From: an uncultured bacterium
GTDB lineage: Bacteria > Desulfobacterota_D > UBA1144 > Nemesobacterales > UBA2774
Direction of reading: 5' to 3'
NCBI GenBank assembly: GCA_963705505.1
Contig: CAVPJU010000010.1
Location: 28,488-92,487, forward strand
Length of the DNA stretch: 64,000 nt
In this document: positions 1 through 64,000 of the stretch, piece after piece
Position numbering within the stretch: position 1 is the stretch's first letter
How the letters are laid out: each line of letters begins with the position of its first letter
Position numbers and translations under genes: made by a program
The notes under the pieces: model-generated
The model's database searches: none
What the model was told of the DNA's origin: nothing
What the model saw: only the letters and a program-made list of their open reading frames with translations

Positions 1-707
1 GGAGGGTTATCCACGATCCTTCTTAAACCGTCCTTGACATCGGTAAGCTTGGGAAATAAAGCCTCGGATGTCCGGGACCGGGCTTCCTCTTTCTTCTTCT
101 CTATCCTTTTTACCGCGTCCTCGTGGTCTTTAAACGCCTCTATCAGGTCATCCAGGGTGATTTTCGAGTACCAAAGCTCTAACATTTTCATATCGGCGTA
201 TTCCCACATACGCGTTCTGTACGACTCGACGGCTGCCCTGACCGCCTCCTCTGCTTCTTTTTTCGAGAAATCGAGATCTCTCGCACATAGCACTATGCTT
301 ACCGCAAGCCGTTTTATGTCCCACTCCCATGCCCCCGGAAATGTTTCATCGAAATCGTTGATGTCGAATGCAAGGTTCCGCTCTGGCGTAGCGAAGCCGC
401 CGAAATTCATCAGGTGGCAATCGCCGCAGGCCTGGACGGTGATCCCCGATGCCGGAGAAAGCATGAGGTCCCGCGCCTGAATAATTGCCGATCCGCGGAA
501 GAAAGCGAAGGGTGTCTGGGCCATTCTGCCGTAGCGGATGGCGATGAGGCCGGGAATCCTGTCGGCGTTGGATTCTTCGAGAAGATCAACAACGGCCTGA
601 GGGCGAGGCCTCGGATTCCATTCCGCATGCGCCGAGCGCGGACACTTTTCGCGAAGGGCTTTACCCCGTTTCCGCCTCTCTGCATTGGTCAAGGTTTTAG
701 GCTTCAT
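1..707 (-). CDS. DUF2252 domain protein (N-terminal part; gene runs off the window start)
   Basis: Reverse-strand translation from ATG at 707 reads MKPKTLTNAERRKRGKALREKCPRS...RYGRMAQTPFAFFRGSA.., typical of the DUF2252 family. It is absent from the ORF track because no stop falls inside the window. Confidence 0.6.
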   Translation of the reverse strand, partial: MKPKTLTNAERRKRGKALREKCPRSAHAEWNPRPRPQAVVDLLEESNADRIPGLIAIRYGRMAQTPFAFFRGSAIIQARDLMLSPASGITVQACGDCHLMNFGGFATPERNLAFDINDFDETFPGAWEWDIKRLAVSIVLCARDLDFSKKEAEEAVRAAVESYRTRMWEYADMKMLELWYSKITLDDLIEAFKDHEDAVKRIEKKKEEARSRTSEALFPKLTDVKDGLRRIVDNP

Positions 708-961
708 CCGAATGTATGCTCCGCTCTTATTTCCCCGGCCGCTTCAAGTTTCAGACAATAGGCTGCATCAACCGGAGGCTGATTGAATACTTATCAGTAT
801 TCATTACAAAAAATTATAATTGATATACATGGATCAACGCAATGGATAACTTTCTGTTTGCCGGATAGAATGAGGTGAACTGCCGGAACCGATTCAGTCA
901 TAGATTATCACTCCCGCTGCGGCCCCCTGGGCGGTCGTGCCTGCCCATTTCCTGTTGTGAA

Positions 962-1423
962 TTAAATATTTGCCGAGTGCTCTTTCCAATGTTCCTTAGG
1001 TGAGCCAAGTTCTTTAAGCTTCGTTTCGAATTCGCTCAGAATCTGTAACTGCCTTTTATCCAGAGGCCGGTCGAATTGATCGCTGTGGAGTATTCGAATG
1101 ACGACGACATAGTCTTTTCTCTTTGTCTTGAGGTCGTCCGGGAGGTAGAAGACGACATTGTCATGTCTCCTTATCTCGAACCTGACATCCGGCTCGTCTC
1201 CGGAGGTGAGCCACAGGGCAAGCTCGTAGAGCTTGTCGAATACAGTCGGCTCTCCACTGGTATCTTCCCTAACTAAATTATCTGCATCCGTACCTACGAG
1301 CGCTACTGCCATGCCGACTTTGACGGGTCTGCCCTCGTCTCCCGGCAACTCTATCGGCAGGGTAGTCCAGAATACCTTGTGGTCTCTCACTAGACGTTTC
1401 ATTTCACTACTTTCCTTATCCAT
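962..1423 (-). CDS. hypothetical protein (153 aa), no recognisable domain
   Basis: Complete ORF in the six-frame track. I recognise no motif. Confidence 0.4.
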   Translation of the reverse strand: MDKESSEMKRLVRDHKVFWTTLPIELPGDEGRPVKVGMAVALVGTDADNLVREDTSGEPTVFDKLYELALWLTSGDEPDVRFEIRRHDNVVFYLPDDLKTKRKDYVVVIRILHSDQFDRPLDKRQLQILSEFETKLKELGSPKEHWKEHSANI

Positions 1424-1711
1424 CTACCGACCCTTACCTATTTCTTCGGCTGCAATTGCGGCACTCCACTTTACAATGTTGTAGAGTATACTTTGATTTC
1501 CCCTGTAAATCCATGATGAAATTTTAATCAACGAAGTCGTAACCCCCGTCTATCTCTATTATTTTTCCTGTAATTAGCTTTGAAATGTCCATGTCGAGGC
1601 CAGCTTCGGTTTCCGCCTTTTTTTGTAGCTGGCTTAAGTGATCTCTCGATTCGAGCAATCTCGCCAGTCAGGACGAGGCTAACAACCGGAATGATTTCGG
1701 TCATGAGTTCG

Positions 1712-2626
1712 TTACACCCGCCGCGGCCCCTTTTCCAGTCGGCCCCAGCCGAGCGCAATCAGGGCGGAGGCTAAAGTCTGGAATATGCCGTACACCAATA
1801 CCGCGGTCACGGCCGGCGTGCCCGGGAAGCTCCCCGTGGCAATGACGAGGCTCACACTGACATTGCGCACGGATGTCGTGAGCGCCATACTCTTACGGTT
1901 CGCGCTCCCGGATTCGCTCAGCAGAAAACCCGCCGCCAGGGATAAAATAAGGAGCGCGATCATTCCGGCGTAACCTCTCATGCTGACCGCGGTGAGCACG
2001 TGGAACTGGACTACAAGGATAAACCCCAGAACCAGTAGATTGAGAGCCTTGCTTAACTGGTTGAACGGTTTCTGCAGCCTTGCTGCTAGTGCAGGACGCC
2101 ACTGGCGAACGAAAAGCCCGATGCACAAAGGCATTAATTGAGTCACGAGGAGCGTGATGAGAACCCTGCCCGCATCTACGCTAAGCGTTTCGCCTCCCCC
2201 CATCAACGGCAGTAGCAAATACAACAGCACCGGGGCGACGATCGCAGACGATCCCGCTAGAATTACCATCAACCCGACCGCTGCGGACACATTGCCTTTG
2301 GCGATCGCGGTGAAGGGCGGAGCGTAGGGAGCGCCGGGGCACGCAGCGACAATGAGAAACCCCGCGGCCACCAGGGGATCGGGATGAAACAAAAGCAGTA
2401 ATCCAAGCACGGCAAGGGGAACGCAAACATAGTTGGCAAGCGCGGCACGCGTCACGAGGCGGAGGTTCCGGGCAACGCCCATTATCTCCGCAAACCTCAC
2501 GCTCAGACCGATGGCCACCATCATCTCAAACAGAGTGATCGTAATGAGGATGTTGATCAGCTTGTCAATCGTCATCGCGGTACCCCATATCGGCCGGGTG
2601 AGGACTATGCTATCGCTCACGAACAA
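1712..2626 (-). CDS. bile acid:sodium symporter (BASS/SBF) family transporter
   Basis: A 304-aa polytopic membrane protein with Gly/Pro-rich helices, resembling SBF-family transporters. Confidence 0.6.
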   Translation of the reverse strand: MFVSDSIVLTRPIWGTAMTIDKLINILITITLFEMMVAIGLSVRFAEIMGVARNLRLVTRAALANYVCVPLAVLGLLLLFHPDPLVAAGFLIVAACPGAPYAPPFTAIAKGNVSAAVGLMVILAGSSAIVAPVLLYLLLPLMGGGETLSVDAGRVLITLLVTQLMPLCIGLFVRQWRPALAARLQKPFNQLSKALNLLVLGFILVVQFHVLTAVSMRGYAGMIALLILSLAAGFLLSESGSANRKSMALTTSVRNVSVSLVIATGSFPGTPAVTAVLVYGIFQTLASALIALGWGRLEKGPRRV

Positions 2627-2947
2627 TAACCTTCATGGACTATAGCATACTTAGAGCTGTTCATCGTCCGTCGGCCGGGATTCGGGCAGCTCAAAAAAAC
2701 TTTTAGTGGATGAGAGTTAGTTAAATAGTAGTGGTCAAGACCGTCCGGTTAAAATAGATTTAGCCAACTTCCCTAAGCAAACATTAAGAAATGTAACCCG
2801 AAATCTGTATGTTTTTCTGACAATCTCATTCATTTCATCGATTGTAAAATAACAAAACAATCAATATTTCTAGAATGATACACCGAATCCCCAAATTGGC
2901 ATGAAATGTGCCCATAATTAATAAGAAGCATAAAAGGGAGGCGTAGC

Positions 2948-4672
2948 ATGAAAAGAATCCTGTTTGCAATATTCTTGATTTGTTCTTTTTCAATCGTTGT
3001 CAATCAAACTGCATTCTGCAAGGGAAACGACGCCAGGGCCGGTCAGGCCTACGAGCATAAGGAGACTCTCGATATAGTCGCTTTGGTAGATGACGCGGCA
3101 GAGTTGGTCAGCACCAAAGGAGAAGCGGCCTTTAGCGATTTCCGTGTGTCCGGCAGCCGCTGGCGGCAGGGAGATATGTATATATTTGTGCTGGATACTC
3201 AGGGGAACATGCTTGTTCATCCCGATCCGTCAATGGAAGGCAAGAACGAGCTTGATCTGAAGGACATCAACGGGAAACCCGTCATCCGGGGACTCATCGG
3301 CGCAGCTATGGTTCCAGGCAAATCCGAAGGCTGGTACCACTACGAATGGCCTGTTCCGGGGGGCATTCTTCCCCGATGGAAGAGCACCTACGTCCGGCTC
3401 GTGACGGCTCCCGACGGCAAGAGTTATATCGTGGGCAGCGGCATCTACAACGACCGCATGGAAAGAGCCTTCGTCGTGGATATGGTGCGGGACGCAGTCG
3501 CGCAGATCGAGAAGAACGGCGAGGCGGCTTTTAGCCTCTTCCATGATAGGACAGGTCCATTTATCGCAAAGGACGCCTACATTTTTGTCATCGACCCGAG
3601 CGGAGTCGATCTCGTCAATCCGGGCTTTCCGAACCTGGAAGGCCGCAACATTCTGGACGTGAAGGACACCCAGGGAAGGATGTTGATCCGGGAGATGCTC
3701 CGGGTCGTCGAAACCAGCGGTTCCGGCTGGGTCGACTATATGTGGCCCAAACCGGGAGAAAGTGTCTCCACTCAGAAATCCGCTTATGTGAGCAAGGCGA
3801 AGATGGGCGACCAGTGGGTGCTGGTAGGTAGCGGTGTATACCTTGCCGATGCTCCCAAAGCGGTCCAGGCCGGCGAGAAGATGACCGCTTCGGAGCTGAT
3901 GACGCTTGTCCGGGAAGGAGCAGCGGTCCTGGAAAAGCAAGGCGAGAAGGCTTATCCCGAGTTCCGACAGAAAGGATCAAAGTGGTTCCGTGATGATACT
4001 TATTTCTTTGTCTGGACCATGGACGGAACCAGAGTTTTTCATGCCGCGGATCCATCACTCGAGGGCCGGAATGCAAGCGGTGTCAAGGATGTCCTGGGAA
4101 GACCCTATGGCAAGATGTTCCTGGAGACGGCTGCCGGACCTGCCGGTGAGGGGTGGGTCCACTACATGTATCCCGAGCCGGGGAACATTTTCCCGACGTG
4201 GAAGTCAACTTTCGTGAAGCGGGTGACCTTTCCTTCCGGGAAAGAGTACATCATCGGTTCCGGTATCTACAACATGCAGATGGATAAGCCCTTCGTCGAG
4301 GATGTGGTGAATCGTGCCGCTGCCCTTGTCGCGGAACAGGGGAAGGATGCCTTTAGCCAATTGCGCGACAAGACGGGGCCCTTCATATTTATGGATACCT
4401 ATGTGTTTGTCGATACACCCGATGGCACCGAGCTGGTGAATCCCGCCCAGCCCAGCCTGGAAGGAAAGAATCTCATTGACCTGAGGGATCTGAAGGGGAA
4501 AGCGGTAGTCCGGGAGGAAATCGCCGCCGCCATGAAAGACGGCAGCGCCTGGCTCGATCTCTACTGGTACAAGCCCGGACAAAATACTCCTGCACGAAAG
4601 CGGACCTTCGTGAGGAAGGTGCAATCCGGTGAGGAGACTTATATCGTCGGCTCGGGTTTCTACCCGGAATAG
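2948..4672 (+). CDS. secreted protein with four tandem single-Cache (sCache_2-like) domains
   Basis: N-terminal signal peptide (MKRILFAIFLICSFSIVVNQTAFC). Four ~140-aa repeats each carry the motif YIFV.D..G..LVHP......G.N..D..D..G.......W..Y.WP.PG.......KS.YV......YI.GSGIY. RBS AAGGGAGG lies upstream. Confidence 0.7.
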   Translation: MKRILFAIFLICSFSIVVNQTAFCKGNDARAGQAYEHKETLDIVALVDDAAELVSTKGEAAFSDFRVSGSRWRQGDMYIFVLDTQGNMLVHPDPSMEGKNELDLKDINGKPVIRGLIGAAMVPGKSEGWYHYEWPVPGGILPRWKSTYVRLVTAPDGKSYIVGSGIYNDRMERAFVVDMVRDAVAQIEKNGEAAFSLFHDRTGPFIAKDAYIFVIDPSGVDLVNPGFPNLEGRNILDVKDTQGRMLIREMLRVVETSGSGWVDYMWPKPGESVSTQKSAYVSKAKMGDQWVLVGSGVYLADAPKAVQAGEKMTASELMTLVREGAAVLEKQGEKAYPEFRQKGSKWFRDDTYFFVWTMDGTRVFHAADPSLEGRNASGVKDVLGRPYGKMFLETAAGPAGEGWVHYMYPEPGNIFPTWKSTFVKRVTFPSGKEYIIGSGIYNMQMDKPFVEDVVNRAAALVAEQGKDAFSQLRDKTGPFIFMDTYVFVDTPDGTELVNPAQPSLEGKNLIDLRDLKGKAVVREEIAAAMKDGSAWLDLYWYKPGQNTPARKRTFVRKVQSGEETYIVGSGFYPE

Positions 4673-4837
4673 CAAATGAATATCTGCGCTAAGCTTGCAA
4701 GAAACGAATAAGGGTGAAATTCACGGAACGATAAAATGGTAAAAGCTGTGCTGGAGGCTGAATGAGCGGTCTGCCAGTCGGATAAAACGGCTGGGAGAAG
4801 GCGGGCCGGACTTGCAGAAAATCTATGAATTAGCTAA

Positions 4838-4867
4838 TGTTATTAATATGATAGAATACGTAACGCC
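4838..4867 (+). repeat. direct repeat copy 1 (28/30 identical to 12042..12071); contains a pseudo-start ATG ATA GAA TAC GTA ACG CCA TAG
   Basis: tgttattaatatgatagaatacgtaacgcc here versus tgttattaatatgatagattacgtaactcc at the radical-SAM gene start. Confidence 0.7.
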
Positions 4868-4914
4868 ATAGGTCAGTTATGTATTCCAATATCACAATCA
4901 ACGCATATGTCGGT

Positions 4915-7299
4915 TTAGTGCGTGTTCCATTTCCAGTCCCGAATCTCGGGCATGTCTTCGCCGTGTTTGTGAATATAGTGTTTGTGGTCGAGCAGTTTGT
5001 CGCGGATGAATTGTTTGGCGTAGGCGCCCCTCGAGCCCAGACTCGAAACACGATCGATCACGTCACCGACCAAATGAAATCGGTCGAGGTCATTCAGGAC
5101 CGCCATGTCGAAGGGAGTTGTAGTGGTTCCCTCTTCCTTGTAACCGCGAACGTGCAAGTTCTTGTGGTTATTTCGGCGATAGGTCAGACGATGAATCAAC
5201 CAGGGATAACCATGATAGGCGAAGATGATCGGTTTGTCCTTGGTGAAGAGCAGATCGAAGTCATTGTCACTCAGTCCATGGGGATGCTCGCTTGCAGGCT
5301 GGAGCTTCATCAAGTCCACCACGTTAATCACGCGGATCTTTAGGTCTGGTAAGTGGTGTCGCAGTATCTCCACAGCTGCCAGCGTTTCCAAGGTCGGGAC
5401 ATCTCCCGCACAAGCCATCACTACATCCGGCTCGTCCCCCTCATCGTTGCTGGCCCACTCCCAAATGCCCAGCCCAGCCGTGCAGTGTTTAACGGCGGAA
5501 TCAATATCCAGCCATTGGAGCCCCGGCTGTTTGCCTGCAACAATAACATTGACGTAATGGCGGCTGCGCAGACAATGGTCGGCCACCGACAGCAAGGTGT
5601 TGGCATCAGGCGGTAGATATACGCGGATGATATTGGACTTCTTATTCACCACATGGTCGATGAAACCCGGGTCCTGGTGACTGAAACCGTTGTGGTCTTG
5701 ACGCCACACATGAGAGGTGAGCAGATAATTCAGCGAGGCGATGGGGCGTCTCCACGGGATGTGACGTGTCACCTTGAGCCATTTGGCATGTTGGTTGAAC
5801 ATCGAGTCCACGATGTGAATGAACGCTTCATAGCAGGAGAACAACCCGTGGCGACCGGTGAGGAGATAACCTTCCAACCAACCCTGACACAAATGCTCGC
5901 TCAGCACCTCCATTACCCGGCCGTCGGGTGATACATGGTCATCCGTTTTCAGAATTTCAGCGGTGGAGACGCGGTCGGTGATGTCGAACAAGTTCGTGAG
6001 ACGGTTCGACGCGGTTTCATCGGGGCCAAAAACCCGGAAGTTACGTTCTTCCCAATTCATTTTCATGACGTCCCGTACGAACGCTCCCATGATCCGAGTC
6101 GCTTCTGCAATTTCTGTGCCAGGCTGGGGAACAGCCACTGCATAATCTCGAAAATCCGGCATTTTCAGATCGCGAAGGAGAATCCCTCCATTAGCATGAG
6201 GATTGGCCCCCATTCGCCGCTCGCCCTTCGGGGCCAGTTCAGCGAGTTCTGGAATGAGTTTACCGCTCTCATCGAAAAGCTCCTCAGGCTTGTAGCTCTT
6301 CATCCATTGCTCCAGCATTTTCAGGTGCTGGGGGTTCGTCCCAATTTCTGAAAGAGGCACTTGGTGCGAGCGAAACGTGCCCTCGACCGGCAGGCCATCC
6401 ACTTCCTTCGGGCCTGTCCAACCCTTGGGTGTGCGCAAAATGATCATGGGCCACTGCGGCCGCTTCTTAAATCCTCCAGCGCGAGCCGTAGTCTGGATGT
6501 GTGTGATCTCCTCGATGATCGTATCCAGTGTGCCGGCCATGACCTGGTGAATTTCTTCGGGCTCTTCCCCCTCGACGAAATATGGATGGTAGCCATACCC
6601 ACGAAAGAGTTGGTCCAATTCCTCGTGACTGATACGCGCTAGGATGGTGGGGTTGGCAATCTTGTAGCCATTCAGGTGAAGAATGGGCAGGACCCCTCCA
6701 TCGTGGACGGGATTGAGGAATTTGTTCGAGTGCCAACTGGCGGCCAATGGACCAGTTTCTGCTTCGCCATCGCCGACTACACATGCGACCAGCAGGCCAG
6801 GATTGTCAAACGCAGCGCCATAAGCGTGGGCTAGCGAGTAGCCAAGTTCCCCTCCTTCGTTAATCGAGCCTGGTGTTTCCGGAGCGACGTGGCTGGGAAT
6901 CCCGCCGGGAAAGGAAAACTGGGTAAACAACTTTTTCATACCCGGTTCATCCTGCGAGACTTCCGGGTAGAATTCGCTGTAGGTGTCCTCCAGATAAGTG
7001 TTGGCTACCAATCCGGGTCCTCCGTGACCAGGACCGGCGACATAGATCATGTCGAGGTTATATTTTTTGATGACCCGGTTGAGATGAACATAGATAAAGT
7101 TCAAACCGGGCGTGGTGCCCCAATGACCGAGGAGTCGTGGCTTTACGTGCTCAAGCTTGAGCGGTTTCTTCAACCGCGGGTTGTCACAAAGATAAATTTG
7201 GCCGACAGATAGATAGTTGGCGGCACGCCAATAGGCATTCATCTTTCGCAGCTCATCGTCTGTGAGCGTCTTATCCGCAGGGTTCGTCTTTTTATTCAT
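4915..7299 (-). CDS. xfp: xylulose-5-phosphate/fructose-6-phosphate phosphoketolase
   Basis: 794/799 aa with the characteristic N-terminus ...[15 protein letters not shown]..., [13 protein letters not shown] and the TPP-binding region. The likely ATG start ([10 protein letters not shown]) is preceded by GAGGAG; the ORF track extends it 5 codons to a TTG. Confidence 0.93.
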
Positions 7300-7463
7300 C
7301 GATCTTCTCCTCAACGCTCACTGAGACTGATTAAGATGCATATACTCATTCATATATAAAATATACTTTCGTCATTCGGAAATAACTAATATGGTTATTC
7401 GTTCACACACGCCGAAGTAATATTGTCTCCGGCTTCATGGACGTTCCCGCGTTAAAAGTCGAG

Positions 7464-10007
7464 TCACCGCTGCCACAGGATGTGAGGGGCTTCCAGGGGA
7501 ACCACAACCCCGGGGTAGCTTGGTATCACTCGCGCCGTATAGTCAGTCGCCGGGCGTGTTGCAGGCACTCGTGCGCTATAGACGTAGACGCTAACTGCCC
7601 CCTCAGGTTGTCGGACCTGTGTCATTTCCTGCCGCACGGAACCGCCGCCGTTGAGTCCCCGGGCATAAAGCTCTACTCGTACCGCACTCGGGTCGAGGTC
7701 ATTAAGATAGACCTGAATTTCAAAGACATATTCTTCCCCATCGGTCTCAACCTTCTCGTCGCTTAAGCGCAGCGTATCCCAATTTTCTTTCAGAGCCTGT
7801 TGCCAATTGACTAGCTGCACACCCACTGCGCCTTTATCATATGCGCGTTTACGGCAGGCAGTTGCAGCCGGGAGGTAGTGATCCTCGGTATATTCGCGGA
7901 CTGTGCGGGCGGCGGAAAAACGCGGCGTCAATTGCGCCATGCTTTCCCGCATCCGCGCCACCCAAGCAGTGGGAATGCCCTTCGCGTCCCGGTTGTAGAA
8001 CTCGGGGATCACCTCGTGTTCGAGCAAGTCGTAGAGCGCTTCCGCTTCGGCAACGTCCCAGGCCGGATCGTTGCCATGTTCCCGGCCGTCACCCAACGCC
8101 CACCCCACTTCCGGAGTGTAGGCTTCCGCCCACCAGCCATCCAACTCCGAGAGGTTGATACCACCATTGACGAGCACCTTCATGCCGCTCGTTCCGCTGG
8201 CCTCCCATGGCCGTCGCGGCGTGTTGATCCAGACATCCACACCCTGTACCAGACGCTCAGCCAATGACATGTCGTAGTCACCGAGGAACATCACATGGTT
8301 GCGCGCCTTGGGCCTCAGGATGAATTGGATCCATTCACGGATCATGGCCTGGCCCGGATGGTCCGCCGGATGGCTCTTGCCGGCAATGATGAGTTGCGCG
8401 GGGCGCTGAGGGTTCGTTAACAGGCGAAGCAACCGGTCCGGGTCGTGCAGAAGGAGATTCGGTCTTTTATAGGTTGCGAAGCGGCGCGCAAAGCCCAACG
8501 TCAGTGTGTTGGGATTGAATAGGCGATTCACCCCCTTTGCCTTGGACGCCATTCCGGAGGCGGTCATTTGCTTTGTCAATCGTTCTCGAGCGTATTCAAT
8601 GAGAGACTTGCGGACAGTGGAGCGCAGTTGCCACAGCTTGGCGTCGGGGACGCGGCGTATGTCCTGGTCCAGGGTTTCCGTCGTTCTCCGCCAGGGGTGT
8701 TTCCCGCAAGCCTCGGTCCAAAGGCCGTCGGCGGCTGCCGAGTCCCAAGTTGTCATGTGGACTCCATTGGTCACGTGCCCGACCGGCACTTCATCCTCCG
8801 GCCAGCTAGGGAAAAGAGGTTGAAAAATGCGCCGGCTTACCTCCCCATGCAGGCGGCTCACCCCGTTTATCGCTCCACTTCCTCGAGCCGCAAGGTAAGC
8901 CATATTGAAAGGCTCTGACGAGTCGTTCGGGTTTTGCCGGCCAAGGGCCAGCAAATCGTAGAGTGCAATGCCGAGCTTATTTCGAGCGTAATCACCGAGG
9001 TACTGCTCGATGAGGTCAGGAGCGAAGCTGTCAAAACCGGCAGCCACCGGCGTGTGTGTGGTGAAGAGGTTACCAGCTCGTGTGACGGCAAGGGCGACCT
9101 CGAAAGATTGTCCTGTTTCCTCCATGAAACATCGTGCGCGTTCCAGCACCGCAAAAGCCGCATGCCCTTCATTCAGGTGGCAGACTTCCGGCTGGATGCC
9201 GAGCGAACGAAGTAGCCGCCAGCCGCCGATCCCTAGTACTAGTTCTTGCTTGAGGCGCAGCTCTGGCCCGCCCCCGTAAAGCTCGCTTGTAATTCCTCTA
9301 TGAGCCGGGAAGTTCACCGCGTCATTGCTGTCCAGCAGGTAAAGCTTCACTCTGCCAACCTGGACCTGCCATGCACGCAGCGAGACCGAGTAACCGGGTA
9401 ATTCGATCTCCACCCGCAACCACTCCCCGCTCGATTCCCGCAGGGGTAGGATCGGCAATTGACCGGCATCATTGAAGGGGAAGAGAGCCTGTTGCGCCCC
9501 GTCCTTGTCGATCACCTGGCGAAAATAGCCCTGCTGGTAGAGCAGCCCCACGGCGACCACCGGCACACCCAGGTCGCTGGCGGCTTTAAGCTGGTCGCCG
9601 GCCACATTGCCAAGCCCGCCTGAATAGATGGGGAGAGCTTCGCTCAACATGAATTCCATGCTGAAATAAGCGATATAGATCAGGGGTGCTTCTGGATGAT
9701 GTTGCTGAAACCATGCAGGCGTCCGGGCTGCCGACTGCCTATCCTGCAGCACGTCACTCAGCTGTTTGCGAAAGTCGGAATCGGATAAGACCCGCTCGAG
9801 CTGTTTCCTCGAGACAGTTTGCAGGACGACCCAGGGATTATGCGTACGTTCCCATAGCGCTGGATCAAGTTGCATCCAGATTCCATCGGCGGCATGATTC
9901 CACGCCGAGCGCATGTCCAGCGCCAACTCTGCGAGCGAATCGAATCCCTCCAGATCAGTGGGTAGAAAAGAGTAGATCGGGTTGTTAATGAGTGCTTGTT
10001 TGCTCAT
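7464..10007 (-). CDS. glgP: alpha-glucan (glycogen) phosphorylase, GT35 / GlgP family
   Basis: 847 aa with the DUF3417 N-terminal region and a GT35 phosphorylase core (..EASGTSGMK.. pyridoxal-phosphate lysine motif). A good RBS lies upstream. Confidence 0.88.
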   Translation of the reverse strand: MSKQALINNPIYSFLPTDLEGFDSLAELALDMRSAWNHAADGIWMQLDPALWERTHNPWVVLQTVSRKQLERVLSDSDFRKQLSDVLQDRQSAARTPAWFQQHHPEAPLIYIAYFSMEFMLSEALPIYSGGLGNVAGDQLKAASDLGVPVVAVGLLYQQGYFRQVIDKDGAQQALFPFNDAGQLPILPLRESSGEWLRVEIELPGYSVSLRAWQVQVGRVKLYLLDSNDAVNFPAHRGITSELYGGGPELRLKQELVLGIGGWRLLRSLGIQPEVCHLNEGHAAFAVLERARCFMEETGQSFEVALAVTRAGNLFTTHTPVAAGFDSFAPDLIEQYLGDYARNKLGIALYDLLALGRQNPNDSSEPFNMAYLAARGSGAINGVSRLHGEVSRRIFQPLFPSWPEDEVPVGHVTNGVHMTTWDSAAADGLWTEACGKHPWRRTTETLDQDIRRVPDAKLWQLRSTVRKSLIEYARERLTKQMTASGMASKAKGVNRLFNPNTLTLGFARRFATYKRPNLLLHDPDRLLRLLTNPQRPAQLIIAGKSHPADHPGQAMIREWIQFILRPKARNHVMFLGDYDMSLAERLVQGVDVWINTPRRPWEASGTSGMKVLVNGGINLSELDGWWAEAYTPEVGWALGDGREHGNDPAWDVAEAEALYDLLEHEVIPEFYNRDAKGIPTAWVARMRESMAQLTPRFSAARTVREYTEDHYLPAATACRKRAYDKGAVGVQLVNWQQALKENWDTLRLSDEKVETDGEEYVFEIQVYLNDLDPSAVRVELYARGLNGGGSVRQEMTQVRQPEGAVSVYVYSARVPATRPATDYTARVIPSYPGVVVPLEAPHILWQR

Positions 10008-10121
10008 GGTTTCTCCTTCAGATTTTTCCGTAAAGAAAATCCGGAACTACATTTACTATGTTTTTCCTTCGCTGCAATACACATCAACAGGCCTGCTTCA
10101 TATGTTGCGATAACGGCTCGA

Positions 10122-11786
10122 TCATGTATCGTTGCTGCTCCTTGCCGCCTTCAAAGCGCAGTTGACGATTGCCTGTGCCTCTTCCTGGATGCGGCGCAAA
10201 TGATCCTTCCCACTAAAACTCTCCGCATAAATCTTGTAGATATCCTCCGTCCCGGAAGGACGAGCCGCGAACCATCCGGTCTCGGCAATAATCTTCAATC
10301 CCCCGATGGAACCGCCATTGCCCGGTGCTTGAGTGAGTATGGCTTGGATTTTTTCGCCCGCCAGATCTGTGGATCGAACCTGGTCGGGTGAGAGTCTTTC
10401 CAGCGCTTCCTTTTGCTCCTGGGTGGCTGGCGCCTCAATCCGTTCGTAAACGGGCTCACCTAACTCACGAGTAAGCTTCCGGTAGATCTCGCCAGGGTCG
10501 CAGCCCATACGTGCTGTGATCTCTGCCGAGAGCAGCGCTGGGATGATACCGTCTTTATCCGTGGTCCATACACTACCATCAAGGCGGAGAAAAGAAGCTC
10601 CCGCGCTTTCTTCACCGACGAAACCAAGCGAACCATCAAGGAGACCATCAACGAACCACTTAAAGCCAACCGGCACCTCATAGAGCTTCCTACCGAGCTT
10701 GGCGGTGACGCGATCTATCATCTGGCTACTTACAACTGTCTTACCTACCGCCGCTTCCTGCCGCCACTTAGGTCGGTATTGGAAAAGGTAGAAGATGGCG
10801 ACTGACAGATAGTCATTGGGCGGCAACAAACCCACACTCTTGGTAACAATGCCGTGTCGGTCATGATCTGTGTCGCAGGCGAATGCGATCTCGAAACGAT
10901 CCTTCAATTTGATTAATCGCTGCATCACATAGGGCGAGGAAGGATCCATGCGTACCTGGCCATCCCAATCAACGGTCATGAAACGAAAGGTCGGATCGAC
11001 CATCTCGTTTACGATCTTGAGGTTCAACCCGTAGCGATCAGCAATCGGACCCCAATAGTGGACCCCGGCTCCACCGAGTGGATCCACGCCCAGGCTGATC
11101 TTCGAACCGCGGATGGCGTCCATGTCAATTACACTGCCGAGGTCGTTCACATAAGCATCAAGGTAGTCGTACCGGTGCGTCGTGTCTGCGCGAAGAGCTT
11201 TTTCAAAGGAAATTCTTTTTACGCCTTGGAGGCGATTTTTGAGAAACTCATTTGCCTTCGCCTCGATCCAGCCGGTAATGTCAGGTCCCGCCGGCCCGCC
11301 GGTGGGGGGATTGTACTTTAAGCCACCATCATCCGGCGGGTTGTGCGAGGGCGTGATCACAATGCCATCGGCAACTCCTGTTGTGCGGTTGCGGTTGTAC
11401 ATTAGAATCGCGTGAGAAACGGCAGGAGTCGGCGTATATTCATCACGCTCAGCGATCATGACATCCAATCCGTTTGCCGCCAGCACTTCAAGCACACTGG
11501 CAAAAGCCGGCACGGAAAGTGCATGGGTGTCCATACCCAGGAACAGCGGGCCATCGATCTTCTGCTGCTGGCGGTACAGGCAAATGGCCTGACTGATTGA
11601 GAGAATATGCCATTCATTGAAAGTCTTCTCGAATGATGAACCACGATGCCCCGAGGTACCGAACACGACCCTTTCTTCAGTAACCGAATGATCAGGCATC
11701 TCACTATAATAAGCAGTGACTAGCTTGGGTATATTAACCAGCCTTGAAGGCTTGACAGGCTTTCCTGCAAAATGATTCAAATTCAT
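10122..11786 (-). CDS. pgm: phosphoglucomutase (alpha-D-glucose-phosphate specific)
   Basis: 554 aa with the active-site TPSHNP and GGPAG.. motifs of the PGM/PMM family. Confidence 0.9.
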   Translation of the reverse strand: MNLNHFAGKPVKPSRLVNIPKLVTAYYSEMPDHSVTEERVVFGTSGHRGSSFEKTFNEWHILSISQAICLYRQQQKIDGPLFLGMDTHALSVPAFASVLEVLAANGLDVMIAERDEYTPTPAVSHAILMYNRNRTTGVADGIVITPSHNPPDDGGLKYNPPTGGPAGPDITGWIEAKANEFLKNRLQGVKRISFEKALRADTTHRYDYLDAYVNDLGSVIDMDAIRGSKISLGVDPLGGAGVHYWGPIADRYGLNLKIVNEMVDPTFRFMTVDWDGQVRMDPSSPYVMQRLIKLKDRFEIAFACDTDHDRHGIVTKSVGLLPPNDYLSVAIFYLFQYRPKWRQEAAVGKTVVSSQMIDRVTAKLGRKLYEVPVGFKWFVDGLLDGSLGFVGEESAGASFLRLDGSVWTTDKDGIIPALLSAEITARMGCDPGEIYRKLTRELGEPVYERIEAPATQEQKEALERLSPDQVRSTDLAGEKIQAILTQAPGNGGSIGGLKIIAETGWFAARPSGTEDIYKIYAESFSGKDHLRRIQEEAQAIVNCALKAARSSNDT

Positions 11787-12041
11787 TGCATAACGACCTG
11801 ATGCTGTTCTAAATCATGTATGAATAAATAAGACAATAAAGAATCCGGAAGCCGCTATATCAAAAACCAAGACCCCAACCTTATTCTAAACAATTATTAT
11901 TAAGGTATTGTGAAAATCAGAGCAATAGAAACCGATGAATGAATTTTTTATCAGATTTTTACGCGAGACTATATGTTAATTCGTCTGATATTTCGCATGC
12001 TTTAGCGAACGTGATTTGTAAAAATCCTGAACATTTGTTAG

Positions 12042-12071
12042 TGTTATTAATATGATAGATTACGTAACTCC
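12042..12071 (+). repeat. direct repeat copy 2, overlapping the true start of the radical-SAM gene
   Basis: See copy 1. Confidence 0.7.
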
Positions 12072-12948
12072 CTACTTCAGGCCCCCGAGCGAGGGTAATA
12101 GCTTCATTCTCCAGGCGACGATAGGCTGCTCCCACAACCAGTGCACTTACTGTGCAATGTACAGAGAGGAGGAGCAGAGGTTCCGCATACGTCCGATGGA
12201 AGAGATAAAGCAGATCATAGACGAAGCGAGCGAATCGGGACAAATAGACGACCGTGTATTCATAGCCGACGGCAATGCGCTTGTACTTTCGCAGAAGAAG
12301 CTCATCGAAATCATGGAGTATCTCAGAGAAAAATCCCCCGGCATCGGGCGTATCAGGATGTATGCGAACGTCGGCGATATACTGAGGAAAGGGGTCGGGA
12401 ACCTGAAAGAGCTGAAGATGCTCGGCCTCGACATGGTTTATATAGGTTTTGAGAGCGGGGACGATATAGTCCTCGAGCGGATAAAAAAAGGGGCGAGCTT
12501 TGATCAGACGGTGAAGGCGTCCCGGATGCTGAAGGAAGCGGGGATAATGAACTCAGCCATGGTGCTTCTCGGCATGGGCGGCGTCGAGAGGAGTGCCGAG
12601 CACGCGGAAGCGACAGGCAGGCTCCTCACTGCGTGCGACCCCGAATACGTCGGCGCGCTTTCCCTCCAGCTCCGTCCGGGTGCGCCCGTGTACGACGAAT
12701 GGAAGAGGGGGGAATTCGAGCTTCCGGGTAAGTTTCAGATGATCACGGAGCTTCGAATACTCGTCGAGAATACGGAGCTTACAGACGGGTACTTCTTCTC
12801 GAACCACATCTCGAATTATCTGCCTATCAAGGCGAAGTTCCCCGAGGACAAGGAAGAGGTGCTCCGGCAGATAAGAGCCGTGCTCGAGAGCGGGGACGAG
12901 TCGCTTCTCCGCCCCGATTATTACAGGGACGTCATAAACCAGTACTGA
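12052..12948 (+). CDS. radical SAM protein
   Basis: 298 aa with the CxxxCxxC motif (CSHNQCTYC) near the N-terminus. Confidence 0.7.
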   Translation: MIDYVTPYFRPPSEGNSFILQATIGCSHNQCTYCAMYREEEQRFRIRPMEEIKQIIDEASESGQIDDRVFIADGNALVLSQKKLIEIMEYLREKSPGIGRIRMYANVGDILRKGVGNLKELKMLGLDMVYIGFESGDDIVLERIKKGASFDQTVKASRMLKEAGIMNSAMVLLGMGGVERSAEHAEATGRLLTACDPEYVGALSLQLRPGAPVYDEWKRGEFELPGKFQMITELRILVENTELTDGYFFSNHISNYLPIKAKFPEDKEEVLRQIRAVLESGDESLLRPDYYRDVINQY

Positions 12949-12987
12949 ACTATCTTTAATAATAACCAAACTTAAAGGAGAAATATT

Positions 12988-13923
12988 ATGCCCAGGATCG
13001 CCACGATTTCACCTGTCTGGGGATGCAGTATAGCCGACCTCCGCGCCCTCGCGAATGAGGCGGAAGCGGGGGGTTTCGAAGCTATATTCTCCCCCGAGGT
13101 GCCGCCGTATAACGGTTTATCGAACGCTCAGGTCTTTGCCGAAGCTACGAGCAAGATCAAGGTAGGCACGTGGATAACAAATATTTACATGCGTCTGCCC
13201 GTGATCGCGGCCGCGACCGCCCTCACTATTCAGGAGTTATCGGGCGGCAGGATGGTGCTCGGTCTCGGCGTTAGCCATAAGCCCGTAAACGACAGGTACG
13301 GCATAGAGATGGGGGACCCCATAGAGAAAATGAGGGGATACGTGAAGGCTGTGAAGTCCTTCATGGACGGTACGGCCCCGCAGCTGACCCTCAAACGCGA
13401 GCTGCCGAAAGTCCCCGTGTATATCGCGGGACTCACGAAAGGGGCGGCCAAGCTCGCTGGTGAAGTAGCGGACGGAATAATGCCTTACATGTCCACGCCG
13501 GAATATATCAAGACGCTGGCGGGATACGTTGCCGAAGGTGCTAAGGCTGCCGGACGAGACCCTTCTGAGATAGACATCACGCTCGGCATACCGTCTGTCG
13601 TATCGGACGACCTCGGGCTCGCCAGGAAGGCGGGCAAGCGCGGCCTCTCCGGATATCTTCGGTTTCCGTTCTATCAGAGGCTCATGAGGAATAACGGCTT
13701 CGGCGACGTAATTGACAAGATCAATGGCGGAGCGGATCCGGCAGAGGTATTCACGGACGAGATGCTCGACGCCGTTGCGCTCGTAGGCCCGGCGGAAAGG
13801 TGCAGGGAGAGGCTCGAGGCATACAGAAAAGCAGGGGTCGGTCTCCCGATAATCGTGCCCAACGCCGCGGGAAAACAGAGCAACATCGAGGTAATGAAAA
13901 TCACCGTCGCGGCGTATAAGTAG
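12988..13923 (+). CDS. LLM-class (luciferase-like) flavin/F420-dependent oxidoreductase
   Basis: 311 aa with an LLM TIM-barrel signature (..GRMVLGLGVSHK..). RBS AAAGGAG upstream; co-directional with the radical-SAM gene across a 39-nt gap. Confidence 0.7.
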   Translation: MPRIATISPVWGCSIADLRALANEAEAGGFEAIFSPEVPPYNGLSNAQVFAEATSKIKVGTWITNIYMRLPVIAAATALTIQELSGGRMVLGLGVSHKPVNDRYGIEMGDPIEKMRGYVKAVKSFMDGTAPQLTLKRELPKVPVYIAGLTKGAAKLAGEVADGIMPYMSTPEYIKTLAGYVAEGAKAAGRDPSEIDITLGIPSVVSDDLGLARKAGKRGLSGYLRFPFYQRLMRNNGFGDVIDKINGGADPAEVFTDEMLDAVALVGPAERCRERLEAYRKAGVGLPIIVPNAAGKQSNIEVMKITVAAYK

Positions 13924-14145
13924 TAGTACTTCATTTGTATGAGCGGCTTCCGCCGCGTCCGAACGAAGACCAGGCTTATCTGTCATTTCGAACACACGTG
14001 AGAAATCTATTTTTTAATCCCCTCTCCCCTCCGAGGGAGAGGGCAAGGGTGAGGGGGTACATTAGAAATAAAAACTGCGTTCGTCACTGAGCGCACACGT
14101 AGTGTGCCGTCGAAGGGTGAGTTGGGATGGGTAAAAACAGCTGCC

Positions 14146-15858
14146 TCACTTCTGCTCCACTTGCAATGTCCTCAGCCTGTTTATCGCCGCGGCAAGCTCG
14201 ATCTTCCTGAACTCCGCATAGCCTCCCGAAATCCTCGTACCTATGACATCGAGCCCGTCCCTCGCTATGTCCATCATTACGAGGGATGCCACCTCCCTCA
14301 ATGTCCTCTTCCCGTCCATGTACCTCCGCGCGTACTCTATGGCGTCCCCGATCGCCGCAGTCTGGCATATATCCACAAGCTGCTCGACGGCGTGCAGGTC
14401 TATCTTCTGTCTCCCGAAAGATATCGATTGGAGGCTCTTGGCCGAAATCTTGACGTCCTTCTTCCCCTTCCTCGGGTCGAAGCTCCCGGCAAGAGGTATC
14501 CTGTCGGTCACCCTCCCTAATGGGCCTCCCCCCTCCTTCTTCCTCTCGCTCGGGAACCTCCGCGCTATTTCGAGCGCCTCGGCAGTGACATTCGCAGGCT
14601 TATATTCGATCATACAGATCACGTGGTCTGCCACATCGAAGTAGTCCCCGGAGCCCCCCATCACGAGCACCGTTGATACCCTCTGGTCCGTGTAGAGGCT
14701 CCTGACCGTGTCTATGTAGGGCGTTATAGGCTCCCTGTCCTTCGATACGAGCTCCTGCATGCGGTGGTCCCTTATCATGAAGTTCGTCGCCGAGGTGTCC
14801 TCGTCGATCAGCAGCACGTGAGCGCCCGATTCGAGCGATTCCAGTATGTTCGCCGCCTGAGACGTGCTTCCGCTCGCATCCTCGGTTGAGAAGGACTTGG
14901 TGTCCTTCCCGTAGGGGAGGTTCGAGATGAATGGCGATATGTCCACCTTCTCGATCCGCCTCCCGTCCTCGGCCCTTATCCTGACCGCGTTCGGGTTGGT
15001 GACGACGAACTCCCTCCCGTCCCCGGGAATGTGGTTGTAGATGCCCTCGGATACGGCCTCAAGCAGAGTGGACTTGCCGTGATACCCGCCTCCGACGATG
15101 AGCGTCACCCCTTTCGGTATCCCCATCCCGGATATCTGCCCCCTGTTCGGAAGCTCTACGTCCATTTTGAGTGAAGGAGGGGACTCGAACGGGACCGCCT
15201 CGTCTTCACTCATAGGCCCCGGGTCGATTCCGCTCGCTCGGGGGAGTATGCTCCCCTCAGCGATGAAGGATACGCAGCCGAGCCCTTCTATCTCGTTCCG
15301 GAGAAAATCCGCGTCCTCAGCCGTCTCGATGTGCTCGTATAGAGCGTCCTCGTCGAGGTTCCCGAATATCATCGAAAACCTGACTATCTTCGGAAGCTCC
15401 TCGAAGAACATGGCCTCCGCGTGCTTCCCGGCCACACTGCGTCCGAAAGCCGGCAGGCCCATCCCGAACCTCGCTTCGGCATACATGTGCGTGACGACCA
15501 CCGACGAGCGCTCGAGTATCTGCTGGCCCGGCCTGCTCATGGATATCAGGCCGCTCTTCCCGCTCCCCCTGTTCCCTAAGGAGAACTTCTCCGACGCTGA
15601 GTTGAATGCCCTGGCGATGAAGTCCCTGAGCGCGATCTCCCTCGTCTTCCCGGAGTAGGTGTCCTTCGGGAACCCGGCGGTGTCCTGATAGACCCTTACC
15701 CTCACGCGGGACGGCGAGGCGAAGGGGTCCCCCTGCACCCGGTCTATATAGAATACGAAATCGTCAAACCCGTACTCGCCCGCAATATCCCTGTACGCTG
15801 GGTATCCCCTGCCGTCTATAATCCTGAGCGCGTCCCTCAAATCGTGTGCGGTCTTCAT
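14146..15858 (-). CDS. ABC_ATPase domain protein (COG3044 / PF09818-like predicted ATPase of the ABC class)
   Basis: 570 aa. Walker A GGGYHGKST, Walker B LLIDE, overall similarity to the 'predicted ABC-class ATPase' family. Confidence 0.65.
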   Translation of the reverse strand: MKTAHDLRDALRIIDGRGYPAYRDIAGEYGFDDFVFYIDRVQGDPFASPSRVRVRVYQDTAGFPKDTYSGKTREIALRDFIARAFNSASEKFSLGNRGSGKSGLISMSRPGQQILERSSVVVTHMYAEARFGMGLPAFGRSVAGKHAEAMFFEELPKIVRFSMIFGNLDEDALYEHIETAEDADFLRNEIEGLGCVSFIAEGSILPRASGIDPGPMSEDEAVPFESPPSLKMDVELPNRGQISGMGIPKGVTLIVGGGYHGKSTLLEAVSEGIYNHIPGDGREFVVTNPNAVRIRAEDGRRIEKVDISPFISNLPYGKDTKSFSTEDASGSTSQAANILESLESGAHVLLIDEDTSATNFMIRDHRMQELVSKDREPITPYIDTVRSLYTDQRVSTVLVMGGSGDYFDVADHVICMIEYKPANVTAEALEIARRFPSERKKEGGGPLGRVTDRIPLAGSFDPRKGKKDVKISAKSLQSISFGRQKIDLHAVEQLVDICQTAAIGDAIEYARRYMDGKRTLREVASLVMMDIARDGLDVIGTRISGGYAEFRKIELAAAINRLRTLQVEQK

Positions 15859-16099
15859 CGATTCGGGAATAATATGATACTTTGAGAGTGAAGTCCACAG
15901 CGGGAATATCTAAAACCGGACAGCCCGAAAACAGACATTGAGGGCACCGGTTTTCATAGACTCAGCCGCGGCTATAAATTTGTGAACGGGTGCTGTTAAA
16001 ACTTGTGGAAATGCAAAAATAAATATTGTATGTTGTTTGGTGGTTGGGGGATATAACACACCGCGGGCGGATTTCAATTTCACTGAAGGAGGTATTGGT

Positions 16100-16431
16100 A
16101 TGAAGTCTAATTTCAGCAAGTGGTTAATCATCCTTTGCGCCGGAGTGCTTGTGGGCTCGGGCTGGGCGCATGCAAGCGGAACGAAGAGCCTGCAGAGGAA
16201 AAGGTCGAAGAGGTCGAGGTTGACGAGGTCGAGACACCGTCTGCGCAGGATACTACCGAAGATATGACGGAGGAGTCTGTTGAGATGTCAGTCCAGGAAT
16301 CGACCGGTTCCGGCACTGAAGTAGAGGAAACGGTTGAAGAGACCGTGGATTCCGTTCAGGACGCGGACCAGCCAGCGCCCGACCAGACGCCCGACAAGAG
16401 CGGACAGGATTCCGGTCAAAACGCGCAGTAG
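16100..16431 (+). CDS. small acidic lipoprotein, apparent frameshift between signal peptide and mature part
   Basis: AGGAGG RBS, then ATG 16100 encoding MKSNFSKWLIILCAGVLVG... The acidic body (EEPAEEKVEEVEVDEVETP...) sits in the -1 frame from 16120. One extra G in the GGG run at 16153-16155 would restore a lipobox ...LGLGAC-K. Confidence 0.5.
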
Positions 16432-16646
16432 GATTTAAAACGGTATCGTTAACGGAGTTCAAGGGTAGGTTTTATTTATAGAACATAATCGGGGCGGGCA
16501 TATACGGTGTCCGCCCTTTTTGTTGATTCTTCCGATCCGGACCTGACTTAAGCTCTTATTTCACCCTCCTCACAGTCTCTCGATTTATTCCTCACGCGCC
16601 GGCCCCGCCTTGTGCGGAGTCCGCTTCAAAGATAAAATACCTCTCT

Positions 16647-16874
16647 ATGAAATCCAGGAGAACGTTCGAGGACGCCCTTAAGGAGCTCAAGGAAATAATA
16701 CGCAAGCTCGAGAGCGGCAACCTCCCCCTCGAAGATTCGATAAAGCTCTTCCAGGAAGGGACCGAGCTCATCTCGTTTTCGCATAAAAAGCTCAATGAAA
16801 TCAGGAAGAAAGTCGAGATACTCGTCGAAAAGAACGGGGAGACGGCTTTTGAGGATTTCGAGCCCGAGAGCTGA
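16647..16874 (+). CDS. xseB: exodeoxyribonuclease VII small subunit
   Basis: 75 aa, typical XseB helical sequence (FEDALKELKEIIRKLESGNLPLEDSIKLFQEG). Confidence 0.85.
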   Translation: MKSRRTFEDALKELKEIIRKLESGNLPLEDSIKLFQEGTELISFSHKKLNEIRKKVEILVEKNGETAFEDFEPES

Positions 16875-16880
16875 TCCGCA

Positions 16881-17777
16881 ATGGGATTCGATATAAAAAG
16901 CTATCTTAATCATAAGCGGGAGCTTGTGGACAGCAAGCTCGACTCGCTGCTGGCGGACGGGGGCGGTCATCCGACGAGGCTCCTCGAGTCCATGCGTTAC
17001 AGCGCTCTCGCCGGGGGCAAGAGGCTCCGGCCGATACTCACGATCGCGGCGGGAGAGGCTGTGGGAGGCGACCCTTTAGAGGTCCTGCCCGTAGCGTGCG
17101 CTATAGAGATGATCCATACCTATTCGCTCATACACGACGACCTCCCTTCCATGGACGACGATGCGCTCAGGAGGGGTGTGCCGACGAACCACAAAGTCTT
17201 CGGGGAGTCGACCGCGATACTCGCGGGGGACGCGCTTCTGACGGACGCATTCAGCATTATCGTGAGAGACGGGCTTAAAGCAGGCATAAGCCCCGAAGTT
17301 ATCTGCGGCGTCGTGAGCGATATATCGCAGGCCGCGGGCTCACACGGTATGATAGAGGGGCAGGCTATAGACCTCGCTCTTGCGGGAATTAAGGACGTAA
17401 CTATAGGCGAAGTCGAGCGAATGCACGCTCTCAAAACAGGCGCAATGATAAGGGTATCCGTCACGACGGGCGCGAGGATCGGCGGGGCGGATAAAGTACA
17501 ACTCGCAAAACTCACTTCCTACGCCGAAGCAGTCGGCCTCGCGTTTCAGATAATTGACGACGTGCTCGATGTAGAGGGGGAGGGGGACCTCGGCAAGGAG
17601 AGGGGCAACGACGCGAGACAGGGGAAATCCACTTACCCGGGGCTTGCGGGGATCGAGGAGTCGAAAAGGAAAGCTTCCGACCTCACGCGGAGCGCCGTCC
17701 GTATGCTTGAGGGCTTCGACGAAAAAGCCGAGCCGCTAAGGCAAATTGCGCTCTATCTGGGCTGCAGAAATCACTGA
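16881..17777 (+). CDS. ispA: polyprenyl (farnesyl/geranylgeranyl) diphosphate synthase
   Basis: First and second aspartate-rich motifs: LIHDDLPSMDDD and FQIIDDVLD. Confidence 0.88.
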   Translation: MGFDIKSYLNHKRELVDSKLDSLLADGGGHPTRLLESMRYSALAGGKRLRPILTIAAGEAVGGDPLEVLPVACAIEMIHTYSLIHDDLPSMDDDALRRGVPTNHKVFGESTAILAGDALLTDAFSIIVRDGLKAGISPEVICGVVSDISQAAGSHGMIEGQAIDLALAGIKDVTIGEVERMHALKTGAMIRVSVTTGARIGGADKVQLAKLTSYAEAVGLAFQIIDDVLDVEGEGDLGKERGNDARQGKSTYPGLAGIEESKRKASDLTRSAVRMLEGFDEKAEPLRQIALYLGCRNH

Positions 17778-18550
17778 TGAACATTAAAGAAGGCAGGGAA
17801 CGCGCCTCGGGGAGGAAGAGGCTCGACGCAGTCCTCGTCGAGAGGGGGCTTGTTGAGACGAGGGCCAGGGCGCGCGCCGTCATCATGGCCGGGGACGTCT
17901 ACGTCGACGGCGTCAAGACGGACAAGGCGGGCGCTCTCGTAAAGGAAGGCTCGGAGGTCGCGGTCAGGGATACCTCCCTTAAATACGTTAGCCGGGGAGG
18001 GCTCAAGCTCGAAGCAGCCTTGAGGGAGTTCGGCATAGACCCGAAGGGGAAGACGGCAATAGATATAGGCGCCTCCACAGGGGGCTTCACCGACTGCCTG
18101 CTCAAATCCGGAGCCGAGAAGGTTTACGCGATCGACGTGGGCTACGGCCAGCTCGACTGGAAGCTCAGGCAGGACCCGAGGGTCACGGTAAGAGAGAAGC
18201 TGAACGCCCGATACATCAAGCCCGAAGACATAGGGGAGCCCGCGGATATAGTTGTTATAGACGTCTCATTCATTTCCCTCACGATGATAATCCCTCCCGC
18301 GATTGCGCTCCTTAAGCCGGGCGGAGTCCTCGTCGCGCTCATAAAGCCGCAGTTCGAGGTAGGGAAGGGGGAAGTGGGGAAGGGCGGCATAGTCAGGGAC
18401 GAATCGAAGCACAGGGAAGTAGTGGATAAGATCACTGAATTCGTTAAGAGTCACGGTCTCGGAGTCCTCGGGGTTATTCCTTCGCCCATCGAAGGGGCTG
18501 AGGGGAATAAGGAATTTCTGATTGCCGCGGTTAAAGGGAACGAAGATTAG
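17777..18550 (+). CDS. tlyA: TlyA-family rRNA 2'-O-methyltransferase (S4 domain + FtsJ fold)
   Basis: 257 aa. S4 RNA-binding N-terminus and an AdoMet methyltransferase core (IDIGASTGGFTD). Start overlaps the ispA stop (TGATG). Confidence 0.85.
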   Translation: MNIKEGRERASGRKRLDAVLVERGLVETRARARAVIMAGDVYVDGVKTDKAGALVKEGSEVAVRDTSLKYVSRGGLKLEAALREFGIDPKGKTAIDIGASTGGFTDCLLKSGAEKVYAIDVGYGQLDWKLRQDPRVTVREKLNARYIKPEDIGEPADIVVIDVSFISLTMIIPPAIALLKPGGVLVALIKPQFEVGKGEVGKGGIVRDESKHREVVDKITEFVKSHGLGVLGVIPSPIEGAEGNKEFLIAAVKGNED

Positions 18551-18565
18551 GAGAGTACGATCGGG

Positions 18566-19210
18566 CTATTTCTTTCCCCAGTCTGCGAGGAACCTTTCAA
18601 GCCCGATATCAGTGAGCGGGTGTTTCACTAACTGTTTGAATACCTTGTACGGCATTGTCGCAATGTCTGCACCCATTTTCGCCGCTTCGACTACGTGGAG
18701 CGGGTGTCTCACGCTCGCTACGAGCACTTCCGTTTTGATGTCGTAGTTCTCGAAAATTTGAACGATGTCCTTGACCATCTCCATGCCGAATTCCGATATA
18801 TCGTCGAGCCTGCCGACGAACGGGCTCACGTAAGCGGCTCCTGCTTTCGCGGCGAGGAGCGCCTGAGAAGGGGAGAATATCAGCGTCACGTTCACGTTTA
18901 TGCCTTCGTCTGACACAATTTTCGTCGCCTTAATCCCGTCCTCGGTGAGCGGCATCTTCACGACCACGTGCTCGTGTATTTCAGCGAGGTCCCTCGCCTC
19001 GTCTATCATGCGCTCTATGTCCGTCGAGAGCACCTCGGCGCTCACGGGCCCCTTTACGATCTCGCATATCTCCCTGACGAGTTCCTTGAACCCCTTCTGC
19101 TCGCCTTCCTTGGATACGAGGGACGGGTTAGTCGTCACGCCGTCGAGCACGCCGTAGCTCGCGGCGTCCCTTATCTCGTCGAGATTCGCGGTATCGAGAA
19201 AGAATTTCAT
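18566..19210 (-). CDS. tal: transaldolase / fructose-6-phosphate aldolase (short Tal/FSA type)
   Basis: 214 aa: [13 protein letters not shown]...GVTTNPSL...Schiff-base Lys region VKMP. Confidence 0.88.
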
Positions 19211-19367
19211 GACTGCCTCCTCATCGAAATTGAGGTGGAATATACCATAATTCCCGCGGGCTTTGAAATTATAAGCGCTATTGAGATCGATTATCCCCGG
19301 AATTATTTGACAAATATGGTATTCCCTGCAAAATATTCACGATTATCCGCAGGAGGGATGTAATTTA

Positions 19368-19658
19368 ATGGCTAAAAGAATTAAATCCGGAATCAAGAAA
19401 CACCGTCAGAGCATAAAGAAAAGAGACAGGAACACCATAGTTAAATCCGACCTCAAGACTCAGGTAAAGAAGATCAGCACACTTATTGAGAATAAGGACG
19501 TAAAGGCTGCGGAAGAAATTCTGAGAGAGACGGAATCAAAGCTCAAGAAAGCCGCTTCGAAGGGCGTAATCAATAAAAAAACTGCATCGAGGAAGACCGG
19601 CAGGCTCGCGAAAAGGATATCTCAGCTCTCAAAAGCTCCTGAAGCCCCCGCTTCGTAA
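19368..19658 (+). CDS. rpsT: 30S ribosomal protein S20
   Basis: 96 aa, MAKRIKSGIKKHRQS..., very basic. Confidence 0.9.
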   Translation: MAKRIKSGIKKHRQSIKKRDRNTIVKSDLKTQVKKISTLIENKDVKAAEEILRETESKLKKAASKGVINKKTASRKTGRLAKRISQLSKAPEAPAS

Positions 19659-19666
19659 ATACCCCC

Positions 19667-20671
19667 TCAGCTCCTGGCACACAATTCAAGCACGAGCTTC
19701 GTTAGCACGAAGCTCTTAGGCACGTAGCTCAGCTTGAGCTTCCTATCGCACTCGGCGAGCGCCTCCATTATGCGCGCTATGTCCTCGTACGTGAACTTTT
19801 TCAGATCCTCGCTCAGGTAATAGTACTGTCCGGGGGAAATCTTCAGCTCCTTGATCATCTCCGCCTGCGGCGTCTTCTTGTCCAGGAGCTCCTTCGCCCT
19901 CCATATTAGCCTGAACCTCCAGGTCAGAAGCCCCAGTATGGACAGAGGCTCCTCGCCGGCCGCTTCGAGATCACTCAAAACCATGTGGGCTGTCCGCTTG
20001 TCTCTTTTAGAGACCGCATTTATGAGCTGATAGATGTCGGCGAACTTCGTCTTGCTCGTAAGGCTCTCGACGTCGTTTGGTCCTATGGTCTTTTTGTCCC
20101 CTTTGTATATCGAAATCTTTATAAGCTCGTTGTGTATCTCCTGGAGGTCATCCCCGACGAGGCCGATCAGGGTCTCGGCTCCAGCGTTTGTAATTTCGTA
20201 TCCGAGCCTCCGTGCTTCCTCCTTCACCGCGGACATAGCGTCACCCTTCCCGAGTGTGAAGTCGAATACGGATACGTTTTTCCCTCCGCCGAGCCTGGGT
20301 TTCTTCCCCTCGGAAAATATGAGGACGAGGCACGCCGCAGGCGATGGGGACGATATATAAGGTTCGAGCGCGGTAAGCTCCTTAGCCGATAATTTGTCGG
20401 CGTTTTTCACCACAATGAGCTTCTTTTTCGAGAACATCGGGTATGTGCTCGCGTTATCCGCGATCTCCTTCCCCGACGCGCTTTCCCCGTGGAAGACTAT
20501 GTAATTTATATCCCCCGAAGGGCCGAGAAGCTTTTGCCTTAGCTCAGATACCGCCTTCTCAATGAGATATGACTGGTCTCCCGTGAATACGAGCACCGGC
20601 GCGGGATCGCCCGAAGCTATGTAATCCGTGAAGTCATCCGAGCCTGATTTCCCCCTGGGTTTTTGTTTCAT
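19667..20671 (-). CDS. holA: DNA polymerase III subunit delta
   Basis: 334 aa, HolA-like. Convergent with rpsT. Confidence 0.8.
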   Translation of the reverse strand: MKQKPRGKSGSDDFTDYIASGDPAPVLVFTGDQSYLIEKAVSELRQKLLGPSGDINYIVFHGESASGKEIADNASTYPMFSKKKLIVVKNADKLSAKELTALEPYISSPSPAACLVLIFSEGKKPRLGGGKNVSVFDFTLGKGDAMSAVKEEARRLGYEITNAGAETLIGLVGDDLQEIHNELIKISIYKGDKKTIGPNDVESLTSKTKFADIYQLINAVSKRDKRTAHMVLSDLEAAGEEPLSILGLLTWRFRLIWRAKELLDKKTPQAEMIKELKISPGQYYYLSEDLKKFTYEDIARIMEALAECDRKLKLSYVPKSFVLTKLVLELCARS

Positions 20672-20805
20672 CTTCGGTTCACGTATCGGATGGATTAATC
20701 ATCGCGCCTGAAAGCGGGATGGATTACAGGTGAGTATATTCGAGCGCGGGAGGGGAGGCAAGCGGGCTGGAAAGGGGCGCGCAATCGTTTACACTCTACA
20801 CTGAA

Positions 20806-21477
20806 ATGGACTCGGACACGAAAGGCGTTATAAGCTGGGAATACCTCGGCACCGTGAGTTATTCCGACGGCTTGGCGCTCCAGAACGAGCGGCGCGAGAG
20901 AATGCGCTCGGGAGGCTCCGGTACAGGCGGCTACCTTCTCCTCCTCCAGCATCACCCCGTCATCACGGACGGCAGGTTCGGGCGCGGCGGCAACATCATA
21001 CTCACGCCCGAAGCGATGGAGAAGCGCGGCGTCGAGTTATATAAAACCGAGAGGGGAGGGGACGTCACGTTCCACGGCCCCGGCCAGCTCGTCGCGTACC
21101 CGATAATCGATCTCCGGGCTTTCGGTCTCGGGGCGAAAGCCTACGTCGGCGCTCTCGAGGACACCGTCGTACGCGTGATCGGGGATTTCGGTCTGCAAGG
21201 TGTGCGCATGGAGAAGCTTCGCGGCGTCTGGGCTTACGGAGGCAAGATCGCGTCTGTCGGGGTCTCGGTCAGGGGCGGAATAACCATGCACGGCTGCGCG
21301 CTTAACGTGAATACCGACCTCAGCTATTTCTCCATGATAATCCCCTGCGGCATCGAGGGCGTTATGATAACGTCGATGAAGGATATTCTGGACGAGGAGA
21401 TCGACTTCGAAGCGGTTAGCGCATCGTTCGTCCGTCATTTCGGCGAGGTCTTCAAAGCCGAGATGAGAAGTTCGTAG
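20806..21477 (+). CDS. lipB: lipoyl(octanoyl) transferase
   Basis: LipB motifs: LLLLQHHPV.T.G, ...RGGDVTFHGPGQLV.YP..., catalytic Cys in IPCG. Confidence 0.88.
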   Translation: MDSDTKGVISWEYLGTVSYSDGLALQNERRERMRSGGSGTGGYLLLLQHHPVITDGRFGRGGNIILTPEAMEKRGVELYKTERGGDVTFHGPGQLVAYPIIDLRAFGLGAKAYVGALEDTVVRVIGDFGLQGVRMEKLRGVWAYGGKIASVGVSVRGGITMHGCALNVNTDLSYFSMIIPCGIEGVMITSMKDILDEEIDFEAVSASFVRHFGEVFKAEMRSS

Positions 21478-21793
21478 CACTCGTGCCCCAAAACTACCCT
21501 GATAGCAGCACGAAAGCAGACCGATTACGTCATTTCATGTTTCAATCCATCATCCTGACAGCATATACCCTTAAGCAATATGCTGATTGGCTATTATCTA
21601 TTATACGGTGTCATTCCCGCAACGATTGCGCACGAGTAAGCAATCGGACGCCATGACAACAAAGGCACCGACGTAAAATAACTCCTGCCTGAATGTTGCT
21701 GAAGTCCAAATAGGGGTAGGGAGGATTTTAAGTTCGTCGTTATTATATGATTATCTAAGTAGTTTTGAACAATTGATAATTCAATGCCTAGAG

Positions 21794-22219
21794 TTATCCC
21801 CCGCAAAGCTCGAGCGCATTGAAGAAGTAGCCGATCTCGAACGCGGCAGATTCGGGCGAGTCCGAACCGTGTACGGTATTCTCCTCGATGCTCGTCGCGA
21901 AATCCTTCCTTATTGTCCCTTCAGCGGCCTGGGCGGGATTGGTGGCCCCCATAATCTCTCTATTTTTGGCGATGGCGTTCTCCCCTTCGAGCACCATCAG
22001 GACGACAGGGCCCCGCGACATGAAATCGGTCAGGCTCCCGTAAAAGGGCCTATCCTTGTGCACTATGTAGAAGCCCTCCGCGTCCTTTTTGGTGAGCTTT
22101 ACCATTTTGAGAGCAGCGATTCTGAGCCCGTTCTTCTCGAACCTGCTTATGACTTCTCCGATTACGTTTTTTTCGACACCGTCAGGTTTTATGATCGATA
22201 AAGTGCGTTCCAATTTCAT
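21794..22219 (-). CDS. ndk: nucleoside diphosphate kinase
   Basis: 141 aa: [12 protein letters not shown]..., NxxHGSD active site. Confidence 0.93.
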
Positions 22220-22709
22220 GCCTCCAGGTTATTTTTGCCCCTTAATTTTTTCGGCAAATTCAGTTTTGTCAAATGCCGGGCGCCCCGCGGCCCCATGTCC
22301 CTTATCCCCGAGCGAAGGGTTTTACAGCCCTATTTCATTCCGGGAGTCCCCATTATCTGCCGCAACTATTCGGTTTCCGGCAAAAATACTGAAAATTAAC
22401 TCTTGCCCTATTTGCTTTCATGCCCGATAATTAAATATAGACCGGATTATACGCTTTATGTCCGGTAATGGATGATGGAATAAGACTCGGAGGTGTCCCG
22501 GTCTTTTCATCGGCATACGGACTATATGACTTACGGTTCATCGGCGATCCCGGCTCTCAGGGTACGGAGATTGCGACATATTTTACTGCCCCGCTCATTT
22601 TTAGGAGCTTATTTTTCTCTCCCGGTAAGGAAAAATTCTGTAAATATGATAAATTAATACCTGTTATGGTACGGGATGATGAGACCGCGCCGCCAAGAGA
22701 AGGGAAAAC

Positions 22710-24773
22710 ATGTTAATTCTGGATAAGAGGAAATACGAGAGAATCGTATCGGATCTTATTGACGCAAAGGATATAAGGGAAATCGTCGATAAGTTCTCGA
22801 TAGACAGGATTTATTACTACCACGTACTTAAGGATATATCTTCGGGACAGCGCTCGCCTAATTTCAAACACCTTCAGAGTATAGCCCGGAAGAGGAAGCT
22901 CAGCGAAAATTTCATTATAGAGCAGTCAAAATCGGTCCTGAATTATTTCGTACCGTACTATCAGAGCTACCCGACCGACTCGCTCGACTACTACAAGATA
23001 CTGAATGTCCCCCGCAACGCCGCTGAGGAAGAGATAAGGCGGAGCTGGATAGAGCTCATGAAATCCCACCACCCGGACAAGGCGGGGGCAGATGGGCTGG
23101 ACGCCGCGAAAAAGATAAACGAAGCCTATGATGTCCTGGGCAACAGCACTAAAAGGGAGGCGTACGACAATAAGCACCTCCCCGCGATGCCCGTCATAAT
23201 CCCCGACAGCGGGCTCAGGAGATACTACTATGCAGTGCCGATCGCTCTCACCATATTCGTGGTGCTTATGTACGCCCTGGGCTCGGGACTCATATTCAAA
23301 TCTCAGGAAGAAAAAGAAAGGCTCGCAAGGGTGATAGAAGACCCGAGCATCCCCAATGCCGTCTATAAGGGCGATTTAATGAAAGACGAATCCGATGAAA
23401 AAGCTGCTTCCGAAATAAAACCCGTCGAGCCCGCCGGCGATACGAACAGGATGATAGCGGAGAGGGAGAAGGAATCAGTCGAAGCCGGAAATAATCAGGA
23501 ACAGAGAGGGGCCGAAATACCCGCTGAGGAGACTCTTGCCGAAAGTCGTAGTGCCGCGGAAATGAAGACGGAATCAGCGGCTGCGGAGTCGCCGGATAAA
23601 AAGGTTCCGGAAGAAACGGCGGAGAAGCCCGGGGCAATAGAAGTCGCCGATGCGGATAAAGGCGAGGTACCGCCTGTAGCGGCCGAGCCTGAAAAAAAGT
23701 TGGAGATAACCGAAATAATTCCCGATAAAGAGGAAAAGGCCGCTCCTGCCGAGGAAAAATCAGCCGGGGGTGAAAAGGTTCTGGCCGAAGCCGGCAGCGC
23801 TGAAATAAAAGAGAACCCAGAGGAAAATGAGAATACGGACAAGGCTGTTCCCGAGAAAAAGACGGAGGCTCAGCCGAAGGACGAGGAGCCCGTCAAGAAG
23901 GCGGTTATAGCCGAAAAGGCCCCGGAACCCGGTTCGGGGACGGAAGAGACGGCTAAAATTGCCGTACCCGAAAAAGAAGGAACATATACCGGCGGCACGT
24001 ATCATACCGTCAAGAAAGGCGAGTCGTTATGGACGATAGCCCGCAAGTTCGACACGACTACCGCCGAGCTTACCAGGCTCAATAACATTGGGAACAGCAA
24101 GATAAACATCGGCGATAGATTATTAATATCCGGCAACGGTGTCCCTCTCCGCGAGACCGATTCAGGGCCCGGCATTATGGCAAGAAAGGCGGAGGCTGCT
24201 GAACCCGCTCCCGTTACTGCGGCAAAGAAGCCGGAAATCCCCAAGACTATAATTACAAAAACGGAACTAAACGGAAAGTCCCCGGAAAAGTCGGATATCG
24301 CCGCTGATTTCAATCCCGAGCTCGCCACCTCGGCCGTGGCGATAAGGAATACCGAGGTCAGGGCTCCCGCGCCCGCTCCGCCTGTTTCCTCGCCGGACAC
24401 GAACTCGCTTTACTCTTTTGTTTCCAGTTACGTATCCGCTTACAAGAACAGGGACCTGGACCGTGTGAAGGCACTTTTTGCGCCTGATGCCGTCGAGAAC
24501 GGCGTCAGCATAGCGAGGGTGCTCAGCAGCTACAGCTCGAACTTCTCAAAGCTCGAGATAGTCAGCTACGACGTAAAGGTCAAAAGGGCAACCCTTCAGA
24601 ATTCCCTGGGGTACGTAAGAGGGGATTTTTTCATAACGTTCAAGGACCAGCGCACGGGCGTGCTCAAGAACTCGAGAGGGAATATCAACTGGAAACTTGC
24701 CTGGGCGGGAGGCGCGTGGAAGATCCAGGAGCTTACCTATAAAATCGAATCAACCGATTCTGTCGGCGGATAA
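22710..24773 (+). CDS. J-domain / LysM-domain membrane protein with C-terminal NTF2-like (SnoaL/DUF4440-like) domain
   Basis: 687 aa. J domain with HPD (DYYKILNV...HPDKAG), one TM helix, ~250 aa of E/A/K/P-rich low complexity, a LysM (TYHTVKKGESLWTIARKF...), and a C-terminal ~130-aa globular domain. Confidence 0.65.
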   Translation: MLILDKRKYERIVSDLIDAKDIREIVDKFSIDRIYYYHVLKDISSGQRSPNFKHLQSIARKRKLSENFIIEQSKSVLNYFVPYYQSYPTDSLDYYKILNVPRNAAEEEIRRSWIELMKSHHPDKAGADGLDAAKKINEAYDVLGNSTKREAYDNKHLPAMPVIIPDSGLRRYYYAVPIALTIFVVLMYALGSGLIFKSQEEKERLARVIEDPSIPNAVYKGDLMKDESDEKAASEIKPVEPAGDTNRMIAEREKESVEAGNNQEQRGAEIPAEETLAESRSAAEMKTESAAAESPDKKVPEETAEKPGAIEVADADKGEVPPVAAEPEKKLEITEIIPDKEEKAAPAEEKSAGGEKVLAEAGSAEIKENPEENENTDKAVPEKKTEAQPKDEEPVKKAVIAEKAPEPGSGTEETAKIAVPEKEGTYTGGTYHTVKKGESLWTIARKFDTTTAELTRLNNIGNSKINIGDRLLISGNGVPLRETDSGPGIMARKAEAAEPAPVTAAKKPEIPKTIITKTELNGKSPEKSDIAADFNPELATSAVAIRNTEVRAPAPAPPVSSPDTNSLYSFVSSYVSAYKNRDLDRVKALFAPDAVENGVSIARVLSSYSSNFSKLEIVSYDVKVKRATLQNSLGYVRGDFFITFKDQRTGVLKNSRGNINWKLAWAGGAWKIQELTYKIESTDSVGG

Positions 24774-25053
24774 TAAGATAAGCCGGCGGCGTACCCCGGA
24801 GAAAATTAAACCTTTATAACTTCACAGGATAGGGAGAACGCATCTAAACTTACCGAAGCGGCGGGGATAGGGAATTATTATCCGCGGAGGAGTTCATCAT
24901 ACGGCATACGAGCCGATATCGCGTGACGGCGCAAATATAACAAAAACTGTTCAAAAGGCGGTTAGTCGGGTAGTTTTTAGCTTCTTTAACAATTTAAATT
25001 GCCGTGCTGAAAGCCGTAATTGCGGTGAATTCTTGGCAAGCCAAAAAAGGGAG

Positions 25054-25341
25054 ATGGTATTCGAAATGGCTATATCAGGCAGAAGAAAAAAGAAAGACGC
25101 GAAGAAGAACATTTTAAAAAGGATATGGGACGGATGGAAGAAGATCGCGAGAAAAATAGGCGACTTCAATGCGAGGGTGATACTTACGATTTTTTATTTC
25201 GTGCTGCTTCTGCCCTTTGCTCTGGTGGTCAAATTTTTTACCGATCCCCTTGAGATAAAAAAGGGTGCCAAAAAAGGGTGGCAGGTAAAGGAGGAGAAGG
25301 CCGACATTCCTCCCATGGAAAGGGCGGCGAGGCAGTTTTAA
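25054..25341 (+). CDS. SxtJ-like small membrane protein (short form)
   Basis: C-terminal half matches the SxtJ consensus N.R(I/V)IL.(I/V)FY..L.P..LV......DPL (FNARVILTIFYFVLLLPFALVVKFFTDPL). ATG sits just after AAGGGAG; the ORF track starts it at an upstream TTG. Confidence 0.55.
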   Translation: MVFEMAISGRRKKKDAKKNILKRIWDGWKKIARKIGDFNARVILTIFYFVLLLPFALVVKFFTDPLEIKKGAKKGWQVKEEKADIPPMERAARQF

Positions 25342-25390
25342 ACGCATTTTATAGAGGAATTTGCCGGGGGTCAGCCCGCACGGAGACAAT

Positions 25391-27178
25391 ATGAATATTC
25401 TTGGAATTTCCTGTTACTTTCACGACGCGGCGGCCGCGCTCATCAAGGACGGAGTGCTTGTCGCGGCGGCCGAGGAAGAGAGGTTCAGCCGTATTAAACA
25501 TGATTACGAATTCCCTGAGAACGCGATAGAGTTCTGCCTCGAGATGGGCGGCATCGAAACCGGCGACCTGGACTATGTAATGTTTTTTGAAAAGCCCTTC
25601 ATCAAGTTCGAGAGGCTCCTTCTGTGCTCCATGCAGACCTACCCCCGCTCGATGAAGCTCTTCAGGGAAGCCATGGTCACATGGCTCGGCGACAAGCTCT
25701 GGGTGAAGCACCTGCTTCTTAAGAAGCTCGGAGTCCCCGCGTCCAAGGTCCTCTTCAGCGAACACCACCTCTCGCATGCCGCGAGCAGCTTCTACTGCTC
25801 CCCATTCGACGAGGCCGCGATACTGACGGTAGACGGTGTGGGTGAATGGACGACGGCTGCGCTCGGAGTGGGTAAAGGCACCGACATAAAGCTCCTTAAG
25901 GAAATAAGGTTCCCGCATTCACTGGGCCTGCTGTATAGCGCATTTACGGCTTTTCTCGGCTTCGAGGTAAACGAGGGGGAGTACAAAGTCATGGGAATGG
26001 CGCCATTCGGCCAGCCCAAATATGTAGATAAGGTCTACGAGCTTGTCCATGTGGACGACGACGGCGGGTTCGAGCTCGATATGGATTACTTCTGTTTCCA
26101 CTACTCGTCCGAAAAGACCTTCAACAAGAAGTTCGAAAAGCTGTTCGGAGACCCGAGGGACCAGAAGGCGCATTTCTTCACCCCCTCGACCGGATACCCT
26201 TCATATTTCGGAGACAGGCCCCCGAATTTCGACGAGCTTGGGAAACAGAACCAGTACTACGCCGACATAGCGGCGAGCATACAGGTGGTGACCGAGCAGA
26301 TAATGCTCAAAATGGCGCAGTACGCCTACAGGGAGACGGGCATCAACAAGCTCTGCATGGCAGGCGGTGTAGCGCTCAACAGTGTGGCGAACAGAAAAAT
26401 ACTGGCGGAGACGCCTTTTGACGATATATATATCCAGCCGGCTGCGGGCGATGGAGGCGGAGCCGTGGGCGCCGCGCTTTACGGTTATCATGCGCTTCTG
26501 GGCAAGCCCAGGAATTTCGTAATGGAGCACGCATACTGGGGCGAGGAGCACAGCGCCTCCGATACGGAGGAATTCCTCAAGGAAAACAACATACCTTACG
26601 AGAGGCTCGAAGACGACGAGAAGCTCATCGGGCGGGTGGTCGATAACCTCACTCGGGGGAAGGTCATCGGGTGGCATCAGGGGAGGTTCGAATGGGGGCC
26701 GCGCGCTCTCGGGAACAGGAGCATCCTGGCCGACCCGAGGAGGGCCGACATGAAAGATATAGTCAACGTAAAAATAAAGTTCAGGGAGCCTTTCCGTCCG
26801 TTCGCGCCTTCCGTGCTCGAGGAGAAGGCCGGGGATTATTTCGCGCTCGACGATCCGGCGAGGCATTACCCGGCGCGTTTCATGCTCTATGTGACGGACG
26901 TACACGAGGACAAGCGCGGCGTGCTGCCGGCTATAACGCACGTGGACGGGACCGGGAGGCTTCAGACCGTGAAGAGGGAGCTCAACCCCAAATACTACAG
27001 GCTCATCGAGACATTCGGCGATGCAACGGGCGTGCCGGTTGTGCTCAACACATCGTTCAACCTCAAGGGCGAGCCGATAGTGAACACGCCCGGAGAGGCG
27101 TTCAACTCATTCAGCAAGAGCGGGATGGACGTTCTCGTACTCGGAAATTATTTAATAGACAAGGAAAAACTTCCTTAA
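25391..27178 (+). CDS. O-carbamoyltransferase, NodU/CmcH/SxtI family
   Basis: ~595 aa: MNILGIS.YFHD(A/S)AAAL..., central ATP/carbamoyl-phosphate region, YrdC-like and Kae1/HypF-like C-terminal half. Confidence 0.88.
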   Translation: MNILGISCYFHDAAAALIKDGVLVAAAEEERFSRIKHDYEFPENAIEFCLEMGGIETGDLDYVMFFEKPFIKFERLLLCSMQTYPRSMKLFREAMVTWLGDKLWVKHLLLKKLGVPASKVLFSEHHLSHAASSFYCSPFDEAAILTVDGVGEWTTAALGVGKGTDIKLLKEIRFPHSLGLLYSAFTAFLGFEVNEGEYKVMGMAPFGQPKYVDKVYELVHVDDDGGFELDMDYFCFHYSSEKTFNKKFEKLFGDPRDQKAHFFTPSTGYPSYFGDRPPNFDELGKQNQYYADIAASIQVVTEQIMLKMAQYAYRETGINKLCMAGGVALNSVANRKILAETPFDDIYIQPAAGDGGGAVGAALYGYHALLGKPRNFVMEHAYWGEEHSASDTEEFLKENNIPYERLEDDEKLIGRVVDNLTRGKVIGWHQGRFEWGPRALGNRSILADPRRADMKDIVNVKIKFREPFRPFAPSVLEEKAGDYFALDDPARHYPARFMLYVTDVHEDKRGVLPAITHVDGTGRLQTVKRELNPKYYRLIETFGDATGVPVVLNTSFNLKGEPIVNTPGEAFNSFSKSGMDVLVLGNYLIDKEKLP

Positions 27179-27245
27179 CTGGCGCGAGGTTAACGAGTGC
27201 TGTAAAATTAGATATAATTTATTATCTCATCGGGGGGATATTCAT

Positions 27246-27425
27246 ATGTCGTTCCTAAAGGGCATAACTGACAGAATGGGCATAATCGGCGAGCTGCTCC
27301 AGTTCTTCATACAGAACAAGTGGTGGTGGATTACGCCGATGATTCTGATACTACTCATATTCGCATTATTGATTATATTTGCGCAGAGCTCCGCAGTGGC
27401 TCCCTTCATATACACGCTATTTTAA
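27246..27425 (+). CDS. DUF5989 (SxtK-like) small membrane protein
   Basis: 59 aa, so not in the ORF track: MSFLKGITDRMGIIGELLQFFIQNKWWWITPMILILLIFALLIIFAQSSAVAPFIYTLF. It carries the highly conserved KWW...P and SSA(I/V)APFIYTLF ends of DUF5989. Confidence 0.75.
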   Translation: MSFLKGITDRMGIIGELLQFFIQNKWWWITPMILILLIFALLIIFAQSSAVAPFIYTLF

Positions 27426-27437
27426 TAGCCGATTCAT

Positions 27438-27470
27438 GCCCGGCCGCGCGCACGGCCGGGCTTCTTCTGT
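27438..27470 (+). terminator. rho-independent terminator after the SxtJ-carbamoyltransferase-DUF5989 operon
   Basis: gcccggccg cgcgca cggccgggc (9-bp GC stem, 6-nt loop) followed by ttcttctgtaatttct. Confidence 0.6.
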
Positions 27471-27824
27471 AATTTCTCAATCGCTCAACTCCCTTACATT
27501 CCGTTTTCACCGGAGCATCCCGGACGTACTCTATACCGGGTTTAATCACACGTTGTACTTCTCCGGTCAGATCTTTTTTATCCGGCAACTTTGATATTTA
27601 CCCTCCGGCAAATAAGGGTATAGAATTAGGGAAAGGGGATGTTATCGGTTTCCATAATTCCGACGACATGTATGCGGTTGTTCAAGTGCTCGGGAGTTTA
27701 TCCGTCCTGCGAGCGGAGAGCTTGCTGAGTGATTATGCGCCGGACCGATCTTTATGCGGCGGGATATGAATCAGTCAGATGCTCGGAATTAAAAGTTGAT
27801 TAAACAACGCGAGAGTGCCACCGG

Positions 27825-28868
27825 ATGAAAAGAGCGGTCATCAGCGGTATTACAGGTCAGGACGGCTCGTACATGACGGAGTTTCTGCTGTCGGTCGGTT
27901 ACGAGGTGCACGGTATCATCAGCTGGTCTAATCCGTCTAAAGACGAATATATAGACCGTTCTTATCTCGATCACGGGGAGCAGGACCCGGGGCTCTACCA
28001 CCATTCCTGGGACACGTCCGATTCCGGGCAGCTCACTAAACTCATTTACGAGATTCATCCTGACGAGGTCTATCACTTCGGGGCCCAGGGCCGCACGAGT
28101 GTCAGGTACGATATGCACGAATTCAGCGGGGATATAACGGGGCTCAGCTCATCGACGATTTTAGAGGCGATAAGGCAGAGCGGCATTAAGTGCAGGTTCT
28201 GTCACGCTTCATCGAGCGAGATATTCGGCTCGACACCGGCTCCGCAGAGAGAGTCTTCCCCTTTCCGCCCGCACAGTCCCTATGCGTGCGCGAAGCTCAT
28301 GTCCCACCTGTCGGCGGTAAACTACAGGGAGGCGTACGGCATATTCGCAGCGAACGGGATACTTTTCAACCACGAGTCCCCGAGGAGGGGAGAGATATTC
28401 GTATCGAGGAAGATAACCAGCGCCGTAGCGCGGATCAAGGCGTGCGAGGAGAGATACCTCATTCTCGGAGACCTCAAGCCAGAAAGGGACTGGGGTTATG
28501 CGCCCGAGTACATAGAGATGATGTGGAAAATGCTCGATAACGATTCACCCTGCGACTACGTGATAGGCACGGGCGAGTCGCATCCGGTGGGGGAGTTCGT
28601 CGAGGAAGCGTTCGCATACGCAGGGCTTGACTGGAACGAGCATGTGAGGATAGACCCGAGGTATTTCCGTACCCCGGAGGCGCCGGTCTTGAAAGCCGAC
28701 CCCTCGAGGGCGAAAATGGAATTGGGATGGGAGCCGCATATCAGGTTCAGGGAGCTTGTAAGGGTCATGGTCGACGCCGATATGAGGGCGCTCGGTCTCG
28801 AGCCTCCGGGACAAGGGGACAGGCTGCTTGAAGAGACGTTCCCCGTGAGCTGGTGGAAGAAGGAATAA
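27825..28868 (+). CDS. gmd: GDP-mannose 4,6-dehydratase
   Basis: 347 aa: ITGITGQDGSY..EFLL..GYEVHGI, SPYA.AKL, NHESPRRGE.FV.RKIT. The usual QASTSE reads HASSSE here. Confidence 0.85.
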   Translation: MKRAVISGITGQDGSYMTEFLLSVGYEVHGIISWSNPSKDEYIDRSYLDHGEQDPGLYHHSWDTSDSGQLTKLIYEIHPDEVYHFGAQGRTSVRYDMHEFSGDITGLSSSTILEAIRQSGIKCRFCHASSSEIFGSTPAPQRESSPFRPHSPYACAKLMSHLSAVNYREAYGIFAANGILFNHESPRRGEIFVSRKITSAVARIKACEERYLILGDLKPERDWGYAPEYIEMMWKMLDNDSPCDYVIGTGESHPVGEFVEEAFAYAGLDWNEHVRIDPRYFRTPEAPVLKADPSRAKMELGWEPHIRFRELVRVMVDADMRALGLEPPGQGDRLLEETFPVSWWKKE

Positions 28869-29044
28869 CCGCCTCACACCGTGAAGCTGTACTCTCACGG
28901 ATACCGCTTTCCCGTCCGACGCTTCGGGGTGTATCGCGATCCGGCGGGAAATAAATTTTGACCTTTCCGTATTTTCCCTTAAACTCTTGTCCGAAAAAAC
29001 GATGATTAATTTATTCTTACCGGAAGGTAAAAGAGGAGGCTTTA

Positions 29045-29647
29045 ATGCAGAGATTTGTTATCCCTCACAATCACGAGATAACTAAAGAGGACAGACGCAA
29101 GCTAAGCGGCCACGGCTCGCTTATCCTTTGGTTCACGGGCCTTCCGTGCTCGGGTAAATCGACGCTCGCAAACGAGGTCGAAAAAAGGCTGATCTCCTCG
29201 GGGGTCAGGACTTTCATTCTCGACGGCGATAACGTCAGGATGGGGCTTTGCAAGGACCTCGGGTTCTCGGAGGCGGACAGGGCGGAGAATATAAGGCGCA
29301 TCGGAGAGGTGTCCAAGCTCTTCGTTCAGGCCGGATGCATAGTGCTTTCGGCATTCGTGAGCCCGTACAGGAGGGACAGGGACGCTGTCAGGGCGCTCGT
29401 CGATGAAGGCGAGTTCGTGGAGGTGTTCGTGAGCGCTCCCCTCGAGGTCTGCGAGCAGAGGGACGTAAAGGGTCTTTACAAGAAGGCGAGAGAGGGGGTT
29501 ATAAAAGGGTTTACAGGAATCGACGACCCCTACGAGGCGCCGCTGAAGCCGGAAATAGTCATAGAGACGGACAAGATGACGCTCGAGAAGGGAGCCGATT
29601 ACATAATCAGCTACCTCGCCGCGAAAAAGGTTTTGAATTCGAACTAA
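29045..29647 (+). CDS. cysC: adenylyl-sulfate (APS) kinase
   Basis: 200 aa: P-loop [17 protein letters not shown], typical CysC. Confidence 0.9.
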
Positions 29648-29678
29648 CCCGGCAATGGCCGTAGAGGAGATATATAGT

Positions 29679-30620
29679 ATGCGTAAAAGGGTCCTCGTAA
29701 CCGGAGGGGCGGGATTTATAGGGTCCCACCTCTGTGAAAGGCTCCTCGGAGAGGGGAACGAGGTCATTTGCGTGGATAACTTCTTCACGGGGTCGAGGGA
29801 AAATATCAAGCACCTACTTCCCGACCCCTATTTCGAGGTCGTCAGGCACGATATATGCTTCCCTCTTTACCTCGAGGTGGACGAGATATATAACCTCGCG
29901 TGTCCCGCATCCCCGATCCATTATCAGCTCGATCCTGTCCAGACGACCAAGGTCAACGTCTCGGGGTCGATAAACATGCTGGGGCTCGCAAAGAGGCTGA
30001 AGATAAAGATATTCCAGGCATCGACGAGCGAGGTCTACGGAGACCCCGCAGTTCACCCCCAGACCGAGGATTACTGGGGGAACGTAAACCCGATAGGGCT
30101 GCGTGCCTGCTACGACGAGGGGAAGAGGTGCGCGGAAACCCTCTTTTTCGATTACCACCGCCAGCACGGCATAGAAATCAAGGTGCTCAGGATATTCAAC
30201 ACGTACGGCCCGAGGATGCACCCAAACGACGGCAGGGTAGTGAGCAACTTCATCATCCAGGCGCTCAGGGGGGAGGACATTACCATTTACGGGAGTGGCT
30301 CGCAAACGAGGTCCTTCTGCTACGTGGACGATACCGTGGACGCCGTTATACGCATGATGAACTCTCCCCGCGGGTTTACGGGTCCCGTAAACGCCGGGAA
30401 CCCGGATGAAGTCACGATGCTCGACCTCGCAAAGAGGATTATAGACTTAACGGACTCTCCATCGAAGCTCGTATTCAGCGACCTGCCCGGGGATGACCCG
30501 CGGAGAAGGAAGCCCGACATATCGCTTGCGCAAAAGAACCTCGGGTGGAATCCGGAGATAGATCTCGGAACCGGGCTCTTAAGGACAATTGAGTATTTCA
30601 GGTCGCGCCTCGGTGAGTAG
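29679..30620 (+). CDS. UDP-glucuronate decarboxylase (UDP-xylose synthase) type NAD-dependent epimerase/dehydratase
   Basis: [25 protein letters not shown] and ...[19 protein letters not shown]..., all UXS-typical. ATG at 29679 is preceded by GAGGAG; the ORF track starts at an earlier ATG (29655). Confidence 0.82.
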
Positions 30621-30807
30621 CGGGTCGAGAAAGGCCTTTCTTATGCAATCGGTCTGGGCGCTGCTATGTCCCTGGGTCCGGCATAAACTGTGCCGCGTCC
30701 GGATTCCCGCGAATAATGCGTGACATATCTGATTATAGAATTATATAAACGATTGCGGTGCGCATGCCTCTTTTGACGGTTTTTCCCCGTAGCTGACAAA
30801 AATAGTC

Positions 30808-30834
30808 TTGACTTTTTGTAAGCAGTTGTATTAT
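30808..30834 (+). promoter_or_regulatory. candidate sigma70-like promoter for proA (TTGACT - 15 nt - TATTAT)
   Basis: ttgact ttttgtaagcagttg tattat lies ~40 nt upstream of the proA ATG. The 15-nt spacer is shorter than optimal. Confidence 0.3.
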
Positions 30835-30872
30835 CATTTAAATACCAGTTCTAGGACCGAAGAAATATCTAA

Positions 30873-32165
30873 ATGTCTGATATTAAAGCAAAAAATAAAC
30901 TTCAGCATACTCGATTATCCAAGCTCATGACTGAAATCGCCGAAAGGGCGAAGGGAGCTTCGCTTAAGCTCGCAAAATCCCCTTCCGGCCCCAAGAACGA
31001 CGCGCTTCTCAGGATGTCAAAAGGCATCATCGAAAGGGCGGGGCATATAATCGCTGAGAATAAGAAGGACGTGGACGAGGCCCTGTCGAAGGGGCTCTCC
31101 GGAGCCATGATAGACCGTCTCACGCTGACAGAGGAGCGTATCGCGAAGATTTCGGACGGACTCAGGGAAGTCTCGGCCCTCGATGACCCCGTCGGGGAGA
31201 TCGTCCGCATGTGGAAGCGTCCGAACGGGCTTCTCGTGGGGAAGATGAGGATACCGCTTGGCGTGATAGGGATAATTTACGAGTCGAGGCCCAACGTCAC
31301 GGCCGACGCCGCGGGCCTATGCATTAAGTCGGGCAACGCGGTTATACTCCGCGGCGGCTCTGAATCGATAAGGACTAACCTCGCGATAGGCGAGGTGCTG
31401 AGGGGCTCCCTGAAAGAGTCCGGTCTGCCCGAGGACGCGGTGCAGATCGTCCCGGTCGCAGAGAGGGAGGCGGTTCTCGAGATGCTCAAGCTCGAGGAGT
31501 ATATCGACCTCATAATACCGAGGGGAGGGGAGGGACTCATCAGGTTCGTGTCGGAGAACTCGAGAATACCCGTCCTCAAACATTATAAGGGTGTTTGCCA
31601 CATATTCGTCGACGAGAGCGCCGACCCTGAGATGGCCGAGAGGATTTGCGTTAACGCCAAGGTGGAGCGCCCGGGCGTATGCAACGCCATGGAGACGATG
31701 CTCGTCCATGAAAATATTGCGGGTAAATTCCTGCCGCGTATCGCGAAGAGGTTCGCCGAAGAGGGGGTTGAGCTCAGGGGCTGCGAGCGCACGAGGGAAA
31801 TAGTGCCCGGTATGAAGAAAGCCGAAGAGGCGGACTGGTACGAGGAATACCTCGACCTCATACTGAGCGTGAAGGTCGTAAAAGATATCGATGAAGCGAT
31901 AAACCATATAGAGAAATACGGCTCCATGCACACGGAGTCGATAATCACGGAGAACTACACAAATTCTCAAAAGTTCCTAAACGGAGTAAATTCGTCGACC
32001 GTCATGGTCAACGCGTCCACGCGGTTCAGTGACGGGTACGAGCTCGGACTCGGCGCCGAGATCGGAATAAGCACGTCCAAGCTGCACGCTTTCGGACCGA
32101 TGGGCGCACTCGAGCTTACGACGACGAAGTTCATCGTTTTCGGAGAAGGGCAGATTAGAAAGTAG
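30873..32165 (+). CDS. proA: gamma-glutamyl phosphate reductase
   Basis: 430 aa aldehyde dehydrogenase-fold ProA (..[24 protein letters not shown]..). Confidence 0.9.
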
Positions 32166-32193
32166 TGCCATCTAAATTAGAGGAGGATGGAAA

Positions 32194-33537
32194 TTGAGAA
32201 AAGCCAGGCTTAAGACCAAAACCCTTCCTGCGTCCGACAGAAAGAGTTCGAGGATCGGATCCATATCCAAGAAGAAGGAAAAGAAGAAAGAGAATTTCAC
32301 GAATGCCGAGTACGATAATTTCCCCGAGGATATCGAGAGCGTCCCGCAGGAGGAAGAGTTCCTGATGGATATCGACGATAAGGTGCTTGTCGAGCTCTCG
32401 GAGGCGGAGATCGACCTGAAAGAGGAGAACCCGGAGGACGAATCGTCCGAGGAAAGCGGAAAGCAGTTTACGCCTGATGAGGAATTCAGGCTCTTACAGG
32501 TTTATTTCAAGGAGATGGGGATGGAGCCTCTCCTTACCCCGAAAGAGGAAATAGAGGTTTCGGCCAAGATAAAAAGGTGCGAGGCGAAAGCGGCCGAGAT
32601 GAGGTCGATACTCGAAAACCTTTTTCAAAAACGGCTCGGCAAAGCGCTTGAAAGCACGATCTCCCAGGTGGAAGGCCTTAAACGCAGAGGCATGTCCGCG
32701 CGGATGAAAAACTCGAAAAAGCTGAAATCGGCCGTAAGGAAGCTCGACGGCGAAGCGGCAAAGAAAAGCATCAGGAGATCGACCCTCCTTTCAAAGGTGT
32801 ACATGATGCGCGCGAGGCGCTTCAAGGAAAGGTTTATAAAAGCCAATCTCAGGCTCGTCGTGAGCATTGCGAAAAGGTATATGAGCAGGGGCCTCCCGCT
32901 GCCCGACCTGATTCAGGAAGGGAACGTGGGTCTCATGAGGGCGGTCGAGAGGTTTGACCATACGAAGGGGTATAAGTTCTCTACGTACGCGTCGTGGTGG
33001 ATACATCAGGCGATATCGCGCTCCCTTCTGGACCAGACGAGAACTATCAGGGTCCCGGTTTATGTGCTCGAGCAGGCGACCAAGGTCCACAGGGTCAGCT
33101 CGGCGATGAATAAGGAGATGGGAAGAAAGCCGCTCCCCGAAGAGATTTCGAGGAAGACCGGCATTTCCGTCGAGGGCGTAAAGAGGGTGCTCGAAGCGAC
33201 CAAGGAAGTAGTTCAGCTCGACTCCCCTGTTCTCGACGGTGAGAAGACGACGCTCCTCGATTTCATACAGGACGACGTTACGGGCTCTCCCGACTTTGCC
33301 GTTGCGAAAGCCACGCTTACATCGAAGATAAAGGACGCCCTCTCGACGCTCACGCCGCGCGAGGAACAGATACTCAAAATGAGGTTCGGCATAGGTTTCG
33401 AGACGACATTCACGCTGGACGAGATAGGGAAACACTTCAGGCTGACCAGGGAACGCATCAGGCAGATAGAAAAGAGGGCTCTGGAGAAGCTCGAAGATTC
33501 CGACGTAGGGGCGATACTTAAAAGTTTTATAGAGTAG
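32194..33537 (+). CDS. RNA polymerase sigma-70 family factor (RpoD/SigA-like regions 1.2-4 with an acidic N-terminal extension)
   Basis: Region 2 DLIQEGNVGLMRAVERFD..GYKFSTYASWWI.QAI.RS; region 4 ...TLDEIGKHFRLTRERIRQIEKRAL.KL. Confidence 0.85.
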   Translation: MRKARLKTKTLPASDRKSSRIGSISKKKEKKKENFTNAEYDNFPEDIESVPQEEEFLMDIDDKVLVELSEAEIDLKEENPEDESSEESGKQFTPDEEFRLLQVYFKEMGMEPLLTPKEEIEVSAKIKRCEAKAAEMRSILENLFQKRLGKALESTISQVEGLKRRGMSARMKNSKKLKSAVRKLDGEAAKKSIRRSTLLSKVYMMRARRFKERFIKANLRLVVSIAKRYMSRGLPLPDLIQEGNVGLMRAVERFDHTKGYKFSTYASWWIHQAISRSLLDQTRTIRVPVYVLEQATKVHRVSSAMNKEMGRKPLPEEISRKTGISVEGVKRVLEATKEVVQLDSPVLDGEKTTLLDFIQDDVTGSPDFAVAKATLTSKIKDALSTLTPREEQILKMRFGIGFETTFTLDEIGKHFRLTRERIRQIEKRALEKLEDSDVGAILKSFIE

Positions 33538-33542
33538 AGTCG

Positions 33543-35198
33543 ATGCTCGTCGGACTCAACCTCAAAAATTTTACCGTCATTGACGAAATCGCCGTAAGCT
33601 TCGGTCCCGGACTCAATATAATCACCGGAGAGACAGGGGCGGGCAAATCCGTCATAGTCGATGCCGTGAACGTGATACTCGGGGATAAGGTGTCCCCGGA
33701 GTACATAAAAACGGGCAGGGAGGAGGCACACCTGGAGGCGCTTTTCGACGTATCCGAAAATGCCGCTCTCAGGGAGAGGCTCGATTCCCTCGGATTCGAC
33801 ACCCCGGACGGCGAACTCCTCGTAAAGCGCATAATCTACCGTAAGGGCAGGAGCAGGGCCTTTATAAACGGCGGCATAGCCACTCTCTCCATACTCGAGC
33901 AGGCAAGCGAAGGAATAATAGACATATTCAGCCAGCACGAGCACCAGAGCCTCCTCAGGGCGGAGAACCATGTGAAAGTTTTGGATGAGTACGGCGGGCA
34001 CGCAGGGCTCGTATCGGAGTTGAGGGAGATTTACGGCAGGTGGAGGGGCGTGAATAGAGAGCTCGACAGGCTCGTGGAGAGTCAGAAAACGCTCTTCGAG
34101 AGGGAAGACTTCCTCAAGTTCCAGTGCGCTGAGATAGACGACGCGCTCTTGAGAGAAGGGGAGGACACGGAGCTCGAGGACGAAAAGAAGAGGCTCCTTA
34201 ACAGCGAGCGTCTCCTTTCGGCGGCGCGGGGTGCGTACGAGGCTCTATACGAGAGCGAGCCTTCACTCCTCGGGTCATTGAAGAGGCTCTCCTCGGATGT
34301 TCAGGACGCGAGCAGGATAGACGTCTCGCTCAGGCAGGCGGCGGAATCCATCGAAAACGCGGCTCTCCAGTTAAAGGACGCCGCTTTCACACTCAGGGAC
34401 TACGCATCGGAGCTCAGCTTCGAGAGCGGCAGGCTCGAAGTGATCGAGAGCAGGCTTCAGGAGATAAAGGACCTCAAAAGGAAATTCGGCGAGACGATCA
34501 TAGATATACTGAGAAAGAGAGAAGAGCTCGGAAGGGAGCTCCACGGCATAGCGAGCTACGAGGGTGAGGTCTCGAAGCTGAGAGAGGAGTCCGAGAAGAT
34601 TAGGATCGAGCTCTATTCAAAGGCTGAAAAGCTCTCGAAGCTGAGGAAGGAATCGGCGGTTAAATTGAGCAGGTCCATCGAAAAGGAGCTCAAGGATGTA
34701 GGCATAAAGGGCGCAAGGTTTTCAGTAGCTTTCGGAGAGAAGGACGTCTCCGCCGACGGAATGGACGACGTCTCGTTCCTCTTCTCTGCAAACCCGGACG
34801 AAGATCCGAAACCCCTTACGAGAGTGGCTTCGGGTGGAGAGCTCTCGCGCATAATGCTCGTCTTAAAGGAGCTCATCGCGAAGATGGAGGGTGGCTCCGT
34901 GATCATATTCGACGAGGCGGATTCGGGTATAGGCGGCGCCGTCGCCGAGACTGTCGGAAAGAAGATACGGAATCTCTCGGAGCACTGTCAGGTGATATGC
35001 ATCACGCACCTGCCTCAAGTGGCTAAATTCGCCGATACGCATCTACTCGTGACGAAGACGCTTGAGGACAAAAAAACGCGTGTCGGGATACGGAGCCTCG
35101 GGCGGGAAGAAAGGGTCAGGGAGCTCGCCCGCATGATTGGCGGTATAAACGTAACCGAGAAAACTATCGAAACCGCAAAGGAGATGCTCGGCAACTAG
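33543..35198 (+). CDS. recN: DNA repair protein RecN
   Basis: 551 aa SMC-like: Walker A GETGAGKS at the N-terminus, coiled coil, C-terminal signature/Walker B ...LSGGE.SRI.LVL...IFDE.D.GIGG. Confidence 0.9.
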   Translation: MLVGLNLKNFTVIDEIAVSFGPGLNIITGETGAGKSVIVDAVNVILGDKVSPEYIKTGREEAHLEALFDVSENAALRERLDSLGFDTPDGELLVKRIIYRKGRSRAFINGGIATLSILEQASEGIIDIFSQHEHQSLLRAENHVKVLDEYGGHAGLVSELREIYGRWRGVNRELDRLVESQKTLFEREDFLKFQCAEIDDALLREGEDTELEDEKKRLLNSERLLSAARGAYEALYESEPSLLGSLKRLSSDVQDASRIDVSLRQAAESIENAALQLKDAAFTLRDYASELSFESGRLEVIESRLQEIKDLKRKFGETIIDILRKREELGRELHGIASYEGEVSKLREESEKIRIELYSKAEKLSKLRKESAVKLSRSIEKELKDVGIKGARFSVAFGEKDVSADGMDDVSFLFSANPDEDPKPLTRVASGGELSRIMLVLKELIAKMEGGSVIIFDEADSGIGGAVAETVGKKIRNLSEHCQVICITHLPQVAKFADTHLLVTKTLEDKKTRVGIRSLGREERVRELARMIGGINVTEKTIETAKEMLGN

Positions 35199-35250
35199 AT
35201 TCGCCGCGAGGGGATTTCAAACCGGCGAATGAGTAAGGGCTTGATCGAAA

Positions 35251-35811
35251 ATGCCTATAAGCGTTAAAGAGACGGAGCTTCCCGGAGTACTGGTGATAGA
35301 GTCCGAAATACACTCGGACGCCAGGGGTTTCTACAAAGACGTATACCACCTTGAAAAGTACAGCTCCTCCGGCCTCGGTATGACGTTCGTTCAGGACAAC
35401 CACTCACATTCGGTCAAGAATGTGCTCCGCGGAATTTATTACCAGATGACTAAGCCCCAGGGCAAACTCGTTATGGCAATAACCGGAGAGATTTTCGACG
35501 TGGCGGTGGATATAAGGGCAGGCTCGCCTAATTTCGGGAAGTGGACGGGTGTTTACCTCTCGCCTCTCAATAACCGTCAGCTATATATACCCGAGGGTTT
35601 CGCACACGGGTTCTGCGTCCTCAGCGATTCCGCGGACGTAATATATAAATGCACGCAGTTTTATGCCGTCGATGAGGACTACGGCATACTCTGGTCGGAC
35701 CCAACTCTCGATATAAATTGGCCTGTGAAAGAGCCGATTCTATCGGAGAAGGACAAAAACAACCCCCCTCTCCACGAAATACCGCTCACGCTTCTTCCTT
35801 CTTACAAATAG
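35251..35811 (+). CDS. rfbC: dTDP-4-dehydrorhamnose 3,5-epimerase
   Basis: 186 aa cupin: ..D.RGFF.......QDN.S.S...VLRG.H.Q......KLV....G.I.DVAVD.R..S. Confidence 0.88.
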   Translation: MPISVKETELPGVLVIESEIHSDARGFYKDVYHLEKYSSSGLGMTFVQDNHSHSVKNVLRGIYYQMTKPQGKLVMAITGEIFDVAVDIRAGSPNFGKWTGVYLSPLNNRQLYIPEGFAHGFCVLSDSADVIYKCTQFYAVDEDYGILWSDPTLDINWPVKEPILSEKDKNNPPLHEIPLTLLPSYK

Positions 35812-35902
35812 AGTTGTTCGAAATAGATTCAGCCCGGCTGCAACGGGACGGTCCCTGAGACGTTTTTCGGTTCCGCGGGCCGCGTTTCTTATTCGGGCTG
35901 CC

Positions 35903-36457
35903 TTATGACTGGTAGGCTGCGAAGACGACGGCGGCGATCACCGTAGTCCATAGACCGCTCTTGTCCCCGACCGCTGTCTGGGTGTTATTCATCGTCTTTA
36001 CGGTGTGCCCGCTTATCTTCCATATATCCTTTTGCTCGTCATAGCTCTTATCCGGGTCGAAAGGCGCGCCCAGCGTCGTGGCAAGCATGTACGCAGCGAG
36101 GTCCTCCGCGTACTCCCCCGCTATCGTATCGTTCTGTCCGAAGCTGTGGTGCTCGGATATATAGCCGTGGTGCTCAGGGTCTTTCGGTATCGCGATGCCT
36201 GTGGTGGCCGCCACGAGCCTGTTGGGCTCATTCGTGGCGTTTTCGCTCATCACTACGTGCACTATCTGTCCCGGGCTCAGATATTTTAGCCCGTTCGTGC
36301 GCGATATGAGTTTGCAGTTGGGAGGGAAAATACTCGACACCTTTACCAGGTTATATGCGGCAATCCCCGCGTCCCTGAGGGCCATTTCGAAGCTCGTGAG
36401 TTTCTCTTTGTGTTTCCCGACGCCTTTTGTGATGAAAGCCTTTTTTGGTAAAAGCAA
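35903..36457 (-). CDS. pdaD: pyruvoyl-dependent arginine decarboxylase
   Basis: 184 aa: ...LVKVSSIFPP... (self-cleavage Ser-Ser site), PdaD family. Confidence 0.82.
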   Translation of the reverse strand: MLLPKKAFITKGVGKHKEKLTSFEMALRDAGIAAYNLVKVSSIFPPNCKLISRTNGLKYLSPGQIVHVVMSENATNEPNRLVAATTGIAIPKDPEHHGYISEHHSFGQNDTIAGEYAEDLAAYMLATTLGAPFDPDKSYDEQKDIWKISGHTVKTMNNTQTAVGDKSGLWTTVIAAVVFAAYQS

Positions 36458-36747
36458 TTTTGTTACCTCCTTGAATTAAAAGCAGAATTTTCTACTATAA
36501 GGCGGCAATTGTCAAACCCAGGGGCGTTTAAATAATGAGACAGGGCGCGCTGTGCCGGTTTTGCATTTTTTGTAATCCCGTTCTGACGTCATTTGTGACT
36601 GTTTTTCCTGCTTAATTTTCAACATTTAATATTTATTTGTTCCTAACCCCTTGAAAACATTCGATTGGTGACTAGGTTGTATATTGGCACGCAAATTGCA
36701 TGTAAATAATACATGACGTTGTAAAAATTTCAACAGGAGGTAGGTAA

Positions 36748-36966
36748 ATGGACATCAAAATAGTACCATATAGGTTCGAGCCGTCATGCGATTGTTCGCC
36801 CGAAGCCGTAGGTTTTGACAAGAGCCTCCACATAGGCAGCGTTCACGCTCCCATTACTTATTGGGGGGTTTTCCTGAACGAGAACAGGGTTTCTACGACC
36901 TCTTCGAGAGAACTCGCCGAAAAGACCAAGGAGTGGATGGAGAACTGGCTGGCAAGCCCGCAATAA
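36748..36966 (+). CDS. small hypothetical protein (72 aa) with own RBS and terminator
   Basis: Strong RBS (AGGAGG-N7-ATG) and a strong terminator directly downstream. I recognise no domain. Confidence 0.5.
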   Translation: MDIKIVPYRFEPSCDCSPEAVGFDKSLHIGSVHAPITYWGVFLNENRVSTTSSRELAEKTKEWMENWLASPQ

Positions 36967-36994
36967 CGAAAAAAATATCCGATACCCCCTATCT

Positions 36995-37040
36995 GCCGCA
37001 TTGATGCATATGCTTTATGCATCAATGCGGCTTTGTTTCG
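36995..37040 (+). terminator. rho-independent terminator
   Basis: Perfect 15-bp stem gccgcattgatgcat / atgcatcaatgcggc with loop atgcttt, then tttgtttcg. Confidence 0.8.
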
Positions 37041-37186
37041 CAAATCCCTCATACACCCCATATGGATTATCCCGGCGCGGAGAGCCGCCGGACCTCTATG
37101 ATTGCCCGGTCTTTGACTGCGGGCTCCGTTTGGAAGTATATTAGTCGCAGAAGGCTTATATATATCTGACGAGGAGACGGGTTGAT

Positions 37187-38218
37187 ATGAAGGCTGTCGT
37201 TACGGGCGGAACCGGGTTCATAGGCGGACGGCTCGTCGAAGAGCTCGTTGAAAAGGGATACAAAGTCAGATGTCTCGTCAGGGACACGAGCGACGTAAAG
37301 ATGCTTAAGGAGCTGGGCGCCGAGCTTTACCACGGCGACCTCGGCGATAGCCGAAGCCTCGAGAGACTGCCCGAGGGCGGCGACGTGGTATTCCACCTGG
37401 CTGCTCTGGTTTCCGACTGGGGGGAGAGGTCGGAGTTCCGGAGATTCAATGTAGATGCAACCAACACCCTTCTCGAAGCTTCGCTGAAGTCGGGCGTGAA
37501 GAGGTTCGTCCATATGAGCTCCTCCACGGTCGTCTGGAAGTCCGACTTCTGGAACGTCCACAACCTGATCGACATAGACGAGACTTTCCCGTACAGGGAC
37601 AGATACAACGATTATTACAACGAGTCGAAGGCGGATGCTGAAAGGCTCGTATTAAGATTTTACAGGGACCGTGGTCTCGGGACCGTGGTCATCAGGCCCT
37701 CAAACGTCTGGGGCGCCGGAGATACGGTGATTCTTCCGCGGGTGGCGATGGCAGCCCGGAAAGGAATTCTTTTCCCCATGGGCAGCGGCGTGAGGACCGT
37801 CACTCCCTGCCATGTCTCGAACCTCGCCAGGGCTCTCGTCCTCGCGGCGGAGAGCGGGAGAGCGCCGGGCAATATCTACTTCGTAAACGACGGGGTAAAA
37901 ATAAGCTACATGGAGTTTCTTAAGAAACAGTTAAAAGCGGCGGGGATCGACTGGACTCCGGGTTTCTCTATACCGTATAAATTCGCGTATGCTCTGGCGT
38001 CGATCATGGAGTCCGCATACCGCGCGAGGAAATCGAAGAAGCCCCCCGTGCTCACCAGGTTTGCCGTGGCTGCGCTCGCCGGCAGCAGGAGCTACTCCAT
38101 AGAAAAGGCGAGGCGGGACCTCGGTTACGAGCCTTCCGTCGATATGGACCTGGGGATGAGAGAGATGGAGAACTGGGTCAAGCTCCTGGGCGGAACCGAC
38201 GCGCTTTTGAAATCATGA
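37187..38218 (+). CDS. NAD(P)-dependent epimerase/dehydratase family protein (SDR fold)
   Basis: VVTGGTGFIGGRLVEEL, a Rossmann fold. 343 aa. Confidence 0.75.
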   Translation: MKAVVTGGTGFIGGRLVEELVEKGYKVRCLVRDTSDVKMLKELGAELYHGDLGDSRSLERLPEGGDVVFHLAALVSDWGERSEFRRFNVDATNTLLEASLKSGVKRFVHMSSSTVVWKSDFWNVHNLIDIDETFPYRDRYNDYYNESKADAERLVLRFYRDRGLGTVVIRPSNVWGAGDTVILPRVAMAARKGILFPMGSGVRTVTPCHVSNLARALVLAAESGRAPGNIYFVNDGVKISYMEFLKKQLKAAGIDWTPGFSIPYKFAYALASIMESAYRARKSKKPPVLTRFAVAALAGSRSYSIEKARRDLGYEPSVDMDLGMREMENWVKLLGGTDALLKS

Positions 38219-38308
38219 CCGGTATAAATATTTTCCTGACATCATGAATGCACGACCGTTTGATTGAAAGAAGGCTTCATTTAATGTAGTTTTCTTCACG
38301 CCCCCGAT

Positions 38309-39040
38309 ATGCAGGACTCACACACGGATTCAGGATTCGATATCCAAGCCCAGGGACTGACGAAGTCGTTCGGTAATTTTGAAGCCCTCTGCGGGATAGA
38401 CCTCGATATCAGAAAGGGGGAGTTCTTCACCCTGTTCGGCCCGAACGGAGCGGGCAAGACCACTTTTATCCGGATACTCTCCACCCTTGCAAAACCCTCC
38501 TCGGGAAAGCTGACGATATCGGGGTTCGATGCGAGGAAGGAGCCCGACAAGGTGAGACGGGTTACCGGGGTGATATCGCACGACCCGTTTTTATACGAGA
38601 ACCTGAGCGCGTTCGAGAATATAAAATTCTTCGGGACCCTTTACGGGGTCGAGAACATAGATGACAGGGGCGAGGAAGTCATAAAACAGGTCGGACTCGG
38701 TCAGCGCATGCACGATCTCGTGAGGAATTTCAGCCGGGGCATGAAGCAGCGCCTGGCGGTAGCGCGGGCGATAGTACACGAGCCCGGGATACTCCTCCTG
38801 GATGAGCCTTATACGGGGCTCGACCAGCACGGGGCAAAAGTATTCGGGGAGATGCTCACACTCCTTAAATCCCGGAACCGGACGATACTAATGACAACTC
38901 ACAATATGGATGAAGGCCTTGACCGGAGCGACCGTATAGGCATTCTCGCCGGGGGGCGTATAGTCTATGAATGCGGAAGGGAAGGGGTGGATAAGGACAC
39001 CTTCAAGGAAATATACATTTCGAGTGTGGAAAATTCATAA
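38309..39040 (+). CDS. ccmA: ABC transporter ATP-binding protein, heme exporter CcmA-like
   Basis: Walker A GPNGAGKTT, signature FSRGMKQRL, Walker B LLLDEP. It is followed by ccmB and ccmC. Confidence 0.75.
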   Translation: MQDSHTDSGFDIQAQGLTKSFGNFEALCGIDLDIRKGEFFTLFGPNGAGKTTFIRILSTLAKPSSGKLTISGFDARKEPDKVRRVTGVISHDPFLYENLSAFENIKFFGTLYGVENIDDRGEEVIKQVGLGQRMHDLVRNFSRGMKQRLAVARAIVHEPGILLLDEPYTGLDQHGAKVFGEMLTLLKSRNRTILMTTHNMDEGLDRSDRIGILAGGRIVYECGREGVDKDTFKEIYISSVENS

Positions 39041-39318
39041 AACGTAAAATTACTTGAAGTATTTGGATGGCAGGCATGCCAGTTATTACAGGATGATACA
39101 GCAAATATATAATGCAATAACTGATGTTGGTAAATTAATATTTCGGATCACGGTTTAGAGTTAAAATACTTTTATTTACGAGCATTATGCAGAATATTAA
39201 ATATGTATAGTAATAACTACATATCATTGGATATTATGGCTCCACACTGCATCGATTGCCCGTATCCCGGAGTCAAAGTCTCAATCCACGAGAGCCGGAA
39301 GACGGAGGCTGACCCGGA

Positions 39319-39990
39319 TTGAAAAAGGTTTGGGCGATAATCAGGAAGGATTTTGTGACGGAGATGAGGACAAAAGAGCTCTTCTCCTCCATGCTGACAT
39401 TTTCACTCCTGGTTACGGTGATATTCAGCTTCGCTTTCGGGTTCTCGACGGAGCTTGTCAGGCTTTCGGCACCGGCGATGCTATGGATCACGTTCACGTT
39501 CGCCGGGGTCCTCGGCCTCTCCCGCTCGTTCGCGCTGGAGAAGGAAGGTAACGCCGTCCTCGGCCTCCTCCTCACGCCGACGGACAGGAGTCTCATTTAC
39601 TTCGGTAAAATGATAAGCGGCACGGTCTTCGTTTTCATAGTCGGCATTATAATCGTCCCGATGTTCATTCTCTTCTTCAATCTCAGCTTCCTGGCCACTC
39701 TCGTGCCTCTCGTGCCCGTCATATTCCTGGGCGCGCTCGGATTCGTCTCCGTGGGCACGTTGTTTTCAGCTATGGCCGTCAATACGCGGCTCCGCGAGGT
39801 GCTCCTCCCGATACTCCTCTTTCCGATAATCATCCCGCTCATTGTGAGCGCGGTGAAGCTGACGGGACTCGTGCTTGAGGGGAAGCCGCTCTCGGAGGGA
39901 TCTTCCGCTTTACAACTCCTCATAGCATTCGATATAATCTTTATTGCCGCGTGCGCCGTGGTCTTCGAATTCGTGATAGAGGAATCGTAG
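39319..39990 (+). CDS. ccmB: heme exporter protein B
   Basis: 223 aa, 6-TM CcmB-like (FSFAFGF..., ..LLTPTDR...). Confidence 0.75.
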   Translation: MKKVWAIIRKDFVTEMRTKELFSSMLTFSLLVTVIFSFAFGFSTELVRLSAPAMLWITFTFAGVLGLSRSFALEKEGNAVLGLLLTPTDRSLIYFGKMISGTVFVFIVGIIIVPMFILFFNLSFLATLVPLVPVIFLGALGFVSVGTLFSAMAVNTRLREVLLPILLFPIIIPLIVSAVKLTGLVLEGKPLSEGSSALQLLIAFDIIFIAACAVVFEFVIEES

Positions 39991-40003
39991 GGGGCAATTC
40001 AAC

Positions 40004-40675
40004 ATGAGCCGGATAATGAGAAAAGTGCTGGTAGTCCTCACGTTCATAGGCATGGCTGCTTCCCTCTATGCCGCCTTCGTTTACGCACCCACCGAGCCCA
40101 AGATGGGGCACATACAGAGGATATTCTATATCCACATGGGGACTGTGTGGGTTGCGACTGTGGCGTTCATAATCGTATTCGTATCGAGCATTATGTATCT
40201 CTGGAAGGAGAGCAGGAAGTGGGACATCCTCGCTTACTGCTCAGCGGAGATAGGCGTCGTTTTCCTTACCATCACGATACTCACCGGGAGCATCTGGGCA
40301 AAGCCCATATGGGGCACATGGTGGACCTGGGACCCCCAGCTCACGACGACATTTATATTGTGGATACTCTATATCGTTTACCTCGTGCTCAGGTCGTCTG
40401 CCGGCAGCGACACGAAAAAGGCCAAGTTCGCTGCGGTCTTCGGAATAATCGCGTTTATCGACCTGCCGCTCGTATACATATCCGTGAGGGTCATGAGGGG
40501 TATCTCCCCCGTGGTGTTCGGCCCCGGAGGCGGGGGCATTACGCCCGAGATGCTGTATGCCCTCCTGATTAACCTTGCGACGTGTTCCCTTTTATTCATT
40601 TTGCTCCTCCTCGAGCGGATGGACATTGAGCGGATGGGCGACCGACTCGCGGGCTTAAAGGCCGGTAGAACCTGA
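40004..40675 (+). CDS. ccmC: heme exporter protein C
   Basis: WWD-type motif WGTWWTWDPQLTTTFILW and conserved His residues. 223 aa. Confidence 0.82.
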   Translation: MSRIMRKVLVVLTFIGMAASLYAAFVYAPTEPKMGHIQRIFYIHMGTVWVATVAFIIVFVSSIMYLWKESRKWDILAYCSAEIGVVFLTITILTGSIWAKPIWGTWWTWDPQLTTTFILWILYIVYLVLRSSAGSDTKKAKFAAVFGIIAFIDLPLVYISVRVMRGISPVVFGPGGGGITPEMLYALLINLATCSLLFILLLLERMDIERMGDRLAGLKAGRT

Positions 40676-40813
40676 TCCGGGGCGTGTGCGGTCTCATCGC
40701 CGGTCCGCCGCAGCGGGCGGCAATACTTAAGACGTAACATTACTAATACTGTATAATTAGCTTTCAATTAATAAGTATTAAATACGGCTCGGCTCTCTTT
40801 CAGGCAAAAGGCA

Positions 40814-41479
40814 ATGGAAAGTCAAGGCGAAATGTATGACTACTACGTAATAGCGGCGGTAGTCATCGGACTCATCGAGTGCTTTTTCGGCTACAGGATT
40901 CTCAGGTTCCTCCTGGGCGTGCTGGGCTTCATCGCAGGCGCCGTGGTGGCCGGGAGCCTCGGGTACGAGCTCTCAAACGGAAGCGAGCTGATTTCCATTA
41001 TCTCCGGTATAGCGGGCGGTGTCATAGGCGCTTTCATCATGTACACGCTCTACGTAGTGGGGGTGTTTGCCATAGGGGCGGCGCTCGGCTTCATGATAGC
41101 GTCCTACGTTTTCGGCATTATGAATACGGGCCCTGTCACTCTGATGCTCGTAGCCGCAGCCGCGGCAGGCGGTATTCTCGCGGCTGTTTTCCGGAAGCCC
41201 ATGCTTATACTCGCGACCGCTTACGGCGGCTCGTATGCGGCGGTTACGGGGGTTTCGTACCTGCTCGCAAAGAATTTCAATCCTCTCGATCCGGAGTTCC
41301 TGAATTCCCTCGGTGAGGACCAGCTCTACAGGATGGCGATTATATGGTTCGGCCTCGGGGTATTCGGCTTCGTCGTCCAGCTTATGACTCTTCCCGCCGC
41401 TGGAGAAGCCGGGGATTCCGCCGCGGACGACGTCGGGGAAGCGGGTGCCGGAGAGGAGGACGGGGGAAAGGAGTCCTGA
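40814..41479 (+). CDS. multi-pass membrane protein with Gly-zipper helices (possibly DUF4203-like), inserted in the ccm operon
   Basis: 221 aa, ~6 predicted TM helices, acidic C-terminal tail. Confidence 0.5.
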   Translation: MESQGEMYDYYVIAAVVIGLIECFFGYRILRFLLGVLGFIAGAVVAGSLGYELSNGSELISIISGIAGGVIGAFIMYTLYVVGVFAIGAALGFMIASYVFGIMNTGPVTLMLVAAAAAGGILAAVFRKPMLILATAYGGSYAAVTGVSYLLAKNFNPLDPEFLNSLGEDQLYRMAIIWFGLGVFGFVVQLMTLPAAGEAGDSAADDVGEAGAGEEDGGKES

Positions 41480-41552
41480 GGGCGGGCAAAAATCTGCTTT
41501 TATAACTAAAATTAGTCATTGACCGCGGTTAAAATATCCGTGAAACTGAGTA

Positions 41553-42323
41553 TTGCCGATTATTTCCGGCTGCGGGCGTGGTTTTAATAGGGGTAGCGTA
41601 TGGTTTTTTAATTTCCCGTGGGTGCAGGTATTCTTTTTAGAGCCGGTGAGGGAGATTGATTCTATCTTGAAAGCTGTATTGCTTCTCATAGCGCTTGCGG
41701 GTTTATGTTTTGCGGCATCGTGCTACGACTCTGAAGAAAAGGAGTCGAGCGTGATGAGGTTCCCGGTCTCGGACCAGGGTGAATTTAATGCGCTCGGAAA
41801 CGCCGTGATCGATAAGAACGTGACGAGCGACGGGAACGGCTCTCTCTCCGTAGATACTCAGTCGCCGGTGAGCATAGAGCTTTTCACGGTGGACGGCTCC
41901 GGCCTCGACCATACACGCGCCGCTTATAAGGCCATGATCAAGACTGAAGGGCTGACTGCCGCAGGGGATACGAAGGGTATAGCGTATCTCGAAATGAAGG
42001 TGCGTTACCCCGGAGGGGAGGAGCTCGTTTCCCGCGGCCCGCGCATCCCGCCTACGGGGACGACCGATTGGATGCCGGCTGAAGCCGTGCTCTATGCGGA
42101 TAAAGGCGTAAAACCTGACAGGGTCTCGCTCTCTCTTGTGGTCGACGGGAAAGGGAAGGTCTGGATAGACGACGTAATGCTGGTCACGCAGCCCCTAAGG
42201 CTCGAGTACCTCTTTTGGGGGAACACTGTTGTCTGGATAGTACTAATTATATATATTTATCAACTACTCGCGAAACAAAAAAGGCTCCGAAGGGAGCTCG
42301 GCTCGATGAGTCAGGGAACTTAA
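41553..42323 (+). CDS. hypothetical exported protein with N-terminal signal/lipoprotein-like segment and C-terminal TM anchor
   Basis: Hydrophobic N-terminus ..LKAVLLLIALAGLCFAASC and a C-terminal helix VVWIVLIIYIYQLL. The real start may be the TTG near 41658. Confidence 0.45.
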   Translation: MPIISGCGRGFNRGSVWFFNFPWVQVFFLEPVREIDSILKAVLLLIALAGLCFAASCYDSEEKESSVMRFPVSDQGEFNALGNAVIDKNVTSDGNGSLSVDTQSPVSIELFTVDGSGLDHTRAAYKAMIKTEGLTAAGDTKGIAYLEMKVRYPGGEELVSRGPRIPPTGTTDWMPAEAVLYADKGVKPDRVSLSLVVDGKGKVWIDDVMLVTQPLRLEYLFWGNTVVWIVLIIYIYQLLAKQKRLRRELGSMSQGT

Positions 42324-42368
42324 GATAGAATTTTTTGTAACCCCGGTCGTGAAGCCAAGGGTGAGCGA

Positions 42369-42806
42369 ATGCTTAAAGGCAAATTAAAATTCATCGTAGC
42401 GATCGTCGTGATAGCGCTTGCCGTGAGCTATCTGGTTTACGGCGGCGTGAAGGACACCATGGTGTATTACCTCACCGTGAAGGAGCTCAAGAGCAGAGTC
42501 CCTTCTATCTACGGCGAGAAGATCAGGGTGTCGGGGAAGGTCGTGCCGGGGTCCATAAAGCACGGCGCGGACGGGGCGCTCGAGTTCAGCATCGCTGACG
42601 GCGGAGGGGATATCGCTGTCGCTTACAGCGGGATCGTCCCCGATATCTTCAAGGATAACGTTGAAGCCGTCGTCGAAGGCGAGTACACTCCAAAGAACGT
42701 CTTTGAGGCGGATGTGCTCCTGGCCAAGTGTCCGACGAAGTACGAATCGACCGAGGCGCTGTATAATAAACCGGCCTCGGAAAACAAAGGGGTAAAATCC
42801 TACTGA
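42369..42806 (+). CDS. ccmE: cytochrome c-type biogenesis heme chaperone CcmE, Cys-variant (CxxxY instead of HxxxY)
   Basis: N-terminal TM anchor and an OB-fold. ...VLLAKCPTKYES aligns with E. coli ...LAKHDENY (heme-binding His130 replaced by Cys). Confidence 0.8.
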   Translation: MLKGKLKFIVAIVVIALAVSYLVYGGVKDTMVYYLTVKELKSRVPSIYGEKIRVSGKVVPGSIKHGADGALEFSIADGGGDIAVAYSGIVPDIFKDNVEAVVEGEYTPKNVFEADVLLAKCPTKYESTEALYNKPASENKGVKSY

Positions 42807-44812
42807 TGGTAGAGACAGGAAAGATATCAATATATCTGGCTTTCGCCGTATCCATCTATGTCGTATGCGCGTCGATTTACGGCGCGAGGACGGGGAAAGG
42901 CGATTTCATAAACAGCGCCCGGAACGGAGCGCTGGCAGTGTGTTTTCTCCTCATCGTTGCCGCGGGCTCTCTCCTTCATTCTCTCGTAAACCTCGATTTC
43001 AGTCTCAAGTACGTGGCGCTTAACACGAGCACCGATCTCCCGGTGATATACAGGTTTACTTCGCTCTGGGCGGGACAGGCGGGCTCACTCCTCCTCTGGT
43101 CGCTCATCCTGTCCATATACACTGCTCTCGTCGTCCTTTCGACCAGAAACAGATCGAGGAAGCTCATGCCCTATGTCCTGGCCGTTCTCGCGGCCATATT
43201 AGTCTTCTTCACCTACATAGTAGGCTTCGTTGAAAACCCTTTCGAAAAGCTCCCCGTAGCTCCGCTTGAGGGCAGGGGGCTTAACCCCATTCTCCAGAAC
43301 GCGTACATGGCTATCCATCCGGTCACGCTTTACCTCGGCTACGTCGGCGTGAGCGTCCCGTTCGCGTTCGGCATGGGCGCGCTGCTGAGCGGTCAGCTCG
43401 GCGACGAATGGATAAGATACTCCCGCAAATGGACCCTCCTCGCATGGACGTTCCTGAGCGTGGGGCTCCTGCTGGGCGCGCGCTGGGCTTACCTCGAGCT
43501 CGGGTGGGGAGGATACTGGGCGTGGGACCCGGTGGAGAACGCGGCTTTCATGCCCTGGCTTGCGGGCACGGCTTTCCTCCACTCGGTCATGATCCAGGAA
43601 AAGAAGGGCATGCTCAAGAAATGGAACATGGTTCTGTTGATCATCACTTTCTTTCTCGCTATATTCGGCACATTCATAACGCGAAGCGGCGTCATATCGT
43701 CGGTCCACTCATTCGCGCAGAGCGATATAGGCCCGCTCTTTCTGGGCTTCATAGCATTCTTACTTCTTTTTTCGTTCGCCGTGTTCCTCTACCGGATGCG
43801 GGACCTCGAATCCGAAAACAAATTCGACTCGATACTTTCGAGGGAAAGCGCTTTCATATTCAATAACCTGCTTTTCCTGGGCGCCGCGTTCGCGGTTTTC
43901 CTGGGCACGATCTTCCCGATCATGTCGGAGGCCGTGACAGGGCATAAGATCCTCGTGGGCTCGCCGTATTTCAACAGGGTGAACGTTCCGATTGCGCTCG
44001 TGCTTATTTTCCTCATGGGCGTGGGTCCGCTCATATCATGGAGGAAGGCGTCTAAGGAAAACCTCATGAAAAACTTTTTCGTCCCCGTCCTCATAGGCGT
44101 GGTCACTGCCGTCGTGCTGCTGTCGATCGGGGTGAGGGATGTTTACGCGCTCCTCTCTTACGCGTTCTGCGCGTTCGTCACGGGGACGGTATTCACGGAG
44201 TTCTTCCGCGGGGTGCGGGTCAGGAGCGGGAGGGGCGAGAATCCGGCTCTCGCTTTCGTGCGTCTCGTGTCGAGGAACAAGAGGAGATACGGCGGCTACA
44301 TTGTGCATATAGGCGTCGTATTGATAGTCCTGGGCATCACGTCTTCTTCCGTTTTCGTAACGGAGAAGCAGGCGACGCTCACGAAAGGGCAGTCGGTCGA
44401 GATAGGCGGATATACTCTCACGTACCGGGGGCTCGAGCAGTATACGACCGACGCAAAGAACGCCACAGTGGCCAAGCTCGACGGCTTTAAGAACGGAAAG
44501 GACATAGGTCTGATAGCACCCGAAAAGAACGTCTATAAATACGAAGGGAACCGCGAGATAAACCAGGAGACCGAAGTCTCCCTGAGATCGACATTCACCG
44601 ACGACCTCTATGTGATACTGATGAATTACAGCGGGGACGGCTCGGCGACCATCAGGGTCATAGTGAACCCTATGGTAAGCTGGATATGGGCGGGCGGACT
44701 CGTGCTGCTGATGGGGGCTATCGTAACCATGTGGCCCGGCGGACGGAAGGGGCGCGAGGAAGCTTTTGTCAGGTACACGTTAGGCGACAGTGACGGGACC
44801 GTAAAGGTGTAG
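42806..44812 (+). CDS. ccmF: cytochrome c-type biogenesis protein CcmF
   Basis: 668 aa polytopic protein with the WWD domain WGGYWAWDPVENAAFMPWL. Start overlaps the ccmE stop. Confidence 0.88.
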   Translation: MVETGKISIYLAFAVSIYVVCASIYGARTGKGDFINSARNGALAVCFLLIVAAGSLLHSLVNLDFSLKYVALNTSTDLPVIYRFTSLWAGQAGSLLLWSLILSIYTALVVLSTRNRSRKLMPYVLAVLAAILVFFTYIVGFVENPFEKLPVAPLEGRGLNPILQNAYMAIHPVTLYLGYVGVSVPFAFGMGALLSGQLGDEWIRYSRKWTLLAWTFLSVGLLLGARWAYLELGWGGYWAWDPVENAAFMPWLAGTAFLHSVMIQEKKGMLKKWNMVLLIITFFLAIFGTFITRSGVISSVHSFAQSDIGPLFLGFIAFLLLFSFAVFLYRMRDLESENKFDSILSRESAFIFNNLLFLGAAFAVFLGTIFPIMSEAVTGHKILVGSPYFNRVNVPIALVLIFLMGVGPLISWRKASKENLMKNFFVPVLIGVVTAVVLLSIGVRDVYALLSYAFCAFVTGTVFTEFFRGVRVRSGRGENPALAFVRLVSRNKRRYGGYIVHIGVVLIVLGITSSSVFVTEKQATLTKGQSVEIGGYTLTYRGLEQYTTDAKNATVAKLDGFKNGKDIGLIAPEKNVYKYEGNREINQETEVSLRSTFTDDLYVILMNYSGDGSATIRVIVNPMVSWIWAGGLVLLMGAIVTMWPGGRKGREEAFVRYTLGDSDGTVKV

Positions 44813-44858
44813 AAATTCTTAGCAGCTGTATTCAGCACAATTCATAAAAGGGATTAAA

Positions 44859-45398
44859 TTGGAAATTATACTGGCTTTAGTTATAGCTGCGCTTGCGGCT
44901 CTTTTTATTTCGATGCCCTTTTTCTTCAGGAGTAAAAAAAGATTCGGAGCGGAATATTTCCCCGACCCGCGCCAGGAGAAGCTGAAGGCGCTCCTTTCTC
45001 AAAAGGATTCCCTCCTCACGGCGATAAAGGATATCGAGTTCGATCACGGACTCGGAAAATTGTCGGGGGAGGATTTCGAGGAGCTGCACGGGAAGTACAG
45101 GAGCGAAGCCGCCCTGGTGCTGAAACAGATAGACTCTCTCGGCAAAGGAGACGCGGCGGTCGACGATTATGACGATATAGAGAAGGAAATCAGGGCGGAG
45201 CGGATGAAGTTTCTGACGTCTTACGATGACGAAGAGCTTGAGAAGGAGATACTGCGCGCACGCGAGGCAACATGGAATGCCGGCGGCGGAACGGTATTCT
45301 GTTCCAAATGCGGGAGCGCCTGCGAGGAGCAGGATCTCTACTGCTCAAAATGCGGCGCAAAGCTAAAGAATATTACGGAGAATAAAAATGCAGGGTAG
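44859..45398 (+). CDS. membrane-anchored protein with C-terminal zinc-ribbon (CxxC...CxxC)
   Basis: N-terminal TM (MEIILALVIAALAALFISMPFFF), a charged coiled region, and a C-terminal FCSKCGSACEEQDLYCSKCG. Confidence 0.5.
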   Translation: MEIILALVIAALAALFISMPFFFRSKKRFGAEYFPDPRQEKLKALLSQKDSLLTAIKDIEFDHGLGKLSGEDFEELHGKYRSEAALVLKQIDSLGKGDAAVDDYDDIEKEIRAERMKFLTSYDDEELEKEILRAREATWNAGGGTVFCSKCGSACEEQDLYCSKCGAKLKNITENKNAG

Positions 45399-46851
45399 GT
45401 CAGGCGCGTTCATCCTCACGTTTACTTTTCTGGCACTCTTGTTCATCCCCGGTGTATACAGGTCCTACGCCCAGAACCCGCACGATATGGACAAGATGGG
45501 GAAGGACCTTTTTATAGAGAACCGCTGCGTCAGATGCCATACGATAGGGAGGGGGAGGTTTGTGGGCCCCGATTTGAACGGCGTCGGCCAAAGGTACAAC
45601 CGGGACGAGTTAATCAAATGGATCGAGAACCCGCAGGCGGTCTATCAGTCAACGGGCAAGATGCCCATGAATGAAGGCTATCCTCCCATGCCCCCGATGG
45701 ACATCAACCCGATGGTGGCACAGGCCATAGCGGATTATCTCCTCGCTGTCAAAGTGAAGCCCGACACGGGGAAGGGCGGGACTATTATCGGAAAGGTGCT
45801 CAATAAGACCGAGAACACTGCAGTCCCCGACATAAAAGTCACGCTCGTGTCCTATATGGGAGATAAGGAAACGGGCAGGACGGATTCCAAAACTTCAAAG
45901 GACGGCAGCTTCTCGTTCACGGCCCTGCCCTGGGACAGGAGCTACGCGGTCACTATCGAATACGACAGCGCCGAGTACTCTACCGATAAGATGGTCTTCT
46001 ATCCGGACGAGGAGACGAAGACGCTCGACTTGCCCGTGTACGCACCCACGACGAGCGGAGATAGTATAGGCGTGACCGAAGCTCACATGATAGTTCAGGT
46101 GGTCGAGGGAGGCCTTTCTATAGCCGACCTCTCGGTCTTCGACAATAAAGGGGATAAGATGTATGTGGGAAGCGGGGAGCTCGCCGACGGAAAGAAGGAG
46201 ACGCTGAAATTCAGCGTCCCGCCGGACGCGGCTAATATTAATTTCATAAGCGGCCTCGCGCCCGAAAGCATTGTGAGGACACCGTCGGGCTTCTCCGATA
46301 CCGGGAGCGTTGCCCCGGGATCCAAAAGAATTGTATTTGCATATACGCTGCCGCTCGGCTCCGGCAGCGGATCAGTGGAGAAGACGATAGAATACCCCAC
46401 CGAGAAGTTCCTGCTCCTCGTATCGAAATCGAATGACACAGTCACGGTCGAGGGCCTCAGCGGAGGCGATACCGTGCAGATAGAGAAGGAGGATTTCATC
46501 AGGTGGTCGGGCGAGAACCTGAAGCCGGGACAGAAGTTTACGGTCAGGTTTGTGAACCCGACCGCGTGGAAGGAGTATATCAAGTGGGGAGCAATAGGGC
46601 TTTTAATTCTCGTCGTCGGAGGAGGAATAATTTATTCCTCGTTTGCGCGGGGCGGGAGTAAAGATGCCGACGAAGAGAAAAAGAACGGACGGAGAGAATC
46701 GCTCATGGAGAGGAGGAGCCATCTGGTAAAGGAGATAGCGGCTCTTGACGACGGATACGAAGCGGGGCGTATCGACGAAACGGCTTATAAGGAACTCAGG
46801 GAATCTAAGAAGGCGGAGCTTCTTGAAGTTACACGGAGACTGCGATTTTGA
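45388..46851 (+). CDS. monoheme cytochrome c domain protein with carboxypeptidase-regulatory-like beta domain and C-terminal TM anchor
   Basis: Signal peptide; CVRCHT heme-binding motif with a downstream Met; CarbopepD_reg-like segment (IGKVLNKTENTAVPDIKVTLVSY...SFSF); TM WGAIGLLILVVGGGIIY; cytoplasmic coiled tail. Confidence 0.6.
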   Translation: MQGRSGAFILTFTFLALLFIPGVYRSYAQNPHDMDKMGKDLFIENRCVRCHTIGRGRFVGPDLNGVGQRYNRDELIKWIENPQAVYQSTGKMPMNEGYPPMPPMDINPMVAQAIADYLLAVKVKPDTGKGGTIIGKVLNKTENTAVPDIKVTLVSYMGDKETGRTDSKTSKDGSFSFTALPWDRSYAVTIEYDSAEYSTDKMVFYPDEETKTLDLPVYAPTTSGDSIGVTEAHMIVQVVEGGLSIADLSVFDNKGDKMYVGSGELADGKKETLKFSVPPDAANINFISGLAPESIVRTPSGFSDTGSVAPGSKRIVFAYTLPLGSGSGSVEKTIEYPTEKFLLLVSKSNDTVTVEGLSGGDTVQIEKEDFIRWSGENLKPGQKFTVRFVNPTAWKEYIKWGAIGLLILVVGGGIIYSSFARGGSKDADEEKKNGRRESLMERRSHLVKEIAALDDGYEAGRIDETAYKELRESKKAELLEVTRRLRF

Positions 46852-47574
46852 TCACAAGTCTCCATGATGAAACTGGATTATAGAAAGAACCGCGATGCTT
46901 GCGGTTTCCGTTCTAAGAGTCCTGGGACCCAGACCCAGGGGGGTAAAACCCATTTCACTAGCAAGGAGGACTTCCTTTTCCGAAAATCCACCTTCCGGTC
47001 CTATCAATACTATAATATTTTTAGGAAGTTGTAAAGAGTATTTTAGATGATCTTTGATGGAATGTTCATAATTAACATGGAATATCAGTGATAAGTCGCT
47101 CATATTCTTATAGTTTAATGCCTCAGAAAAATTTAAAGTATTTTCTATGATTGCCGGTCTGGTCCTTCCGCACTGCTTTGAGGCCTCAAGCGCGATCCTC
47201 TCCCATCTCTTTTTTTTATCCGCCGTCCTCACCTGCGACCTTTCGGTTATTACGGGCACGATTGTATGTACGCCTAACTCCGTCGCCTTCTCCACTATGT
47301 AGTCCATCTTGTCTCCCTTCGTGAGCCCCTGAAGAAGGGTAATATTAAGCGGGGAATCGGTCGTCACTTTCCGGGACGAAATGATATCGATGACTATCTC
47401 TTTGCTTCCGATCCCGGCTATCTTCCCGGTGTATTCCCTGGAGCACTCATCGAAGAGCGTTATGGTGTCTCCTTCCCTGAGTCTCAGCACCTTCACGATG
47501 TGTTTGTAATCGGTGCCGGAGATGAGCGCCTTATCACCTTCTATGTTTTTTTCTTTTATCGGGAATCTCGGCAT
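46852..47574 (-). CDS. rsmE: 16S rRNA (uracil1498-N3)-methyltransferase
   Basis: 240 aa with a PUA-like N-terminus and a SPOUT C-terminus (..LIGPEGGFS..E.). Confidence 0.82.
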   Translation of the reverse strand: MPRFPIKEKNIEGDKALISGTDYKHIVKVLRLREGDTITLFDECSREYTGKIAGIGSKEIVIDIISSRKVTTDSPLNITLLQGLTKGDKMDYIVEKATELGVHTIVPVITERSQVRTADKKKRWERIALEASKQCGRTRPAIIENTLNFSEALNYKNMSDLSLIFHVNYEHSIKDHLKYSLQLPKNIIVLIGPEGGFSEKEVLLASEMGFTPLGLGPRTLRTETASIAVLSIIQFHHGDL

Positions 47575-47651
47575 CGTTTATGCTGGAATCAGGAATGTGT
47601 TTTTATGAGACGGTTATTGTGACAGGGCCCAGCTCACCACATCCGCGGCTT

Positions 47652-49190
47652 TTATTTTTTCTGCTTCTCATGTGTAACGAAGTACTCCGCGATCTCTTCC
47701 GCGAGCTTATCGACTGTATATTCGGGTGCGGTTATCTGAGCGACGTATCCGGCGTCCCTGAGCGTCTTCGCTGTTATCGGCCCGATGCATGCGACGGCGG
47801 GGCGTCCTGATGCGGGTCTGAATCCGGGAAATATCGAGAGGAAGTTCCTCACGGTGGATGAGCTGGTGAATGTAACTGCATCTATCATGTTCCGCTCAAG
47901 CATATTTTTTATTTTCTCCGATTTCTTCTTTCCGGGCTTCCTCGTCTCATAAGCCGTCACTACATCGACCGCGGCTCCCATCTCTCCGAGCGTGACGGGC
48001 AGGACGTCGCGCGCTTTGCTCGCCCTCGGTATCAGTATCCGCTTGCCCTTTACATTTTCCTTCCCGAACCTTTCTATGAGTCCCTCGGCCCTGTACTCGC
48101 CGGGAATGATCTCCACATCGATGCCTTTCTTCCCGATCTCTCCCGCGGTGACTTCACCGATCGCGGCTATCCTGATGCCGTAGAGCGCCCTCACGTCCTT
48201 CCCCGAGAGCCTGAGCCTCTCGAAGAACTTTCCCACGCCGTTTACACTCGTGAATACAATCCAGTCATAACTCGCGAGACTGCCGATAGCCCTGTCGAGG
48301 GCCTTAAAGCTTTTGGGAGGGGCTATCTCTATGACGGGGAACTCTATGACCTCCGCTCCCTTTTCTTCGAGCAGCCTGACGAAGGACTCCGCCTGCTCCC
48401 TCGCCCTCGTGACTATGACCCTCTTTCCGAAGAGCGGTTTCCGCTCGTACCAGTTTATTATTTCTCTTAGATTTATGACTTCCCCCGTGACGACTATCGC
48501 GGGAGAGATAATGTCCTTCCTATCTTTCACGGATCGCGCGATGTCCCCGACAGTCCCTGTAACGACTGCCTGCGCCGGGTATGTCCCCCACGTGATGACC
48601 GCAGCGGGAGTGCCGGAAGGCTTCCCGGAATCCATGAGCTTCCGCATGTTTTTTTCGATGTTCCTCACTCCCATGAGGAATACCACCGTGCCTATTTTCG
48701 CGAGCGCATCCCAGGGGATGTTCGATTCCTCCTTCCCCGGGTCTTCGTGCCCGGTGACTACCGCGAAGGATGAAGTGACGTCCCTGTGCGTAAGGGGTAT
48801 GCCCGCATACGCCGGGACCGCGGAGGCGGAAGAGACTCCGGGCACTATCTCGAAAGGGACTCCTTTCTTCGCGAGCGCCTCTGCTTCCTCTCCGCCCCTC
48901 CCGAATATGAAAGGGTCCCCGCCCTTCAAGCGCGCGACAGTCTTTCCCTTTTTCGCCCGCGCGACCAGAAGCCTGTTTATCTCGCCTTGTGACATCTCCT
49001 TTGCGCCTGCTTTCTTGCCTACGTAAATCACCTCCGCGCTCGTTCGGGCGAATGAGAGCAGCCTCCGGTTGACGAGGTAGTCGTATACGATTACGTCTGA
49101 TTTCTCGAGTATTTCTTTTCCTCTGAGAGTGAGGAGGCCCGGGTCTCCGGGTCCAGCGCCTATCAGATATACGGTTCCGGCTTTAGACAT
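47652..49190 (-). CDS. cobA: bifunctional uroporphyrinogen-III C-methyltransferase / uroporphyrinogen-III synthase (CobA-HemD fusion)
   Basis: N-terminal VYLIGAGPGDPGLLTL..., GGDPFIFGRGGEE (SUMT). C-terminal HemD domain (RVIVTRAREQA...). 512 aa. Confidence 0.88.
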   Translation of the reverse strand: MSKAGTVYLIGAGPGDPGLLTLRGKEILEKSDVIVYDYLVNRRLLSFARTSAEVIYVGKKAGAKEMSQGEINRLLVARAKKGKTVARLKGGDPFIFGRGGEEAEALAKKGVPFEIVPGVSSASAVPAYAGIPLTHRDVTSSFAVVTGHEDPGKEESNIPWDALAKIGTVVFLMGVRNIEKNMRKLMDSGKPSGTPAAVITWGTYPAQAVVTGTVGDIARSVKDRKDIISPAIVVTGEVINLREIINWYERKPLFGKRVIVTRAREQAESFVRLLEEKGAEVIEFPVIEIAPPKSFKALDRAIGSLASYDWIVFTSVNGVGKFFERLRLSGKDVRALYGIRIAAIGEVTAGEIGKKGIDVEIIPGEYRAEGLIERFGKENVKGKRILIPRASKARDVLPVTLGEMGAAVDVVTAYETRKPGKKKSEKIKNMLERNMIDAVTFTSSSTVRNFLSIFPGFRPASGRPAVACIGPITAKTLRDAGYVAQITAPEYTVDKLAEEIAEYFVTHEKQKK

Positions 49191-49364
49191 GACGATCAGT
49201 AAAGAAAACCGAAGGGGTGCTCCATTGTCAAGAAATTTCTCAGGCGCTTTAAATAGTGCCTGATATATGTATTATATTAGCGCTTGCCCGATAATTCTGT
49301 ATGATAATATTAAGTTATTCCTGGGAATCAGAATACACGATAACTTTTTGGGCGGAGGCGAACT

Positions 49365-49955
49365 ATGCTCGTTAAAGACTTCATGACACCCGATCCGATT
49401 ACCGTTACATCCGATAAAAGGGCGGACGAAACCCTCGAGATGATGAGGAGCCTCAATTTCAGGCAGTGCCCTGTCGTCGAGGGCGGAAAGCTTGTGGGGA
49501 TAGTGACACAGCGTGATATACGGGCGGCGCTCGTTCAAGGCGGCAACCTCAAGGTCGGCGATATTATGGCCAGGAACCCGATAACGATACTCGATTACGC
49601 TTCCGTCGAGGGCGCGGCCGAGATCATAAGGAGCGGCAAGTTCAACGCCCTCCCCGTCGTCTCGAACAGGGGAGACCTGGTCGGTATTCTGACCGTCACC
49701 GACCTGCTCGACGCATTACTCAGGATGCTGGGGTTCCATGAAAAACCCCAGAGGCTCGAAGTCCAGATGCCTGACGGCATAGGCCTCTTCGACGTGCTGC
49801 ATGTAATCCAGAACAATTCGGAGAAGGTGCTCTCTTTCAGCGCCGCGCCCGAGAACCGGAAGCTCTACTATTTCTGGGTGGTCAACTGCAACTTCGGCGA
49901 GACCGAGAAAGCGCTCCGTAAAATGGATACCAAAATAAGCACGATCAATTCGTGA
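49365..49955 (+). CDS. CBS-domain pair protein with C-terminal regulatory domain
   Basis: Two CBS motifs (MTPDPITV..., IMARNPITI...). Confidence 0.7.
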   Translation: MLVKDFMTPDPITVTSDKRADETLEMMRSLNFRQCPVVEGGKLVGIVTQRDIRAALVQGGNLKVGDIMARNPITILDYASVEGAAEIIRSGKFNALPVVSNRGDLVGILTVTDLLDALLRMLGFHEKPQRLEVQMPDGIGLFDVLHVIQNNSEKVLSFSAAPENRKLYYFWVVNCNFGETEKALRKMDTKISTINS

Positions 49956-50037
49956 GGTGTCTATTCAGTGATATGAACGCCTGCGGAACTTCTGGTATAA
50001 TACAAAAAGGCCGGTAGATAAAAGGGTCCTTTCTGTC

Positions 50038-50412
50038 ATGGAAGCGGAACAGTACGAATTCATTCTGGATCACTATAAAAACCCGAGAAACTACGGAACG
50101 ATAGAAGACGCGGACGCCTCCTTTGAAGAGGGGATACCTTCCTGCGGGGACGTCGTAAGACTAGACCTCAAGCTCAGGGACGGCAGGGTTGAGGACATAA
50201 AATTCTCGGGGAAAGGATGCGCAATAAGCCAGGCTTCCGTTTCCATACTTACTGAAAACGTGCGTGGTAAAACGGTGGAAGAAATATTATCGTTAAAAGA
50301 CGAAGAGATGCTGGGCGCTCTCGGAAAGCCGATCTCGCCCGTCAGGTTCAAATGCGCTCTCCTGGGAGTGAAAGTTCTCAAAAAAGCGCTCCTCGCCAAA
50401 CGGGCGCCCTGA
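50038..50412 (+). CDS. Fe-S cluster assembly scaffold, NifU-N/IscU/SufU-like
   Basis: Conserved Cys in ..PSCGD.., ..GKGCAISQAS.., ..FKCALL... 124 aa. Confidence 0.8.
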   Translation: MEAEQYEFILDHYKNPRNYGTIEDADASFEEGIPSCGDVVRLDLKLRDGRVEDIKFSGKGCAISQASVSILTENVRGKTVEEILSLKDEEMLGALGKPISPVRFKCALLGVKVLKKALLAKRAP

Positions 50413-50451
50413 GCTTCCATTCCGCGATAAAACCCGGATTCATGAAACCTT

Positions 50452-51699
50452 ATGGAAAGAGCAGCAGATAAAAAGACAGTTTTCGACCCGCTCAGGCTGA
50501 GGGAGGATTTCCCCATTCTCGGGCGGAAGGTAAACGGCAAGCCGCTCGTCTATCTCGACAACGCCGCCACGACGCAGAAACCGAAGCCTGTCATCGATAC
50601 CTTAAAGAATTACTACGAGACGCATAACTCCAATATCCACAGGGGCGTCCACACCCTGAGCTACGAATCCACCGTCTTGTACGAGGATGCGCACAAGAAG
50701 GTCGCCGGGTTCATAGGGGCTCCCGACTGGCGCAGCATCGTATTTACGAGGAACACTACAGAATCGATAAACCTCGTCGCGTACGCGTGGGGGCTTCGTA
50801 ATTTAAAAGAGGGTGACGAGGTCCTAATAACGCTGATGGAGCACCACTCGAATATAGTCCCGTGGCAGATGCTCCGCGATAGAATAGGCGTCAAGCTGAA
50901 TTTTCTTCCCATAGACGGCCGCGGCAACCTGAATCTGGACGAGCTTCCTCGGCTCCTCAATGAGAGAACCAAGCTCGTGGGCATCGTACACGCCTCTAAC
51001 GTGCTGGGCACTATAAATCCGGTAAAGCGCATCGCCGAAGAGGCACGGAAGGTCCGGGCGCTCGTGTTGATAGACGCGGCTCAGTCGGTCCCTCACCTGC
51101 CCGTCGACGTAACGGACATAGGCTGTGATTTCCTCGCGGCTTCCGGGCACAAGATGATGGGACCCACGGGCACGGGGTTCCTGTACGGGAGGCCCGAGCT
51201 GCTGGAAGGGATGGAGCCTTTCCTTTACGGCGGGGACATGATAGAAAAGGTCACGATTGAAAAGTCCACATGGAACGAGCTCCCCTGGAAGTTCGAGGCA
51301 GGCACACCGGACATAGGCGGAGGCATAGCTTTAGGCGCGGCGGTCGATTACCTCGAAAGCGTAGGTCTTGATAACATTATGGCCCACGAAGAGGAACTCC
51401 TCAGATACGCGCTTGAAAAACTTTCAGAGCATGAATGGATAAAGATATACGGGCACGGGAATGGCGAAAGGGTAGGTGTCATATCCTTTAACGTCGAGGG
51501 CATCCACCCCCACGATGTGGCCGGCATACTCGACGAAGATGGTATAGCCGTCCGCTCCGGTCACCACTGCGCCCAGCCTCTCATGGCGGAATTAGGCATG
51601 GACTACACGGTCCGCATGAGCTTTTACCTCTACAACACGAAAGACGAGATAGACCTCGCCGTCCGGGCGCTCAAGAGGGCGAAAAAGATTTTCGGATAA
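50452..51699 (+). CDS. sufS: cysteine desulfurase, SufS-type (class V aminotransferase)
   Basis: PLP-Lys region ..ASGHKMMGPTGTGFLYG.. and active-site Cys ..RSGHHCAQPLM... Confidence 0.9.
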   Translation: MERAADKKTVFDPLRLREDFPILGRKVNGKPLVYLDNAATTQKPKPVIDTLKNYYETHNSNIHRGVHTLSYESTVLYEDAHKKVAGFIGAPDWRSIVFTRNTTESINLVAYAWGLRNLKEGDEVLITLMEHHSNIVPWQMLRDRIGVKLNFLPIDGRGNLNLDELPRLLNERTKLVGIVHASNVLGTINPVKRIAEEARKVRALVLIDAAQSVPHLPVDVTDIGCDFLAASGHKMMGPTGTGFLYGRPELLEGMEPFLYGGDMIEKVTIEKSTWNELPWKFEAGTPDIGGGIALGAAVDYLESVGLDNIMAHEEELLRYALEKLSEHEWIKIYGHGNGERVGVISFNVEGIHPHDVAGILDEDGIAVRSGHHCAQPLMAELGMDYTVRMSFYLYNTKDEIDLAVRALKRAKKIFG

Positions 51700-51838
51700 C
51701 CTCAGCTCATTCGAATTCATCTAAATTAAATTCCCATCATTTCCATTCTCCGGAACTCCCGGCGAACATTACCTCTCTTGGGTTACAGAGCCGCAGTCTG
51801 CGGCTTCTTCCGACATGTTCTTACCCTTCCCAATACCA

Positions 51839-51863
51839 TGAGTGAGCGCACACTCATTTTTTG
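51839..51863 (+). terminator. candidate intrinsic terminator downstream of sufS
   Basis: tgagtg agcgca cactca inverted repeat followed by ttttttg. Confidence 0.4.
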
Positions 51864-51972
51864 TACTATTTTCTGACATACGACAGGGACGGGTTTCATT
51901 AATATCAATCGTTCCCGATAGTTACGATTGGCATTTAACTTTCTTAATAGTAATCGCAAAAGGAGGCTTTGC

Positions 51973-52380
51973 ATGTTGAAAAATAAGACTTTCTCATTCC
52001 CCGCCAGGATGCTGTTTATGATGCTGGTCGTTACTTTAAGTTTTCACATTTTTGTTCCCGTTTCCATCGGTTCGTCTGACGATGAGGTCGTGGAGAAGGG
52101 CCAAAAGGTTTTTCAGGACAAGGGATGTGTGGCGTGTCACTCGATAGGGAAGGGCAAGATCACAGGGCCCGACCTCTTCGGCGTTACTCAAAGGAGAGAT
52201 CCGGCTTGGATTAAGAAATGGATCATGTCCCCCGATACCATGATCATGTCGGACCCCATCGCGAAAGAATTATTCAAACAATACATGGTTCCGATGCCTA
52301 ATCAGGGGCTCACGGACGAACAGGCGGACATACTCATTGAGTATTTCAAGTATCAAGATGCTAACAACGCAAAAAAGTAA
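51973..52380 (+). CDS. monoheme c-type cytochrome (nos-associated)
   Basis: AGGAGG RBS before ATG 51973; signal/TM MLKNKTFSFPARMLFMMLVV...; CVACHS heme motif. Located immediately upstream of nosZ. Confidence 0.75.
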   Translation: MLKNKTFSFPARMLFMMLVVTLSFHIFVPVSIGSSDDEVVEKGQKVFQDKGCVACHSIGKGKITGPDLFGVTQRRDPAWIKKWIMSPDTMIMSDPIAKELFKQYMVPMPNQGLTDEQADILIEYFKYQDANNAKK

Positions 52381-52419
52381 ATCTATGAGAAACCTTTTTA
52401 CACAAGGAGGTACGTAAAC

Positions 52420-54464
52420 ATGTCAGGATTGAAGAAGTGGATCACATTATTGCCGGTTTTTTTCTTGGCTCTGACTACGGTCTTTTTTACGAGCTGTAGG
52501 AATTCCGGTAGTGAGAAGCAGGCGAGTAAACAGGAGACCGTAACATGGGGATTGTCCGAGAGGCGGAGCAGGTAGCGGAGTCGAGGGGTCTTACGCCCAA
52601 GGACGTTGAGGCCGCTCTCAAGACTTACGTGCCTTCGGGGAAATATGACGATTACCTGATGTTTGCCTCCGGAGGACATTCCGGTCAGGTGTTCGTCATT
52701 GGCGTTCCTTCTATGAGGCTCCTCAAAGAGATAGCGGTATTCACGCCGGAGCCCTGGCAGGGATTTGCGACCGGATCGAAGGAGTCGGACGATTTACTGA
52801 AAGAAGGCTATATGCCCAACGGAAAAGACGGAAAGCTTACCTGGGCGGATACACACCACCCCGCTCTAAGCGAGACGAAAGGCGATTACGACGGACAGTT
52901 CTTATTCATAAACGATAAAGCCAATGCGAGGATCGCAGTCATCGACCTCCGCGACTTTGAAGTAAAACAGATCGTAAAGACGCCGAACATGATCTCGGAT
53001 CACGGCGCTACCTTTGTTACCCCGAATACCGAATACGTAATTGAGGGTTCCCAGTATGCAACGCCCCTTCCTTTCGAACGATACGCTCCTATGGATGAGT
53101 ATAAGGACAAATACAGGGGTCTCATTACGTTTCATAAGTTCGACAGGGAGAAGGGAAGGATAGACGAGTCCCAGTCATTCCAGATCGAGCTGCCTCCCTA
53201 CTGGCAGGACCTCTGCGACGCCGGGAAGAAAGTCAGTGAAGGATGGGTATTCTGCAACTCCATAAATACGGAGCTCGCCACAGGCGGCATTGAGCAGGGC
53301 AACCCTCCCTATGAAGCGGGCGTATCTCAAAGAGACATGGACTATATGCACGTAATTAACCTGAACAAGGCCGTCGAGGTTTCAAAAGAGGCGGGCAAGA
53401 CAGAGGTTATTAACGGAATGAAGGTAATTCCGCTCAACACGGCTATCTCGGAAGGTCTTTTGTATTTCATACCGGAGCCCAAGAGCCCCCACGGAGTCGA
53501 TGTAGCCCCGGGAGGAGATTATATAGTCGCTTCCGGCAAGCTCGACACACACGCGACGGTATATTCCTTCGACAAGATAATGGATGCCATGAAAAATAGC
53601 AAAATCGAGGGTAAGGATCCCTTCGGCGTCCCTGTACTGAACTTTAAGGATGTCGTCGCAGCGCAGGTCGAGATAGGCCTCGGGCCTCTCCATACGCAGT
53701 TCGATAACGAGGGTAACGCATATACGAGCGTTTTTATCGAGAGTACGGTTGCAAAATGGAAACTGGGCCCTCCTTACAATACGGGGGCAGACGCCTGGAC
53801 CCTCGTTGAGAAGATGCCGGTTGACTACAACATAGGCCACCTGGTTTGTGCGGAGGGCGATACCGTGTCCCCGGACGGCAAGTACTGTGTCGCGCTGAAC
53901 AAGTGGTCCATAGACAGGTTTACTCCGGTCGGCCCGCTGCATCCTCAGAATTTCCAGCTGATAGACATTTCGGGAAAGAAGATGCAGCTGCTTTACGATA
54001 TGCCTATAGGCTCAGGCGAGCCGCATTACGTTCAGATGATCAAGGCTGACAAGCTCAAACCATGGCTCGTTTATCCGGAGGTGGGATTTGATCCGGCGAC
54101 GATGAGCGTCAATCCCGACGCGGCAAAAGCCGGGGGTGAGAAAGTCGTGCGGAGTAACGGAAAAGTCGAGGTATGGATGACCGCTATCAGGAGCCATTAC
54201 AACCCCGAGCACATAGTCGCGAGCGAAGGGGATAAAGTAATAATACATATCACGAGCGTGGAGCGGGCGAGGGACGCTACACACGGTTTCGCCATCGACG
54301 GCTACAACGTTAACCTGAGCCTGGAGCCGGGTGAAAGCGAGACGGTGGAGTTCGTCGCGGACAAGGTTGGTGTGTATCCGTTCTACTGCACGGAGTTCTG
54401 CTCGGCGCTTCACCTGGAGATGATGGGTTATCTCCTTGTTGAGCCAAAACAGCCAAAGTCATGA
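52420..54464 (+). CDS. nosZ: nitrous-oxide reductase NosZ, Sec/lipoprotein-type (clade II-like); signal peptide and mature domain in different frames
   Basis: C-terminal CuA cupredoxin site ...FYCTEFCSALHLEMMGY; N-terminal beta-propeller region. The signal peptide MSGLKKWITLLPVFFLALTTVFFTSC (no twin-Arg) starts at 52420 and ends at a stop near 52570. The body ORF starts at 52545 in the -1 frame. One extra G in the G4 run at 52547-52550 would fuse the two parts. Confidence 0.85.
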
Positions 54465-54558
54465 ACTACTGAGGGCGCCCCATCCGGACCTTTAGTCACG
54501 GGAAGTGAAGGAGGGGGCGTCCTCGGTTCTAACCCAAAACGGAATAAGGAGGTTTGTT

Positions 54559-54928
54559 ATGAAAAAGTTAATAGCGCCGTTTTTACTTGTAACTTTGTTA
54601 GTGTTAGCGGGCGCCGTTTACGGAGCCCAAAATGCAAGAGACTGCCCAGTCGTGGCAGAAGCAGGCAAACGATACCAGGGCAGCTGTTATGAAAGTCTAC
54701 GGCGAGCTCGAGAAGCTGGATGTCAAGTCAGCAGCCGATGCGAAGGATCTTATTGCCGATGCCGTCGCCCAGCTCGGCGAAGGGGATAAGTACCTTAAGC
54801 AGGGGGACGAAGCCATGAATAAACAGGATTGGGAAAAGGCTAATTACGGTTATAACATGGCATGGCAGTATTACGTAAAAGCCGCAACATCCGGATTAAA
54901 TGCAAAGAGAATTTTAACCGGACAATAA
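54559..54928 (+). CDS. small secreted protein downstream of nosZ, apparent +1 frameshift between signal peptide and body
   Basis: AGGAGG RBS; signal peptide MKKLIAPFLLVTLLVLAGAVYGAQ; helical body MQETAQSWQKQ...AWQYYVKAA in the next frame. The A4 run at 54629-54632 is the likely indel site. Confidence 0.5.
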
Positions 54929-55061
54929 AAACTCAGGAGAACGGCGGTTCTCCCATACGACTGGGGACGCTCTTGAATAGCGGATATTTTAGAGTATTCC
55001 CCGCCGGTTGTTCAGAAGGGCCGATCTGAATACGATGTTATTACGAACGGAGGTTTAAAAA

Positions 55062-55715
55062 ATGAAAGAAAACGAATTGATATTCGGGCCGCGAATACCG
55101 AAGGAGCTGTGGGAGAAGGAGAGAAAGAGGTTTCTTGTTCCTTCGATCGTCCTCGTCGTTGCCGCGGTGCTGCTTTTCATCTCGATATTTCTCCCTTATT
55201 GGAAACTTACACTTTTCGCGCCTCAGTATCCTCAGGGTCTCAAAGCCAGTATGTACGTAAACAGGCTTGCGGGGGATATTCAGGAGATAGACGGGCTCAA
55301 TCACTATATAGGAATGAAGCCCATGGACGAGGCTGCCGTGCTCGAACGCACGCTCAGCATATTCATGATCATCGGTATAGCGCTCCTCATCGCGGGGGCC
55401 GTATACGTGCACAGCCCGATTGCGCTTTTCCTGTGCATCCCGGCGGTGCTTTACCCCGCGTTCTTTCTGGGCGACCTCTATTTCTGGATGCGGACCTTCG
55501 GCACGAACCTTAATCCGCACGCCCCTTTAAGCAGTGCGATAAAGCCCTTCGTACCACCCATACTCGGCGTGGGCCAGATCGCACAATTCAAGACTATCGC
55601 GAGCTGGGAGATAGGTCTCTATATGTCTATCGCGGCTTCGGTACTGATTGTCATAGGCCTCTACTTTCATCGTAAAGCTTATAAGCCGTTAATAGTAAAT
55701 GAAGGCGTCAGGTAG
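55062..55715 (+). CDS. nosB: NosB-like integral membrane protein (nos cluster)
   Basis: 217 aa, ~4-5 TM helices, positioned between nosZ and nosD as in clade II nos clusters. Confidence 0.55.
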   Translation: MKENELIFGPRIPKELWEKERKRFLVPSIVLVVAAVLLFISIFLPYWKLTLFAPQYPQGLKASMYVNRLAGDIQEIDGLNHYIGMKPMDEAAVLERTLSIFMIIGIALLIAGAVYVHSPIALFLCIPAVLYPAFFLGDLYFWMRTFGTNLNPHAPLSSAIKPFVPPILGVGQIAQFKTIASWEIGLYMSIAASVLIVIGLYFHRKAYKPLIVNEGVR

Positions 55716-55741
55716 AGAAAGGTGTAAATCCCGGGTGACCC

Positions 55742-57142
55742 GTGACTAAATATTGCCTTCTACATTTTTCCACGATCGTTATTCTTGCCCTCTCCGGAGC
55801 TGTGAACGGAGCGGCTGTCGCCAGGACAATCCATGTCTCACCGGACGGCCCCGTAAGATCAATTACTGAGGCTATAGCTTCTGCTGAGAGCGGTGATACC
55901 ATACGCATCCTGAAGGGAGACTATAAAGAACATATAGTAATCAACAAGACTTTAACAATTATAGGAGAGGGTTATCCCCGCATAGACGGCGGGGGGAAAG
56001 GAGTCGTCGTTTTAATAAAAGCCCCGAGTACCGTATTCAGGGGTATTCATGTGACGGGGAGCGGCGACAGCCTGAACCTTGAGGACGCTGGTATTATCCT
56101 CGATTCCGCACACGGGAGCGTCATAAAAGAAAACCGGCTCGATGATGTGCTCTTCGGTATATACCTCAAAAACTCTCCCGACAGTGTAATAGAAAAGAAC
56201 GTCGTCGAGGGCAAGCGGCTTACACTTCCCGAACGCGGCGACGGAATAAAGCTCTGGTACAGCTCAGGGACGAAGATACTCTATAACCGGGTCCTCCACA
56301 CTAGGGACCTTGTTATTTGGTGGTCGAGCAATACGCTTATAAAAGGGAATACCGTCGAGGAAGGAAGATACGGACTTCATTACATGTCGAGTAACCATAA
56401 CAGGTTCGAGGACAACATTTTCAGGAATAACTATGTGGGCGGGTTCCTCATGTATAGCAAGGGGATTGAGTTTTACAGGAATAGGTTCGTCAGTAACCGC
56501 GGCACGGGGTCGGGCTACGGAGTCGGGTTCAAGGACCTCGACGACGTAGTAGCCAAAGACAACCTTATCGCGGACAACCGCGTTGGAATCTTTCTCGATA
56601 ACTCGCCCTACCTCATCGATTCGTGGAATAATATAAGCGACAACGTTATAGCTTTCAACGACATAGGCGTCTCCCTCATGCCTTCGATAAGGAGGAACGC
56701 TTTTCACAAGAACAGCTTCGTAGATAACGACGAGCAGGTGGAGATAAGGGGAGGGGGAGAGCTTGCAGGGAACGAATGGTCCAAGGACGGCAGCGGGAAT
56801 TACTGGAGCGATTACATCGGATATGACGAGGACGGGGACGGGATAGGAGAGATACCCTACAAGTCCGAGAGCCTCTTCGAGAGCCTTATAGACTCGAAGC
56901 CCGAGCTCAGGATATTCGTGTTCAGCCCTGTTGCGAAGGCAATAGAGCTCGCTTCTCAGGCGTTTCCCGTGATCAAGCCCGAGCCCAAGCTCACGGACGA
57001 CTATCCGCTCGTCAGCTCGGCGATACCGCCTGACCTCAGGGCAGGCGGGAGGGAAAGGGAGTTGTCGCCGAGGCTTCTTTTCCTGTCCCTCTCTATGGTG
57101 ATGCTTCCCCTGATCTTTTACGGCTACATTATGAAACGGTAA
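55742..57142 (+). CDS. nosD: NosD, periplasmic parallel beta-helix copper-processing protein
   Basis: Signal peptide, repeated right-handed beta-helix units (NxxxxNxxxGI...), C-terminal TM. 466 aa. Confidence 0.82.
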   Translation: MTKYCLLHFSTIVILALSGAVNGAAVARTIHVSPDGPVRSITEAIASAESGDTIRILKGDYKEHIVINKTLTIIGEGYPRIDGGGKGVVVLIKAPSTVFRGIHVTGSGDSLNLEDAGIILDSAHGSVIKENRLDDVLFGIYLKNSPDSVIEKNVVEGKRLTLPERGDGIKLWYSSGTKILYNRVLHTRDLVIWWSSNTLIKGNTVEEGRYGLHYMSSNHNRFEDNIFRNNYVGGFLMYSKGIEFYRNRFVSNRGTGSGYGVGFKDLDDVVAKDNLIADNRVGIFLDNSPYLIDSWNNISDNVIAFNDIGVSLMPSIRRNAFHKNSFVDNDEQVEIRGGGELAGNEWSKDGSGNYWSDYIGYDEDGDGIGEIPYKSESLFESLIDSKPELRIFVFSPVAKAIELASQAFPVIKPEPKLTDDYPLVSSAIPPDLRAGGRERELSPRLLFLSLSMVMLPLIFYGYIMKR

Positions 57143-57155
57143 ACGGGAGCTTGAA

Positions 57156-58055
57156 TTGATTGAGATTAAGAACGTAACGAAGCGTTTCGGAAAGCTGACT
57201 GCAGTCGATTCGGTGAGCTTCAGGGCTGAAAAGGGTGAAGCGGTTTCCCTCCTCGGCGCGAACGGCGCCGGAAAGAGCACGCTTATCAAATGCATACTCG
57301 GGCTCCTCGATTATACGGGCGAGATTACGGTGAGCGGGCTCAGGGTGAAAGACCACCCGAAGGAGGCGAAGTCCCTAATCGGATACCTGCCGCAGGAGCC
57401 TCTTTTCTACGATATGCGCACACTCGATATAGTACGTTTCTTCGCGCGGCTCAGGAAAATTGACGAGAGGGGTTCATTGTCGGTCCTGGAGAAAGTGGGG
57501 CTTGGGGAGCACTCTTCCAAATACGCTTCAGAGCTTTCGGGAGGCATGAGGCAGCGCCTCTCTTTCGCTATAGCGCTTCTATCAGAGCCTATGTTCCTGA
57601 TACTGGACGAGCCCACTTCCAACCTCGATGCTCACGCGCGCGCTGAATTCCTCAGGCTAATCAAGGAATACAAGGAGAACGGTAAGACGGTGATCTTTTC
57701 CTCGCACAGGCTCGACGAGGTGGACTATCTGGCTGACAGGGCGGTCCTGATGAAAGACGGCAGTGTCGTCATGGACGAGGAGCCGCACAGGCTGAGGCAG
57801 TCCCTCGGGCTCGGCACGAAGATGAATATCGCTGTCCCTGAGGAGTATGTCACACTGGCGTATTCGGCGTTCGCCGGTGCCGGCATAATAGTTCACGGCA
57901 GAAACGGAAGGGGCTTCCTCGTGGAGGTGAAGAGCGGGGACAGCCTCCATCCTCTGAGGGAGCTGATGTCGAGAGACATACCCGTCCTCGGGTTCAGCGT
58001 CGAGGAGCCTACCATGGAAAATATACTCGAAGGAGCGGGAAAAGATGGAGCTTAG
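57156..58055 (+). CDS. nosF: NosF, ABC transporter ATP-binding protein
   Basis: Walker A GANGAGKST, signature LSGGMRQRL, Walker B LILDEPTSNLD. Confidence 0.82.
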   Translation: MIEIKNVTKRFGKLTAVDSVSFRAEKGEAVSLLGANGAGKSTLIKCILGLLDYTGEITVSGLRVKDHPKEAKSLIGYLPQEPLFYDMRTLDIVRFFARLRKIDERGSLSVLEKVGLGEHSSKYASELSGGMRQRLSFAIALLSEPMFLILDEPTSNLDAHARAEFLRLIKEYKENGKTVIFSSHRLDEVDYLADRAVLMKDGSVVMDEEPHRLRQSLGLGTKMNIAVPEEYVTLAYSAFAGAGIIVHGRNGRGFLVEVKSGDSLHPLRELMSRDIPVLGFSVEEPTMENILEGAGKDGA

Positions 58056-58884
58056 AAATATTCTCATACTGGCGGGGAAGGAAACGAGGGAGTCGCTCAA
58101 GAACAGGTGGTTCGTTTTATATACCGTCTCTTTTTCCGTCCTCGCCGTGCTCATCTTTTCTATAGCGCCCGGGAGGGGCGAGATCACGGGCATATCGGGC
58201 TACGGCAGGACGGCCGCGAGCCTGGTCAACCTCGTGCTTCTCTTTGTCCCGCTAATAGCGCTTATAACCGGAGCGATAAGCATATCCGGGGAGAGAGAGA
58301 ACGGAACGCTGCAGTACCTGCTCTCGCACCCCGTAACCAAATCCGAGGTGTTCGTGGGCAAGTTCTGCGGGATACTCATCCCGATCTGTTTTTCAATTTC
58401 GCTCGGTTTCGGGCTCGCCGGTATAGGAGTCGCGCTCAGAGGCGGGAGCGGGAACTCGGCGGAGTTCATACTGACTGCGCTCCTATCGGGGCTCCTGGCT
58501 GCGTCCCTGCTGAGCGTGGGGTTTGTCGTCTCGGTGTTTTCGGGCAGGGCTTCGAAGGCGATAGGCGTCGCGGTGTTCCTCTGGCTCCTTTTTATCGTTC
58601 TCGGAGACCTCGGCATCATGGGCACAGCTGCAGCGATGGACCTCGGCATAAAGCAGGTCTTCGTGCTCGCGCTGCTAAACCCGGCGGAGGTGTTCAAGAT
58701 CGCTTCCGTGCTCGTGCTCAGTCCGCGGTTCGAGATACTGGGCCCAGTCGGAGTTTACGCCGTCAGGACGTTCGGCAGGGAAGGGGTGGTCTATCTGCTC
58801 CTCTCCGTCATGGCGCTATGGACCATCATACCGTTCGTATATGCATTTATAACTTTCAGCATATTCAGGAGGGAAGAAGCATGA
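58045..58884 (+). CDS. nosY: NosY, ABC-2 type permease
   Basis: 279 aa, 6-TM permease. Overlaps nosF and nosL. Confidence 0.78.
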   Translation: MELRNILILAGKETRESLKNRWFVLYTVSFSVLAVLIFSIAPGRGEITGISGYGRTAASLVNLVLLFVPLIALITGAISISGERENGTLQYLLSHPVTKSEVFVGKFCGILIPICFSISLGFGLAGIGVALRGGSGNSAEFILTALLSGLLAASLLSVGFVVSVFSGRASKAIGVAVFLWLLFIVLGDLGIMGTAAAMDLGIKQVFVLALLNPAEVFKIASVLVLSPRFEILGPVGVYAVRTFGREGVVYLLLSVMALWTIIPFVYAFITFSIFRREEA

Positions 58885-59315
58885 AATACTTGCTCATACT
58901 GCTTGTGCTCCTGGGTTTCGCCGCCTGTAAGGATAAAATCGATACCGGGCCTCATATTATTCATTACGGGGAAGATGTCTGCGAGAGGTGCAAGATGATT
59001 ATAAGCGACAAGCGTTTTGCCGCCCAATACATCACGGAGAGCGGCGAGGCTAAAAAATTCGACGATATAGGGTGCATGATGGAGGCGCTCAAAGAGAAAA
59101 ACAAGGACGGTGGCGGCGTGCTCGCCGTCTATGTCACCGACTACGTCACCGGGGAATGGATAGACGGCGGAAAGGCTTTTTATCTCAAAAACACGGAGCT
59201 CAAGACCCCTATGGGGTACGGTATTGCAGCTTTCGGAAACGAGGAATCGATGCGGGCGAGCCCATTTTATAAGGACGGGCGGGCGCTCGGGGGAATCGAT
59301 GACCTCCAGAAATAA
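58881..59315 (+). CDS. nosL: NosL, copper-chaperone lipoprotein
   Basis: MKYLLILLVLLGFAAC (lipobox), then a conserved NosL core (...GPHIIHYGEDVCERCKMII...DIGCM...). It sits in frame inside the spurious 402-aa ORF 58107..59315. Confidence 0.8.
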   Translation: MKYLLILLVLLGFAACKDKIDTGPHIIHYGEDVCERCKMIISDKRFAAQYITESGEAKKFDDIGCMMEALKEKNKDGGGVLAVYVTDYVTGEWIDGGKAFYLKNTELKTPMGYGIAAFGNEESMRASPFYKDGRALGGIDDLQK

Positions 59316-59334
59316 ATAATCCCGGACGGTTCCC

Positions 59335-59922
59335 ATGGATAAAAGGATTATAGATCCTAGTGAGAAGATTCAGAGCGCCGCGCTTGCGCTCTTTATCAAA
59401 AAAGGCATAGCGGGCACGACGACAAAAGAGATCGCGAGGAAGGCGGGTGTATCCGAAGGCTCCATTTATAATTACTTCGAGAGCAAGGGAGACCTCGCGT
59501 ATAAGCTCTTTGTCCGGTATATGGACAAGTTCAGGGACGAGCTCTCGGTAAAATCGGCAGGCGCGGACGGCCCCGCGGGAAAGCTATCCGCCGTCGTCGG
59601 GGCTTTCTTCGGATTTGCCGAGAGAGAGCCCGAGGCATACGCCTATATAATGATAGGACACTACACCGAGCTCCAGAAAATGAAATATGACAAAAAGAAG
59701 CCCAAGGACGTATTCGTCGAAATAATCGGGGAAGGCGTTAAAAACGGCGTATTCATGAGCATGGACGAGAACCTCGGGGCAGCCTTCGTCATAGGGATGG
59801 TTACCAGGGCGATCCTTTTTCATAAGAGCGGCATGCTCGGTATGCCCTATGCGAGGCTTATAGAGGATACCGTGGCCTCTTCCTTACGCGTCCTCGGCGC
59901 AGACACGCCGCGGCCCTTGTAA
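59335..59922 (+). CDS. TetR/AcrR family transcriptional regulator
   Basis: HTH region TTTKEIARKAGVSEGSIYNYFESKGDL. Confidence 0.8.
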   Translation: MDKRIIDPSEKIQSAALALFIKKGIAGTTTKEIARKAGVSEGSIYNYFESKGDLAYKLFVRYMDKFRDELSVKSAGADGPAGKLSAVVGAFFGFAEREPEAYAYIMIGHYTELQKMKYDKKKPKDVFVEIIGEGVKNGVFMSMDENLGAAFVIGMVTRAILFHKSGMLGMPYARLIEDTVASSLRVLGADTPRPL

Positions 59923-60035
59923 ACCCGTATAAAATTTTCATAGTATTAAACTTATCCGCTGGAATTATATCCCGGAATGTGCAGGTTATATTTATACTTT
60001 ATGCATGCTGGTAAAAATTACACGGAGGATATAGA

Positions 60036-60428
60036 ATGCTCGTAAAAGAATGTATGACCGTAAACCCTGTGACCTTTTCCCCTAAAGAGGACGTCAGGGT
60101 CGCCTTTAACACACTTACCGACCGCAAGATTCGTCAGGCGCCTGTACTCGAGAATGGAAAGCTGGCCGGTATAGTCACGGACAGGGACCTCAGGCTCGCG
60201 GTGGTGGAGACCCTTACGGAGCCGGGTTTGACTGTGGGTTCCGTCATGACGCGGGACCCCGTAACGGTCAACGAGAATTCTTTACTCAAAGATGCGGCCA
60301 GGGTGATCGGTAAAAACAAGTTCAACGCGCTCCCGGTGCTTTCCGATTCCGGTGAGCTCGTGGGCGTCCTCACTACCACCGATATACTCAACGGTCTCGT
60401 TAGAGCGCTCGATGCGGAGAAAAAATGA
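60036..60428 (+). CDS. CBS-domain pair protein
   Basis: 130 aa, two CBS motifs. Confidence 0.7.
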   Translation: MLVKECMTVNPVTFSPKEDVRVAFNTLTDRKIRQAPVLENGKLAGIVTDRDLRLAVVETLTEPGLTVGSVMTRDPVTVNENSLLKDAARVIGKNKFNALPVLSDSGELVGVLTTTDILNGLVRALDAEKK

Positions 60429-60486
60429 CGACCCGTTTCTTTCTATGTTTAAGGCATTAATATATTGTTGACAAAGGAGAGCCTTT

Positions 60487-60927
60487 ATGAAGATTGAGAA
60501 AATATTGTTTCCGACGGATTTCTCCGCCAGGTCGCTCAGCGCGAGGGAGCACGCGCTTTACCTCGCCCGGGCCCTCGACTCGTCCGTTTATCTGCTTCAC
60601 GCGATAGAGCCTCTGAAATACGAGGAGGTGGACGACGAGATCAGGGAATTTTATAAGACGCTCGAGACCCAGCTCGGTGAAAAAATGGAACGGGAAAAAG
60701 AGGTCTTTGAAAAAAGGGGTCTAAGGGTGGATACGGACATAGTTATCGGTCAGAGGTGGAGGGTAATAGACACATATGCCAAAGAGAAGGGAATCGACCT
60801 GATAATCATGGGGTCGCACGGCATCAGGACCGAGACGGGGGAGGTTTCCGTGGGCACGACTAGCCACAAGGTCATGTTCTCGTCCCCATGCCCCGTTCTG
60901 ATAGTGAGGCACGACGAAGCCCGTTAG
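60487..60927 (+). CDS. universal stress protein (UspA family)
   Basis: 146 aa: ILFPTDFS..., ...DLIIMGSHG..., ...S.VLIV. Confidence 0.8.
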   Translation: MKIEKILFPTDFSARSLSAREHALYLARALDSSVYLLHAIEPLKYEEVDDEIREFYKTLETQLGEKMEREKEVFEKRGLRVDTDIVIGQRWRVIDTYAKEKGIDLIIMGSHGIRTETGEVSVGTTSHKVMFSSPCPVLIVRHDEAR

Positions 60928-60991
60928 TAATATTCTTAATGAGATTTTTACAAAACTGATATAAAATTAGGGCATATTATTACAGGAGGAG

Positions 60992-61810
60992 ATGCTTGAT
61001 ATGACGAGATTCCTGCCGGATTTGAAGCGGTTTGTCCTTTTAATCGCTGTCGTTGCGGCACCATTTCTATTATCGTCCGGGCCGGGCTTAAACGCGTACG
61101 CTCAGGACGGCGGTACTCAGGCCGCGCCTATAAAACCCGTGATAGACCCGGTCGCAGACAAGCTGCTGAAGTCTATGGGGGCTACGCTCTCTTCCGCCAA
61201 GGCTTTCACTTTCAGGGCCGATATAAACTTCGACCAGCTCCTTGTTTCCGGGCAGCAGATTCAATACGGAGGGACGGCGAACCTGACGGTCGAGAGGCCC
61301 AACAAGGTTTATGTTGAGTTCACGGGGGACCTGGACGGAAAAAGAATATGGTATACGGGTAAGGACGTTACAGTGCTCGACGTGAATAAGAATTTTTACG
61401 GCAAGCTGGCCGTACCCGCAACTATTGATGAAGCCATGGATAACCTTATGGATCAATACGGGTTCACCCTCCCGCTTTCCGACGTAATGGTGAGCGACCC
61501 GTATAAGGCGTTTATCAGAAACGTCGCCGCGGGCGTAGTCATCGGGGACAGCATGATAAACGGTCAGCAGTGCAAGCACCTGGCTTTCGTCGAGAAGTAT
61601 ATAGATTGGCAGATATGGATTTCAGACGGGGCGCAGGCGCTTCCCTGCAAGCTGGTCATAACGTACAAGACCATACCGGGCGGGCCTCAATATTCGGCGG
61701 TATTTTCCAACTGGGCGATCAACCCGGCTATAAACGCGTCGGTATTCACGCCTGTGCTGCCTGAAGGGGCAGAACGGATAGAGTTTATAAAAATGGGTAA
61801 TCAACAATAA
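60992..61810 (+). CDS. periplasmic DUF2092-like (LolA-like fold) protein
   Basis: Signal peptide, 272 aa. Family assignment is tentative. Confidence 0.45.
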   Translation: MLDMTRFLPDLKRFVLLIAVVAAPFLLSSGPGLNAYAQDGGTQAAPIKPVIDPVADKLLKSMGATLSSAKAFTFRADINFDQLLVSGQQIQYGGTANLTVERPNKVYVEFTGDLDGKRIWYTGKDVTVLDVNKNFYGKLAVPATIDEAMDNLMDQYGFTLPLSDVMVSDPYKAFIRNVAAGVVIGDSMINGQQCKHLAFVEKYIDWQIWISDGAQALPCKLVITYKTIPGGPQYSAVFSNWAINPAINASVFTPVLPEGAERIEFIKMGNQQ

Positions 61811-61823
61811 TCCGGGGGCTGAT

Positions 61824-62921
61824 ATGAGAAACCTGAGACAAATGATAAATAGAACGACTATAGCTGCTGCCGTATTCGCGTTCGCAGCATCGGGGGTATT
61901 AATGACGGGAGACGCCTATTCCCGGGGCGGGTTCGGAGGAGGAGGGTTCGGAGGCGGTTACAGGGGCGCGGATTTCGGCTCAGGAATGGGCGACAGGGGC
62001 TTCGGAAACGTCAGGTATTCGGGGAACAGCATGGGTGACATGTCCGGCTACAAGGGCTTTCAGGGGGATAATTTCGGAAGCAAACAGTCCTTCCAGAACT
62101 CCGATTTCAGTCAGGACAAGAGCGACTTCGGCGGGGATCAGGACTCATTCTCGGGCCGCCAGTCCGAGTCCCAGGACAATACGGGCATGACCCAACGCCA
62201 GGCCACGAGCCAGAACCGCGCCATAGAATCCGATAACGGGCAGAATACCAGCAAAACGACCAACGGCACGACGACTAACGGCAAGACCAACAGCAGCACG
62301 AACAGCAACAGCACGAACAAAAATAACACCAACAACACCAATAACAGCAACAATTCCAACAACAAGAATAACAACAACAATAACAACAATAATAATAATA
62401 ATAACACCTACAACACCTACAACAATTACAACAACTACAATCACTATTGGGGCGGATACTGGGGCTCATGGGGCGGTTATTACGGCGGGTGGGCTTTCGC
62501 GGGCGGCCTGGCCATGGGAGCCGCAATAGCGAGTATCCCGGCAAGCTCCTCCACTGTCTATGTATCGGGAAATCCGTTCTATTATTCGGACGGCGTGTAC
62601 TACGCTCCTCAGGGCAGCCAGTACATAGTCGTTCCGCCTCCGCCGGGCGCAGTCGTCGATACGCTCCCACCGTCATGCGACACCGTATATGCAGGTGATG
62701 ATTCGTATTTTGACTGCGGGGGCGCGTTCTATTCGTCTGCGGACGCGGGGTTTCAGGTCGTACAGCCCCCTGTGGGCGCGACAGTGGACTCTCTCCCCCA
62801 GGGAGCGCAGCGGAAAACAATAAACGGGACGACTTACTATCTCTTCGGCGCCGCGTATTACCAGCCGTTTTACAGCGGGAGCAGCGTGATATACCAGGTA
62901 GTCCCCGATCCGACTGCTTAA
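61824..62921 (+). CDS. secreted Gly-rich / poly-Asn low-complexity protein with C-terminal duplicated Pro/Cys motif
   Basis: Signal peptide; GGFGGGGFGGGY...; ~50-residue N/T/K run encoded by an (AAC/AAT)n tract; YWGGYWGSWGGYYGGW; two copies of VVPPPPGAVVDTLP... / VVQPPVGATVDSLP.... Confidence 0.55.
   Translation: MRNLRQMINRTTIAAAVFAFAASGVLMTGDAYSRGGFGGGGFGGGYRGADFGSGMGDRGFGNVRYSGNSMGDMSGYKGFQGDNFGSKQSFQNSDFSQDKSDFGGDQDSFSGRQSESQDNTGMTQRQATSQNRAIESDNGQNTSKTTNGTTTNGKTNSSTNSNSTNKNNTNNTNNSNNSNNKNNNNNNNNNNNNNTYNTYNNYNNYNHYWGGYWGSWGGYYGGWAFAGGLAMGAAIASIPASSSTVYVSGNPFYYSDGVYYAPQGSQYIVVPPPPGAVVDTLPPSCDTVYAGDDSYFDCGGAFYSSADAGFQVVQPPVGATVDSLPQGAQRKTINGTTYYLFGAAYYQPFYSGSSVIYQVVPDPTA
62300..62450 (+). 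repeat. imperfect (AAC/AAT)n trinucleotide microsatellite inside the CDS
   Basis: aacaacaagaataacaacaacaataacaacaataataataataat... The coding frame gives poly-Asn. Confidence 0.8.
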
Positions 62922-62957
62922 GCGACCCGACAGGGGACTCATCAGGGCTTTACGGCT

Positions 62958-64000
62958 TCAGAGCCTTTTCAGGGACGTGTATAACTGTCCTGCAGCCAGA
63001 GGCAGCAGGCTCATGATTGCTATGAGCGTCCAGCCGCCGCGGCCGGGATCGACGACCCCCAGCACATTCGCGACTGGTTCTATATAGACCGCGGCCAGGA
63101 TTATCAGCGTGCAGAGAGCTATGGCTCCCCAAACGTATACGTTGCGTGTCACCTCGTTCTTCAACATCCCCGACCTGGCGCCGCGCATGTTGAATACGTG
63201 CAGGATCTGAGCGAAAGCCAGAGTGAGGAACGAGACCGAGACGGCCCTTTTGTCCCCGAATCCGAGTTTATACATAGCCAGGAGTAACGCACCGAGCACG
63301 GCTGCGGTGATGACCGTGCCGTAACCCGCTATACCGAGCCAGCTCCTCTGCGTTATGATGTGCTCTTTCGGGTCTCTCGGCGGGGAACGCATGACCCTTT
63401 CGTCACCTTCGCCCATCCCGAGGGCGAGCGCCGGGAATACGTCCGTCACGAGGTTAAGGAATAGTATCTGGAGGGGCATGAGCGGAAGGGGGATATGGAC
63501 GAAGGAAGCGATAGTCACGACCATGATTTCGCTCACGTTGCATGAAAGGAGGTAGAATATGAACTTCCTTATGTTCCCGAATATAATCCTTCCCTGCTCC
63601 ACGGCGTGGACTATGGTCGAAAAAGAGTCGTCCTTGAGAACTATATCGGCTGCCTCCTTAGCCACCTGAGTCCCCCGCTTCCCCATCGCGATGCCTATGT
63701 CCGCCTGCTTGAGCGCCGGAGCGTCGTTAACGCCGTCCCCGGTCATCGCGACTACGAACCCCTCTTCCTGATAGAATTTAACGAGCGCGAGCTTCTGCTC
63801 CGGGCTTACGCGCGCTAATATCAGCGACTCGGCTACGCTTATTTTAAATTCCTCGGGCAGCTCTTCGATCGCTTTCAGGTCTTTACCGTGAATTACGGGT
63901 TCGTCTGCCCTGTCCGTCAGTCCGACCGCGAGAGCGATATTCCTTGCTGTCGAGGGGTGGTCGCCCGTTACCATTACGACCTTTATCCCGGCCTCTAGAC
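62958..64000 (-). CDS. P-type cation-transporting ATPase (type II, Ca/Mg-like), C-terminal ~345 aa; gene continues past the window end
   Basis: Hinge motif MTGDGVNDAPALKQADIGIAMG followed by C-terminal TM helices (M5-M10). Confidence 0.82.
   Translation of the reverse strand, partial: LEAGIKVVMVTGDHPSTARNIALAVGLTDRADEPVIHGKDLKAIEELPEEFKISVAESLILARVSPEQKLALVKFYQEEGFVVAMTGDGVNDAPALKQADIGIAMGKRGTQVAKEAADIVLKDDSFSTIVHAVEQGRIIFGNIRKFIFYLLSCNVSEIMVVTIASFVHIPLPLMPLQILFLNLVTDVFPALALGMGEGDERVMRSPPRDPKEHIITQRSWLGIAGYGTVITAAVLGALLLAMYKLGFGDKRAVSVSFLTLAFAQILHVFNMRGARSGMLKNEVTRNVYVWGAIALCTLIILAAVYIEPVANVLGVVDPGRGGWTLIAIMSLLPLAAGQLYTSLKRL

Follow-up and report, generated by a model that had tools for sequence, protein, structure and literature searches.

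Cache domains are regarded as the main extracellular sensor modules of prokaryotes, and by the accepted view a change in their conformation is relayed via a transmembrane helix to an output domain (PMC4822843); fusion to outputs has been reported for more than 90% of them (PMC12889525). What, then, is the role of a chain of Cache modules that has neither a membrane span nor an output? This question is raised by a gene at positions 2948..4672 of the window, i.e., of the whole 64,000-nucleotide stretch of DNA from an uncultured bacterium that was analysed here (all features lie on the forward strand unless stated otherwise). The gene starts with ATG and encodes a 574-aa protein, the stop codon being included in the coordinates. 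In the initial annotation it was described as a leader followed by four sCache_2 modules without a transmembrane or output domain, and the product was proposed to be either a free binding or scavenging protein or the partner of a transporter or sensor. The architecture stands, the free binder or scavenger fits best, and the partnership has been weakened. We give somewhat less than an even chance to the reading that the protein works on its own, binding a small anionic metabolite at several sites, and does not transmit a signal. Beyond the initial annotation there are the duplication of a two-module unit, a large family spread over many phyla, the existence of leaderless forms and an apparently sigma-54-type promoter.

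All four modules are supported by the Pfam domain search. The sCache_2 model (PF17200) matches the protein in four stretches (E=8.4e-69, 230.9 bits against a cut-off of 25) and the dCache_2 model (PF08269) in three stretches spanning module pairs (E=2.4e-74, 250.6 bits against a cut-off of 26.5), while Pfam detected no domain beyond the Cache models, neither Pfam nor NCBIfam detected an output domain, and no hydrophobic segment follows the leader. The long N-terminal helix and the subsequent PAS-like alpha/beta core that define the sCache_2 fold are present. The repeats R1 (A-type, aa 36-172, 3053..3463), R2 (B-type, aa 173-304, 3464..3859), R3 (A'-type, aa 305-446, 3860..4285) and R4 (B'-type, aa 447-574, 4286..4669) share 32-43% pairwise identity, and each of them, when searched alone, matches solved sCache_2 sensor domains of carboxylate chemoreceptors: R1 matches PDB 5g4y (8e-12), and R2, R3 and R4 match PDB 4k08 (2e-15, 2.6e-11 and 5.8e-10, respectively). 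The two halves of the protein are 43% identical (E=6e-82), and the protein is built as (A-B)-linker-(A'-B'), in which a rigid unit of two modules has been duplicated. The isolated A-B unit was modelled with pLDDT 94.2 and pTM 0.88, and the only internal low-confidence stretch of the model is the flexible linker that joins the two units (approximately aa 299-313, 3842..3886), where the pLDDT block mean falls to 55. All fold matches of the protein are Cache/PAS; no structural counterpart of the whole chain or of the two-module unit was found in the PDB.

One may ask if such a chain is simply what is left of a chemoreceptor or histidine kinase after truncation or decay, with the transmembrane and output parts lost. 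Most sCache_2 domains reside in MCPs and kinases (PMC4822843), and homologs of the window protein are automatically annotated at JGI as 'signal transduction histidine kinase'. Against this speaks the gene itself, which has its own ribosome-binding site (GGGAGG, 2936..2941, 6 nt before the ATG) and apparently its own promoter, and whose clean stop has 240 bp of non-coding DNA after it. So does the family: in a scan of 185,579 GTDB species genomes related stretches were found at 315 sites in at least 10 phyla, the best 80 of them near full length, and stand-alone orthologs measure about 550-600 aa. The top 120 database matches (531-765 aa, most of them 547-606) contain Cache domains only. Homologs consistently fused to MCP or histidine kinase domains, which the initial annotation named as the sign of a truncated gene, did not appear, for the 120 close homologs and 20 longer relatives are stand-alone or output-less, and no MCP, kinase or GGDEF domain was detected among them. 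The gene is also under purifying selection, with dN/dS of 0.07-0.21 against its orthologs. The fragment explanation was rejected on the strength of the stand-alone relatives at hundreds of genomic sites, the selection, the intact gene with its own signals and clean stop, and the output-less relatives, and its probability is negligible.

The family is found mostly in soil, sediment and freshwater bacteria, and the A-B unit also occurs in numerous secreted relatives of about 300 aa. The synonymous divergence between phyla is unsaturated (dS 0.24-1.05), which argues for horizontal spread by transfer of the single gene; since gene GC tracks host GC (r=0.93), the transfers were not all recent. Exceptional constraint was considered as the cause of the 65-92% identity between phyla and was ruled out by the ordinary dN/dS and the unsaturated dS, so that this identity reflects transfer more than constraint and says little on function. 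Cultured hosts of the family include Geotalea uraniireducens Rf4, whose ortholog ABQ27237.1 is presumably cytoplasmic, Botryobacter ruber and Methylobacter luteus. The accessions of the Geotalea and Dadabacteria orthologs are not mentioned in any paper found, and a literature search for work on output-less tandem sCache_2 proteins found none.

What moves between genomes is more than the reading frame. A conserved upstream block comprising the promoter region (2771..2947) travels with the Cache gene; nucleotide homology between the window and the loci L005 (a Dadabacteria MAG) and L034 starts exactly at 2771, with 89-91% identity, and the loci differ in their genes further upstream. Long conserved upstream blocks are also seen in the alignment of the window with L007, L005, L034 and L006. 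Within the block, at 2897..2912, lies a putative sigma-54-type -24/-12 promoter-like element, TGGCATGAAATGTGCC, which has the canonical GG/GC spacing and whose GC, at 2910-2911, stands 37 nt before the ATG. Matches to TGGCAYN6TGCH number 3 in the window against 0.38 expected, and the motif is found at the same position in L005, L007, L034 and L006. The Cache gene is a single-gene unit that apparently has its own promoter, of the sigma-54 type. A family-wide sigma-54 promoter was considered and rejected, since the motif occurs in 18 of 83 upstream regions on the sense strand and in 11 of 83 on the control strand, a difference that is not significant. Only the closest clade conserves the motif, and there the entire upstream region is conserved. 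No activator of the GAFTGA type is encoded within the window, and a search of 2400-5100 against Rfam at a permissive threshold for a riboswitch that would reveal the ligand returned only two chance matches of snoRNA type.

Where does the protein work? Its N-terminal leader (aa 1-24, 2948..3019) is signal-peptide-like, with the N-terminus MKRILFAIFLICSFSIVVNQTAFC presenting a basic n-region and then a hydrophobic core, and ends in Cys24; in the AF2 model a helix occupies residues 2-13 and disorder is seen at 12-32. From these features the protein is probably exported to the periplasm and possibly anchored through Cys24. The cysteine is kept in the closest relatives (TAFC/TALC/NALC) in a context that is not a canonical lipobox, and canonical lipoboxes (LLQAC, LLPGC) are present in the Nitrospira and Methylobacter orthologs. 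A hydrophobic N-terminus comparable to that of the window protein is shared by 61 of 79 orthologs. About 17 of the 79 (approximately 21%) have none; the distribution is clearly bimodal, and the leaderless state arose several times.

These leaderless orthologs bear on the second reading of the initial annotation, i.e., that the protein, once loaded with ligand, docks on a membrane receptor or transporter encoded elsewhere and passes on a signal or substrate. Accessory proteins of this kind are known in MBP with Tar, LuxP with LuxQ, TorT with TorS and AibA/B with TlpB. A hydrophobic leader is carried by 102 of 104 two-module relatives, some relatives are fused to Bmp, Peripla_BP_4 or ABC_sub_bind domains, and in L088 a two-module relative directly follows a HAMP-only membrane protein gene on the same strand. 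The neighbourhoods speak otherwise. Neither sequence clustering, which took in all ORFs from 84 loci, nor a Pfam census of 125 flanking genes revealed a conserved neighbour of the Cache gene across 80 loci; the commonest flanking type, an ABM-domain protein, occurs 7 times among the 125 genes, and two-module relatives also sit in variable contexts, three neighbourhoods being unrelated to one another.

The divergent gene beside the Cache gene (1712..2626, reverse strand) was named at the outset as that of a BASS-family symporter; its product is an SBF/BASS-type transporter by PF01758 (1.4e-21), with a TIGR00841 score of 84 bits that lies below the 326-bit cut-off. It is a neighbour only, and incidental to the Cache gene, because it is common to the window and its closest relative L007 alone (SBF in 2 of the 125 flanking genes), and in the next relatives, L005 and L034, a universal stress protein takes its place. 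On the other side, a 27-bp copy of the 5' end of a radical-SAM gene (4838..4864, matching 12042-12068 at 26/27 positions) marks where an inserted block adjoins and has no part in the function of the Cache gene; in L007 and L005 the radical-SAM gene directly follows the Cache gene. A mobile cassette with terminal repeats was considered and discarded, as the homology end at 4876 is the junction of an adjacent 7.1-kb insertion.

How far does this weigh against a docking partner? There are well-documented cases of receptors that respond to solute-binding proteins, and the genes of such a pair often lie apart (PMC8050422); since binding proteins are often encoded away from their receptors, the missing conserved neighbour is compatible with a partner. 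The leaderless orthologs are harder to accommodate, because without an export signal about a fifth of the family could not reach a periplasmic partner. Moreover, the spread of a single gene with its own promoter between phyla is hard to square with a specific partner, and the fold is Cache, whereas transporters recognise the Venus-flytrap fold. A transporter or sensor partner is thus disfavoured by the absence of a conserved neighbour in 80 loci and of an export signal in about 21% of orthologs, and we regard it as rather unlikely. Autonomous multivalent binding is the most likely role because the protein lacks a transmembrane helix, an output domain and a conserved partner gene, and a fifth of its orthologs are leaderless.

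What could be bound is suggested by the pockets. In PscD, propionate is contacted by Tyr90, His103, Tyr143, Lys156, Trp92, Trp145 and Phe126 (PMC5062169), and the pocket residues of R1-R4 were defined as the positions mapped onto the PscD ligand residues, every module being alignable. They are Y78, F80, H91, I113, L116, Y132, W134 and K145 in R1; Y211, F213, N224, I247, M250, Y264, W266 and K277 in R2; Y352, F354, H365, G388, F391, Y406, Y408 and K419 in R3; and Y485, F487, N498, V521, I525, L538, W540 and K551 in R4. The A modules keep the Tyr/His/Tyr/Lys set that binds carboxylate, and in the B modules Asn replaces His, so that A and B modules probably differ in ligand or affinity. The alternation of A (His) and B (Asn or Asp) is kept in 105 diverse two-module relatives as well. 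Among the 79 orthologs 15 of the 32 pocket-equivalent positions are invariant, against 50 of 507 elsewhere (Fisher p=4e-7); these include Y78, F80, H91 and K145 in R1, Y211, F213, Y264, W266 and K277 in R2, and N498 in R4. The Tyr and Lys residues belong to the general sCache_2 consensus, and therefore their invariance may be partly structural.

The four hydrogen-bonding residues of the reference pocket are matched 4/4 in R1, 3/4 in R2, 4/4 in R3 and 2/4 in R4, and the seven C2/C3-carboxylate pocket residues 5/7, 4/7, 4/7 and 3/7, respectively; Trp92 is changed to Phe in all modules, and Phe126 to Ile, Ile, Gly and Val in R1-R4. Among the NCBIfam models, the protein is most similar to MctS (monocarboxylate) and CtpM (malate), in each case to the sensor part. 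Judged by these residues, the pocket is carboxylate-like, but the protein falls outside the C2/C3-carboxylate subgroup (PscD, McpP, Adeh_3718). The ligand is probably a carboxylate, although sCache_2 domains also bind non-carboxylates, e.g., urea in TlpB. With carboxylate-type residues in four pockets and their preferential invariance, a free binding or scavenging protein appears to be the best of the options that were put forward initially.

The same residues bear on a catalytic or cofactor-carrying role, e.g., in redox chemistry, instead of reversible ligand binding. Stand-alone Cache proteins with covalent haem have been described and a redox role was proposed for them (PMC12889525), and for an enzyme presence in both cell compartments would make sense. 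The window protein has just two cysteines, C12 and C24, which both belong to the leader, so the mature protein is free of cysteine and of any CXXCH motif; no enzyme family was matched in Pfam or NCBIfam, the structural neighbours are all sensor domains, and the invariant residues map to the ligand pocket seen in receptor homologs. Such a role is very improbable.

The longer relatives raise a different possibility, that the protein binds, through several sites, acidic material that is polymeric or attached to surfaces (exopolysaccharide, uronic-acid polymers, humic substances) and acts as an adhesin or matrix organiser. The extra parts in the 20 longer relatives are solute-binding-protein domains, cupin, autotransporter beta-domains and more Cache modules. 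Chains of 5 to 13 modules exist in the family (P0132 has 2099 aa and 13 sCache_2 stretches), two poly-Cache proteins (P0185 and P0263) carry an autotransporter beta-domain and would therefore be displayed at the cell surface, tandem paralogs are common in Bacteroidota loci, and the hosts come mostly from soil, sediment and freshwater. In solved sCache_2 homologs, however, the pockets are small and closed (PMC5062169), leaderless orthologs exist, and the census of flanking genes gave no linkage to polysaccharide or adhesion genes. We consider polymer binding improbable, though slightly less so than catalysis.

For autonomous binding of a small anion the following scheme may be drawn. Transcribed from its own putative sigma-54-type promoter, the protein would be exported by its leader to the periplasm, with possible anchoring via Cys24, as four complete sCache_2 modules arranged in two rigid units, A-B and A'-B', with the flexible linker between them. 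The pocket of each module would bind a small acid, of a type that fits the carboxylate group of C2-C4 organic acids, and the outcome would be capture, buffering or sequestration of the anion at up to four sites per chain. A broader proposal may be made, albeit with considerable doubt, that the family forms a hitherto unrecognised, non-signalling class of Cache proteins. These would be self-contained multivalent metabolite sponges built from non-equivalent A and B modules paired on one chain; they would work in either compartment, periplasm or cytoplasm, and would have spread through soil and freshwater bacteria of at least 10 phyla as single-gene cassettes.

What the window provides is a clean example of a different design, in which output-less sCache_2 chains, with and without an export signal, have moved between phyla. 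If these proteins are autonomous binders, they represent a new, non-signalling use of the Cache fold and a ready-made natural scaffold on which biosensors or capture proteins for small acids could be built. A precedent for this was found among the structure matches in a lactate-binding Cache domain made into a fluorescent sensor (PDB 9ebx). If the sponge reading is true, a fold for extracellular sensing has been turned into a mobile device for small-acid capture, buffering or detoxification. The family is also a simple experimental system for the differences between His-type and Asn-type pockets. Its present value is that of a well-defined, testable lead rather than a discovery.

How does the window protein compare with systems already known? 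In carboxylate chemoreceptors (PscD-SD 5G4Y, Adeh_3718 4K08, the V. parahaemolyticus MCP 4EXO/2QHK, McpP) a single sCache_2 lies between two transmembrane helices and is followed by a cytoplasmic MCP output, whereas here four modules are chained, and the flanking helices and cytoplasmic output of a Cache-type transmembrane receptor are absent. Its ligand range likely differs from theirs because of the Trp92 to Phe change, the altered Phe126 and the Asn of the B modules. The dCache_2 family (PF08269) is described as sCache_2 duplicated inside receptors. The basic unit of the window protein is likewise made of two sCache_2-derived modules, in line with the model match at 2.4e-74, but its A-B unit consists of two complete modules in sequence, both with a helix of their own, which are not embedded in a receptor, and it does not superpose on the solved double-Cache domains, all of them dCache_1-type (Foldseek TM about 0.3). 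With periplasmic solute-binding proteins it shares a soluble, predicted exported and output-less nature, and some relatives are fused to SBP domains; it differs from them in its Cache/PAS-like fold, which is not a Venus flytrap, in the four predicted sites per chain, in having leaderless orthologs and in its lack of linkage to transporter operons, no ABC, TRAP or TTT transporter genes being adjacent. Finally, sCache_heme (Tll0287-like; PMC12889525) is a single module with a CXXCH haem motif in an inserted helix, and the window protein has four modules, no haem motif and no mature cysteine; what the two have in common is a Cache fold without signalling output, a stand-alone architecture that was called highly unusual for the Cache superfamily (bioRxiv 2026, PMC12889525).

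The gene at 2948..4672 (+; ATG start, from the ORF listing) encodes a protein of 574 amino acids, here termed the Cache protein, and is preceded by a ribosome-binding site, GGGAGG, at 2936-2941 (+). In the Pfam search the protein matched sCache_2 (PF17200; E=8.4e-69) in four stretches and the related dCache_2 model at 2.4e-74, with no other Pfam domain found; the sole NCBIfam similarity, below threshold, was to the sensor parts of MctS (monocarboxylate kinase) and CtpM (malate chemoreceptor). The repeats R1 (residues 36-172), R2 (173-304), R3 (305-446) and R4 (447-574) show pairwise identities of 32-43%, and each of them singly matches solved sCache_2 sensor domains of chemoreceptors (1e-9 to 1e-15). 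Since the two halves of the protein align at 43% identity (E=6e-82), the repeats follow an A-B-A'-B' pattern, in which R1 and R3 are A-type and R2 and R4 B-type modules. The N-terminus, MKRILFAIFLICSFSIVVNQTAFC, has the appearance of a signal peptide, and the only cysteines of the protein, C12 and C24, both lie within this leader. The finding is real, and the Pfam stretches together with the repeat alignments bear out the architecture described in the initial annotation, i.e., four tandem sCache_2 modules behind a signal-peptide-like leader.

Cache domains are nearly always accompanied by signalling outputs (PMC4822843), in more than 90% of cases (PMC12889525), so that a Cache protein without output, though real, departs from the usual architecture. 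Among 5.8 billion proteins, the best 120 matches measure 531-765 aa (most 547-606), are 73-93% identical and contain Cache domains only; in a scan with each species represented by a single genome, 315 related stretches came up. When 1.84 billion cluster representatives were searched, about two stood for the close four-module family; the other matches were mostly two-module proteins of about 290-320 aa, matched by either half at 35-50% identity, and chains of up to 13 modules exist as well. In all 20 longer relatives scanned with Pfam, MCPsignal, HisKA, HATPase and GGDEF were absent, and the extra parts were solute-binding-protein domains, cupin, autotransporter beta-domains or further Cache modules. 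A truncated receptor, which by the initial annotation would show itself in homologs regularly joined to MCP or kinase domains, is hardly credible: such fusions were not found, the 120 best homologs are Cache-only, the longer relatives are free of outputs, and dN/dS against orthologs is 0.07-0.21. The giant relatives hold 4 to 13 sCache_2 modules (P0132, 2099 aa; P0185, 2142 aa; P0263, 1718 aa; P0212, 1179 aa), and the C-terminal autotransporter beta-domain of P0185 and P0263 implies that poly-Cache passengers are displayed on the cell surface. Other relatives (P0131, 695 aa; P0153, P0264, P0169) are fused to C-terminal cupin or classical solute-binding-protein domains (Bmp/PnrA-like, Peripla_BP_4, ABC_sub_bind), and relatives of the window organism have five-module variants in which a further canonical sCache_2 module stands at the N-terminus. 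Tandem paralogs, mostly in Bacteroidota, occur at loci L044, L059, L061, L068 (a Pyrinomonadaceae MAG, Acidobacteriota) and L082, with P0019 and P0071 also listed.

The maximum N-terminal hydrophobicity of the orthologs is cleanly bimodal. A hydrophobic leader is present in 61 of 79 orthologs, some with canonical lipoboxes (LLQAC in Nitrospira, LLPGC/LLPAC in Methylobacter), and about 17 lack one and have an in-frame stop a short way upstream (loci L001, L016, L019, L025, L026, L028, L043, L053, L055, L060, L064, L067, L069, L075, L076, L077, L081). The finished Geotalea uraniireducens Rf4 genome holds such a leaderless ortholog. In the similarity tree leaderless orthologs appear at several separate points, with Nitrospirota, Betaproteobacteria and Geotalea united in one subclade (79-86% identity), and the leaderless state arose several times. 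A cytoplasmic location is predicted for these proteins, an unusual one in the Cache family, and export thus appears not to be universal across the four-module family. According to the species-genome scan, the hosts include Desulfobacterota, Dadabacteria, Binatota, Acidobacteriota, Nitrospirota, Beta- and Gammaproteobacteria, and also Bacteroidota, Gemmatimonadota, Planctomycetota and Myxococcota. The nearest neighbour in the tree is often from another phylum (80-90% identity), and dS between the window gene and other-phylum orthologs is just 0.24-1.05; judged from these comparisons, the family has moved between phyla. Gene GC tracks host GC (r=0.93; GC3 35 to 93%), therefore the transfers are of a range of ages. 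That both compartments are tolerated and that the gene travels singly argues for a self-contained activity.

Homology of the window with L005 (a Dadabacteria MAG) and L034 (a second contig of the MAG of the closest relative, L007) begins exactly at 2771, 177 bp before the ATG, and the genes further upstream differ. The conserved upstream block contains a sigma-54-type element with GG/GC spacing, TGGCATGAAATGTGCC, at 2897-2912, the position of which is kept in the five closest loci; the motif is not a family-wide feature. The window holds three such motifs against 0.38 expected, the other exact -24/-12 matches being TGGCACGCAAATTGCA at 36685-36700 (+) and TGGCACAGAAATTGCA at 6106-6121 (-), the latter inside the phosphoketolase gene. 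No sigma-54 activator gene was found in the 64-kb window, and no riboswitch near the Cache gene; sigma-54 control may be proposed from the motif. On the 3' side, block 4877-12032, with phosphoketolase (4915-7314, -), glucan phosphorylase-like (7464-10007, -) and phosphoglucomutase (10122-11786, -) genes, has been inserted when the window is compared with L007 and L005, so that these sugar-phosphate genes have no functional tie to the Cache gene. In both relatives a radical-SAM gene (window counterpart 12052-12948) directly follows the Cache gene, and a 27-bp direct repeat (26/27) of its start flanks the block at 4838-4864 and 12042-12068. At the same junction L034 carries a different insert of about 5.2 kb (4609-9957), with a TauD-family dioxygenase, three ORFs without Pfam match and again a copy (94 bp) of the radical-SAM gene start. 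The junction may be a recombination or insertion hotspot. Segment 924-1672 of the window, with an ORF of 153 aa at 962-1423 (-) lacking Pfam or NCBIfam matches, has no counterpart in L007, which is syntenic apart from this.

By Pfam, the divergently oriented gene next to it, at 1712..2626, encodes an SBF/BASS-type transporter, and the NCBIfam similarity (TIGR00841) stays below the cut-off; this adjacency to the Cache gene is common only to the window and L007, and in L005 and L034 its place is taken by a universal stress protein. Clustering of all ORFs from 84 loci gave no neighbour conserved in more than 10 loci, and a Pfam census of 125 flanking genes counted ABM 7, DegP-like protease 3, periplasmic-binding-protein family 3, deaminase 3 and SBF 2. 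The suggested partnership with a transporter or sensor encoded elsewhere gains nothing from this neighbourhood; the main rival explanation is nonetheless that the protein would serve as an accessory binder to a receptor or transporter encoded at an unlinked site, although this is rather unlikely. The sole recurrent neighbour, clade-specific, is an ABM-domain (antibiotic biosynthesis monooxygenase-like) protein, about 112 aa long, immediately adjoining the Cache gene in some nine loci of Acidobacteriota (L011, L012, L033, L041, L045, L054, L064, L074, L039). The two-module relatives share no common context, being found in a methionine-salvage-like operon, in a pilus/secretion operon behind a HAMP-only protein, and beside IS elements. 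At L088 (5055-6891) the gene for such a relative comes immediately after that for a 295-aa protein with HAMP as its only Pfam domain, both within a type II secretion/pilus-like operon; in this lineage the two may form a split receptor.

The A-B unit alone (residues 33-304, with an alignment of two-module relatives) was modelled at pLDDT 94.2 and pTM 0.88, and hence is regarded as rigid. The only weak internal stretch of the full-length model is about residues 299-313, between R2 and R3; as modelled, the protein is two rigid A-B units joined by a flexible tether. No PDB chain resembling the two-module arrangement was found (best query-normalised TM-score 0.40, from single-module matches), and double-Cache sensor domains scored about 0.3 against the A-B unit.

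In PscD the propionate carboxylate is hydrogen-bonded by Tyr90, His103, Tyr143 and Lys156; Trp92 and Trp145 sandwich it, and Phe126 forms the back wall (PMC5062169). Carried over through HMMER alignments to R1, R2, R3 and R4, respectively, Tyr90 corresponds to Y78, Y211, Y352 and Y485; Trp92 to F80, F213, F354 and F487; His103 to H91, N224, H365 and N498; Phe126 to I113, I247, G388 and V521; Tyr143 to Y132, Y264, Y406 and L538; Trp145 to W134, W266, Y408 and W540; Lys156 to K145, K277, K419 and K551. In the A-type modules the hydrogen-bonding set of four is complete, and the B-type modules have Asn in place of the pocket His. This His/Asn(Asp) alternation recurs in 105 diverse two-module relatives and is therefore an old, maintained feature. 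Of the 32 pocket-equivalent positions, 15 do not vary among the 79 orthologs, versus 50 of 507 others (odds ratio 8, p=4e-7). These residues support four probable functional small-ligand sites of two kinds, the ligands most likely being carboxylate-bearing or similar anionic compounds. Polymer binding is improbable, and a cofactor or enzymatic role slightly more so. The best-supported mechanism, held at somewhat less than an even chance, is that the protein, exported and expressed under its own promoter, would autonomously and multivalently bind a small anionic metabolite via two kinds of sCache_2 pocket. Of the roles first proposed, free binding or scavenging is favoured by pocket conservation, and a periplasmic partner is made less likely by the leaderless members.

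The Cache domain itself is well known; no description of the output-less tandem design, the A/B alternation, leaderless members or the cross-phylum spread was found in the literature searched. With the C2/C3-carboxylate sCache_2 group the A-type modules share the hydrogen-bonding residues, whereas the flanking pocket residues differ, which places the Cache protein outside that strict specificity class.

Follow-up and report, generated by a model that had tools for sequence, protein, structure and literature searches.

A probable horizontally acquired phosphoketolase operon at a recurrently used gene start in uncultured Dadabacteria

The window analysed here, a 64,000-nucleotide stretch of DNA from an uncultured bacterium of the Dadabacteria, carries a three-gene carbohydrate operon (xfp-glgP-pgm) lodged between a radical-SAM (rSAM) gene and a truncated copy of that gene's own start. 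The most satisfactory reading, and in our view probably the correct one, is that the operon was acquired horizontally, that it sits at a hotspot where various blocks of genes have been inserted, and that it entered by integrase-independent recombination in the promoter/5' segment of the rSAM gene, of either the Campbell type or the one-sided homologous type. On this reading the locus provides a well-documented gain of a complete glycogen-to-phosphoketolase catabolic operon in an uncultured phylum, with the empty site, a donor-like copy elsewhere and the scar all visible together. The wider pattern at the site also shows that a chromosomal hotspot can gather unrelated metabolic, transport and biosynthetic blocks without mobility genes in the blocks. 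All of the data are metagenome assemblies, and the comparisons are sequence-based.

A duplicated gene start

The operon is bracketed by a direct repeat whose parts, together with the conserved gene pair to the right, are as follows.

4772..4876, plus strand: stub, consisting of a truncated rSAM upstream region, promoter and first codons (nhmmer, alignment, direct reading)
4838..4867, plus strand: copy 1 of the 30-nt core (repeat comparison)
11986..12051, plus strand: native "type B" upstream region and promoter of the intact rSAM gene (alignments)
12042..12071, plus strand: copy 2 of the 30-nt core, containing the real rSAM start (repeat comparison, ORF reading)
12052-12948, plus strand: radical-SAM gene (Pfam Radical_SAM)
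12988-13923, plus strand: luciferase-like/F420-type oxidoreductase gene (Pfam Bac_luciferase)

An earlier, sequence-only reading had described a 30-bp repeat with 28 of 30 positions identical, and this holds: the core at 4838-4867 (TGTTATTAATATGATAGAATACGTAACGCC) differs from 12042-12071 by two mismatches, there is no third match at three or fewer mismatches elsewhere in the 64 kb, and none of 100 dinucleotide shuffles yielded a match to the core. The repeated unit is nevertheless larger than first described and comprises the whole promoter and gene start. Ungapped similarity reaches 68 nt (4809-4876 against 12013-12080, 75% identity, spacing 7204), spanning the rSAM promoter, the ATG and the first codons, and it is these direct repeats, derived from the target gene, that bracket the insert. 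On the left, a nhmmer profile of rSAM start regions matches all of 4772-4876 (E ~1e-15). A search for further copies with the promoter/5' region profile found exactly two across the entire window, so the repeat is not a dispersed motif.

Copy 2 contains the true start of the gene, as had been claimed, with an ATG at 12052 opening a 298-aa radical-SAM ORF that begins MIDYVTP. Copy 1 is indeed a dead stub, reading ATG ATA GAA TAC GTA ACG CCA TAG at 4848-4871 (MIEYVTP-stop); its distance from xfp had been put at 45 nt, slightly off from the 43 nt that separate it from the stop codon at 4915-4917. The stub retains a -35 motif (TTGCAG, 4812-4817), a -10 motif (TAATGT, 4835-4840), the ATG at 4848 and the TAG at 4869-4871, and its homology to the intact gene stops about 25-29 nt past the ATG. 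The putative promoter of the intact gene has a -35 of TTGTAA (12016-12021) and a -10 of TAGTGT (12039-12044). Because the ATG lies only 7 nt downstream of this -10 and a Shine-Dalgarno sequence is absent, the rSAM mRNA is probably leaderless.

Conservation is high across the core, between the -10 and codon 7, and the sequence upstream of the 30-nt core is of a different type in copies 1 and 2. The "type B" region of copy 2 was read from alignments with four other loci (L032, L004, L002 and L003) and with the stubs of L001 and L015. Intragenomic gene conversion was considered as a source of the 28/30 core, but it need not be invoked, since every intact rSAM gene conserves the core to the same degree. 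Three 20-mer matches in viral contigs, all in one unrelated phage gene, are attributed to chance because they have no similarity outside the 20-mer.

The empty site and the inserted operon

The proposal that the operon is an insertion at the 5' end of the rSAM gene is borne out by relatives. At L001, L031 and L015/L075, the gene for a Cache-domain protein that precedes the stub in the window adjoins the rSAM gene, with a single repeat copy and without xfp-glgP-pgm. Window positions 2689-4876 correspond to L001 7843-10029 and window positions 12033-13916 to L001 9982-11866; the two alignments overlap by 48 nt, and these 48 nt of L001 occur twice in the window. Since Cache lies directly beside rSAM with one copy in these close relatives, 4877-12032 is an insertion.

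4877..12032, minus strand: inserted DNA missing from the empty-site relatives, 7156 nt (L001 alignment)
4915..7314, minus strand: xfp, phosphoketolase (Pfam XFP_N, XFP, XFP_C; NCBIfam NF003619)
7464..10007, minus strand: alpha-glucan (glycogen/maltodextrin) phosphorylase of the DUF3417 type (Pfam DUF3417 and Phosphorylase; TIGR02094)
10122..11786, minus strand: pgm, phosphoglucomutase (TIGR01132 equivalog)

Pfam and NCBIfam confirm the earlier naming of the three genes between the repeat copies, all on the minus strand, with scores of 1523 bits for the phosphoketolase (NF003619, cut-off 962), 798 bits for the phosphorylase (TIGR02094, cut-off 192) and 868 bits for the phosphoglucomutase (TIGR01132, cut-off 778). 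The predicted enzymes would take alpha-glucan to glucose-1-P and glucose-6-P, with sugar phosphates split to acetyl-P. A literature search returned no papers joining Dadabacteria with phosphoketolase. Besides the operon, the 7156 nt include the pgm upstream region and, from about 11986, "type B" rSAM upstream sequence; upstream of rSAM, homology with the L032 and L004 loci begins at 11986-12021. Aligned with L057 and L058, the pgm upstream region shows a fading identity of only about 50-60%, which allows the module's right edge to be placed no more closely than between about 11860 and 11985.

The codon contrast noted in the sequence-only reading is real and large. The AGR/Arg fraction is 0.11 in xfp, 0.11 in glgP and 0.18 in pgm, against 0.63 +/- 0.16, and the ATA/Ile fraction is 0.02, 0.10 and 0.08, respectively, against 0.51 +/- 0.13, placing the module about 3 SD away from the 44 other ORFs of the window. 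A pgm-glgP-xfp cluster with 88% nucleotide identity (over window 4911-11804) occurs at L057 between unrelated flanks that have Dadabacteria-like codon use, and pgm-glgP clusters are found in other contexts at L058 and L139-L142. The nearest named homologues of the module proteins are from Acidobacteriota, Syntrophales, Anaerolineae and Verrucomicrobiota. Foreign composition and the different context in L057 and L058 both support the horizontal acquisition that had been proposed.

The Cache segment and its separate history

To the left of the insert lies a second segment with a history of its own.

2689..4876, plus strand: Cache cassette, comprising the Cache-domain gene (2948-4672), a "type A" spacer and the stub (L001 alignment)

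The encoded protein has Pfam dCache_2/sCache_2 domains. The whole segment aligns continuously with L001 7843-10029 at 91.6% identity, and in sliding comparisons identity to L001 is 0.88-0.95 within the Cache-plus-stub segment as against 0.76-0.86 in all other flanks. This step in identity indicates that the segment was recently exchanged with the L001 clade, and that the two repeat copies have different histories. The simplest form of the insertion model, a fresh in-place duplication of the target, does not stand, because the 2.2-kb segment carrying copy 1 is about 92% identical to L001 while copy 2 and the other flanks are at about 80-83%. Codon use of the Cache gene is itself atypical (AGR/Arg 0.30, ATA/Ile 0.15), and the gene is not native flank but a hotspot block in its own right.

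A recurrent insertion site

The rSAM and luciferase-like genes (12052..13923) are kept together in about 90 loci, and this pair defines the hotspot. Stubs of the kind seen in the window were found at eight further independent loci (L001, L031, L015/L075, L004, L032, L062, L007 and L018), in nine records from several MAG/metagenome assemblies, L075 being a duplicate of L015. Taken together, the comparisons indicate that the rSAM upstream site is a recurrent, lineage-specific insertion hotspot where various blocks lie beside the same kind of stub. ORFs in the relatives' blocks include Usp, Na/Pi cotransporter, DUF2252, SBF, Cache, TauD, GNAT-like, ATP-grasp, GT2 and PAP2, and the annotated proteins of module and blocks are metabolic, transport and sensor proteins only.

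The right ends of the stubs lie at +25 after the ATG for the xfp-glgP-pgm module, at +45 and +110 for the Usp block and at +88 for the TauD-ACP-GNAT-ATP-grasp block, four breakpoints that we would read as three primary events. Their ends differ, and the segment from the -10 to +25, common to all stubs, is also the functional promoter and N-terminus. In two of the blocks (M1 and M3) the right junction is found some 100 nt before the ATG. There is also an apparent hybrid: L007 matches L015 in Cache through the stub and L004 from the stub on; both alignments include the 109-nt stub, which fits a homologous crossover within it. The start of this one gene is the site of three or more different blocks, every one with its promoter/5' stub, and crossovers inside stubs would fit the hybrids. 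Short relics of a core gene could supply the homology that moves blocks between strains.

How the blocks may have entered

In the mechanism that we favour, blocks would enter through recombination inside the rSAM promoter/5' segment and would need no recombinase of their own. One possibility is a single Campbell-type crossover of circular DNA carrying a block together with a promoter/5' piece; an equally possible one starts from linear DNA, which would recombine homologously at its gene side and be joined illegitimately at its opposite end. By either route the resident promoter/5' piece would stay behind as the stub and the rSAM gene would stay intact, the right repeat copy driving the intact gene and the left copy persisting as a relic cut about 25 nt into the coding sequence. 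An existing stub could then serve as a left homology arm, through which homologous recombination would move blocks between strains and stack them. The scar has a stub cut at +25 beside an intact gene, with copy 1 joined to the 92% L001-like segment and copy 2 to a background of about 82%. Recombination that is homologous on one side and illegitimate on the other is already established, and is defined as homology-facilitated illegitimate recombination (HFIR) (PMC3240628).

Some observations sit less easily with homologous recombination. The longest uninterrupted identity between the present repeat copies is 18 nt, which is short for RecA and counts against such a route. Among the approximately 140 loci fetched, none was a donor locus with a block and a homologous piece, none placed the module next to rSAM in the absence of a stub, and neither a circular nor a plasmid form turned up. 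Moreover, the breaks of three blocks within the first 110 nt of the gene and the two junctions about 100 nt upstream cluster more tightly than random illegitimate joins would be expected to, which hints at a site-specific process.

That process might be one in which the rSAM 5' end is the attB of a site-specific recombinase, acting in trans or since lost from the blocks. The blocks would be integrative elements or cassettes and the stubs attL sites carrying the part of attP that is homologous to the gene, as in tRNA islands and SXT at prfC. We consider this unlikely, though it would account for one narrow target used by at least three different blocks with an intact gene restored each time, for the matching right junctions of M1 and M3 and for the strong conservation of the core. 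That conservation is, however, equally explained by the role of the core as promoter and N-terminus, and the stub ends vary among blocks. The original statement that no integrase or transposase is present has been upheld: Pfam and NCBIfam place no recombinase or transposase among the three module genes, nor a recombinase among the sampled main ORFs of the relatives' blocks (those larger than small ORFs such as the 86-aa ACP-like one). Nor is there space for lost mobility genes, because the module extends from a point 38 nt beyond the xfp stop as far as the pgm upstream region. Terminal inverted repeats are absent from the insert ends, which share only chance matches of 6-7 nt, and a dif-like 28-bp site (inner motif ATAA-N6-TTAT) is absent from both copies on both strands by a loose consensus test. 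No integron integrase (intI) is among the annotated genes, and Rfam and fold scans, as distinct from a dedicated attC model, detected no structured element at the junction region.

A bolder and still more doubtful proposal is that the rSAM promoter/5' end serves one Dadabacteria clade as a dedicated gene-capture site with no known integrase. Foreign multi-gene cassettes would be added serially, the newest beside the gene, each bringing or regenerating a copy of the promoter and start, through either a stub-templated RecA cassette platform or an unrecognised recombinase in trans. Should a specific mechanism lie behind the clustered breakpoints, the route by which cassettes are acquired here would be a new one; otherwise the site is a useful worked example of how an island can form without an integrase.

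The ancestral arrangement

A small gene, c9, abuts rSAM in 43 Dadabacteria loci (gap 192-805 nt), and in 16 loci the two are 1.0-8.8 kb apart with varied blocks between; the module is at the rSAM site in none of about 135 other rSAM loci. This distribution indicates that c9 followed directly by rSAM is the ancestral arrangement. It would be very surprising, then, if the module were ancestral here and the "empty" relatives had lost it. Direct repeats can mediate precise deletion, and an empty site is the expected product, but such a history is at odds with both of these counts, with the codon use of the module, foreign to this genome, and with the location of its closest copy (L057) elsewhere, and it would still require a duplication-generating insertion to make the repeats.

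A transposon or IS insertion with the repeat as its target-site duplication is more improbable again: direct repeats do bracket the insert, but transposase and terminal inverted repeats are absent, and an imperfect repeat of 48-105 nt, composed of two diverged alleles, is unlike the identical duplication of 2-14 bp left by transposition. A chance repeat or chimeric metagenome assembly hardly merits belief, for although all sequences are MAG or metagenome contigs and one bin (MFD09730.bin.2.52) contains three versions of the locus, none of the 100 shuffles matched, the stub/xfp junction has no shared sequence able to mislead an assembler, and the same architecture recurs in the eight further loci (nine records) from several MAG/metagenome assemblies.

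Relationship to known systems

The arrangement resembles Campbell-type integration and HFIR in that an insert lies between two copies of a segment shared with the chromosome, with one complete gene kept; no element-encoded recombinase is needed there, and the copies can be donor and recipient alleles, as here. Those systems are, however, defined in the laboratory, whereas here the route of entry is deduced from scars alone, the donor molecule is not among the loci found, and unrelated cargo reuses one 200-nt target, which is not usual there.

Gene-end islands and ICEs offer a second parallel. SXT/R391 integrates at the 5' end of prfC and islands at the 3' ends of tRNA genes, the gene end being rebuilt. 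As at the rSAM site, insertion is in a conserved gene end, a substitute promoter or terminus arrives with the incoming DNA, the island lies between direct repeats of the duplicated gene end, and elements can stack in tandem with repeated partial sites. Those elements encode an integrase of the tyrosine or serine family and cross over at a short, defined core, whereas here no mobility gene was found in the blocks and stub lengths vary.

Integrase-free hotspots between core genes are known as flexible or "replacement" genomic islands and minimal mobile elements. They too hold unrelated blocks between the same two conserved genes in related strains, without mobility genes, the exchange being explained by homologous recombination in the flanking sequence. 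Normally they have no duplicated gene fragment, in contrast to the promoter/5' stub at each junction here, and the present blocks accumulate in series. Serial stacking at one site beside a promoter is also a feature of integron cassette arrays, but no intI or attC hairpins were found here, and the blocks are multi-gene and in either orientation.

Older blocks and the spacer beside the Cache gene

An Rfam scan of positions 1-16000 (E<=1) returned a spurious snoRNA match only. A riboswitch was considered for the spacer between Cache and the stub and rejected, the spacer folding no better than shuffles (z = -0.7); the 85-nt conserved block that it contains reflects recent shared ancestry. In L001, positions 7780-7843 between SBF and Cache had been suspected of being what is left of a decayed promoter, but the nhmmer match was not significant. 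To the left of the Cache cassette, the window begins within an older hotspot block.

1..2626, minus strand: older hotspot block of DUF2252, an ORF and SBF (Pfam)
3-707, minus strand: DUF2252 gene, cut by the window edge (Pfam)
962-1423, minus strand: ORF, function not assigned
1712-2626, minus strand: SBF transporter gene (Pfam)

In L001 and L031 too, the same DUF2252-to-SBF block has a stub on one side and Cache on the other.

The repeat pair and the genes it brackets

The two copies of the 30-nt repeat, at 4838-4867 and 12042-12071, differ at two positions, as the sequence-only reading had reported. No third match with three or fewer mismatches occurs in the 64-kb window, and a 30-mer match appeared in none of 100 dinucleotide-preserving shuffles. 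Around the 30-mer, a repeat search delimited an ungapped similarity of 68 nt with 75% identity (4809-4876 versus 12013-12080, spacing 7204). The second copy does hold the true start of the radical-SAM gene (rSAM), where an ATG at 12052 opens a 298-aa ORF beginning MIDYVTP. The first copy is indeed a dead stub of seven codons and a stop (ATG ATA GAA TAC GTA ACG CCA TAG, 4848-4871), although this reading frame ends 43 nt, not the 45 nt first given, from the stop codon of xfp, which is convergent with the stub.

Genes between the repeat copies
4915-7314, minus strand, phosphoketolase (xfp)
7464-10007, minus strand, DUF3417-type alpha-glucan phosphorylase (glgP)
10122-11786, minus strand, phosphoglucomutase (pgm)

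The repeat as probable promoter and start of rSAM

Alignment of the start regions of intact rSAM genes from many loci revealed a promoter-like order in the repeat: TTGCAA or TTGTAA, 16-17 nt, TAGTGT or TAATGC, 7 nt, and then ATG or GTG. The same order is kept in distant loci and is found at 12016-12054 of the window and, in the stub, at 4812-4850. None of the aligned start regions contains a Shine-Dalgarno sequence, which, together with the conserved promoter-like spacing, suggests that the rSAM mRNA may be leaderless. The 30-nt core consists of the -10 element and the first six codons and is conserved in every intact rSAM gene aligned, which is why the window copies match at 28 of 30 positions in the core but at only about 60% further upstream. 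In the stub the promoter-like copy is intact and runs antisense to xfp, toward its 3' end.

Two sequence types lie upstream of the promoter. Type A, which follows the Cache gene, is found ahead of the intact gene in the related loci L001, L015 and L031, and ahead of the stub in the window and in locus L007. Type B, the ancestral form, lies upstream of the intact gene in the window, L032, L004, L002, L003, L007 and L018, and upstream of the stub in L001 and L015. Downstream of Cache, the window, L001, L015, L031 and L007 share an almost identical block of some 85 nt (AAGGGTGAAATTCACGGAACGATAAAATGGTAAAAGCTGTGCTGGAGGC...; window 4700-4800, L001 9850-9950). It has neither an Rfam match nor an unusual folding energy, so the similarity probably stems from recent shared descent of the Cache cassette.

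Foreign origin of the xfp-glgP-pgm module

Spot checks had suggested that the module genes favor CGN and ATC/ATT codons relative to their neighbors, and per-ORF counts over 47 long ORFs of the window, module genes included, bear this out. AGR codons make up 11-18% of Arg codons in the three module genes versus a mean of 63% (SD 16) in the other ORFs, and ATA makes up 2-10% of Ile codons versus 51% (SD 13). The closest copy of the module, pgm-glgP-xfp on contig L057, is 88% identical in nucleotide sequence to window 4911-11804; the match runs from 4 nt outside the xfp stop codon to 18 nt before the pgm ATG, with unrelated sequence on either side. The genes flanking the L057 copy have Dadabacteria-like codon use, whereas the module genes there do not. 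Contigs L058, L139, L140, L141 and L142 have pgm-glgP pairs in different surroundings, close to xfp, ackA, pgi or tal, and named homologues with 75-82% identity belong to Acidobacteriota, Syntrophales, Anaerolineae, Verrucomicrobiota and others. The operon is thus a widely travelled unit that came into the window lineage from outside, and the earlier proposal of horizontal acquisition stands.

As the sequence-only reading also noted, there is no integrase or transposase among the module genes; inverted repeats at the module ends and a dif-like motif in the repeat core were likewise looked for and not found. On L139 (L139:4368-5413), a contig of another organism with tal-pgi-pgm-glgP...ackA-(xfp?), several genes are split by frameshifts, and fragments of an ISL3 transposase lie about 5 kb upstream, which shows that the pgm-glgP cluster is found near mobile DNA elsewhere too.

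The empty site in relatives

A scan of the radical-SAM protein against species-representative genomes returned 56 loci, nearly all labelled as Candidatus Dadabacteria or Thermodesulfobacteriota MAGs. In L001, L031 and L015, Cache is followed directly by rSAM, with a gap of about 178 nt and one repeat copy, so that relatives do show the junction without the module; the radical-SAM protein of L001 is 90% identical to that of the window. Two blastn alignments (window 2689-4876 with L001 7843-10029, and window 12033-13916 with L001 9982-11866) place the same 48 nt of L001 on both sides of a 7156-nt window segment, 4877-12032, that L001 lacks. The reading of the module as an insertion at the rSAM start is thus essentially right. 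Among some 135 further rSAM loci, drawn from both genomes and metagenomes, none has xfp, glgP or pgm within 10 kb.

A recurrent hotspot upstream of rSAM

The small gene c9 precedes rSAM by 192-805 nt in 43 Dadabacteria loci; in 16 loci the two are 1.0-8.8 kb apart, and the window itself lacks c9. The blocks between c9 and rSAM vary from locus to locus: a Na/Pi cotransporter with or without PAP2, GT2-PMT_2-GT2, Usp, DUF2252-SBF, Cache, M1 (a low-GC TauD-ACP-GNAT-GNAT-ATP-grasp cluster) and, in the window only, xfp-glgP-pgm. A nucleotide profile detected one extra truncated copy of the rSAM start upstream of the intact gene in the window and nine related records (L001, L031, L015, L075, L004, L032, L062, L007 and L018), and none in more distant rSAM loci. 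As L075 is apparently identical to L015 in sequence, there are eight independent stub loci besides the window.

Ends of the truncated rSAM copies (nt after the ATG), block to the right, and loci
+25; xfp module; window
+45; Usp; L001, L031 (probably a later deletion)
+88; M1, one junction in all five; L004, L032, L062, L007, L018
+110; Usp; L015

These different end points amount to at least three distinct primary junctions within the first 110 nt of rSAM, each with an intact gene to its right. No recombinase was found among the annotated ORFs of the relatives' blocks.

The c9 product (L004:2920-3420, about 166 aa) has no Pfam or NCBIfam match, and its gene lies directly upstream of the pair formed by rSAM and the adjoining luciferase-like gene (LLM) in the 43 loci; the three may form a conserved unit. 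The radical-SAM protein falls below every NCBIfam cut-off, as does the LLM protein, which resembles F420-dependent oxidoreductases. M1 (L004:4920-9891, L007:4896-9822, L032:1729-6950, and also in L062, L060 and L002; GC 0.41-0.46) comprises genes for a dioxygenase of the TauD family and an ATP-grasp protein, an ACP-like ORF of 86 aa, and either one or two GNAT-like paralogues of 380 aa. Oriented like the stub promoter, M1 could be a small biosynthetic cluster under that promoter's control. In the window, a 153-aa ORF between DUF2252 and SBF (962-1423, minus strand) matches no Pfam family and resembles the host in codon use; L001 and L018, collinear in other respects, lack it.

Mosaic histories of the two copies

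In a sliding comparison with L001, the window shows an identity of 0.88-0.95 over roughly 2700-4876 (Cache, type-A spacer and stub) and of 0.76-0.86 in all remaining flanks on both sides. The stub is therefore part of a 2.2-kb cassette that was the subject of a recent exchange with the L001 clade; copy 2 and rSAM, by contrast, belong to the ~82% genome background. With such different histories, the copies did not arise, as originally supposed, by duplication of the rSAM start in place when the module inserted. Both Cache and SBF are codon-atypical.

Locus L007 aligns with L015 over Cache and the stub, and with L004 over the stub, M1 and on into rSAM; the 109-nt stub is common to both alignments, as expected of a homologous crossover within it. 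L018 has SBF-stub-M1 and no Cache. Three structural variants of the locus come from a single MAG, MFD09730.bin.2.52 (contigs L001, L007 and L031): Usp-NaPi-DUF2252-SBF-Cache (twice) and Usp-Cache-stub-M1. This is a sign of strain heterogeneity or of mixed binning, and of rearrangements that may be segregating within populations or one sample.

Mechanism and alternatives

The site begins with a truncated promoter/5' piece, continues with the block and ends with the full promoter and its gene. A single crossover with a circular DNA carrying the block and a promoter/5' piece would produce this geometry. So would its linear equivalent, in which the gene side recombines by homology while the far side is joined illegitimately, a process defined in PMC3240628. 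Neither route would need an element-encoded recombinase, and both would unite two different repeat alleles. The stub (about 100-190 nt) could then serve as a left homology arm and rSAM itself as the right arm, with ordinary recombination between the arms moving and stacking blocks; such use of the stub would account for L007, L018 and the window mosaic.

Neither route explains how a foreign operon first came to adjoin a promoter/5' copy, nor why three blocks break within the first 110 nt or so of rSAM and two right junctions lie some 100 nt before the ATG. This clustering of breakpoints keeps a trans-acting, site-specific recombinase that targets the rSAM start in contention, albeit as an unlikely rival. 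The notion that the module is ancestral at the site and was lost in relatives is poorly supported, given the c9-rSAM adjacency in 43 loci and the codon data of the module genes. Transposition fares no better, with no transposase, no inverted repeats, and a repeat that is long and imperfect. Misassembly is also poorly supported, as the stub/xfp junction has no shared sequence and the same architecture recurs in eight further independent loci.

Relation to known elements

The window feature is of a known kind: a metabolic island, gained by horizontal transfer, that occupies an integration hotspot and has a duplicated end of its target gene at its flanks. It appears to work like Campbell-type or one-sided homologous insertions. 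SXT, at the 5' end of prfC, is an island that rebuilds the gene it enters, and the window island resembles elements of this type. It lacks the defining feature of an integrase-mediated element, as no recombinase was found in the module or among the annotated ORFs of the relatives' blocks, and it likewise lacks what defines transposons, integrons and Xer/dif elements. What is unusual is the serial stacking of unrelated blocks, each with a promoter/5' stub and none with a mobility gene; that a dedicated capture mechanism lies behind this stacking seems unlikely.

Elsewhere in the window, the plus-strand ORF at 58107-59315 is a strong codon-usage outlier (55 Arg in 402 aa, AGR/Arg 0.15, GC3 0.51), and milder outliers are found at 20806-21477, with a lipoate-protein ligase domain, and at 38309-39040.

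Follow-up and report, generated by a model that had tools for sequence, protein, structure and literature searches.

The stretch of DNA considered here (64,000 nt from a Dadabacterium, referred to as the window) contains a self-contained three-gene module that probably encodes a membrane-tethered, ATP-/carbamoyl-phosphate-dependent complex for the O-carbamoylation of glycans. The module combines a soluble O-carbamoyltransferase (CT, the I gene product) with two small single-pass membrane proteins, one of the short SxtJ type (J) and one of the DUF5989/SxtK type (K). In the proposed mechanism, carbamoyl-AMP would be made by the C-terminal YrdC-like domain of the CT, and the N-terminal Kae1-like domain would then pass the carbamoyl group to a hydroxyl. 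J and K would be membrane subunits that the CT cannot do without, keeping it at the cytoplasmic membrane or activating it there. Its acceptor would most likely be a sugar in a surface polysaccharide that is membrane-associated, lipid-linked or still nascent. The formation of carbamoyl-AMP and the transfer to a hydroxyl are established chemistry of the TobZ family, which in the window is represented by the conserved motifs of the CT.

The CT gene was called at positions 25361–27178 of the forward strand, but its true start is probably the ATG at 25391, giving a protein of 595 aa (25391–27178) identical to P0001. An earlier note, made from the sequence letters of this region, had placed it in the NodU/CmcH/SxtI family, and HMM searches bear this out: both Pfam domains are matched over their full length and above cut-off, Carbam_trans_N (PF02543) with 291.5 bits (cut-off 24; profile positions 2–346 of 346) and Carbam_trans_C (PF16861) with 234.8 bits (cut-off 27; positions 2–170 of 170). 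The protein has the Kae1-like N domain and the YrdC-like C domain of the family and lacks a transmembrane (TM) segment. The CT is not a NodU equivalog, as its match to the model NF041651 is partial and reaches 143 bits where 1000 are required. Its closest PDB relatives are NovN (9s2t; E = 1e-98), then GdmN (7vzu) and TobZ (3ven), with E values ranging from 1e-98 to 4e-79. In an alignment of 70 triad-linked CTs, the catalytic motifs HH.SHAAS, DGVGEW, GGV..N, QPA.GD.G and GPRALG.RS fall in columns conserved to 95% or more, and the catalytic or metal-binding motifs HxxxH, DG.GE, GD.G, GPRALG.RS, FRPFAP and NTSFN are all present in columns conserved to at least 80–95%. Residues 261–284 were considered as a family-wide docking element and rejected, as the 70-CT alignment confines this insertion to Dadabacteria. 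NovN, GdmN and TobZ thus share full-length homology, two-domain architecture and conserved motifs with the CT of the window; their substrates, however, are soluble antibiotics and no membrane partners are described for them, whereas the window CT is genetically locked to two.

The first of these partners, J, is encoded at 25066–25341 on the forward strand (91 aa). Alternative starts exist at 25033 (TTG) and 25054 (ATG), and the ATG at 25066 is the likeliest because homologs measure 91–94 aa. The N-terminal helix of J is basic and amphipathic; a single TM helix (predicted at residues 31–49) and a DPLEIK...RQF tail follow, and the AF2 model has helices at residues 4–32, 36–58 and 83–90. The description of J as SxtJ-like in the earlier note holds at the level of profile homology but not for the full-length family architecture. 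Against Pfam SxtJ (PF19588), J scores 20.4–20.5 bits (E = 8.8e-4), which is below the gathering cut-off of 24.4 and limited to profile positions 50–93 of 99, and a precomputed SxtJ domain is found in just one of 101 close J homologs. The relationship emerges from comparison of the J alignment (A2) with long-form SxtJ proteins (A6) by hhalign (98.6% probability, E = 7.6e-16, 67 columns) and from J-like ORFs collected with a Dadabacteria-derived HMM, of which 48 of 74 match PF19588 (best E = 1.4e-19). Profile–profile comparison aligns J solely to the C-terminal half of the long SxtJ proteins, whose full-length architecture of an N-terminal TM pair plus core (~130 aa) differs from that of the 91-aa, one-TM protein. 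Apparent fusions among J homologs were discarded: the long J ORFs of L035, L050 and L075 are over-extended, and J proteins of ~172 aa carry extra TM helices rather than a fused K.

The second partner, K, is a 59-aa peptide encoded at 27246–27425 of the forward strand. Its proposed assignment to DUF5989 is confirmed by a match to PF19451 of 69.1 bits (gathering cut-off 27, E = 3.4e-19), and its motifs WWW[LI]TPM and C-terminal APFIYTLF are invariant across phyla (alignment A1). A single TM segment is predicted at residues 28–46, and the AF2 model places helices at residues 2–11, 13–24, 29–47 and 51–58. Searches of the PDB found relatives of neither J nor K; matches of K to 5-HT2A (E ~0.1) are due to chance, and an apparent 650-aa K fusion in L001 is an over-extended ORF. 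No paper mentioning DUF5989 by name was found in the literature searched. Taken together, a CT devoid of TM segments and two partners with one TM segment each count in favor of a membrane-tethered complex. Two features count against this reading. The membrane topology of J is ambiguous, and a simple anchor on the cytoplasmic side would not account for the invariant tail at the C-terminus of K, which probably lies outside the cytoplasm.

J, I and K all lie on the forward strand, separated by gaps of 49 nt (J–I) and 67 nt (I–K). As neither gap contains a terminator-like site, we infer that the three genes are co-transcribed. The I–K gap contains a promoter-like pattern, TTAACG-17-TATAAT, at 27190–27218 (forward strand), whose -10-like element GATATAAT is kept in relatives; K may have a promoter of its own. 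An intrinsic-terminator-like hairpin with a T-rich tail follows K at 27438–27470 on the same strand; the hairpin proper (27438–27461) has a 9-bp stem made up entirely of GC pairs and a fold energy of -26.5 kcal/mol. Hairpins differing in sequence occupy the same position after K in L083 and L084. The three co-directional genes closed by a terminator that the earlier note had described as an operon are thus recovered, and since a terminator closes off the triad and a separate promoter for K is possible, the triad and the three genes downstream (gmd, cysC and the UDP-glucuronate decarboxylase gene, UXS) do not form one six-gene operon. A search of Rfam over 24500–31000 returned no match.

The earlier note had also proposed gene-neighborhood statistics for DUF5989 and SxtJ homologs; such statistics, taken from K loci, reveal near-obligate linkage. 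K is encoded in at least 527 species genomes or loci across many phyla. For 54 K loci the sequence reaches at least 3.5 kb to either side. I and J lie within 3 kb of K, on its strand, in 51 of these loci and just past 3 kb in two more, so that a CT gene and a SxtJ-like gene adjoin K in 53 of 54. The gene set is kept while its order is shuffled (JIK in 16 loci, IJK in 16, KJI in 15, JKI in 12 and IKJ in 8), a combination that classically points to a system of several subunits. Some loci contain two to six CT ORFs, which fits a role of J and K as shared subunits. The triad is common rather than rare or unusual, and the window is one more instance of it: an ordinary, reduced version of a known kind of module, and in itself a modest result. 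A tblastn search of K against plasmids gave no match, but this is a false negative, as pSymB of Sinorhizobium meliloti encodes K within a triad already labeled by PGAP. The genetic tractability of S. meliloti makes the role of J and K directly testable.

The glycan role is backed by neighborhoods across phyla. Genes that recur beside the triad encode glycosyltransferases, Wzy, Wzz, DegT and NDP-sugar SDR proteins as well as an SGNH/AlgX-like protein of the SxtL type, which is anchored; the leading Pfam families among 210 same-strand partners are Lipase_GDSL_2 (16), Glycos_transf_2 (16), Glycos_transf_1 (10), Wzy_C (8), DegT (6) and ALGX (6). In raw counts, at least two glycan-type genes occur in 25 of 46 loci of 15 kb or more; with the seed-limited detection used, roughly every second sampled locus, the window among them, has no glycan genes nearby. 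Within Dadabacteria, J-I-K heads a polysaccharide cluster in two loci (L082 and L088: Wza-Wzc-...-DnaJ-NusG-J-I-K-GT4-Wzm-Wzt-GT2...), and a third, L086 (J-I-K-SDR-cysC-UXS-GT...), forms a bridge between this arrangement and that of the window. As related Dadabacteria carry J-I-K at the head of a Wza/Wzc/Wzm/Wzt cluster, the window module, a transcription unit of its own, would be the reduced remnant of an ancestral polysaccharide-cluster head. A gene at 22710–24773 (forward strand) encodes a DnaJ-TM-LysM-(DUF4440-like) protein, which matches its L082 ortholog with 329 bits; such a gene precedes J-I-K in seven of eight Dadabacteria loci, polysaccharide clusters included, and its product may be part of the system. 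Neither a NusG paralog nor an SGNH partner was found in the window. NodU/NolO (Nod factor) and WapO/PA5005 (7-O-carbamoylation of LPS-core heptose) are members of the same family which carbamoylate sugars of envelope or secreted glycoconjugates, although NodU and WapO/PA5005 are reported without J/K-type partners and the WapO cluster descriptions list no such genes (PMC8005017).

The three downstream genes were all identified as the earlier note had named them. GDP-mannose 4,6-dehydratase (gmd; 27825–28868, forward strand) scores 346.6 bits against Pfam, 262–341 bits against GMD entries of the PDB (341 to 1n7g) and 364.5 bits against TIGR01472, below the equivalog cut-off of 415. Adenylyl-sulfate kinase (cysC; 29045–29647, forward strand; PF01583) exceeds the cut-offs of both TIGR00455 (274.9 bits versus 138.7) and NF003013 (285 versus 163). 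UXS (29655–30620, forward strand; gene callers start at 29679) matches human UXS1 (2b69/4gll) with 412 bits, the next SDR class reaching 139. Further on, rfbC (35251–35811) is confirmed with 218 bits. Within the proposed mechanism, these neighbors would supply UDP-xylose (UXS), GDP-6-deoxyhexose (gmd) and PAPS (cysC). It is conceivable, if doubtful, that the triad and its gmd, cysC and UXS neighbors are together by lineage synteny only and encode no pathway for a carbamoylated, sulfated glycan. In that case the target of the module would have nothing to do with what these genes produce. The terminator after K is followed by a gap of 399 nt, the flanks of the triad hold housekeeping genes (ndk, proA, rpoD, recN), and HMMs and self-built queries found no homologs of GT1, GT2, GT4, Bac_transf, Sulfotransfer_3, Wzz, Wza, Wzc or Wzm in the 64-kb window, in keeping with the lack of glycosyltransferases and sulfotransferases remarked on before. 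Moreover, gmd is absent from L084 and L085 and no true ortholog lies beside the triad in 80 distant loci; it is a neighbor without a conserved tie. A link of cysC and sulfation to the triad is weak as well: although cysC is tightly paired with UXS in every Dadabacteria locus that has it, it occurs near the triad in Dadabacteria only (a single distant cysC among the 80 loci), and sulfotransferases accompany the triad in five of 80 loci, which belong to a single acidobacterial lineage. Against mere synteny stand the cysC-UXS pair between J-I-K and glycosyltransferase genes in L086, an APS kinase (sxtO-like) encoded alongside sxtJ/K/L-like genes in the clusters for saxitoxin and suomilide (PMC10157211), the presence of UXS within the triad operon in distant phyla (as in L025), and a UXS-CT fusion in a single ORF (L062) that is 50% identical to the UXS of the window. 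Among the three neighbors, independent evidence of a functional tie to the module thus exists for UXS alone. Of the pathway suggested earlier, for a carbamoylated and possibly sulfated glycan, the glycan context and the UXS tie stand, while sulfation via cysC is weak and gmd is not conserved. A 329-aa protein encoded after UXS in L086 (no Pfam match) is not recognizable as a sulfotransferase and yields only a weak GNAT match.

The UXS-CT fusion of L062 suggests channeling, which would suit an alternative in which the CT modifies a nucleotide sugar in solution (UDP-xylose or its 4-keto intermediate, for example) before glycosyl transfer, with J and K regulating or scaffolding the enzyme instead of presenting a lipid-linked acceptor. 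Despite the frequency of NDP-sugar SDR and DegT genes beside the triad, this alternative is unlikely. It leaves two obligate membrane partners unexplained, the fusion was seen once and could be an assembly artefact, and the characterized relatives TobZ, NovN and GdmN take completed scaffolds as substrates.

Where the triad has a fourth partner, this is most often the SGNH/AlgX-like protein (21 loci by clustering, 33 of 80 by HMM), which carries one N-terminal TM anchor in nearly all copies; the type matches SxtL, the neighbor of sxtIJK. By analogy with O-acetylation by AlgI/AlgJ/AlgF/AlgX, J and K, together with this partner where present, could couple the cytoplasmic CT to polysaccharide that is modified or edited beyond the membrane, as a trans-membrane relay or a write/erase pair. 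The conserved tails of K (C-terminal) and J may indeed face outward, and other triad loci often combine the anchored protein with polysaccharide clusters. Such coupling is nevertheless very unlikely: the SGNH partner is absent from the window and from all eight Dadabacteria loci, the triad has no polytopic MBOAT- or AT3-type conduit and would use carbamoyl-AMP as donor, carbamoyl-serine would by our reasoning be a poor transfer intermediate, and the function proposed for SxtL is that of a decarbamoylase rather than a transferase. The sulfotransferases of the saxitoxin pathway sulfate the carbamoyl group of the toxin. With this in mind, a bolder and likewise improbable extension would have SxtJ-type and DUF5989 proteins as the membrane core of an unrecognized, phylum-spanning machine that links cytoplasmic, ATP-dependent CTs with polysaccharides of the cell surface, either at the membrane or across it, joined by the anchored SGNH/AlgX-like enzyme in many species; some lineages might then make N-sulfocarbamoyl glycans, and the K tail would be an extra-membrane functional site, not an anchor.

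The earlier note had likened the operon to a saxitoxin triad in the order sxtJ-sxtI-sxtK. All three families are right and the gene set, whose names come from the saxitoxin cluster, is the same, down to a K peptide of ~54–59 aa and the GPRALG.RS motif, but the saxitoxin order is sxtI-sxtJ-sxtK (PMC2679770), whereas the window has J-I-K, with a J of 91 rather than ~134 aa that lacks the N-terminal TM hairpin. A role of the triad in tailoring secondary metabolites, whether saxitoxin-like or not, is highly improbable, notwithstanding the shared gene set and a suomilide cluster with sxtJ/K/L/O-like genes (PMC10157211). The region holds neither SxtL nor sxt genes beyond the triad and derives from a Dadabacterium, in a glycan or housekeeping rather than a toxin context. 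Within 10 kb upstream and ~6 kb downstream (to the contig end), Pfam annotation returned housekeeping and NDP-sugar genes only, with no PKS/NRPS, amidinotransferase, dioxygenase or MATE genes and none of the core genes sxtA, sxtG, sxtB, sxtD, sxtS, sxtU and sxtH/T. The CT is 78–92% identical across many Dadabacteria and looks like a core gene of the group, and the wider context of the triad is glycan-related. The retention of J and K in both glycan clusters and the small-molecule clusters for saxitoxin and suomilide (PMC2679770; PMC10157211) suggests that their role lies with the enzyme and not with any one substrate, in agreement with the proposed carbamoylation complex. SxtJ and SxtK have been known as partners of SxtI since 2008, and reviews up to 2025–26 still list them as hypothetical partners (PMC12300590; bioRxiv 10.64898/2026.06.11.731795). 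The same triad is now seen as a widespread bacterial module, often within surface-glycan clusters, and this suggests that the saxitoxin cluster acquired its I-J-K-L tailoring block by recruiting a module for glycan modification. Homologs of J and K beside CT genes were reportedly already noted by Kellmann in 2008.

All open reading frames that the earlier note described are present, exactly as it gave them, on the forward strand at 25.0–30.6 kb. The middle gene of the triad (25391–27178) encodes an O-carbamoyltransferase (595/605 aa), in which Pfam/NCBIfam scans find both Carbam_trans_N (291.5 bits) and Carbam_trans_C (234.8 bits) over their full length. Its start is placed at the ATG at 25391, because the database protein P0001 matches the resulting 595 aa without a single difference. 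Homology to NovN, GdmN and TobZ extends along the entire protein. The enzyme keeps all of the motifs HH.SHAAS, DGVGEW, GGV..N, QPA.GD.G, GPRALG.RS, FRPFAP and NTSFN, which are at least 80–95% conserved across 70 triad-linked carbamoyltransferases. Residues 261–284 (26171–26242) form a 24-residue insertion, FFTPSTGYPSYFGDRPPNFDELGK, that most of 69 enzymes from other phyla lack. The 59-aa ORF (27246–27425, hereafter K) is indeed a DUF5989 protein (69.1 bits against a Pfam cut-off of 27), a family so conserved that neither WWW[LI]TPM nor the C-terminal APFIYTLF varies. The proposed identities of the downstream genes are supported as well: gmd scores 341 bits to PDB 1n7g, cysC scores 274.9 bits where 138.7 are required, and the last of the three does encode a UDP-glucuronate decarboxylase (UXS; 412 bits to human UXS1, with the next SDR class at 139 bits). 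The region is flanked upstream by ndk and a DnaJ-LysM membrane protein and downstream by rfbC, proA, an rpoD-like sigma factor and recN, and named homologs place the host in Candidatus Dadabacteria/Thermodesulfobacteriota. Downstream of rfbC lie a further 3-beta-HSD/NmrA-type NAD-dependent epimerase/dehydratase (37187–38218, +) and an ABC ATPase (38309–39040, +), a pair (37187–39040) that recurs in the Dadabacteria locus L084.

The proposed SxtJ identity of the first ORF (25066–25341, hereafter J) falls short of the Pfam threshold and stands by profile methods. Its SxtJ match is confined to the C-terminal half of the profile and reaches 20.4 bits (E 8.8e-4), under the 24.4-bit cut-off. Yet an HMM built from Dadabacteria homologs (alignment A2) finds a same-strand ORF adjoining DUF5989 in most unrelated genomes, and 48 of 74 ORFs found in this way match PF19588 (best E 1.4e-19). 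Moreover, hhalign aligns A2 with long-form proteins of 120–145 aa over 67 columns (probability 98.6%, E 7.6e-16). What the window encodes is thus a short-form SxtJ-type protein, with a probable start at the ATG at 25066, since close homologs measure 91–94 aa. It consists of an amphipathic basic helix (W.GWKKIARKIGDFNAR), one transmembrane helix and a DPLEIK...RQF tail, whereas SxtJ (134 aa) has an N-terminal transmembrane pair which the window protein lacks. An exhaustive profile search returned 1830 cluster representatives, and short forms make up most of the best 150 of these 1830. One protein, P0404 (266 aa), is a single instance of the SxtJ core joined to a phosphatase domain of the HAD superfamily, and at its N-terminus it appears to resemble the heptose-bisphosphate phosphatase GmhB.

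The three genes are separated by gaps of 49 nt (J to carbamoyltransferase) and 67 nt (carbamoyltransferase to K), neither of which holds a terminator-like site. The terminator proposed to close the operon was confirmed as a hairpin of 9 bp, all of them GC pairs, that begins 13 nt past the K stop codon and runs into a T-rich tail, and the Dadabacteria loci L083 and L084 carry hairpins of different sequence at the equivalent place. This arrangement fits a single predicted unit closed by the hairpin. The 67-nt gap also contains a promoter-like TTAACG-17-TATAAT (27190–27218, +), and a −10-like GATATAAT about 28 nt 5' of the K start is kept in relatives, being preserved together with a GGAGG Shine-Dalgarno sequence in L082–L085 and L088. 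As the −10-like element is kept and the carbamoyltransferase and K genes stand 0.5–0.9 kb apart in L085 and L087, K may additionally have a promoter of its own. A 23S_rRNA_IVP-family gene (L087:11849–12199) and about 0.9 kb of uncalled DNA (L085:11803–12711) are inserted at this junction, which therefore tolerates insertions. Beyond the terminator, a 399-nt non-coding gap (27426–27824) without an Rfam match separates K from gmd, and gmd, cysC and UXS thus lie outside the triad operon. In the equivalent gap of L083, a called 61-aa ORF overlaps the gmd start.

A pattern scan with one genome per species confirmed at least 527 DUF5989 relatives among the matches listed, in Acidobacteriota, Chloroflexota, Planctomycetota, Omnitrophota, Bacteroidota, Alphaproteobacteria, Verrucomicrobiota, Acidimicrobiia, CPR and others. 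Across 80 fetched loci the triad occurs in five kinds of gene order (with I for the carbamoyltransferase: JIK 16, IJK 16, KJI 15, JKI 12, IKJ 8), and some loci contain two to six carbamoyltransferase ORFs. Among the 54 loci in which K is flanked on both sides by 3.5 kb or more, 51 have both partners on the same strand within 3 kb, two have them slightly beyond this distance, and only one, from CPR, lacks both beside K. That the set is kept despite its shuffled order is strong comparative evidence of a functional unit.

When all neighbours were clustered, one recurrent fourth partner emerged, a protein of the SGNH/GDSL type that is about 390 aa long and contains an AlgX-like domain (21 loci by clustering, 33 of 80 by HMM), nearly all copies of which have one N-terminal transmembrane anchor. 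The sxtL gene of the saxitoxin (sxt) cluster shares its position and family. The top Pfam families among 210 same-strand partners are all surface-glycan families, namely Lipase_GDSL_2 and Glycos_transf_2 (16 members each), Glycos_transf_1 (10), Wzy_C (8), DegT and ALGX (6 each), PMT_2 (3), and Wzt_C, WecG, GT9 and Sulfotransfer_3 (2 each). Of the 46 loci that span 15 kb or more, 25 hold at least two glycan-type genes, a count without background control whose detection is limited by the seed set. These cross-phylum neighbourhoods support, in general terms, the glycan modification proposed in the earlier note. The accompanying idea of sulfation is weak: sulfotransferases interleaved with carbamoyltransferase paralogs occur in five loci, all of one acidobacterial lineage, and cysC lies near the triad in one of 80 loci, about 9 kb off on the opposite strand. 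The five loci in question (L002, L005, L008, L010 and L011; Acidobacteriaceae/Terriglobales MAGs) are large clusters with Wzz, Bac_transf, SGNH, K, J and two to six carbamoyltransferase ORFs with an interleaved Sulfotransfer_3 gene, as between J and a carbamoyltransferase in L002 (10411–11496). Their product may be an exopolysaccharide that bears several carbamoyl groups as well as sulfate, or else N-sulfocarbamoyl groups.

True gmd orthologs are absent from all 80 triad loci, and a six-gene pathway joining the triad to gmd, cysC and UXS finds support in neither transcription-unit structure nor conservation, UXS excepted. Among the downstream genes, UXS alone is linked to the carbamoyltransferase by independent evidence. 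An Omnitrophota locus (L025) has UXS in the operon of the triad, in a CPR locus (L032) it adjoins K, and in a Planctomycetales MAG (L062, 2248–5016) a UXS ortholog (50% identity, 315 bits to the window UXS) and a carbamoyltransferase are joined in one ORF of 922 aa. The fusion junction reads ...ISILR-MSQETPSYSFGISAFYHD, where an assembly error is possible.

Within Dadabacteria, the arrangement of the window, gmd included, recurs in L083 (carbamoyltransferase identity 91%). L084 (87%) has ndk, DnaJ-LysM, J-I-K, cysC-UXS, proA, rpoD and recN without gmd, and L085 (85%) is arranged likewise, also without gmd. L086 (80%) reads DnaJ-NusG-J-I-K-SDR-cysC-UXS, followed by PIG-L/GT2, methyltransferase, GT1, 2OG oxygenase and radical-SAM genes. 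In L082 and L088 (81–82%), Wzy (−), Wza, Wzc, DnaJ(-LysM) and a NusG paralog precede J-I-K, which is followed by GT4, Wzm, Wzt(+Wzt_C), GT2, RmlD-like and further glycosyltransferase genes. Given such polysaccharide clusters around the triad in relatives, the window looks like a reduced remnant of a cluster head; homologs of glycosyltransferases, Wzm, Wza, Wzc, the NusG paralog, SGNH and Sulfotransfer_3 were not found in its 64 kb. The DnaJ-LysM protein (22710–24773, +; 687 aa) combines a DnaJ domain, one transmembrane segment (178–196), a long E/K/A/P-rich linker, LysM and a DUF4440-like C-terminus. An ortholog stands upstream of J-I-K in seven of eight Dadabacteria loci, following Wzc in L082 (329 bits to the window protein) and L088, and the protein may be part of the polysaccharide system. 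The NusG paralog lies between this ortholog and J in three Dadabacteria loci, including L082 and L088. Loci with a NusG paralog directly upstream share a leader motif before J, AATCGCTTAATGTAAGTGAGGT(N)GCGGAGCTTTAA (leaders at L082:9517–9680, L086:9466–9655 and L088:9474–9658), which may serve as a recruitment site of the ops type. No NusG paralog is present in the window, yet GGCGGTTAGTCGGGTAG occurs at 24957–24973 in its 292-nt leader; it resembles the ops core, GGCGGTAG, possibly by chance.

In TobZ, the YrdC-like domain forms carbamoyl-AMP and the Kae1-like domain then carries out the transfer. Judged by its sequence, the window enzyme would use the same carbamoyl-AMP route in a membrane setting; it has no transmembrane segment itself, and J and K have one each, after amphipathic helices. 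The glycan-cluster context of the triad suggests that the usual acceptor would be a lipid-linked or nascent polysaccharide. J and K are also kept with alkaloid or peptide acceptors in the sxt and suomilide clusters (PMC10157211). Since they are retained across glycan, alkaloid and peptide acceptors, they probably serve the enzyme, most plausibly by tethering it to the membrane, activating it or helping in assembly, and do not recognize the acceptor themselves. By the positive-inside rule, the invariant C-terminal tail of K probably faces outward, which together with the anchored SGNH partner makes a trans-envelope role possible.

The closest known system is SxtI/J/K(/L), whose genes are ordered sxtI-sxtJ-sxtK(-sxtL) (PMC2679770) as opposed to J-I-K in the window. 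Glycan carbamoyltransferases such as WapO have been described without J/K-type partners (PMC8005017). DUF5989 was not mentioned in the literature searched, where even recent papers present J and K as hypothetical co-factors or "regulatory" genes (PMC12300590; PMC7073992; bioRxiv 10.64898/2026.06.11.731795). The window triad is thus a further instance, with a short-form J, of a gene set that is already known and annotated. The set is also encoded on Sinorhizobium meliloti pSymB (CP090106.1, 2340451–2342908; L089, 7376–9833), for which no literature on the triad was found, with a 143-aa J (HMM E 1e-20), a 49-aa K already labelled "DUF5989 family protein" by PGAP and a carbamoyltransferase 47% identical to that of the window. 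There, the triad adjoins a 671-aa acyltransferase and a response regulator.

Follow-up and report, generated by a model that had tools for sequence, protein, structure and literature searches.

The ccm block presented here, from an uncultured Candidatus Dadabacteria bacterium, belongs to the System I* (Cys-CcmE) type, the criterion of System I*, an organism without CcmH (in Desulfovibrio also without CcmG), being read here over the 64-kb window, that is, the whole stretch of DNA that was analysed. This operon type is known. Its CcmD carries an additional periplasmic domain, and the gene pair following ccmF seems to encode, in two pieces, a so far undescribed CcmI-like helper that also lies 3' of ccmF in other bacteria. 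The gene identities, the CcmD fusion, the joining of both halves in single proteins of relatives (a Rosetta-stone fusion) and the synteny are direct observations, and on balance we think it probable that they are best explained by a System I* with a fused CcmD and a two-gene CcmI-like module aiding CcmF. The features, with positions counted from the first letter of the window, are:

38309..39040, +, ccmA, ABC ATPase of the heme-delivery module (PF00005, ABC_tran, 4.7e-30)
39041..39318, no strand, ccmA-ccmB intergenic gap (278 nt, 37% GC)
39319..39990, +, ccmB (PF03379, 2.9e-30; TTG start, GGAGG upstream)
40004..40675, +, ccmC variant (PF01578, 4.7e-33)
40814..41479, +, TM7S3/TM198-like (DUF4203) polytopic membrane protein, 221 aa (PF13886, 1.1e-19)
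41646..42323, +, ccmD (alternative family) with periplasmic beta-sandwich (TIGR04391; mechanical ORF from 41553)
41712-41723, +, lipobox-like AASC of the ccmD-fusion signal peptide, after GTG 41646 or TTG 41667
~41748-42194, +, CBM-like jelly roll of the ccmD fusion, ~150 aa (AF2 and Foldseek)
42204-42302, +, CcmD helix and basic tail (TIGR04391)
42369..42806, +, ccmE, Cys type (PF03100, 7.5e-28; AKCPTKY at 42723-42743)
42806..44812, +, ccmF heme lyase (PF16327, 7.8e-67; PF01578, 1.6e-38; TIGR00353, 491.7 bits)
44859..45398, +, candidate CcmI-like module, first half (Zn_Ribbon_1, 1.1e-4)
44862-44927, +, N-terminal TM of the Zn-ribbon protein
44979-45134, +, cytoplasmic helical motif of the Zn-ribbon protein
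45300-45353, +, Zn ribbon, CxxC...CxxC
45388..46851, +, candidate CcmI-like module, second half, with heme domain (PF00034, 1.6e-8; PF13620, 9.3e-6)
45526-45540, +, CVRCH of the monoheme cytochrome c domain
45676-45699, +, GYPPMPPM of the cytochrome c domain
~45778-46038, +, CarboxypepD_reg sandwich (PF13620)
~46066-46554, +, second beta domain of the last protein
46585-46644, +, TM of the last protein
46690-46842, +, cytoplasmic helical tail motif of the last protein

Gene content and operon type

All nine ORFs of the preliminary description are present on the plus strand, and its reading as a System I operon with a Cys-type CcmE is borne out by matches to PF01578, PF16327 and PF03100 together with AKCPTKY. 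The System I criteria are seen in the WWD motif of both CcmC and CcmF and in the OB-fold heme chaperone domain of CcmE. The same gene order recurs across the genomes of more than 20 related species, and the four genes previously left unassigned are conserved within the lineage, profile annotation placing their products with PF13886, TIGR04391, Zn_Ribbon_1 and PF00034 plus PF13620, respectively. No canonical ccmD, ccmG or ccmH lies adjacent within the 64 kb, and the inserted genes occur in relatives. From ccmD to the last gene the intergenic distances are 45, -1, 46 and -11 nt, indicating tight coupling.

At the 5' end, CcmA scores 123.9 bits against TIGR01189, slightly below the cut-off of 131.6, and its gene also precedes ccmB in relatives. 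The gap between the two genes is AT-rich, as had been noted, with 37% GC compared with 54% across the block, and contains a promoter-like site (39085-39113). It is a variable insertion point, holding a P460-like gene in locus L001 and an R-M system in L017; its sequence is not conserved among relatives, and neither a remnant ORF nor an Rfam match was found in it.

CcmC scores 118 bits against TIGR01191, under the cut-off of 186. In E. coli CcmC a periplasmic histidine pair, H60 and H184, flanks the WWD domain. The window protein retains the His60 equivalent in RIFYIH (40118-40135) as well as the WWD motif (WGTWWTWD, 40310-40333) but not the His184 equivalent, at whose place the alignment shows the Ser of RVMRGISP (40487-40510), a new observation. 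Ser occupies this position in all Dadabacteria and in L038, whereas RWWRTIHPV is kept by the other Cys-CcmE clusters. The phmmer alignment of the window CcmC with PDB 7f02_C ends at residue 162.

The AKCPTKY of CcmE aligns with AKHDENY of E. coli, therefore Cys121 stands in place of His130 and the Tyr is retained; CcmE of related loci carries CPSKY or CPTKY. The ccmF start overlaps the ccmE stop, and CcmF, which is identical to E. coli CcmF at 222 of 632 residues, has its WWD motif, WGGYWAWDPVEN, at 43505-43540. Four conserved histidines, two periplasmic and two transmembrane, are typical of CcmF, and the equivalents of E. coli H173, H261, H303 and H491 can all be aligned. The reported absence of ccmG and ccmH from the window holds at the level of both families and motifs, with no ORF of the thioredoxin-like, CcmH (PF03918) or DsbD/CcdA families in 64 kb and no WCxxC or LRCxxC motif in any ORF. 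In L001, CcmH and CcmG are likewise absent within +/-10 kb.

A CcmD helix at the end of a beta-sandwich protein

The preliminary description had found no CcmD between CcmC and CcmE; however, TIGR04391 (CcmD_alt_fam) matches residues 218-250 of the 256-aa ORF directly upstream of ccmE (27.5-27.8 bits, E 2e-6, cut-off 24), and it also matches 24 of 28 homologues of this protein. As for the earlier reading of this ORF as a 256-aa exported, anchored protein, the signal peptide and TM are there, but 256 aa is the length of the mechanical ORF only; homologues have 214-233 aa, and the stretch 41622-41667 probably holds the true start. The AF2 model (pLDDT 79) has strands over residues 35-183 and a helix over 186-223, and its best PDB matches in Foldseek are CBM70, CBM30, CBM16, CBM22 and CBM61. 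The ~80 full-length homologues come exclusively from Dadabacteria and Thermodesulfobacteriota, and the fusion is retained in all 20+ Dadabacteria loci, one of them on a 1.78-Mb chromosome.

The topology of the fusion, a signal peptide, a periplasmic domain, a TM and a KQKRLRR tail, agrees with the N-out/C-in orientation of CcmD seen by cryo-EM of E. coli CcmABCD (PMC10457321). Shared with E. coli CcmD and TIGR04391 are the single TM helix, the outside N-terminus, the basic cytoplasmic tail and a gene abutting ccmE. Canonical CcmD is small, with 69 aa in E. coli, whereas the window helix makes up the last 15% of a lipoprotein-like protein of 218-233 aa. No similarity of the latter to E. coli CcmD or PF04995 could be detected: it matches no Pfam family at E<=0.1, so PF04995 is not matched either, and hhalign against E. 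coli CcmD gave E 0.29 across 3 columns.

The two genes after ccmF

The trailing genes had been described as two unusual genes; comparison with relatives indicates that they are split halves of one module, which recurs in other Cys-CcmE clusters where ccmI would lie. Both halves are fused in the proteins P0403 and P0337 and in those of L035-37, the last retaining the Zn ribbon. Residues 45-119 of the Zn-ribbon protein are 43% identical to residues 39-110 of P0403 (E 6e-12), and residues 118-483 of the last protein are 29% identical to the same fused protein, which is heme-less (E 1e-51). The fused proteins run in the order TM, helical motif, Zn ribbon (sometimes), second TM, CarboxypepD_reg, further beta domain, third TM and tail motif. 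Every one of the 28 loci examined, 27 found through the TM and motif gene or domain and L038 through the beta-sandwich gene, has the module within a ccm cluster and directly 3' of ccmF or ccmF-ccmH, i.e., at the ccmI position, and all 13 ccmE genes in range of module loci are of the Cys type.

Since 23 of the 28 loci have ccmH alongside a relative of the module, the module does not stand in for CcmH, and the pair resemble a CcmI analogue more than a replacement for CcmG or CcmH. Both trailing proteins lack a thioredoxin fold and a redox CxxC on the periplasmic side, where the heme-binding CVRCH is the sole CxxC, and neither matches a TPR family, the periplasmic part consisting of CarboxypepD_reg and a beta-sandwich. 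CcmI has two TMs linked by a cytoplasmic loop, followed by a periplasmic domain (PMC3884852). The module resembles CcmI/CycH in its slot after ccmF(-ccmH) and, in the fused relatives, in the succession of TM, cytoplasmic helical loop, TM and large periplasmic domain. Relatives also score weakly on TIGR03142, the CcmI N-terminal domain, which is the top NCBIfam match of the small proteins in the same slot (15-26 bits, E 8e-6 to 0.03, below the cut-off of 29.3), but the Zn-ribbon protein of the window itself has no match to it at E<=10. Unlike CcmI/CycH, whose periplasmic domain is TPR, the module carries CarboxypepD_reg and a second beta-sandwich; it also has one more TM, at its C-terminus, and its cytoplasmic motif occurs twice. 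An hhalign comparison with the CcmH/CcmI fusion of E. coli gave no match.

A profile of the N-terminal 98 positions of the Zn-ribbon protein finds 3892 representatives at E<=1e-3. Its helical motif aligns with the tail motif of the last protein (hhalign E 1.3e-3) and may be a generic oligomerisation motif, since it is repeated in the large unrelated proteins P0346, P0359 and P0376 and the relative P0397 has a weak SHOCT match (E 0.0023), elsewhere in the protein.

The last gene overlaps the Zn-ribbon gene by 11 nt and begins with a signal peptide. Its product scores 36.2 bits against PF00034, above the cut-off of 21.3, and outside Dadabacteria the cytochrome c domain was seen in just one close relative. 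The best Foldseek matches of its AF2 model (pLDDT 79) are Ribophorin I and Ost1 of oligosaccharyltransferase (8b6l_O, 6s7o_E), which likewise have non-cytoplasmic tandem beta-sandwiches, a single TM and a helical segment in the cytoplasm; at 7-10% identity and an rmsd >20 A this is a likeness of architecture only and carries no functional inference.

An alternative to the CcmI-like reading would make the last gene an ordinary membrane-anchored respiratory cytochrome c, a Ccm substrate riding in the operon that might carry electrons to, for instance, an oxidase or the nearby N2O reductase, and the Zn-ribbon protein an unrelated small membrane protein. C47, C50 and H51 (CxxCH) and the GYPPMPP of the Met-ligand region are invariant among 32 homologues, as in a functional class I cytochrome with predicted heme attachment, and the domain resembles oxidase-associated cytochromes (FixO/CBB3 matches). 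Furthermore, ccm operons are frequently found close to the genes of their clients, and 5 kb downstream there is a nos cluster that has a cytochrome c of its own. However, proteins without any heme domain that are homologous to the non-heme part (29% identity across 365 residues) fill the same slot after ccmF(-ccmH) and are fused to the N-terminal module of the Zn-ribbon protein, and we regard this alternative as unlikely. With such homologues in that slot, the last protein as a whole is unlikely to serve respiration alone; the added heme domain may do so, and could be a respiratory cytochrome simply fused to an anchor.

Proposed pathway and the TM198-like gene

System I* is defined as the Ccm variant with a Cys-CcmE (Allen et al., 2006; Goddard et al., 2010; as reported through PMC3601427 and PMC9084895). 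It functions without CcmH and CcmG, requires CcmD and is enhanced by CcmI (PMC3601427; PMC9084895), and approximately one third of bacteria with a Cys-CcmE possess CcmH (PMC3601427). The window cluster agrees with it in the CxxxY (CPTKY) in place of HxxxY in CcmE, in having ccmABCDEF without ccmH or ccmG, and in a CcmI-type accessory gene after ccmF. It departs from it in the ~150-aa periplasmic beta-sandwich on CcmD, in a CcmC without the His184 equivalent, in the TM198-like gene, and in a putative CcmI-like function spread over two genes, in which beta-sandwiches take the place of TPR and both a Zn ribbon and a c-type heme domain are added.

In the pathway that we propose, with System I* served by a fused CcmD and a CcmI-like module, CcmA, CcmB, CcmC and CcmD would load heme onto the membrane-anchored chaperone CcmE via Cys121. 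CcmD is a single-pass N-out/C-in helix of the alternative family whose periplasmic N-terminus has gained a lipoprotein-like CBM-fold beta-sandwich, which, by analogy with the E. coli CcmABCD structure, may sit beside the CcmC WWD/heme site. Heme ligation to apocytochromes would then be carried out by CcmF with the translationally coupled two-gene module, the first part being a putative TM-anchored cytoplasmic protein with helical motif and Zn ribbon, and the second contributing two periplasmic beta-sandwiches, a TM and the same cytoplasmic motif. We infer a physical association in which the pair docks on CcmF via its TM and cytoplasmic motifs, and the beta-sandwiches may present or chaperone apocytochromes, as the TPR domain of classical CcmI does. 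Features particular to Dadabacteria are the N-terminal monoheme cytochrome c domain on the periplasmic half and the TM198-like gene, a presumably dispensable accessory or passenger; the roles of the heme domain and the CcmD-fused domain are likewise proposed by inference. A bolder and distinctly improbable extension is that Dadabacteria and at least one high-GC lineage (L038) form a distinct sub-type of System I*, with CcmC lacking the second axial His, CcmH gone and a non-TPR beta-sandwich CcmI analogue in the heme-ligation complex; in Dadabacteria the covalent c-type heme of the analogue would act in the reaction rather than in respiration, and the CcmD-fused sandwich would reshape the CcmC/CcmE hand-over site. 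If so, the heme of the analogue might keep the CcmE-Cys-bound heme or the CcmF heme b reduced.

The 221-aa Gly-zipper protein scores 71.3 bits against PF13886, above the gathering score of 29.2, and its gene, which most Dadabacteria loci have, lies between ccmC and ccmD in ~19 Dadabacteria species genomes (34-81% identity). That it is a real extra CcmABCD subunit in this lineage, for instance compensating for the lost CcmC His184 region, seems very doubtful to us: its conserved position and the lack of the His184 equivalent in the same genomes would fit, but L017 retains the Ser variant of CcmC without the gene and L038 shares the CcmC change without it. The gene is also flanked by gaps of 138 nt and 166 nt, unlike the tightly coupled genes downstream, and insertions of up to ~2.2 kb split it from ccmD in relatives, with an unrelated gene for a 477-aa secreted protein in L008 and gaps of ~0.8-1.9 kb in L005, L006 and L020. 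Its absence from L017 and these separations make it a weak candidate for functional replacement; it is probably not a core component but an accessory or passenger. No homologue was detected in the non-Dadabacteria ccm loci L031-L058 (tblastn E<=1e-4), several of which cover ccmC to ccmE or ccmD.

The suggestion that the inserted and trailing genes are functional replacements is right about their lineage conservation and mistaken in part about their nature, with one insert being ccmD itself, the TM198-like gene a weak candidate and the trailing pair probably CcmI-like. Its full form, in which ccmD is absent, the inserts between ccmC and ccmE replace it and the trailing genes replace CcmG and CcmH, draws on the missing PF04995 match, the 64 kb without ccmG or ccmH and the conservation of the genes, but is highly improbable given trailing proteins without thioredoxin fold or redox CxxC, module relatives that coexist with ccmH, a TM198-like gene separable from ccmD by foreign genes and, in the second insert, a bona fide CcmD alternative-family helix.

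A Cys-type Ccm cluster with a fused CcmD

The cytochrome c maturation (ccm) block of this Candidatus Dadabacteria bacterium comprises nine ORFs, all of which lie where the preliminary description had placed them and were assigned with Pfam and NCBIfam.

Genes of the ccm block
38309-39040, +, ccmA (ABC_tran; TIGR01189 at 123.9 bits against a cut-off of 131.6)
39319-39990, +, ccmB (PF03379)
40004-40675, +, ccmC (PF01578)
40814-41479, +, TM7S3/TM198-like membrane protein (PF13886), hereafter TM198
41553-42323, +, 256-aa ORF, hereafter the ccmD fusion gene
42369-42806, +, ccmE (PF03100)
42806-44812, +, ccmF (PF16327 and PF01578; TIGR00353 at 492 bits)
44859-45398, +, Zn-ribbon protein
45388-46851, +, cytochrome c/CarboxypepD_reg protein

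CcmE is of the Cys type, with AKCPTKY aligned to AKHDENY of E. coli, Cys121 standing for His130 and the Tyr kept, while CcmF retains the WWD motif and all four His in alignment with its E. coli counterpart. A motif scan of all ORFs in the 64 kb confirmed that neither a thioredoxin-like (CcmG) nor a CcmH gene is present and also gave no DsbD/CcdA gene; nor did any of these turn up when 40 more ORFs of the window were compared with Pfam. System I*, the Ccm variant with Cys-type CcmE (CxxxY), functions without CcmH, CcmG, and the CcmE histidine (PMC3601427; PMC9084895), and a Cys-CcmE system lacking CcmH and CcmG is already known rather than new. The descriptive part of the earlier account is thus upheld, with ccmD the one exception.

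CcmD had been reported as absent between ccmC and ccmE. It is in fact there, as the C-terminal 33 residues of the 256-aa ORF match TIGR04391 (CcmD_alt_fam) at 27.5 bits (curated cut-off 24 bits), as do 24 of the 28 aligned homologues. These homologues are 214-233 aa long, with a signal peptide or lipobox at the N-terminus, which places the real start probably at ~41622-41667 and not at the mechanical TTG at 41553. The order of signal peptide, periplasmic domain, TM, and basic tail (KQKRLRR) predicts an N-out/C-in topology, the same as that of E. coli CcmD, which cryo-EM places beside CcmC (PMC10457321). An AlphaFold2 model (pLDDT 79) has a beta-sandwich (residues 35-183) followed directly by one long helix (186-223), the sandwich resembling CBM70, 30, 16, 22, and 61 folds in Foldseek (E 6e-7 to 1e-4, 12-20% identity). 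The fusion was found only in Candidatus Dadabacteria/Thermodesulfobacteriota MAGs (~80 protein clusters, 42-100% identity, >20 species genomes). We conclude that this is domain accretion onto CcmD, not replacement of CcmD; the sandwich would lie on the periplasmic side, next to CcmC/CcmE. As this fusion shows, small Ccm proteins that seem “missing” can be concealed as C-terminal helices of larger ORFs.

The sandwich also occurs without CcmD. An Ignavibacteria MAG (L026, 8001-8540) has it as a free lipoprotein of 179 aa, in an unrelated context where the gene adjoins those for NRAMP, exonuclease III, and photolyase, and a family of 287-aa proteins (P0082-P0091) has it joined to a DUF4190 (PF13828) region.

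Gene order and the CcmC loop

The gene order is conserved class-wide, as mapped by tblastn across 24 related loci. It runs PvlArgDC (-), epimerase, ccmA, a variable gap, ccmB, ccmC, TM198, a second variable gap, the ccmD fusion gene, ccmE, ccmF, the Zn-ribbon gene, the cytochrome gene, rsmE (-), and cobA/hemD (-). The 278-nt ccmA-ccmB gap is AT-rich, as noted previously (37% GC against 54% for the block), and its sequence is unconserved among relatives. Both the ccmA-ccmB and the TM198-ccmD junctions are insertion points for foreign DNA in relatives.

Inserts in related loci
L001 6832-7329, Cytochrome_P460-like gene
L017 4723-6387, restriction-modification pair (DNA methylase and restriction-enzyme-like)
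L008 6285-7718, 477-aa secreted protein with an IPTL-CTERM-like tail

No tblastn match or remnant ORF of the P460-like gene was detected in the window gap (39041-39318), 36-48 kb gave no RNA family when compared with Rfam (E<=1), and terminator-like sites in the block were not enriched (11 found, 10.6 expected). From the ccmD fusion gene onward the spacings are 45, -1, 46, and -11 nt; TM198 is flanked by 138 and 166 nt, and in L017, a 1.78-Mb chromosome, it is entirely missing with the rest of the locus kept. Taken with the insertions, this indicates that the ccmD fusion gene, ccmE, ccmF, and the two trailing genes form a tight unit, and TM198 is probably a dispensable accessory. The proposal that both genes inserted between ccmC and ccmE substitute for ccmD does not hold, as one carries CcmD itself and the other is lost in L017.

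Upstream, the genes for pyruvoyl arginine decarboxylase and the epimerase flank a 72-aa ORF (36748-36966, +), and a called 72-aa gene without a Pfam match occupies the equivalent place in L001 (4529-4747). Two genomes with the full Dadabacteria-type ccm locus and flanks (L009 and L011) are labelled “uncultured Spirochaetia bacterium,” probably a MAG taxonomic mislabel.

CcmC is itself unusual. The WWD motif and the equivalent of His60 are retained in the Dadabacteria protein, but its last periplasmic loop is RVMRGISPV (RVMRGISP, residues 162-169, is encoded at 40487-40510), compared with EWWNTLHQG in E. coli and with RWWRTIHPV, kept in six other Cys-CcmE clusters. From this alignment, the equivalent of His184, discussed as the likely distal heme ligand (PMC10457321), is Ser, and two Trp are lost. 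Every Dadabacteria CcmC has Ser at this position, as does that of the high-GC locus L038 (loop RYLRALSPV), which also has CPTKY and the absence of ccmH in common with the Dadabacteria locus. Met164 was considered as a stand-in for His184 and rejected, as Ser occupies the His position in the improved System I* alignment and the Met position is Leu in L038. No His, Met, or Cys is invariant in the domain fused to CcmD either. CcmC proteins that lack the His184 ligand do occur naturally.

The trailing genes and their fused relatives

The two genes 3' of ccmF had been described as unusual and as candidates for lineage-specific functional replacements. In direct protein searches both families are confined to the same MAG lineage; they are not two separate oddities, as elsewhere they are fused as one protein. 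P0403 and P0337 (479 and 493 aa), homologous proteins without the heme domain, resemble the Zn-ribbon protein at the N-terminus (43% identity, E 6e-12), and past the second TM their residues 114-474 match the cytochrome protein of the window over positions 118-483 (29% identity, E 1e-51). L035-37 hold a 501-aa fused version in which the Zn ribbon is retained between the motif and the second TM. These fusions mark the two Dadabacteria genes as the split form of one protein. In the split form the second TM has turned into a signal peptide, and a cytochrome c domain has been gained.

CxxCH and GYPPMPP are invariant in the cytochrome family. In the AlphaFold2 model of the last protein (pLDDT 79), a small helical cytochrome domain precedes a CarboxypepD_reg sandwich (131-217) and a further beta domain (227-389); a single TM (391-420) then leads into a cytoplasmic helical hairpin. 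This hairpin aligns with the cytoplasmic motif located just past the N-terminal TM in the Zn-ribbon protein (hhalign E 1.3e-3, probability 18%). Foldseek gave only architecture-level matches for this protein, with large rmsd (ribophorin I and M1 aminopeptidase N-domains), and these were not used to assign function. A profile of the first 98 positions of the Zn-ribbon protein, covering TM and motif, was searched against 1.84 billion representatives and recovered 3892 proteins at E<=1e-3, mostly ~90-250 aa, with the longer P0403 and P0337 among them; the same profile had no significant match in PDB sequences (best E 0.046). An hhalign comparison with E. coli CcmD aligned only 3 columns (E 0.29) and was dismissed.

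The helical motif (L..I..L..DY..G.I.E..Y..L) also occurs in 2-3 tandem C-terminal copies after a TM in P0346, P0359, and P0376, otherwise unrelated large proteins (505-635 aa) with extracellular domains, and one relative of the module has a weak SHOCT match elsewhere in the protein. Given its resemblance to SHOCT-like motifs, it may serve more generally for oligomerisation close to the membrane.

A probable split CcmI-like module coupled to ccmF

At every locus examined (four exact-protein look-ups and 24 metagenome loci) the module lies directly 3' of ccmF or ccmF-ccmH, inside the ccm cluster; the loci were found by motif-based scans, with a possible bias to ccm-linked members. The commonest order is ccmE-ccmF-ccmH-mini-ccmA-ccmB-ccmC, where mini is a small TM+motif protein, ended in two loci (L046 and L052) by a small alt-type ccmD, and all 13 ccmE genes in range are of the Cys type (CPSKY or CPTKY). 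In L034, ccmF-ccmH is followed by a TM+motif+double-Zn-ribbon gene and a signal-peptide+CarboxypepD_reg gene, and in L033 ccmF is followed by a 98-aa mini gene and a cytochrome+CarboxypepD_reg gene (42% identity to that of the window). L038 lacks ccmH and runs ccmABC, small ccmD, ccmE (CPTKY), ccmF, an 84-aa mini gene, a beta-sandwich gene, and a diheme cytochrome gene. CcmH-family (PF03918) genes 5' of the module in L031 (896-1354), L032 (1204-1674), and L034 (329-799) carry CSCGCNK/CNCGCNK or CPSDC for the canonical LRCxxC.

The slot of the module is that of ccmI. For the small proteins and the fusions, TIGR03142 (CcmI N-terminal domain) is essentially the sole NCBIfam match, at 15-26 bits (E 8e-6 to 0.03), all below the cut-off of 29.3 bits; the window Zn-ribbon protein has no match to this model. 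Classical CcmI has two TMs with a cytoplasmic loop, followed on the periplasmic side by a TPR domain for handling apocytochrome (PMC3884852; PMC3601427), and the fused relatives are alike in topology, with beta-sandwiches in place of the TPR. Sub-threshold scores, position, and topology together make the trailing pair a likely split non-TPR CcmI-like module. Compared in hhalign with the CcmH/CcmI fusion of E. coli, the Zn-ribbon family showed no more than a spurious CxxC match of 10 columns. The CcmI of System I* reportedly boosts cytochrome production without being strictly needed for it (PMC3601427, section 8).

Shown here is a System I cluster of the Cys-CcmE type that has CcmABC and a CcmD fusion, with this split module genetically coupled to its ccmF. 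Mechanistically, the two halves, each with one cytoplasmic helical motif, may bind each other and CcmF through these motifs and their TM helices, the periplasmic sandwiches would keep apocytochrome close to the CcmF WWD site, and the Zn ribbon would be a cytoplasmic add-on in some lineages only. The heme domain may act as a tethered electron carrier or redox helper, and its presence would turn the accessory protein into a client of the Ccm system itself; a c-type cytochrome may serve as a biogenesis accessory protein. That the heme domain offsets the loss of CcmH was considered, as it is seen only without ccmH, but the pattern is anecdotal because it comes essentially from one lineage (Dadabacteria and L033) and L038 has neither heme domain nor ccmH.

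Whether non-orthologous proteins take the place of missing Ccm parts has been raised before (PMC9084895). For the helper of CcmF in System I*, the module is a concrete candidate. Its widespread TM+motif protein, a “mini-CcmI,” stands by itself in some clusters, while in others a beta-sandwich periplasmic protein is fused to it or encoded next, and it is found directly 3' of ccmF(-ccmH) in Cys-CcmE clusters of several lineages. As far as the literature searched shows, in which no paper brings these terms together, the CcmD fusion and the His184-less CcmC are new, as is the view of the trailing genes as a split non-TPR CcmI-like module widespread in Cys-CcmE clusters.

A nos-type (N2O reductase) cluster lies 3' of the ccm block (51928-59315).

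Genes of the nos-type cluster
51928-52380, small cytochrome c
52545-54464, NosZ-like protein with nos_propeller repeat
55062-55715, unassigned 217-aa ORF
55742-57142, NosD
57156-58055, ABC ATPase
58107-59315, 402-aa protein with a NosL domain at its end
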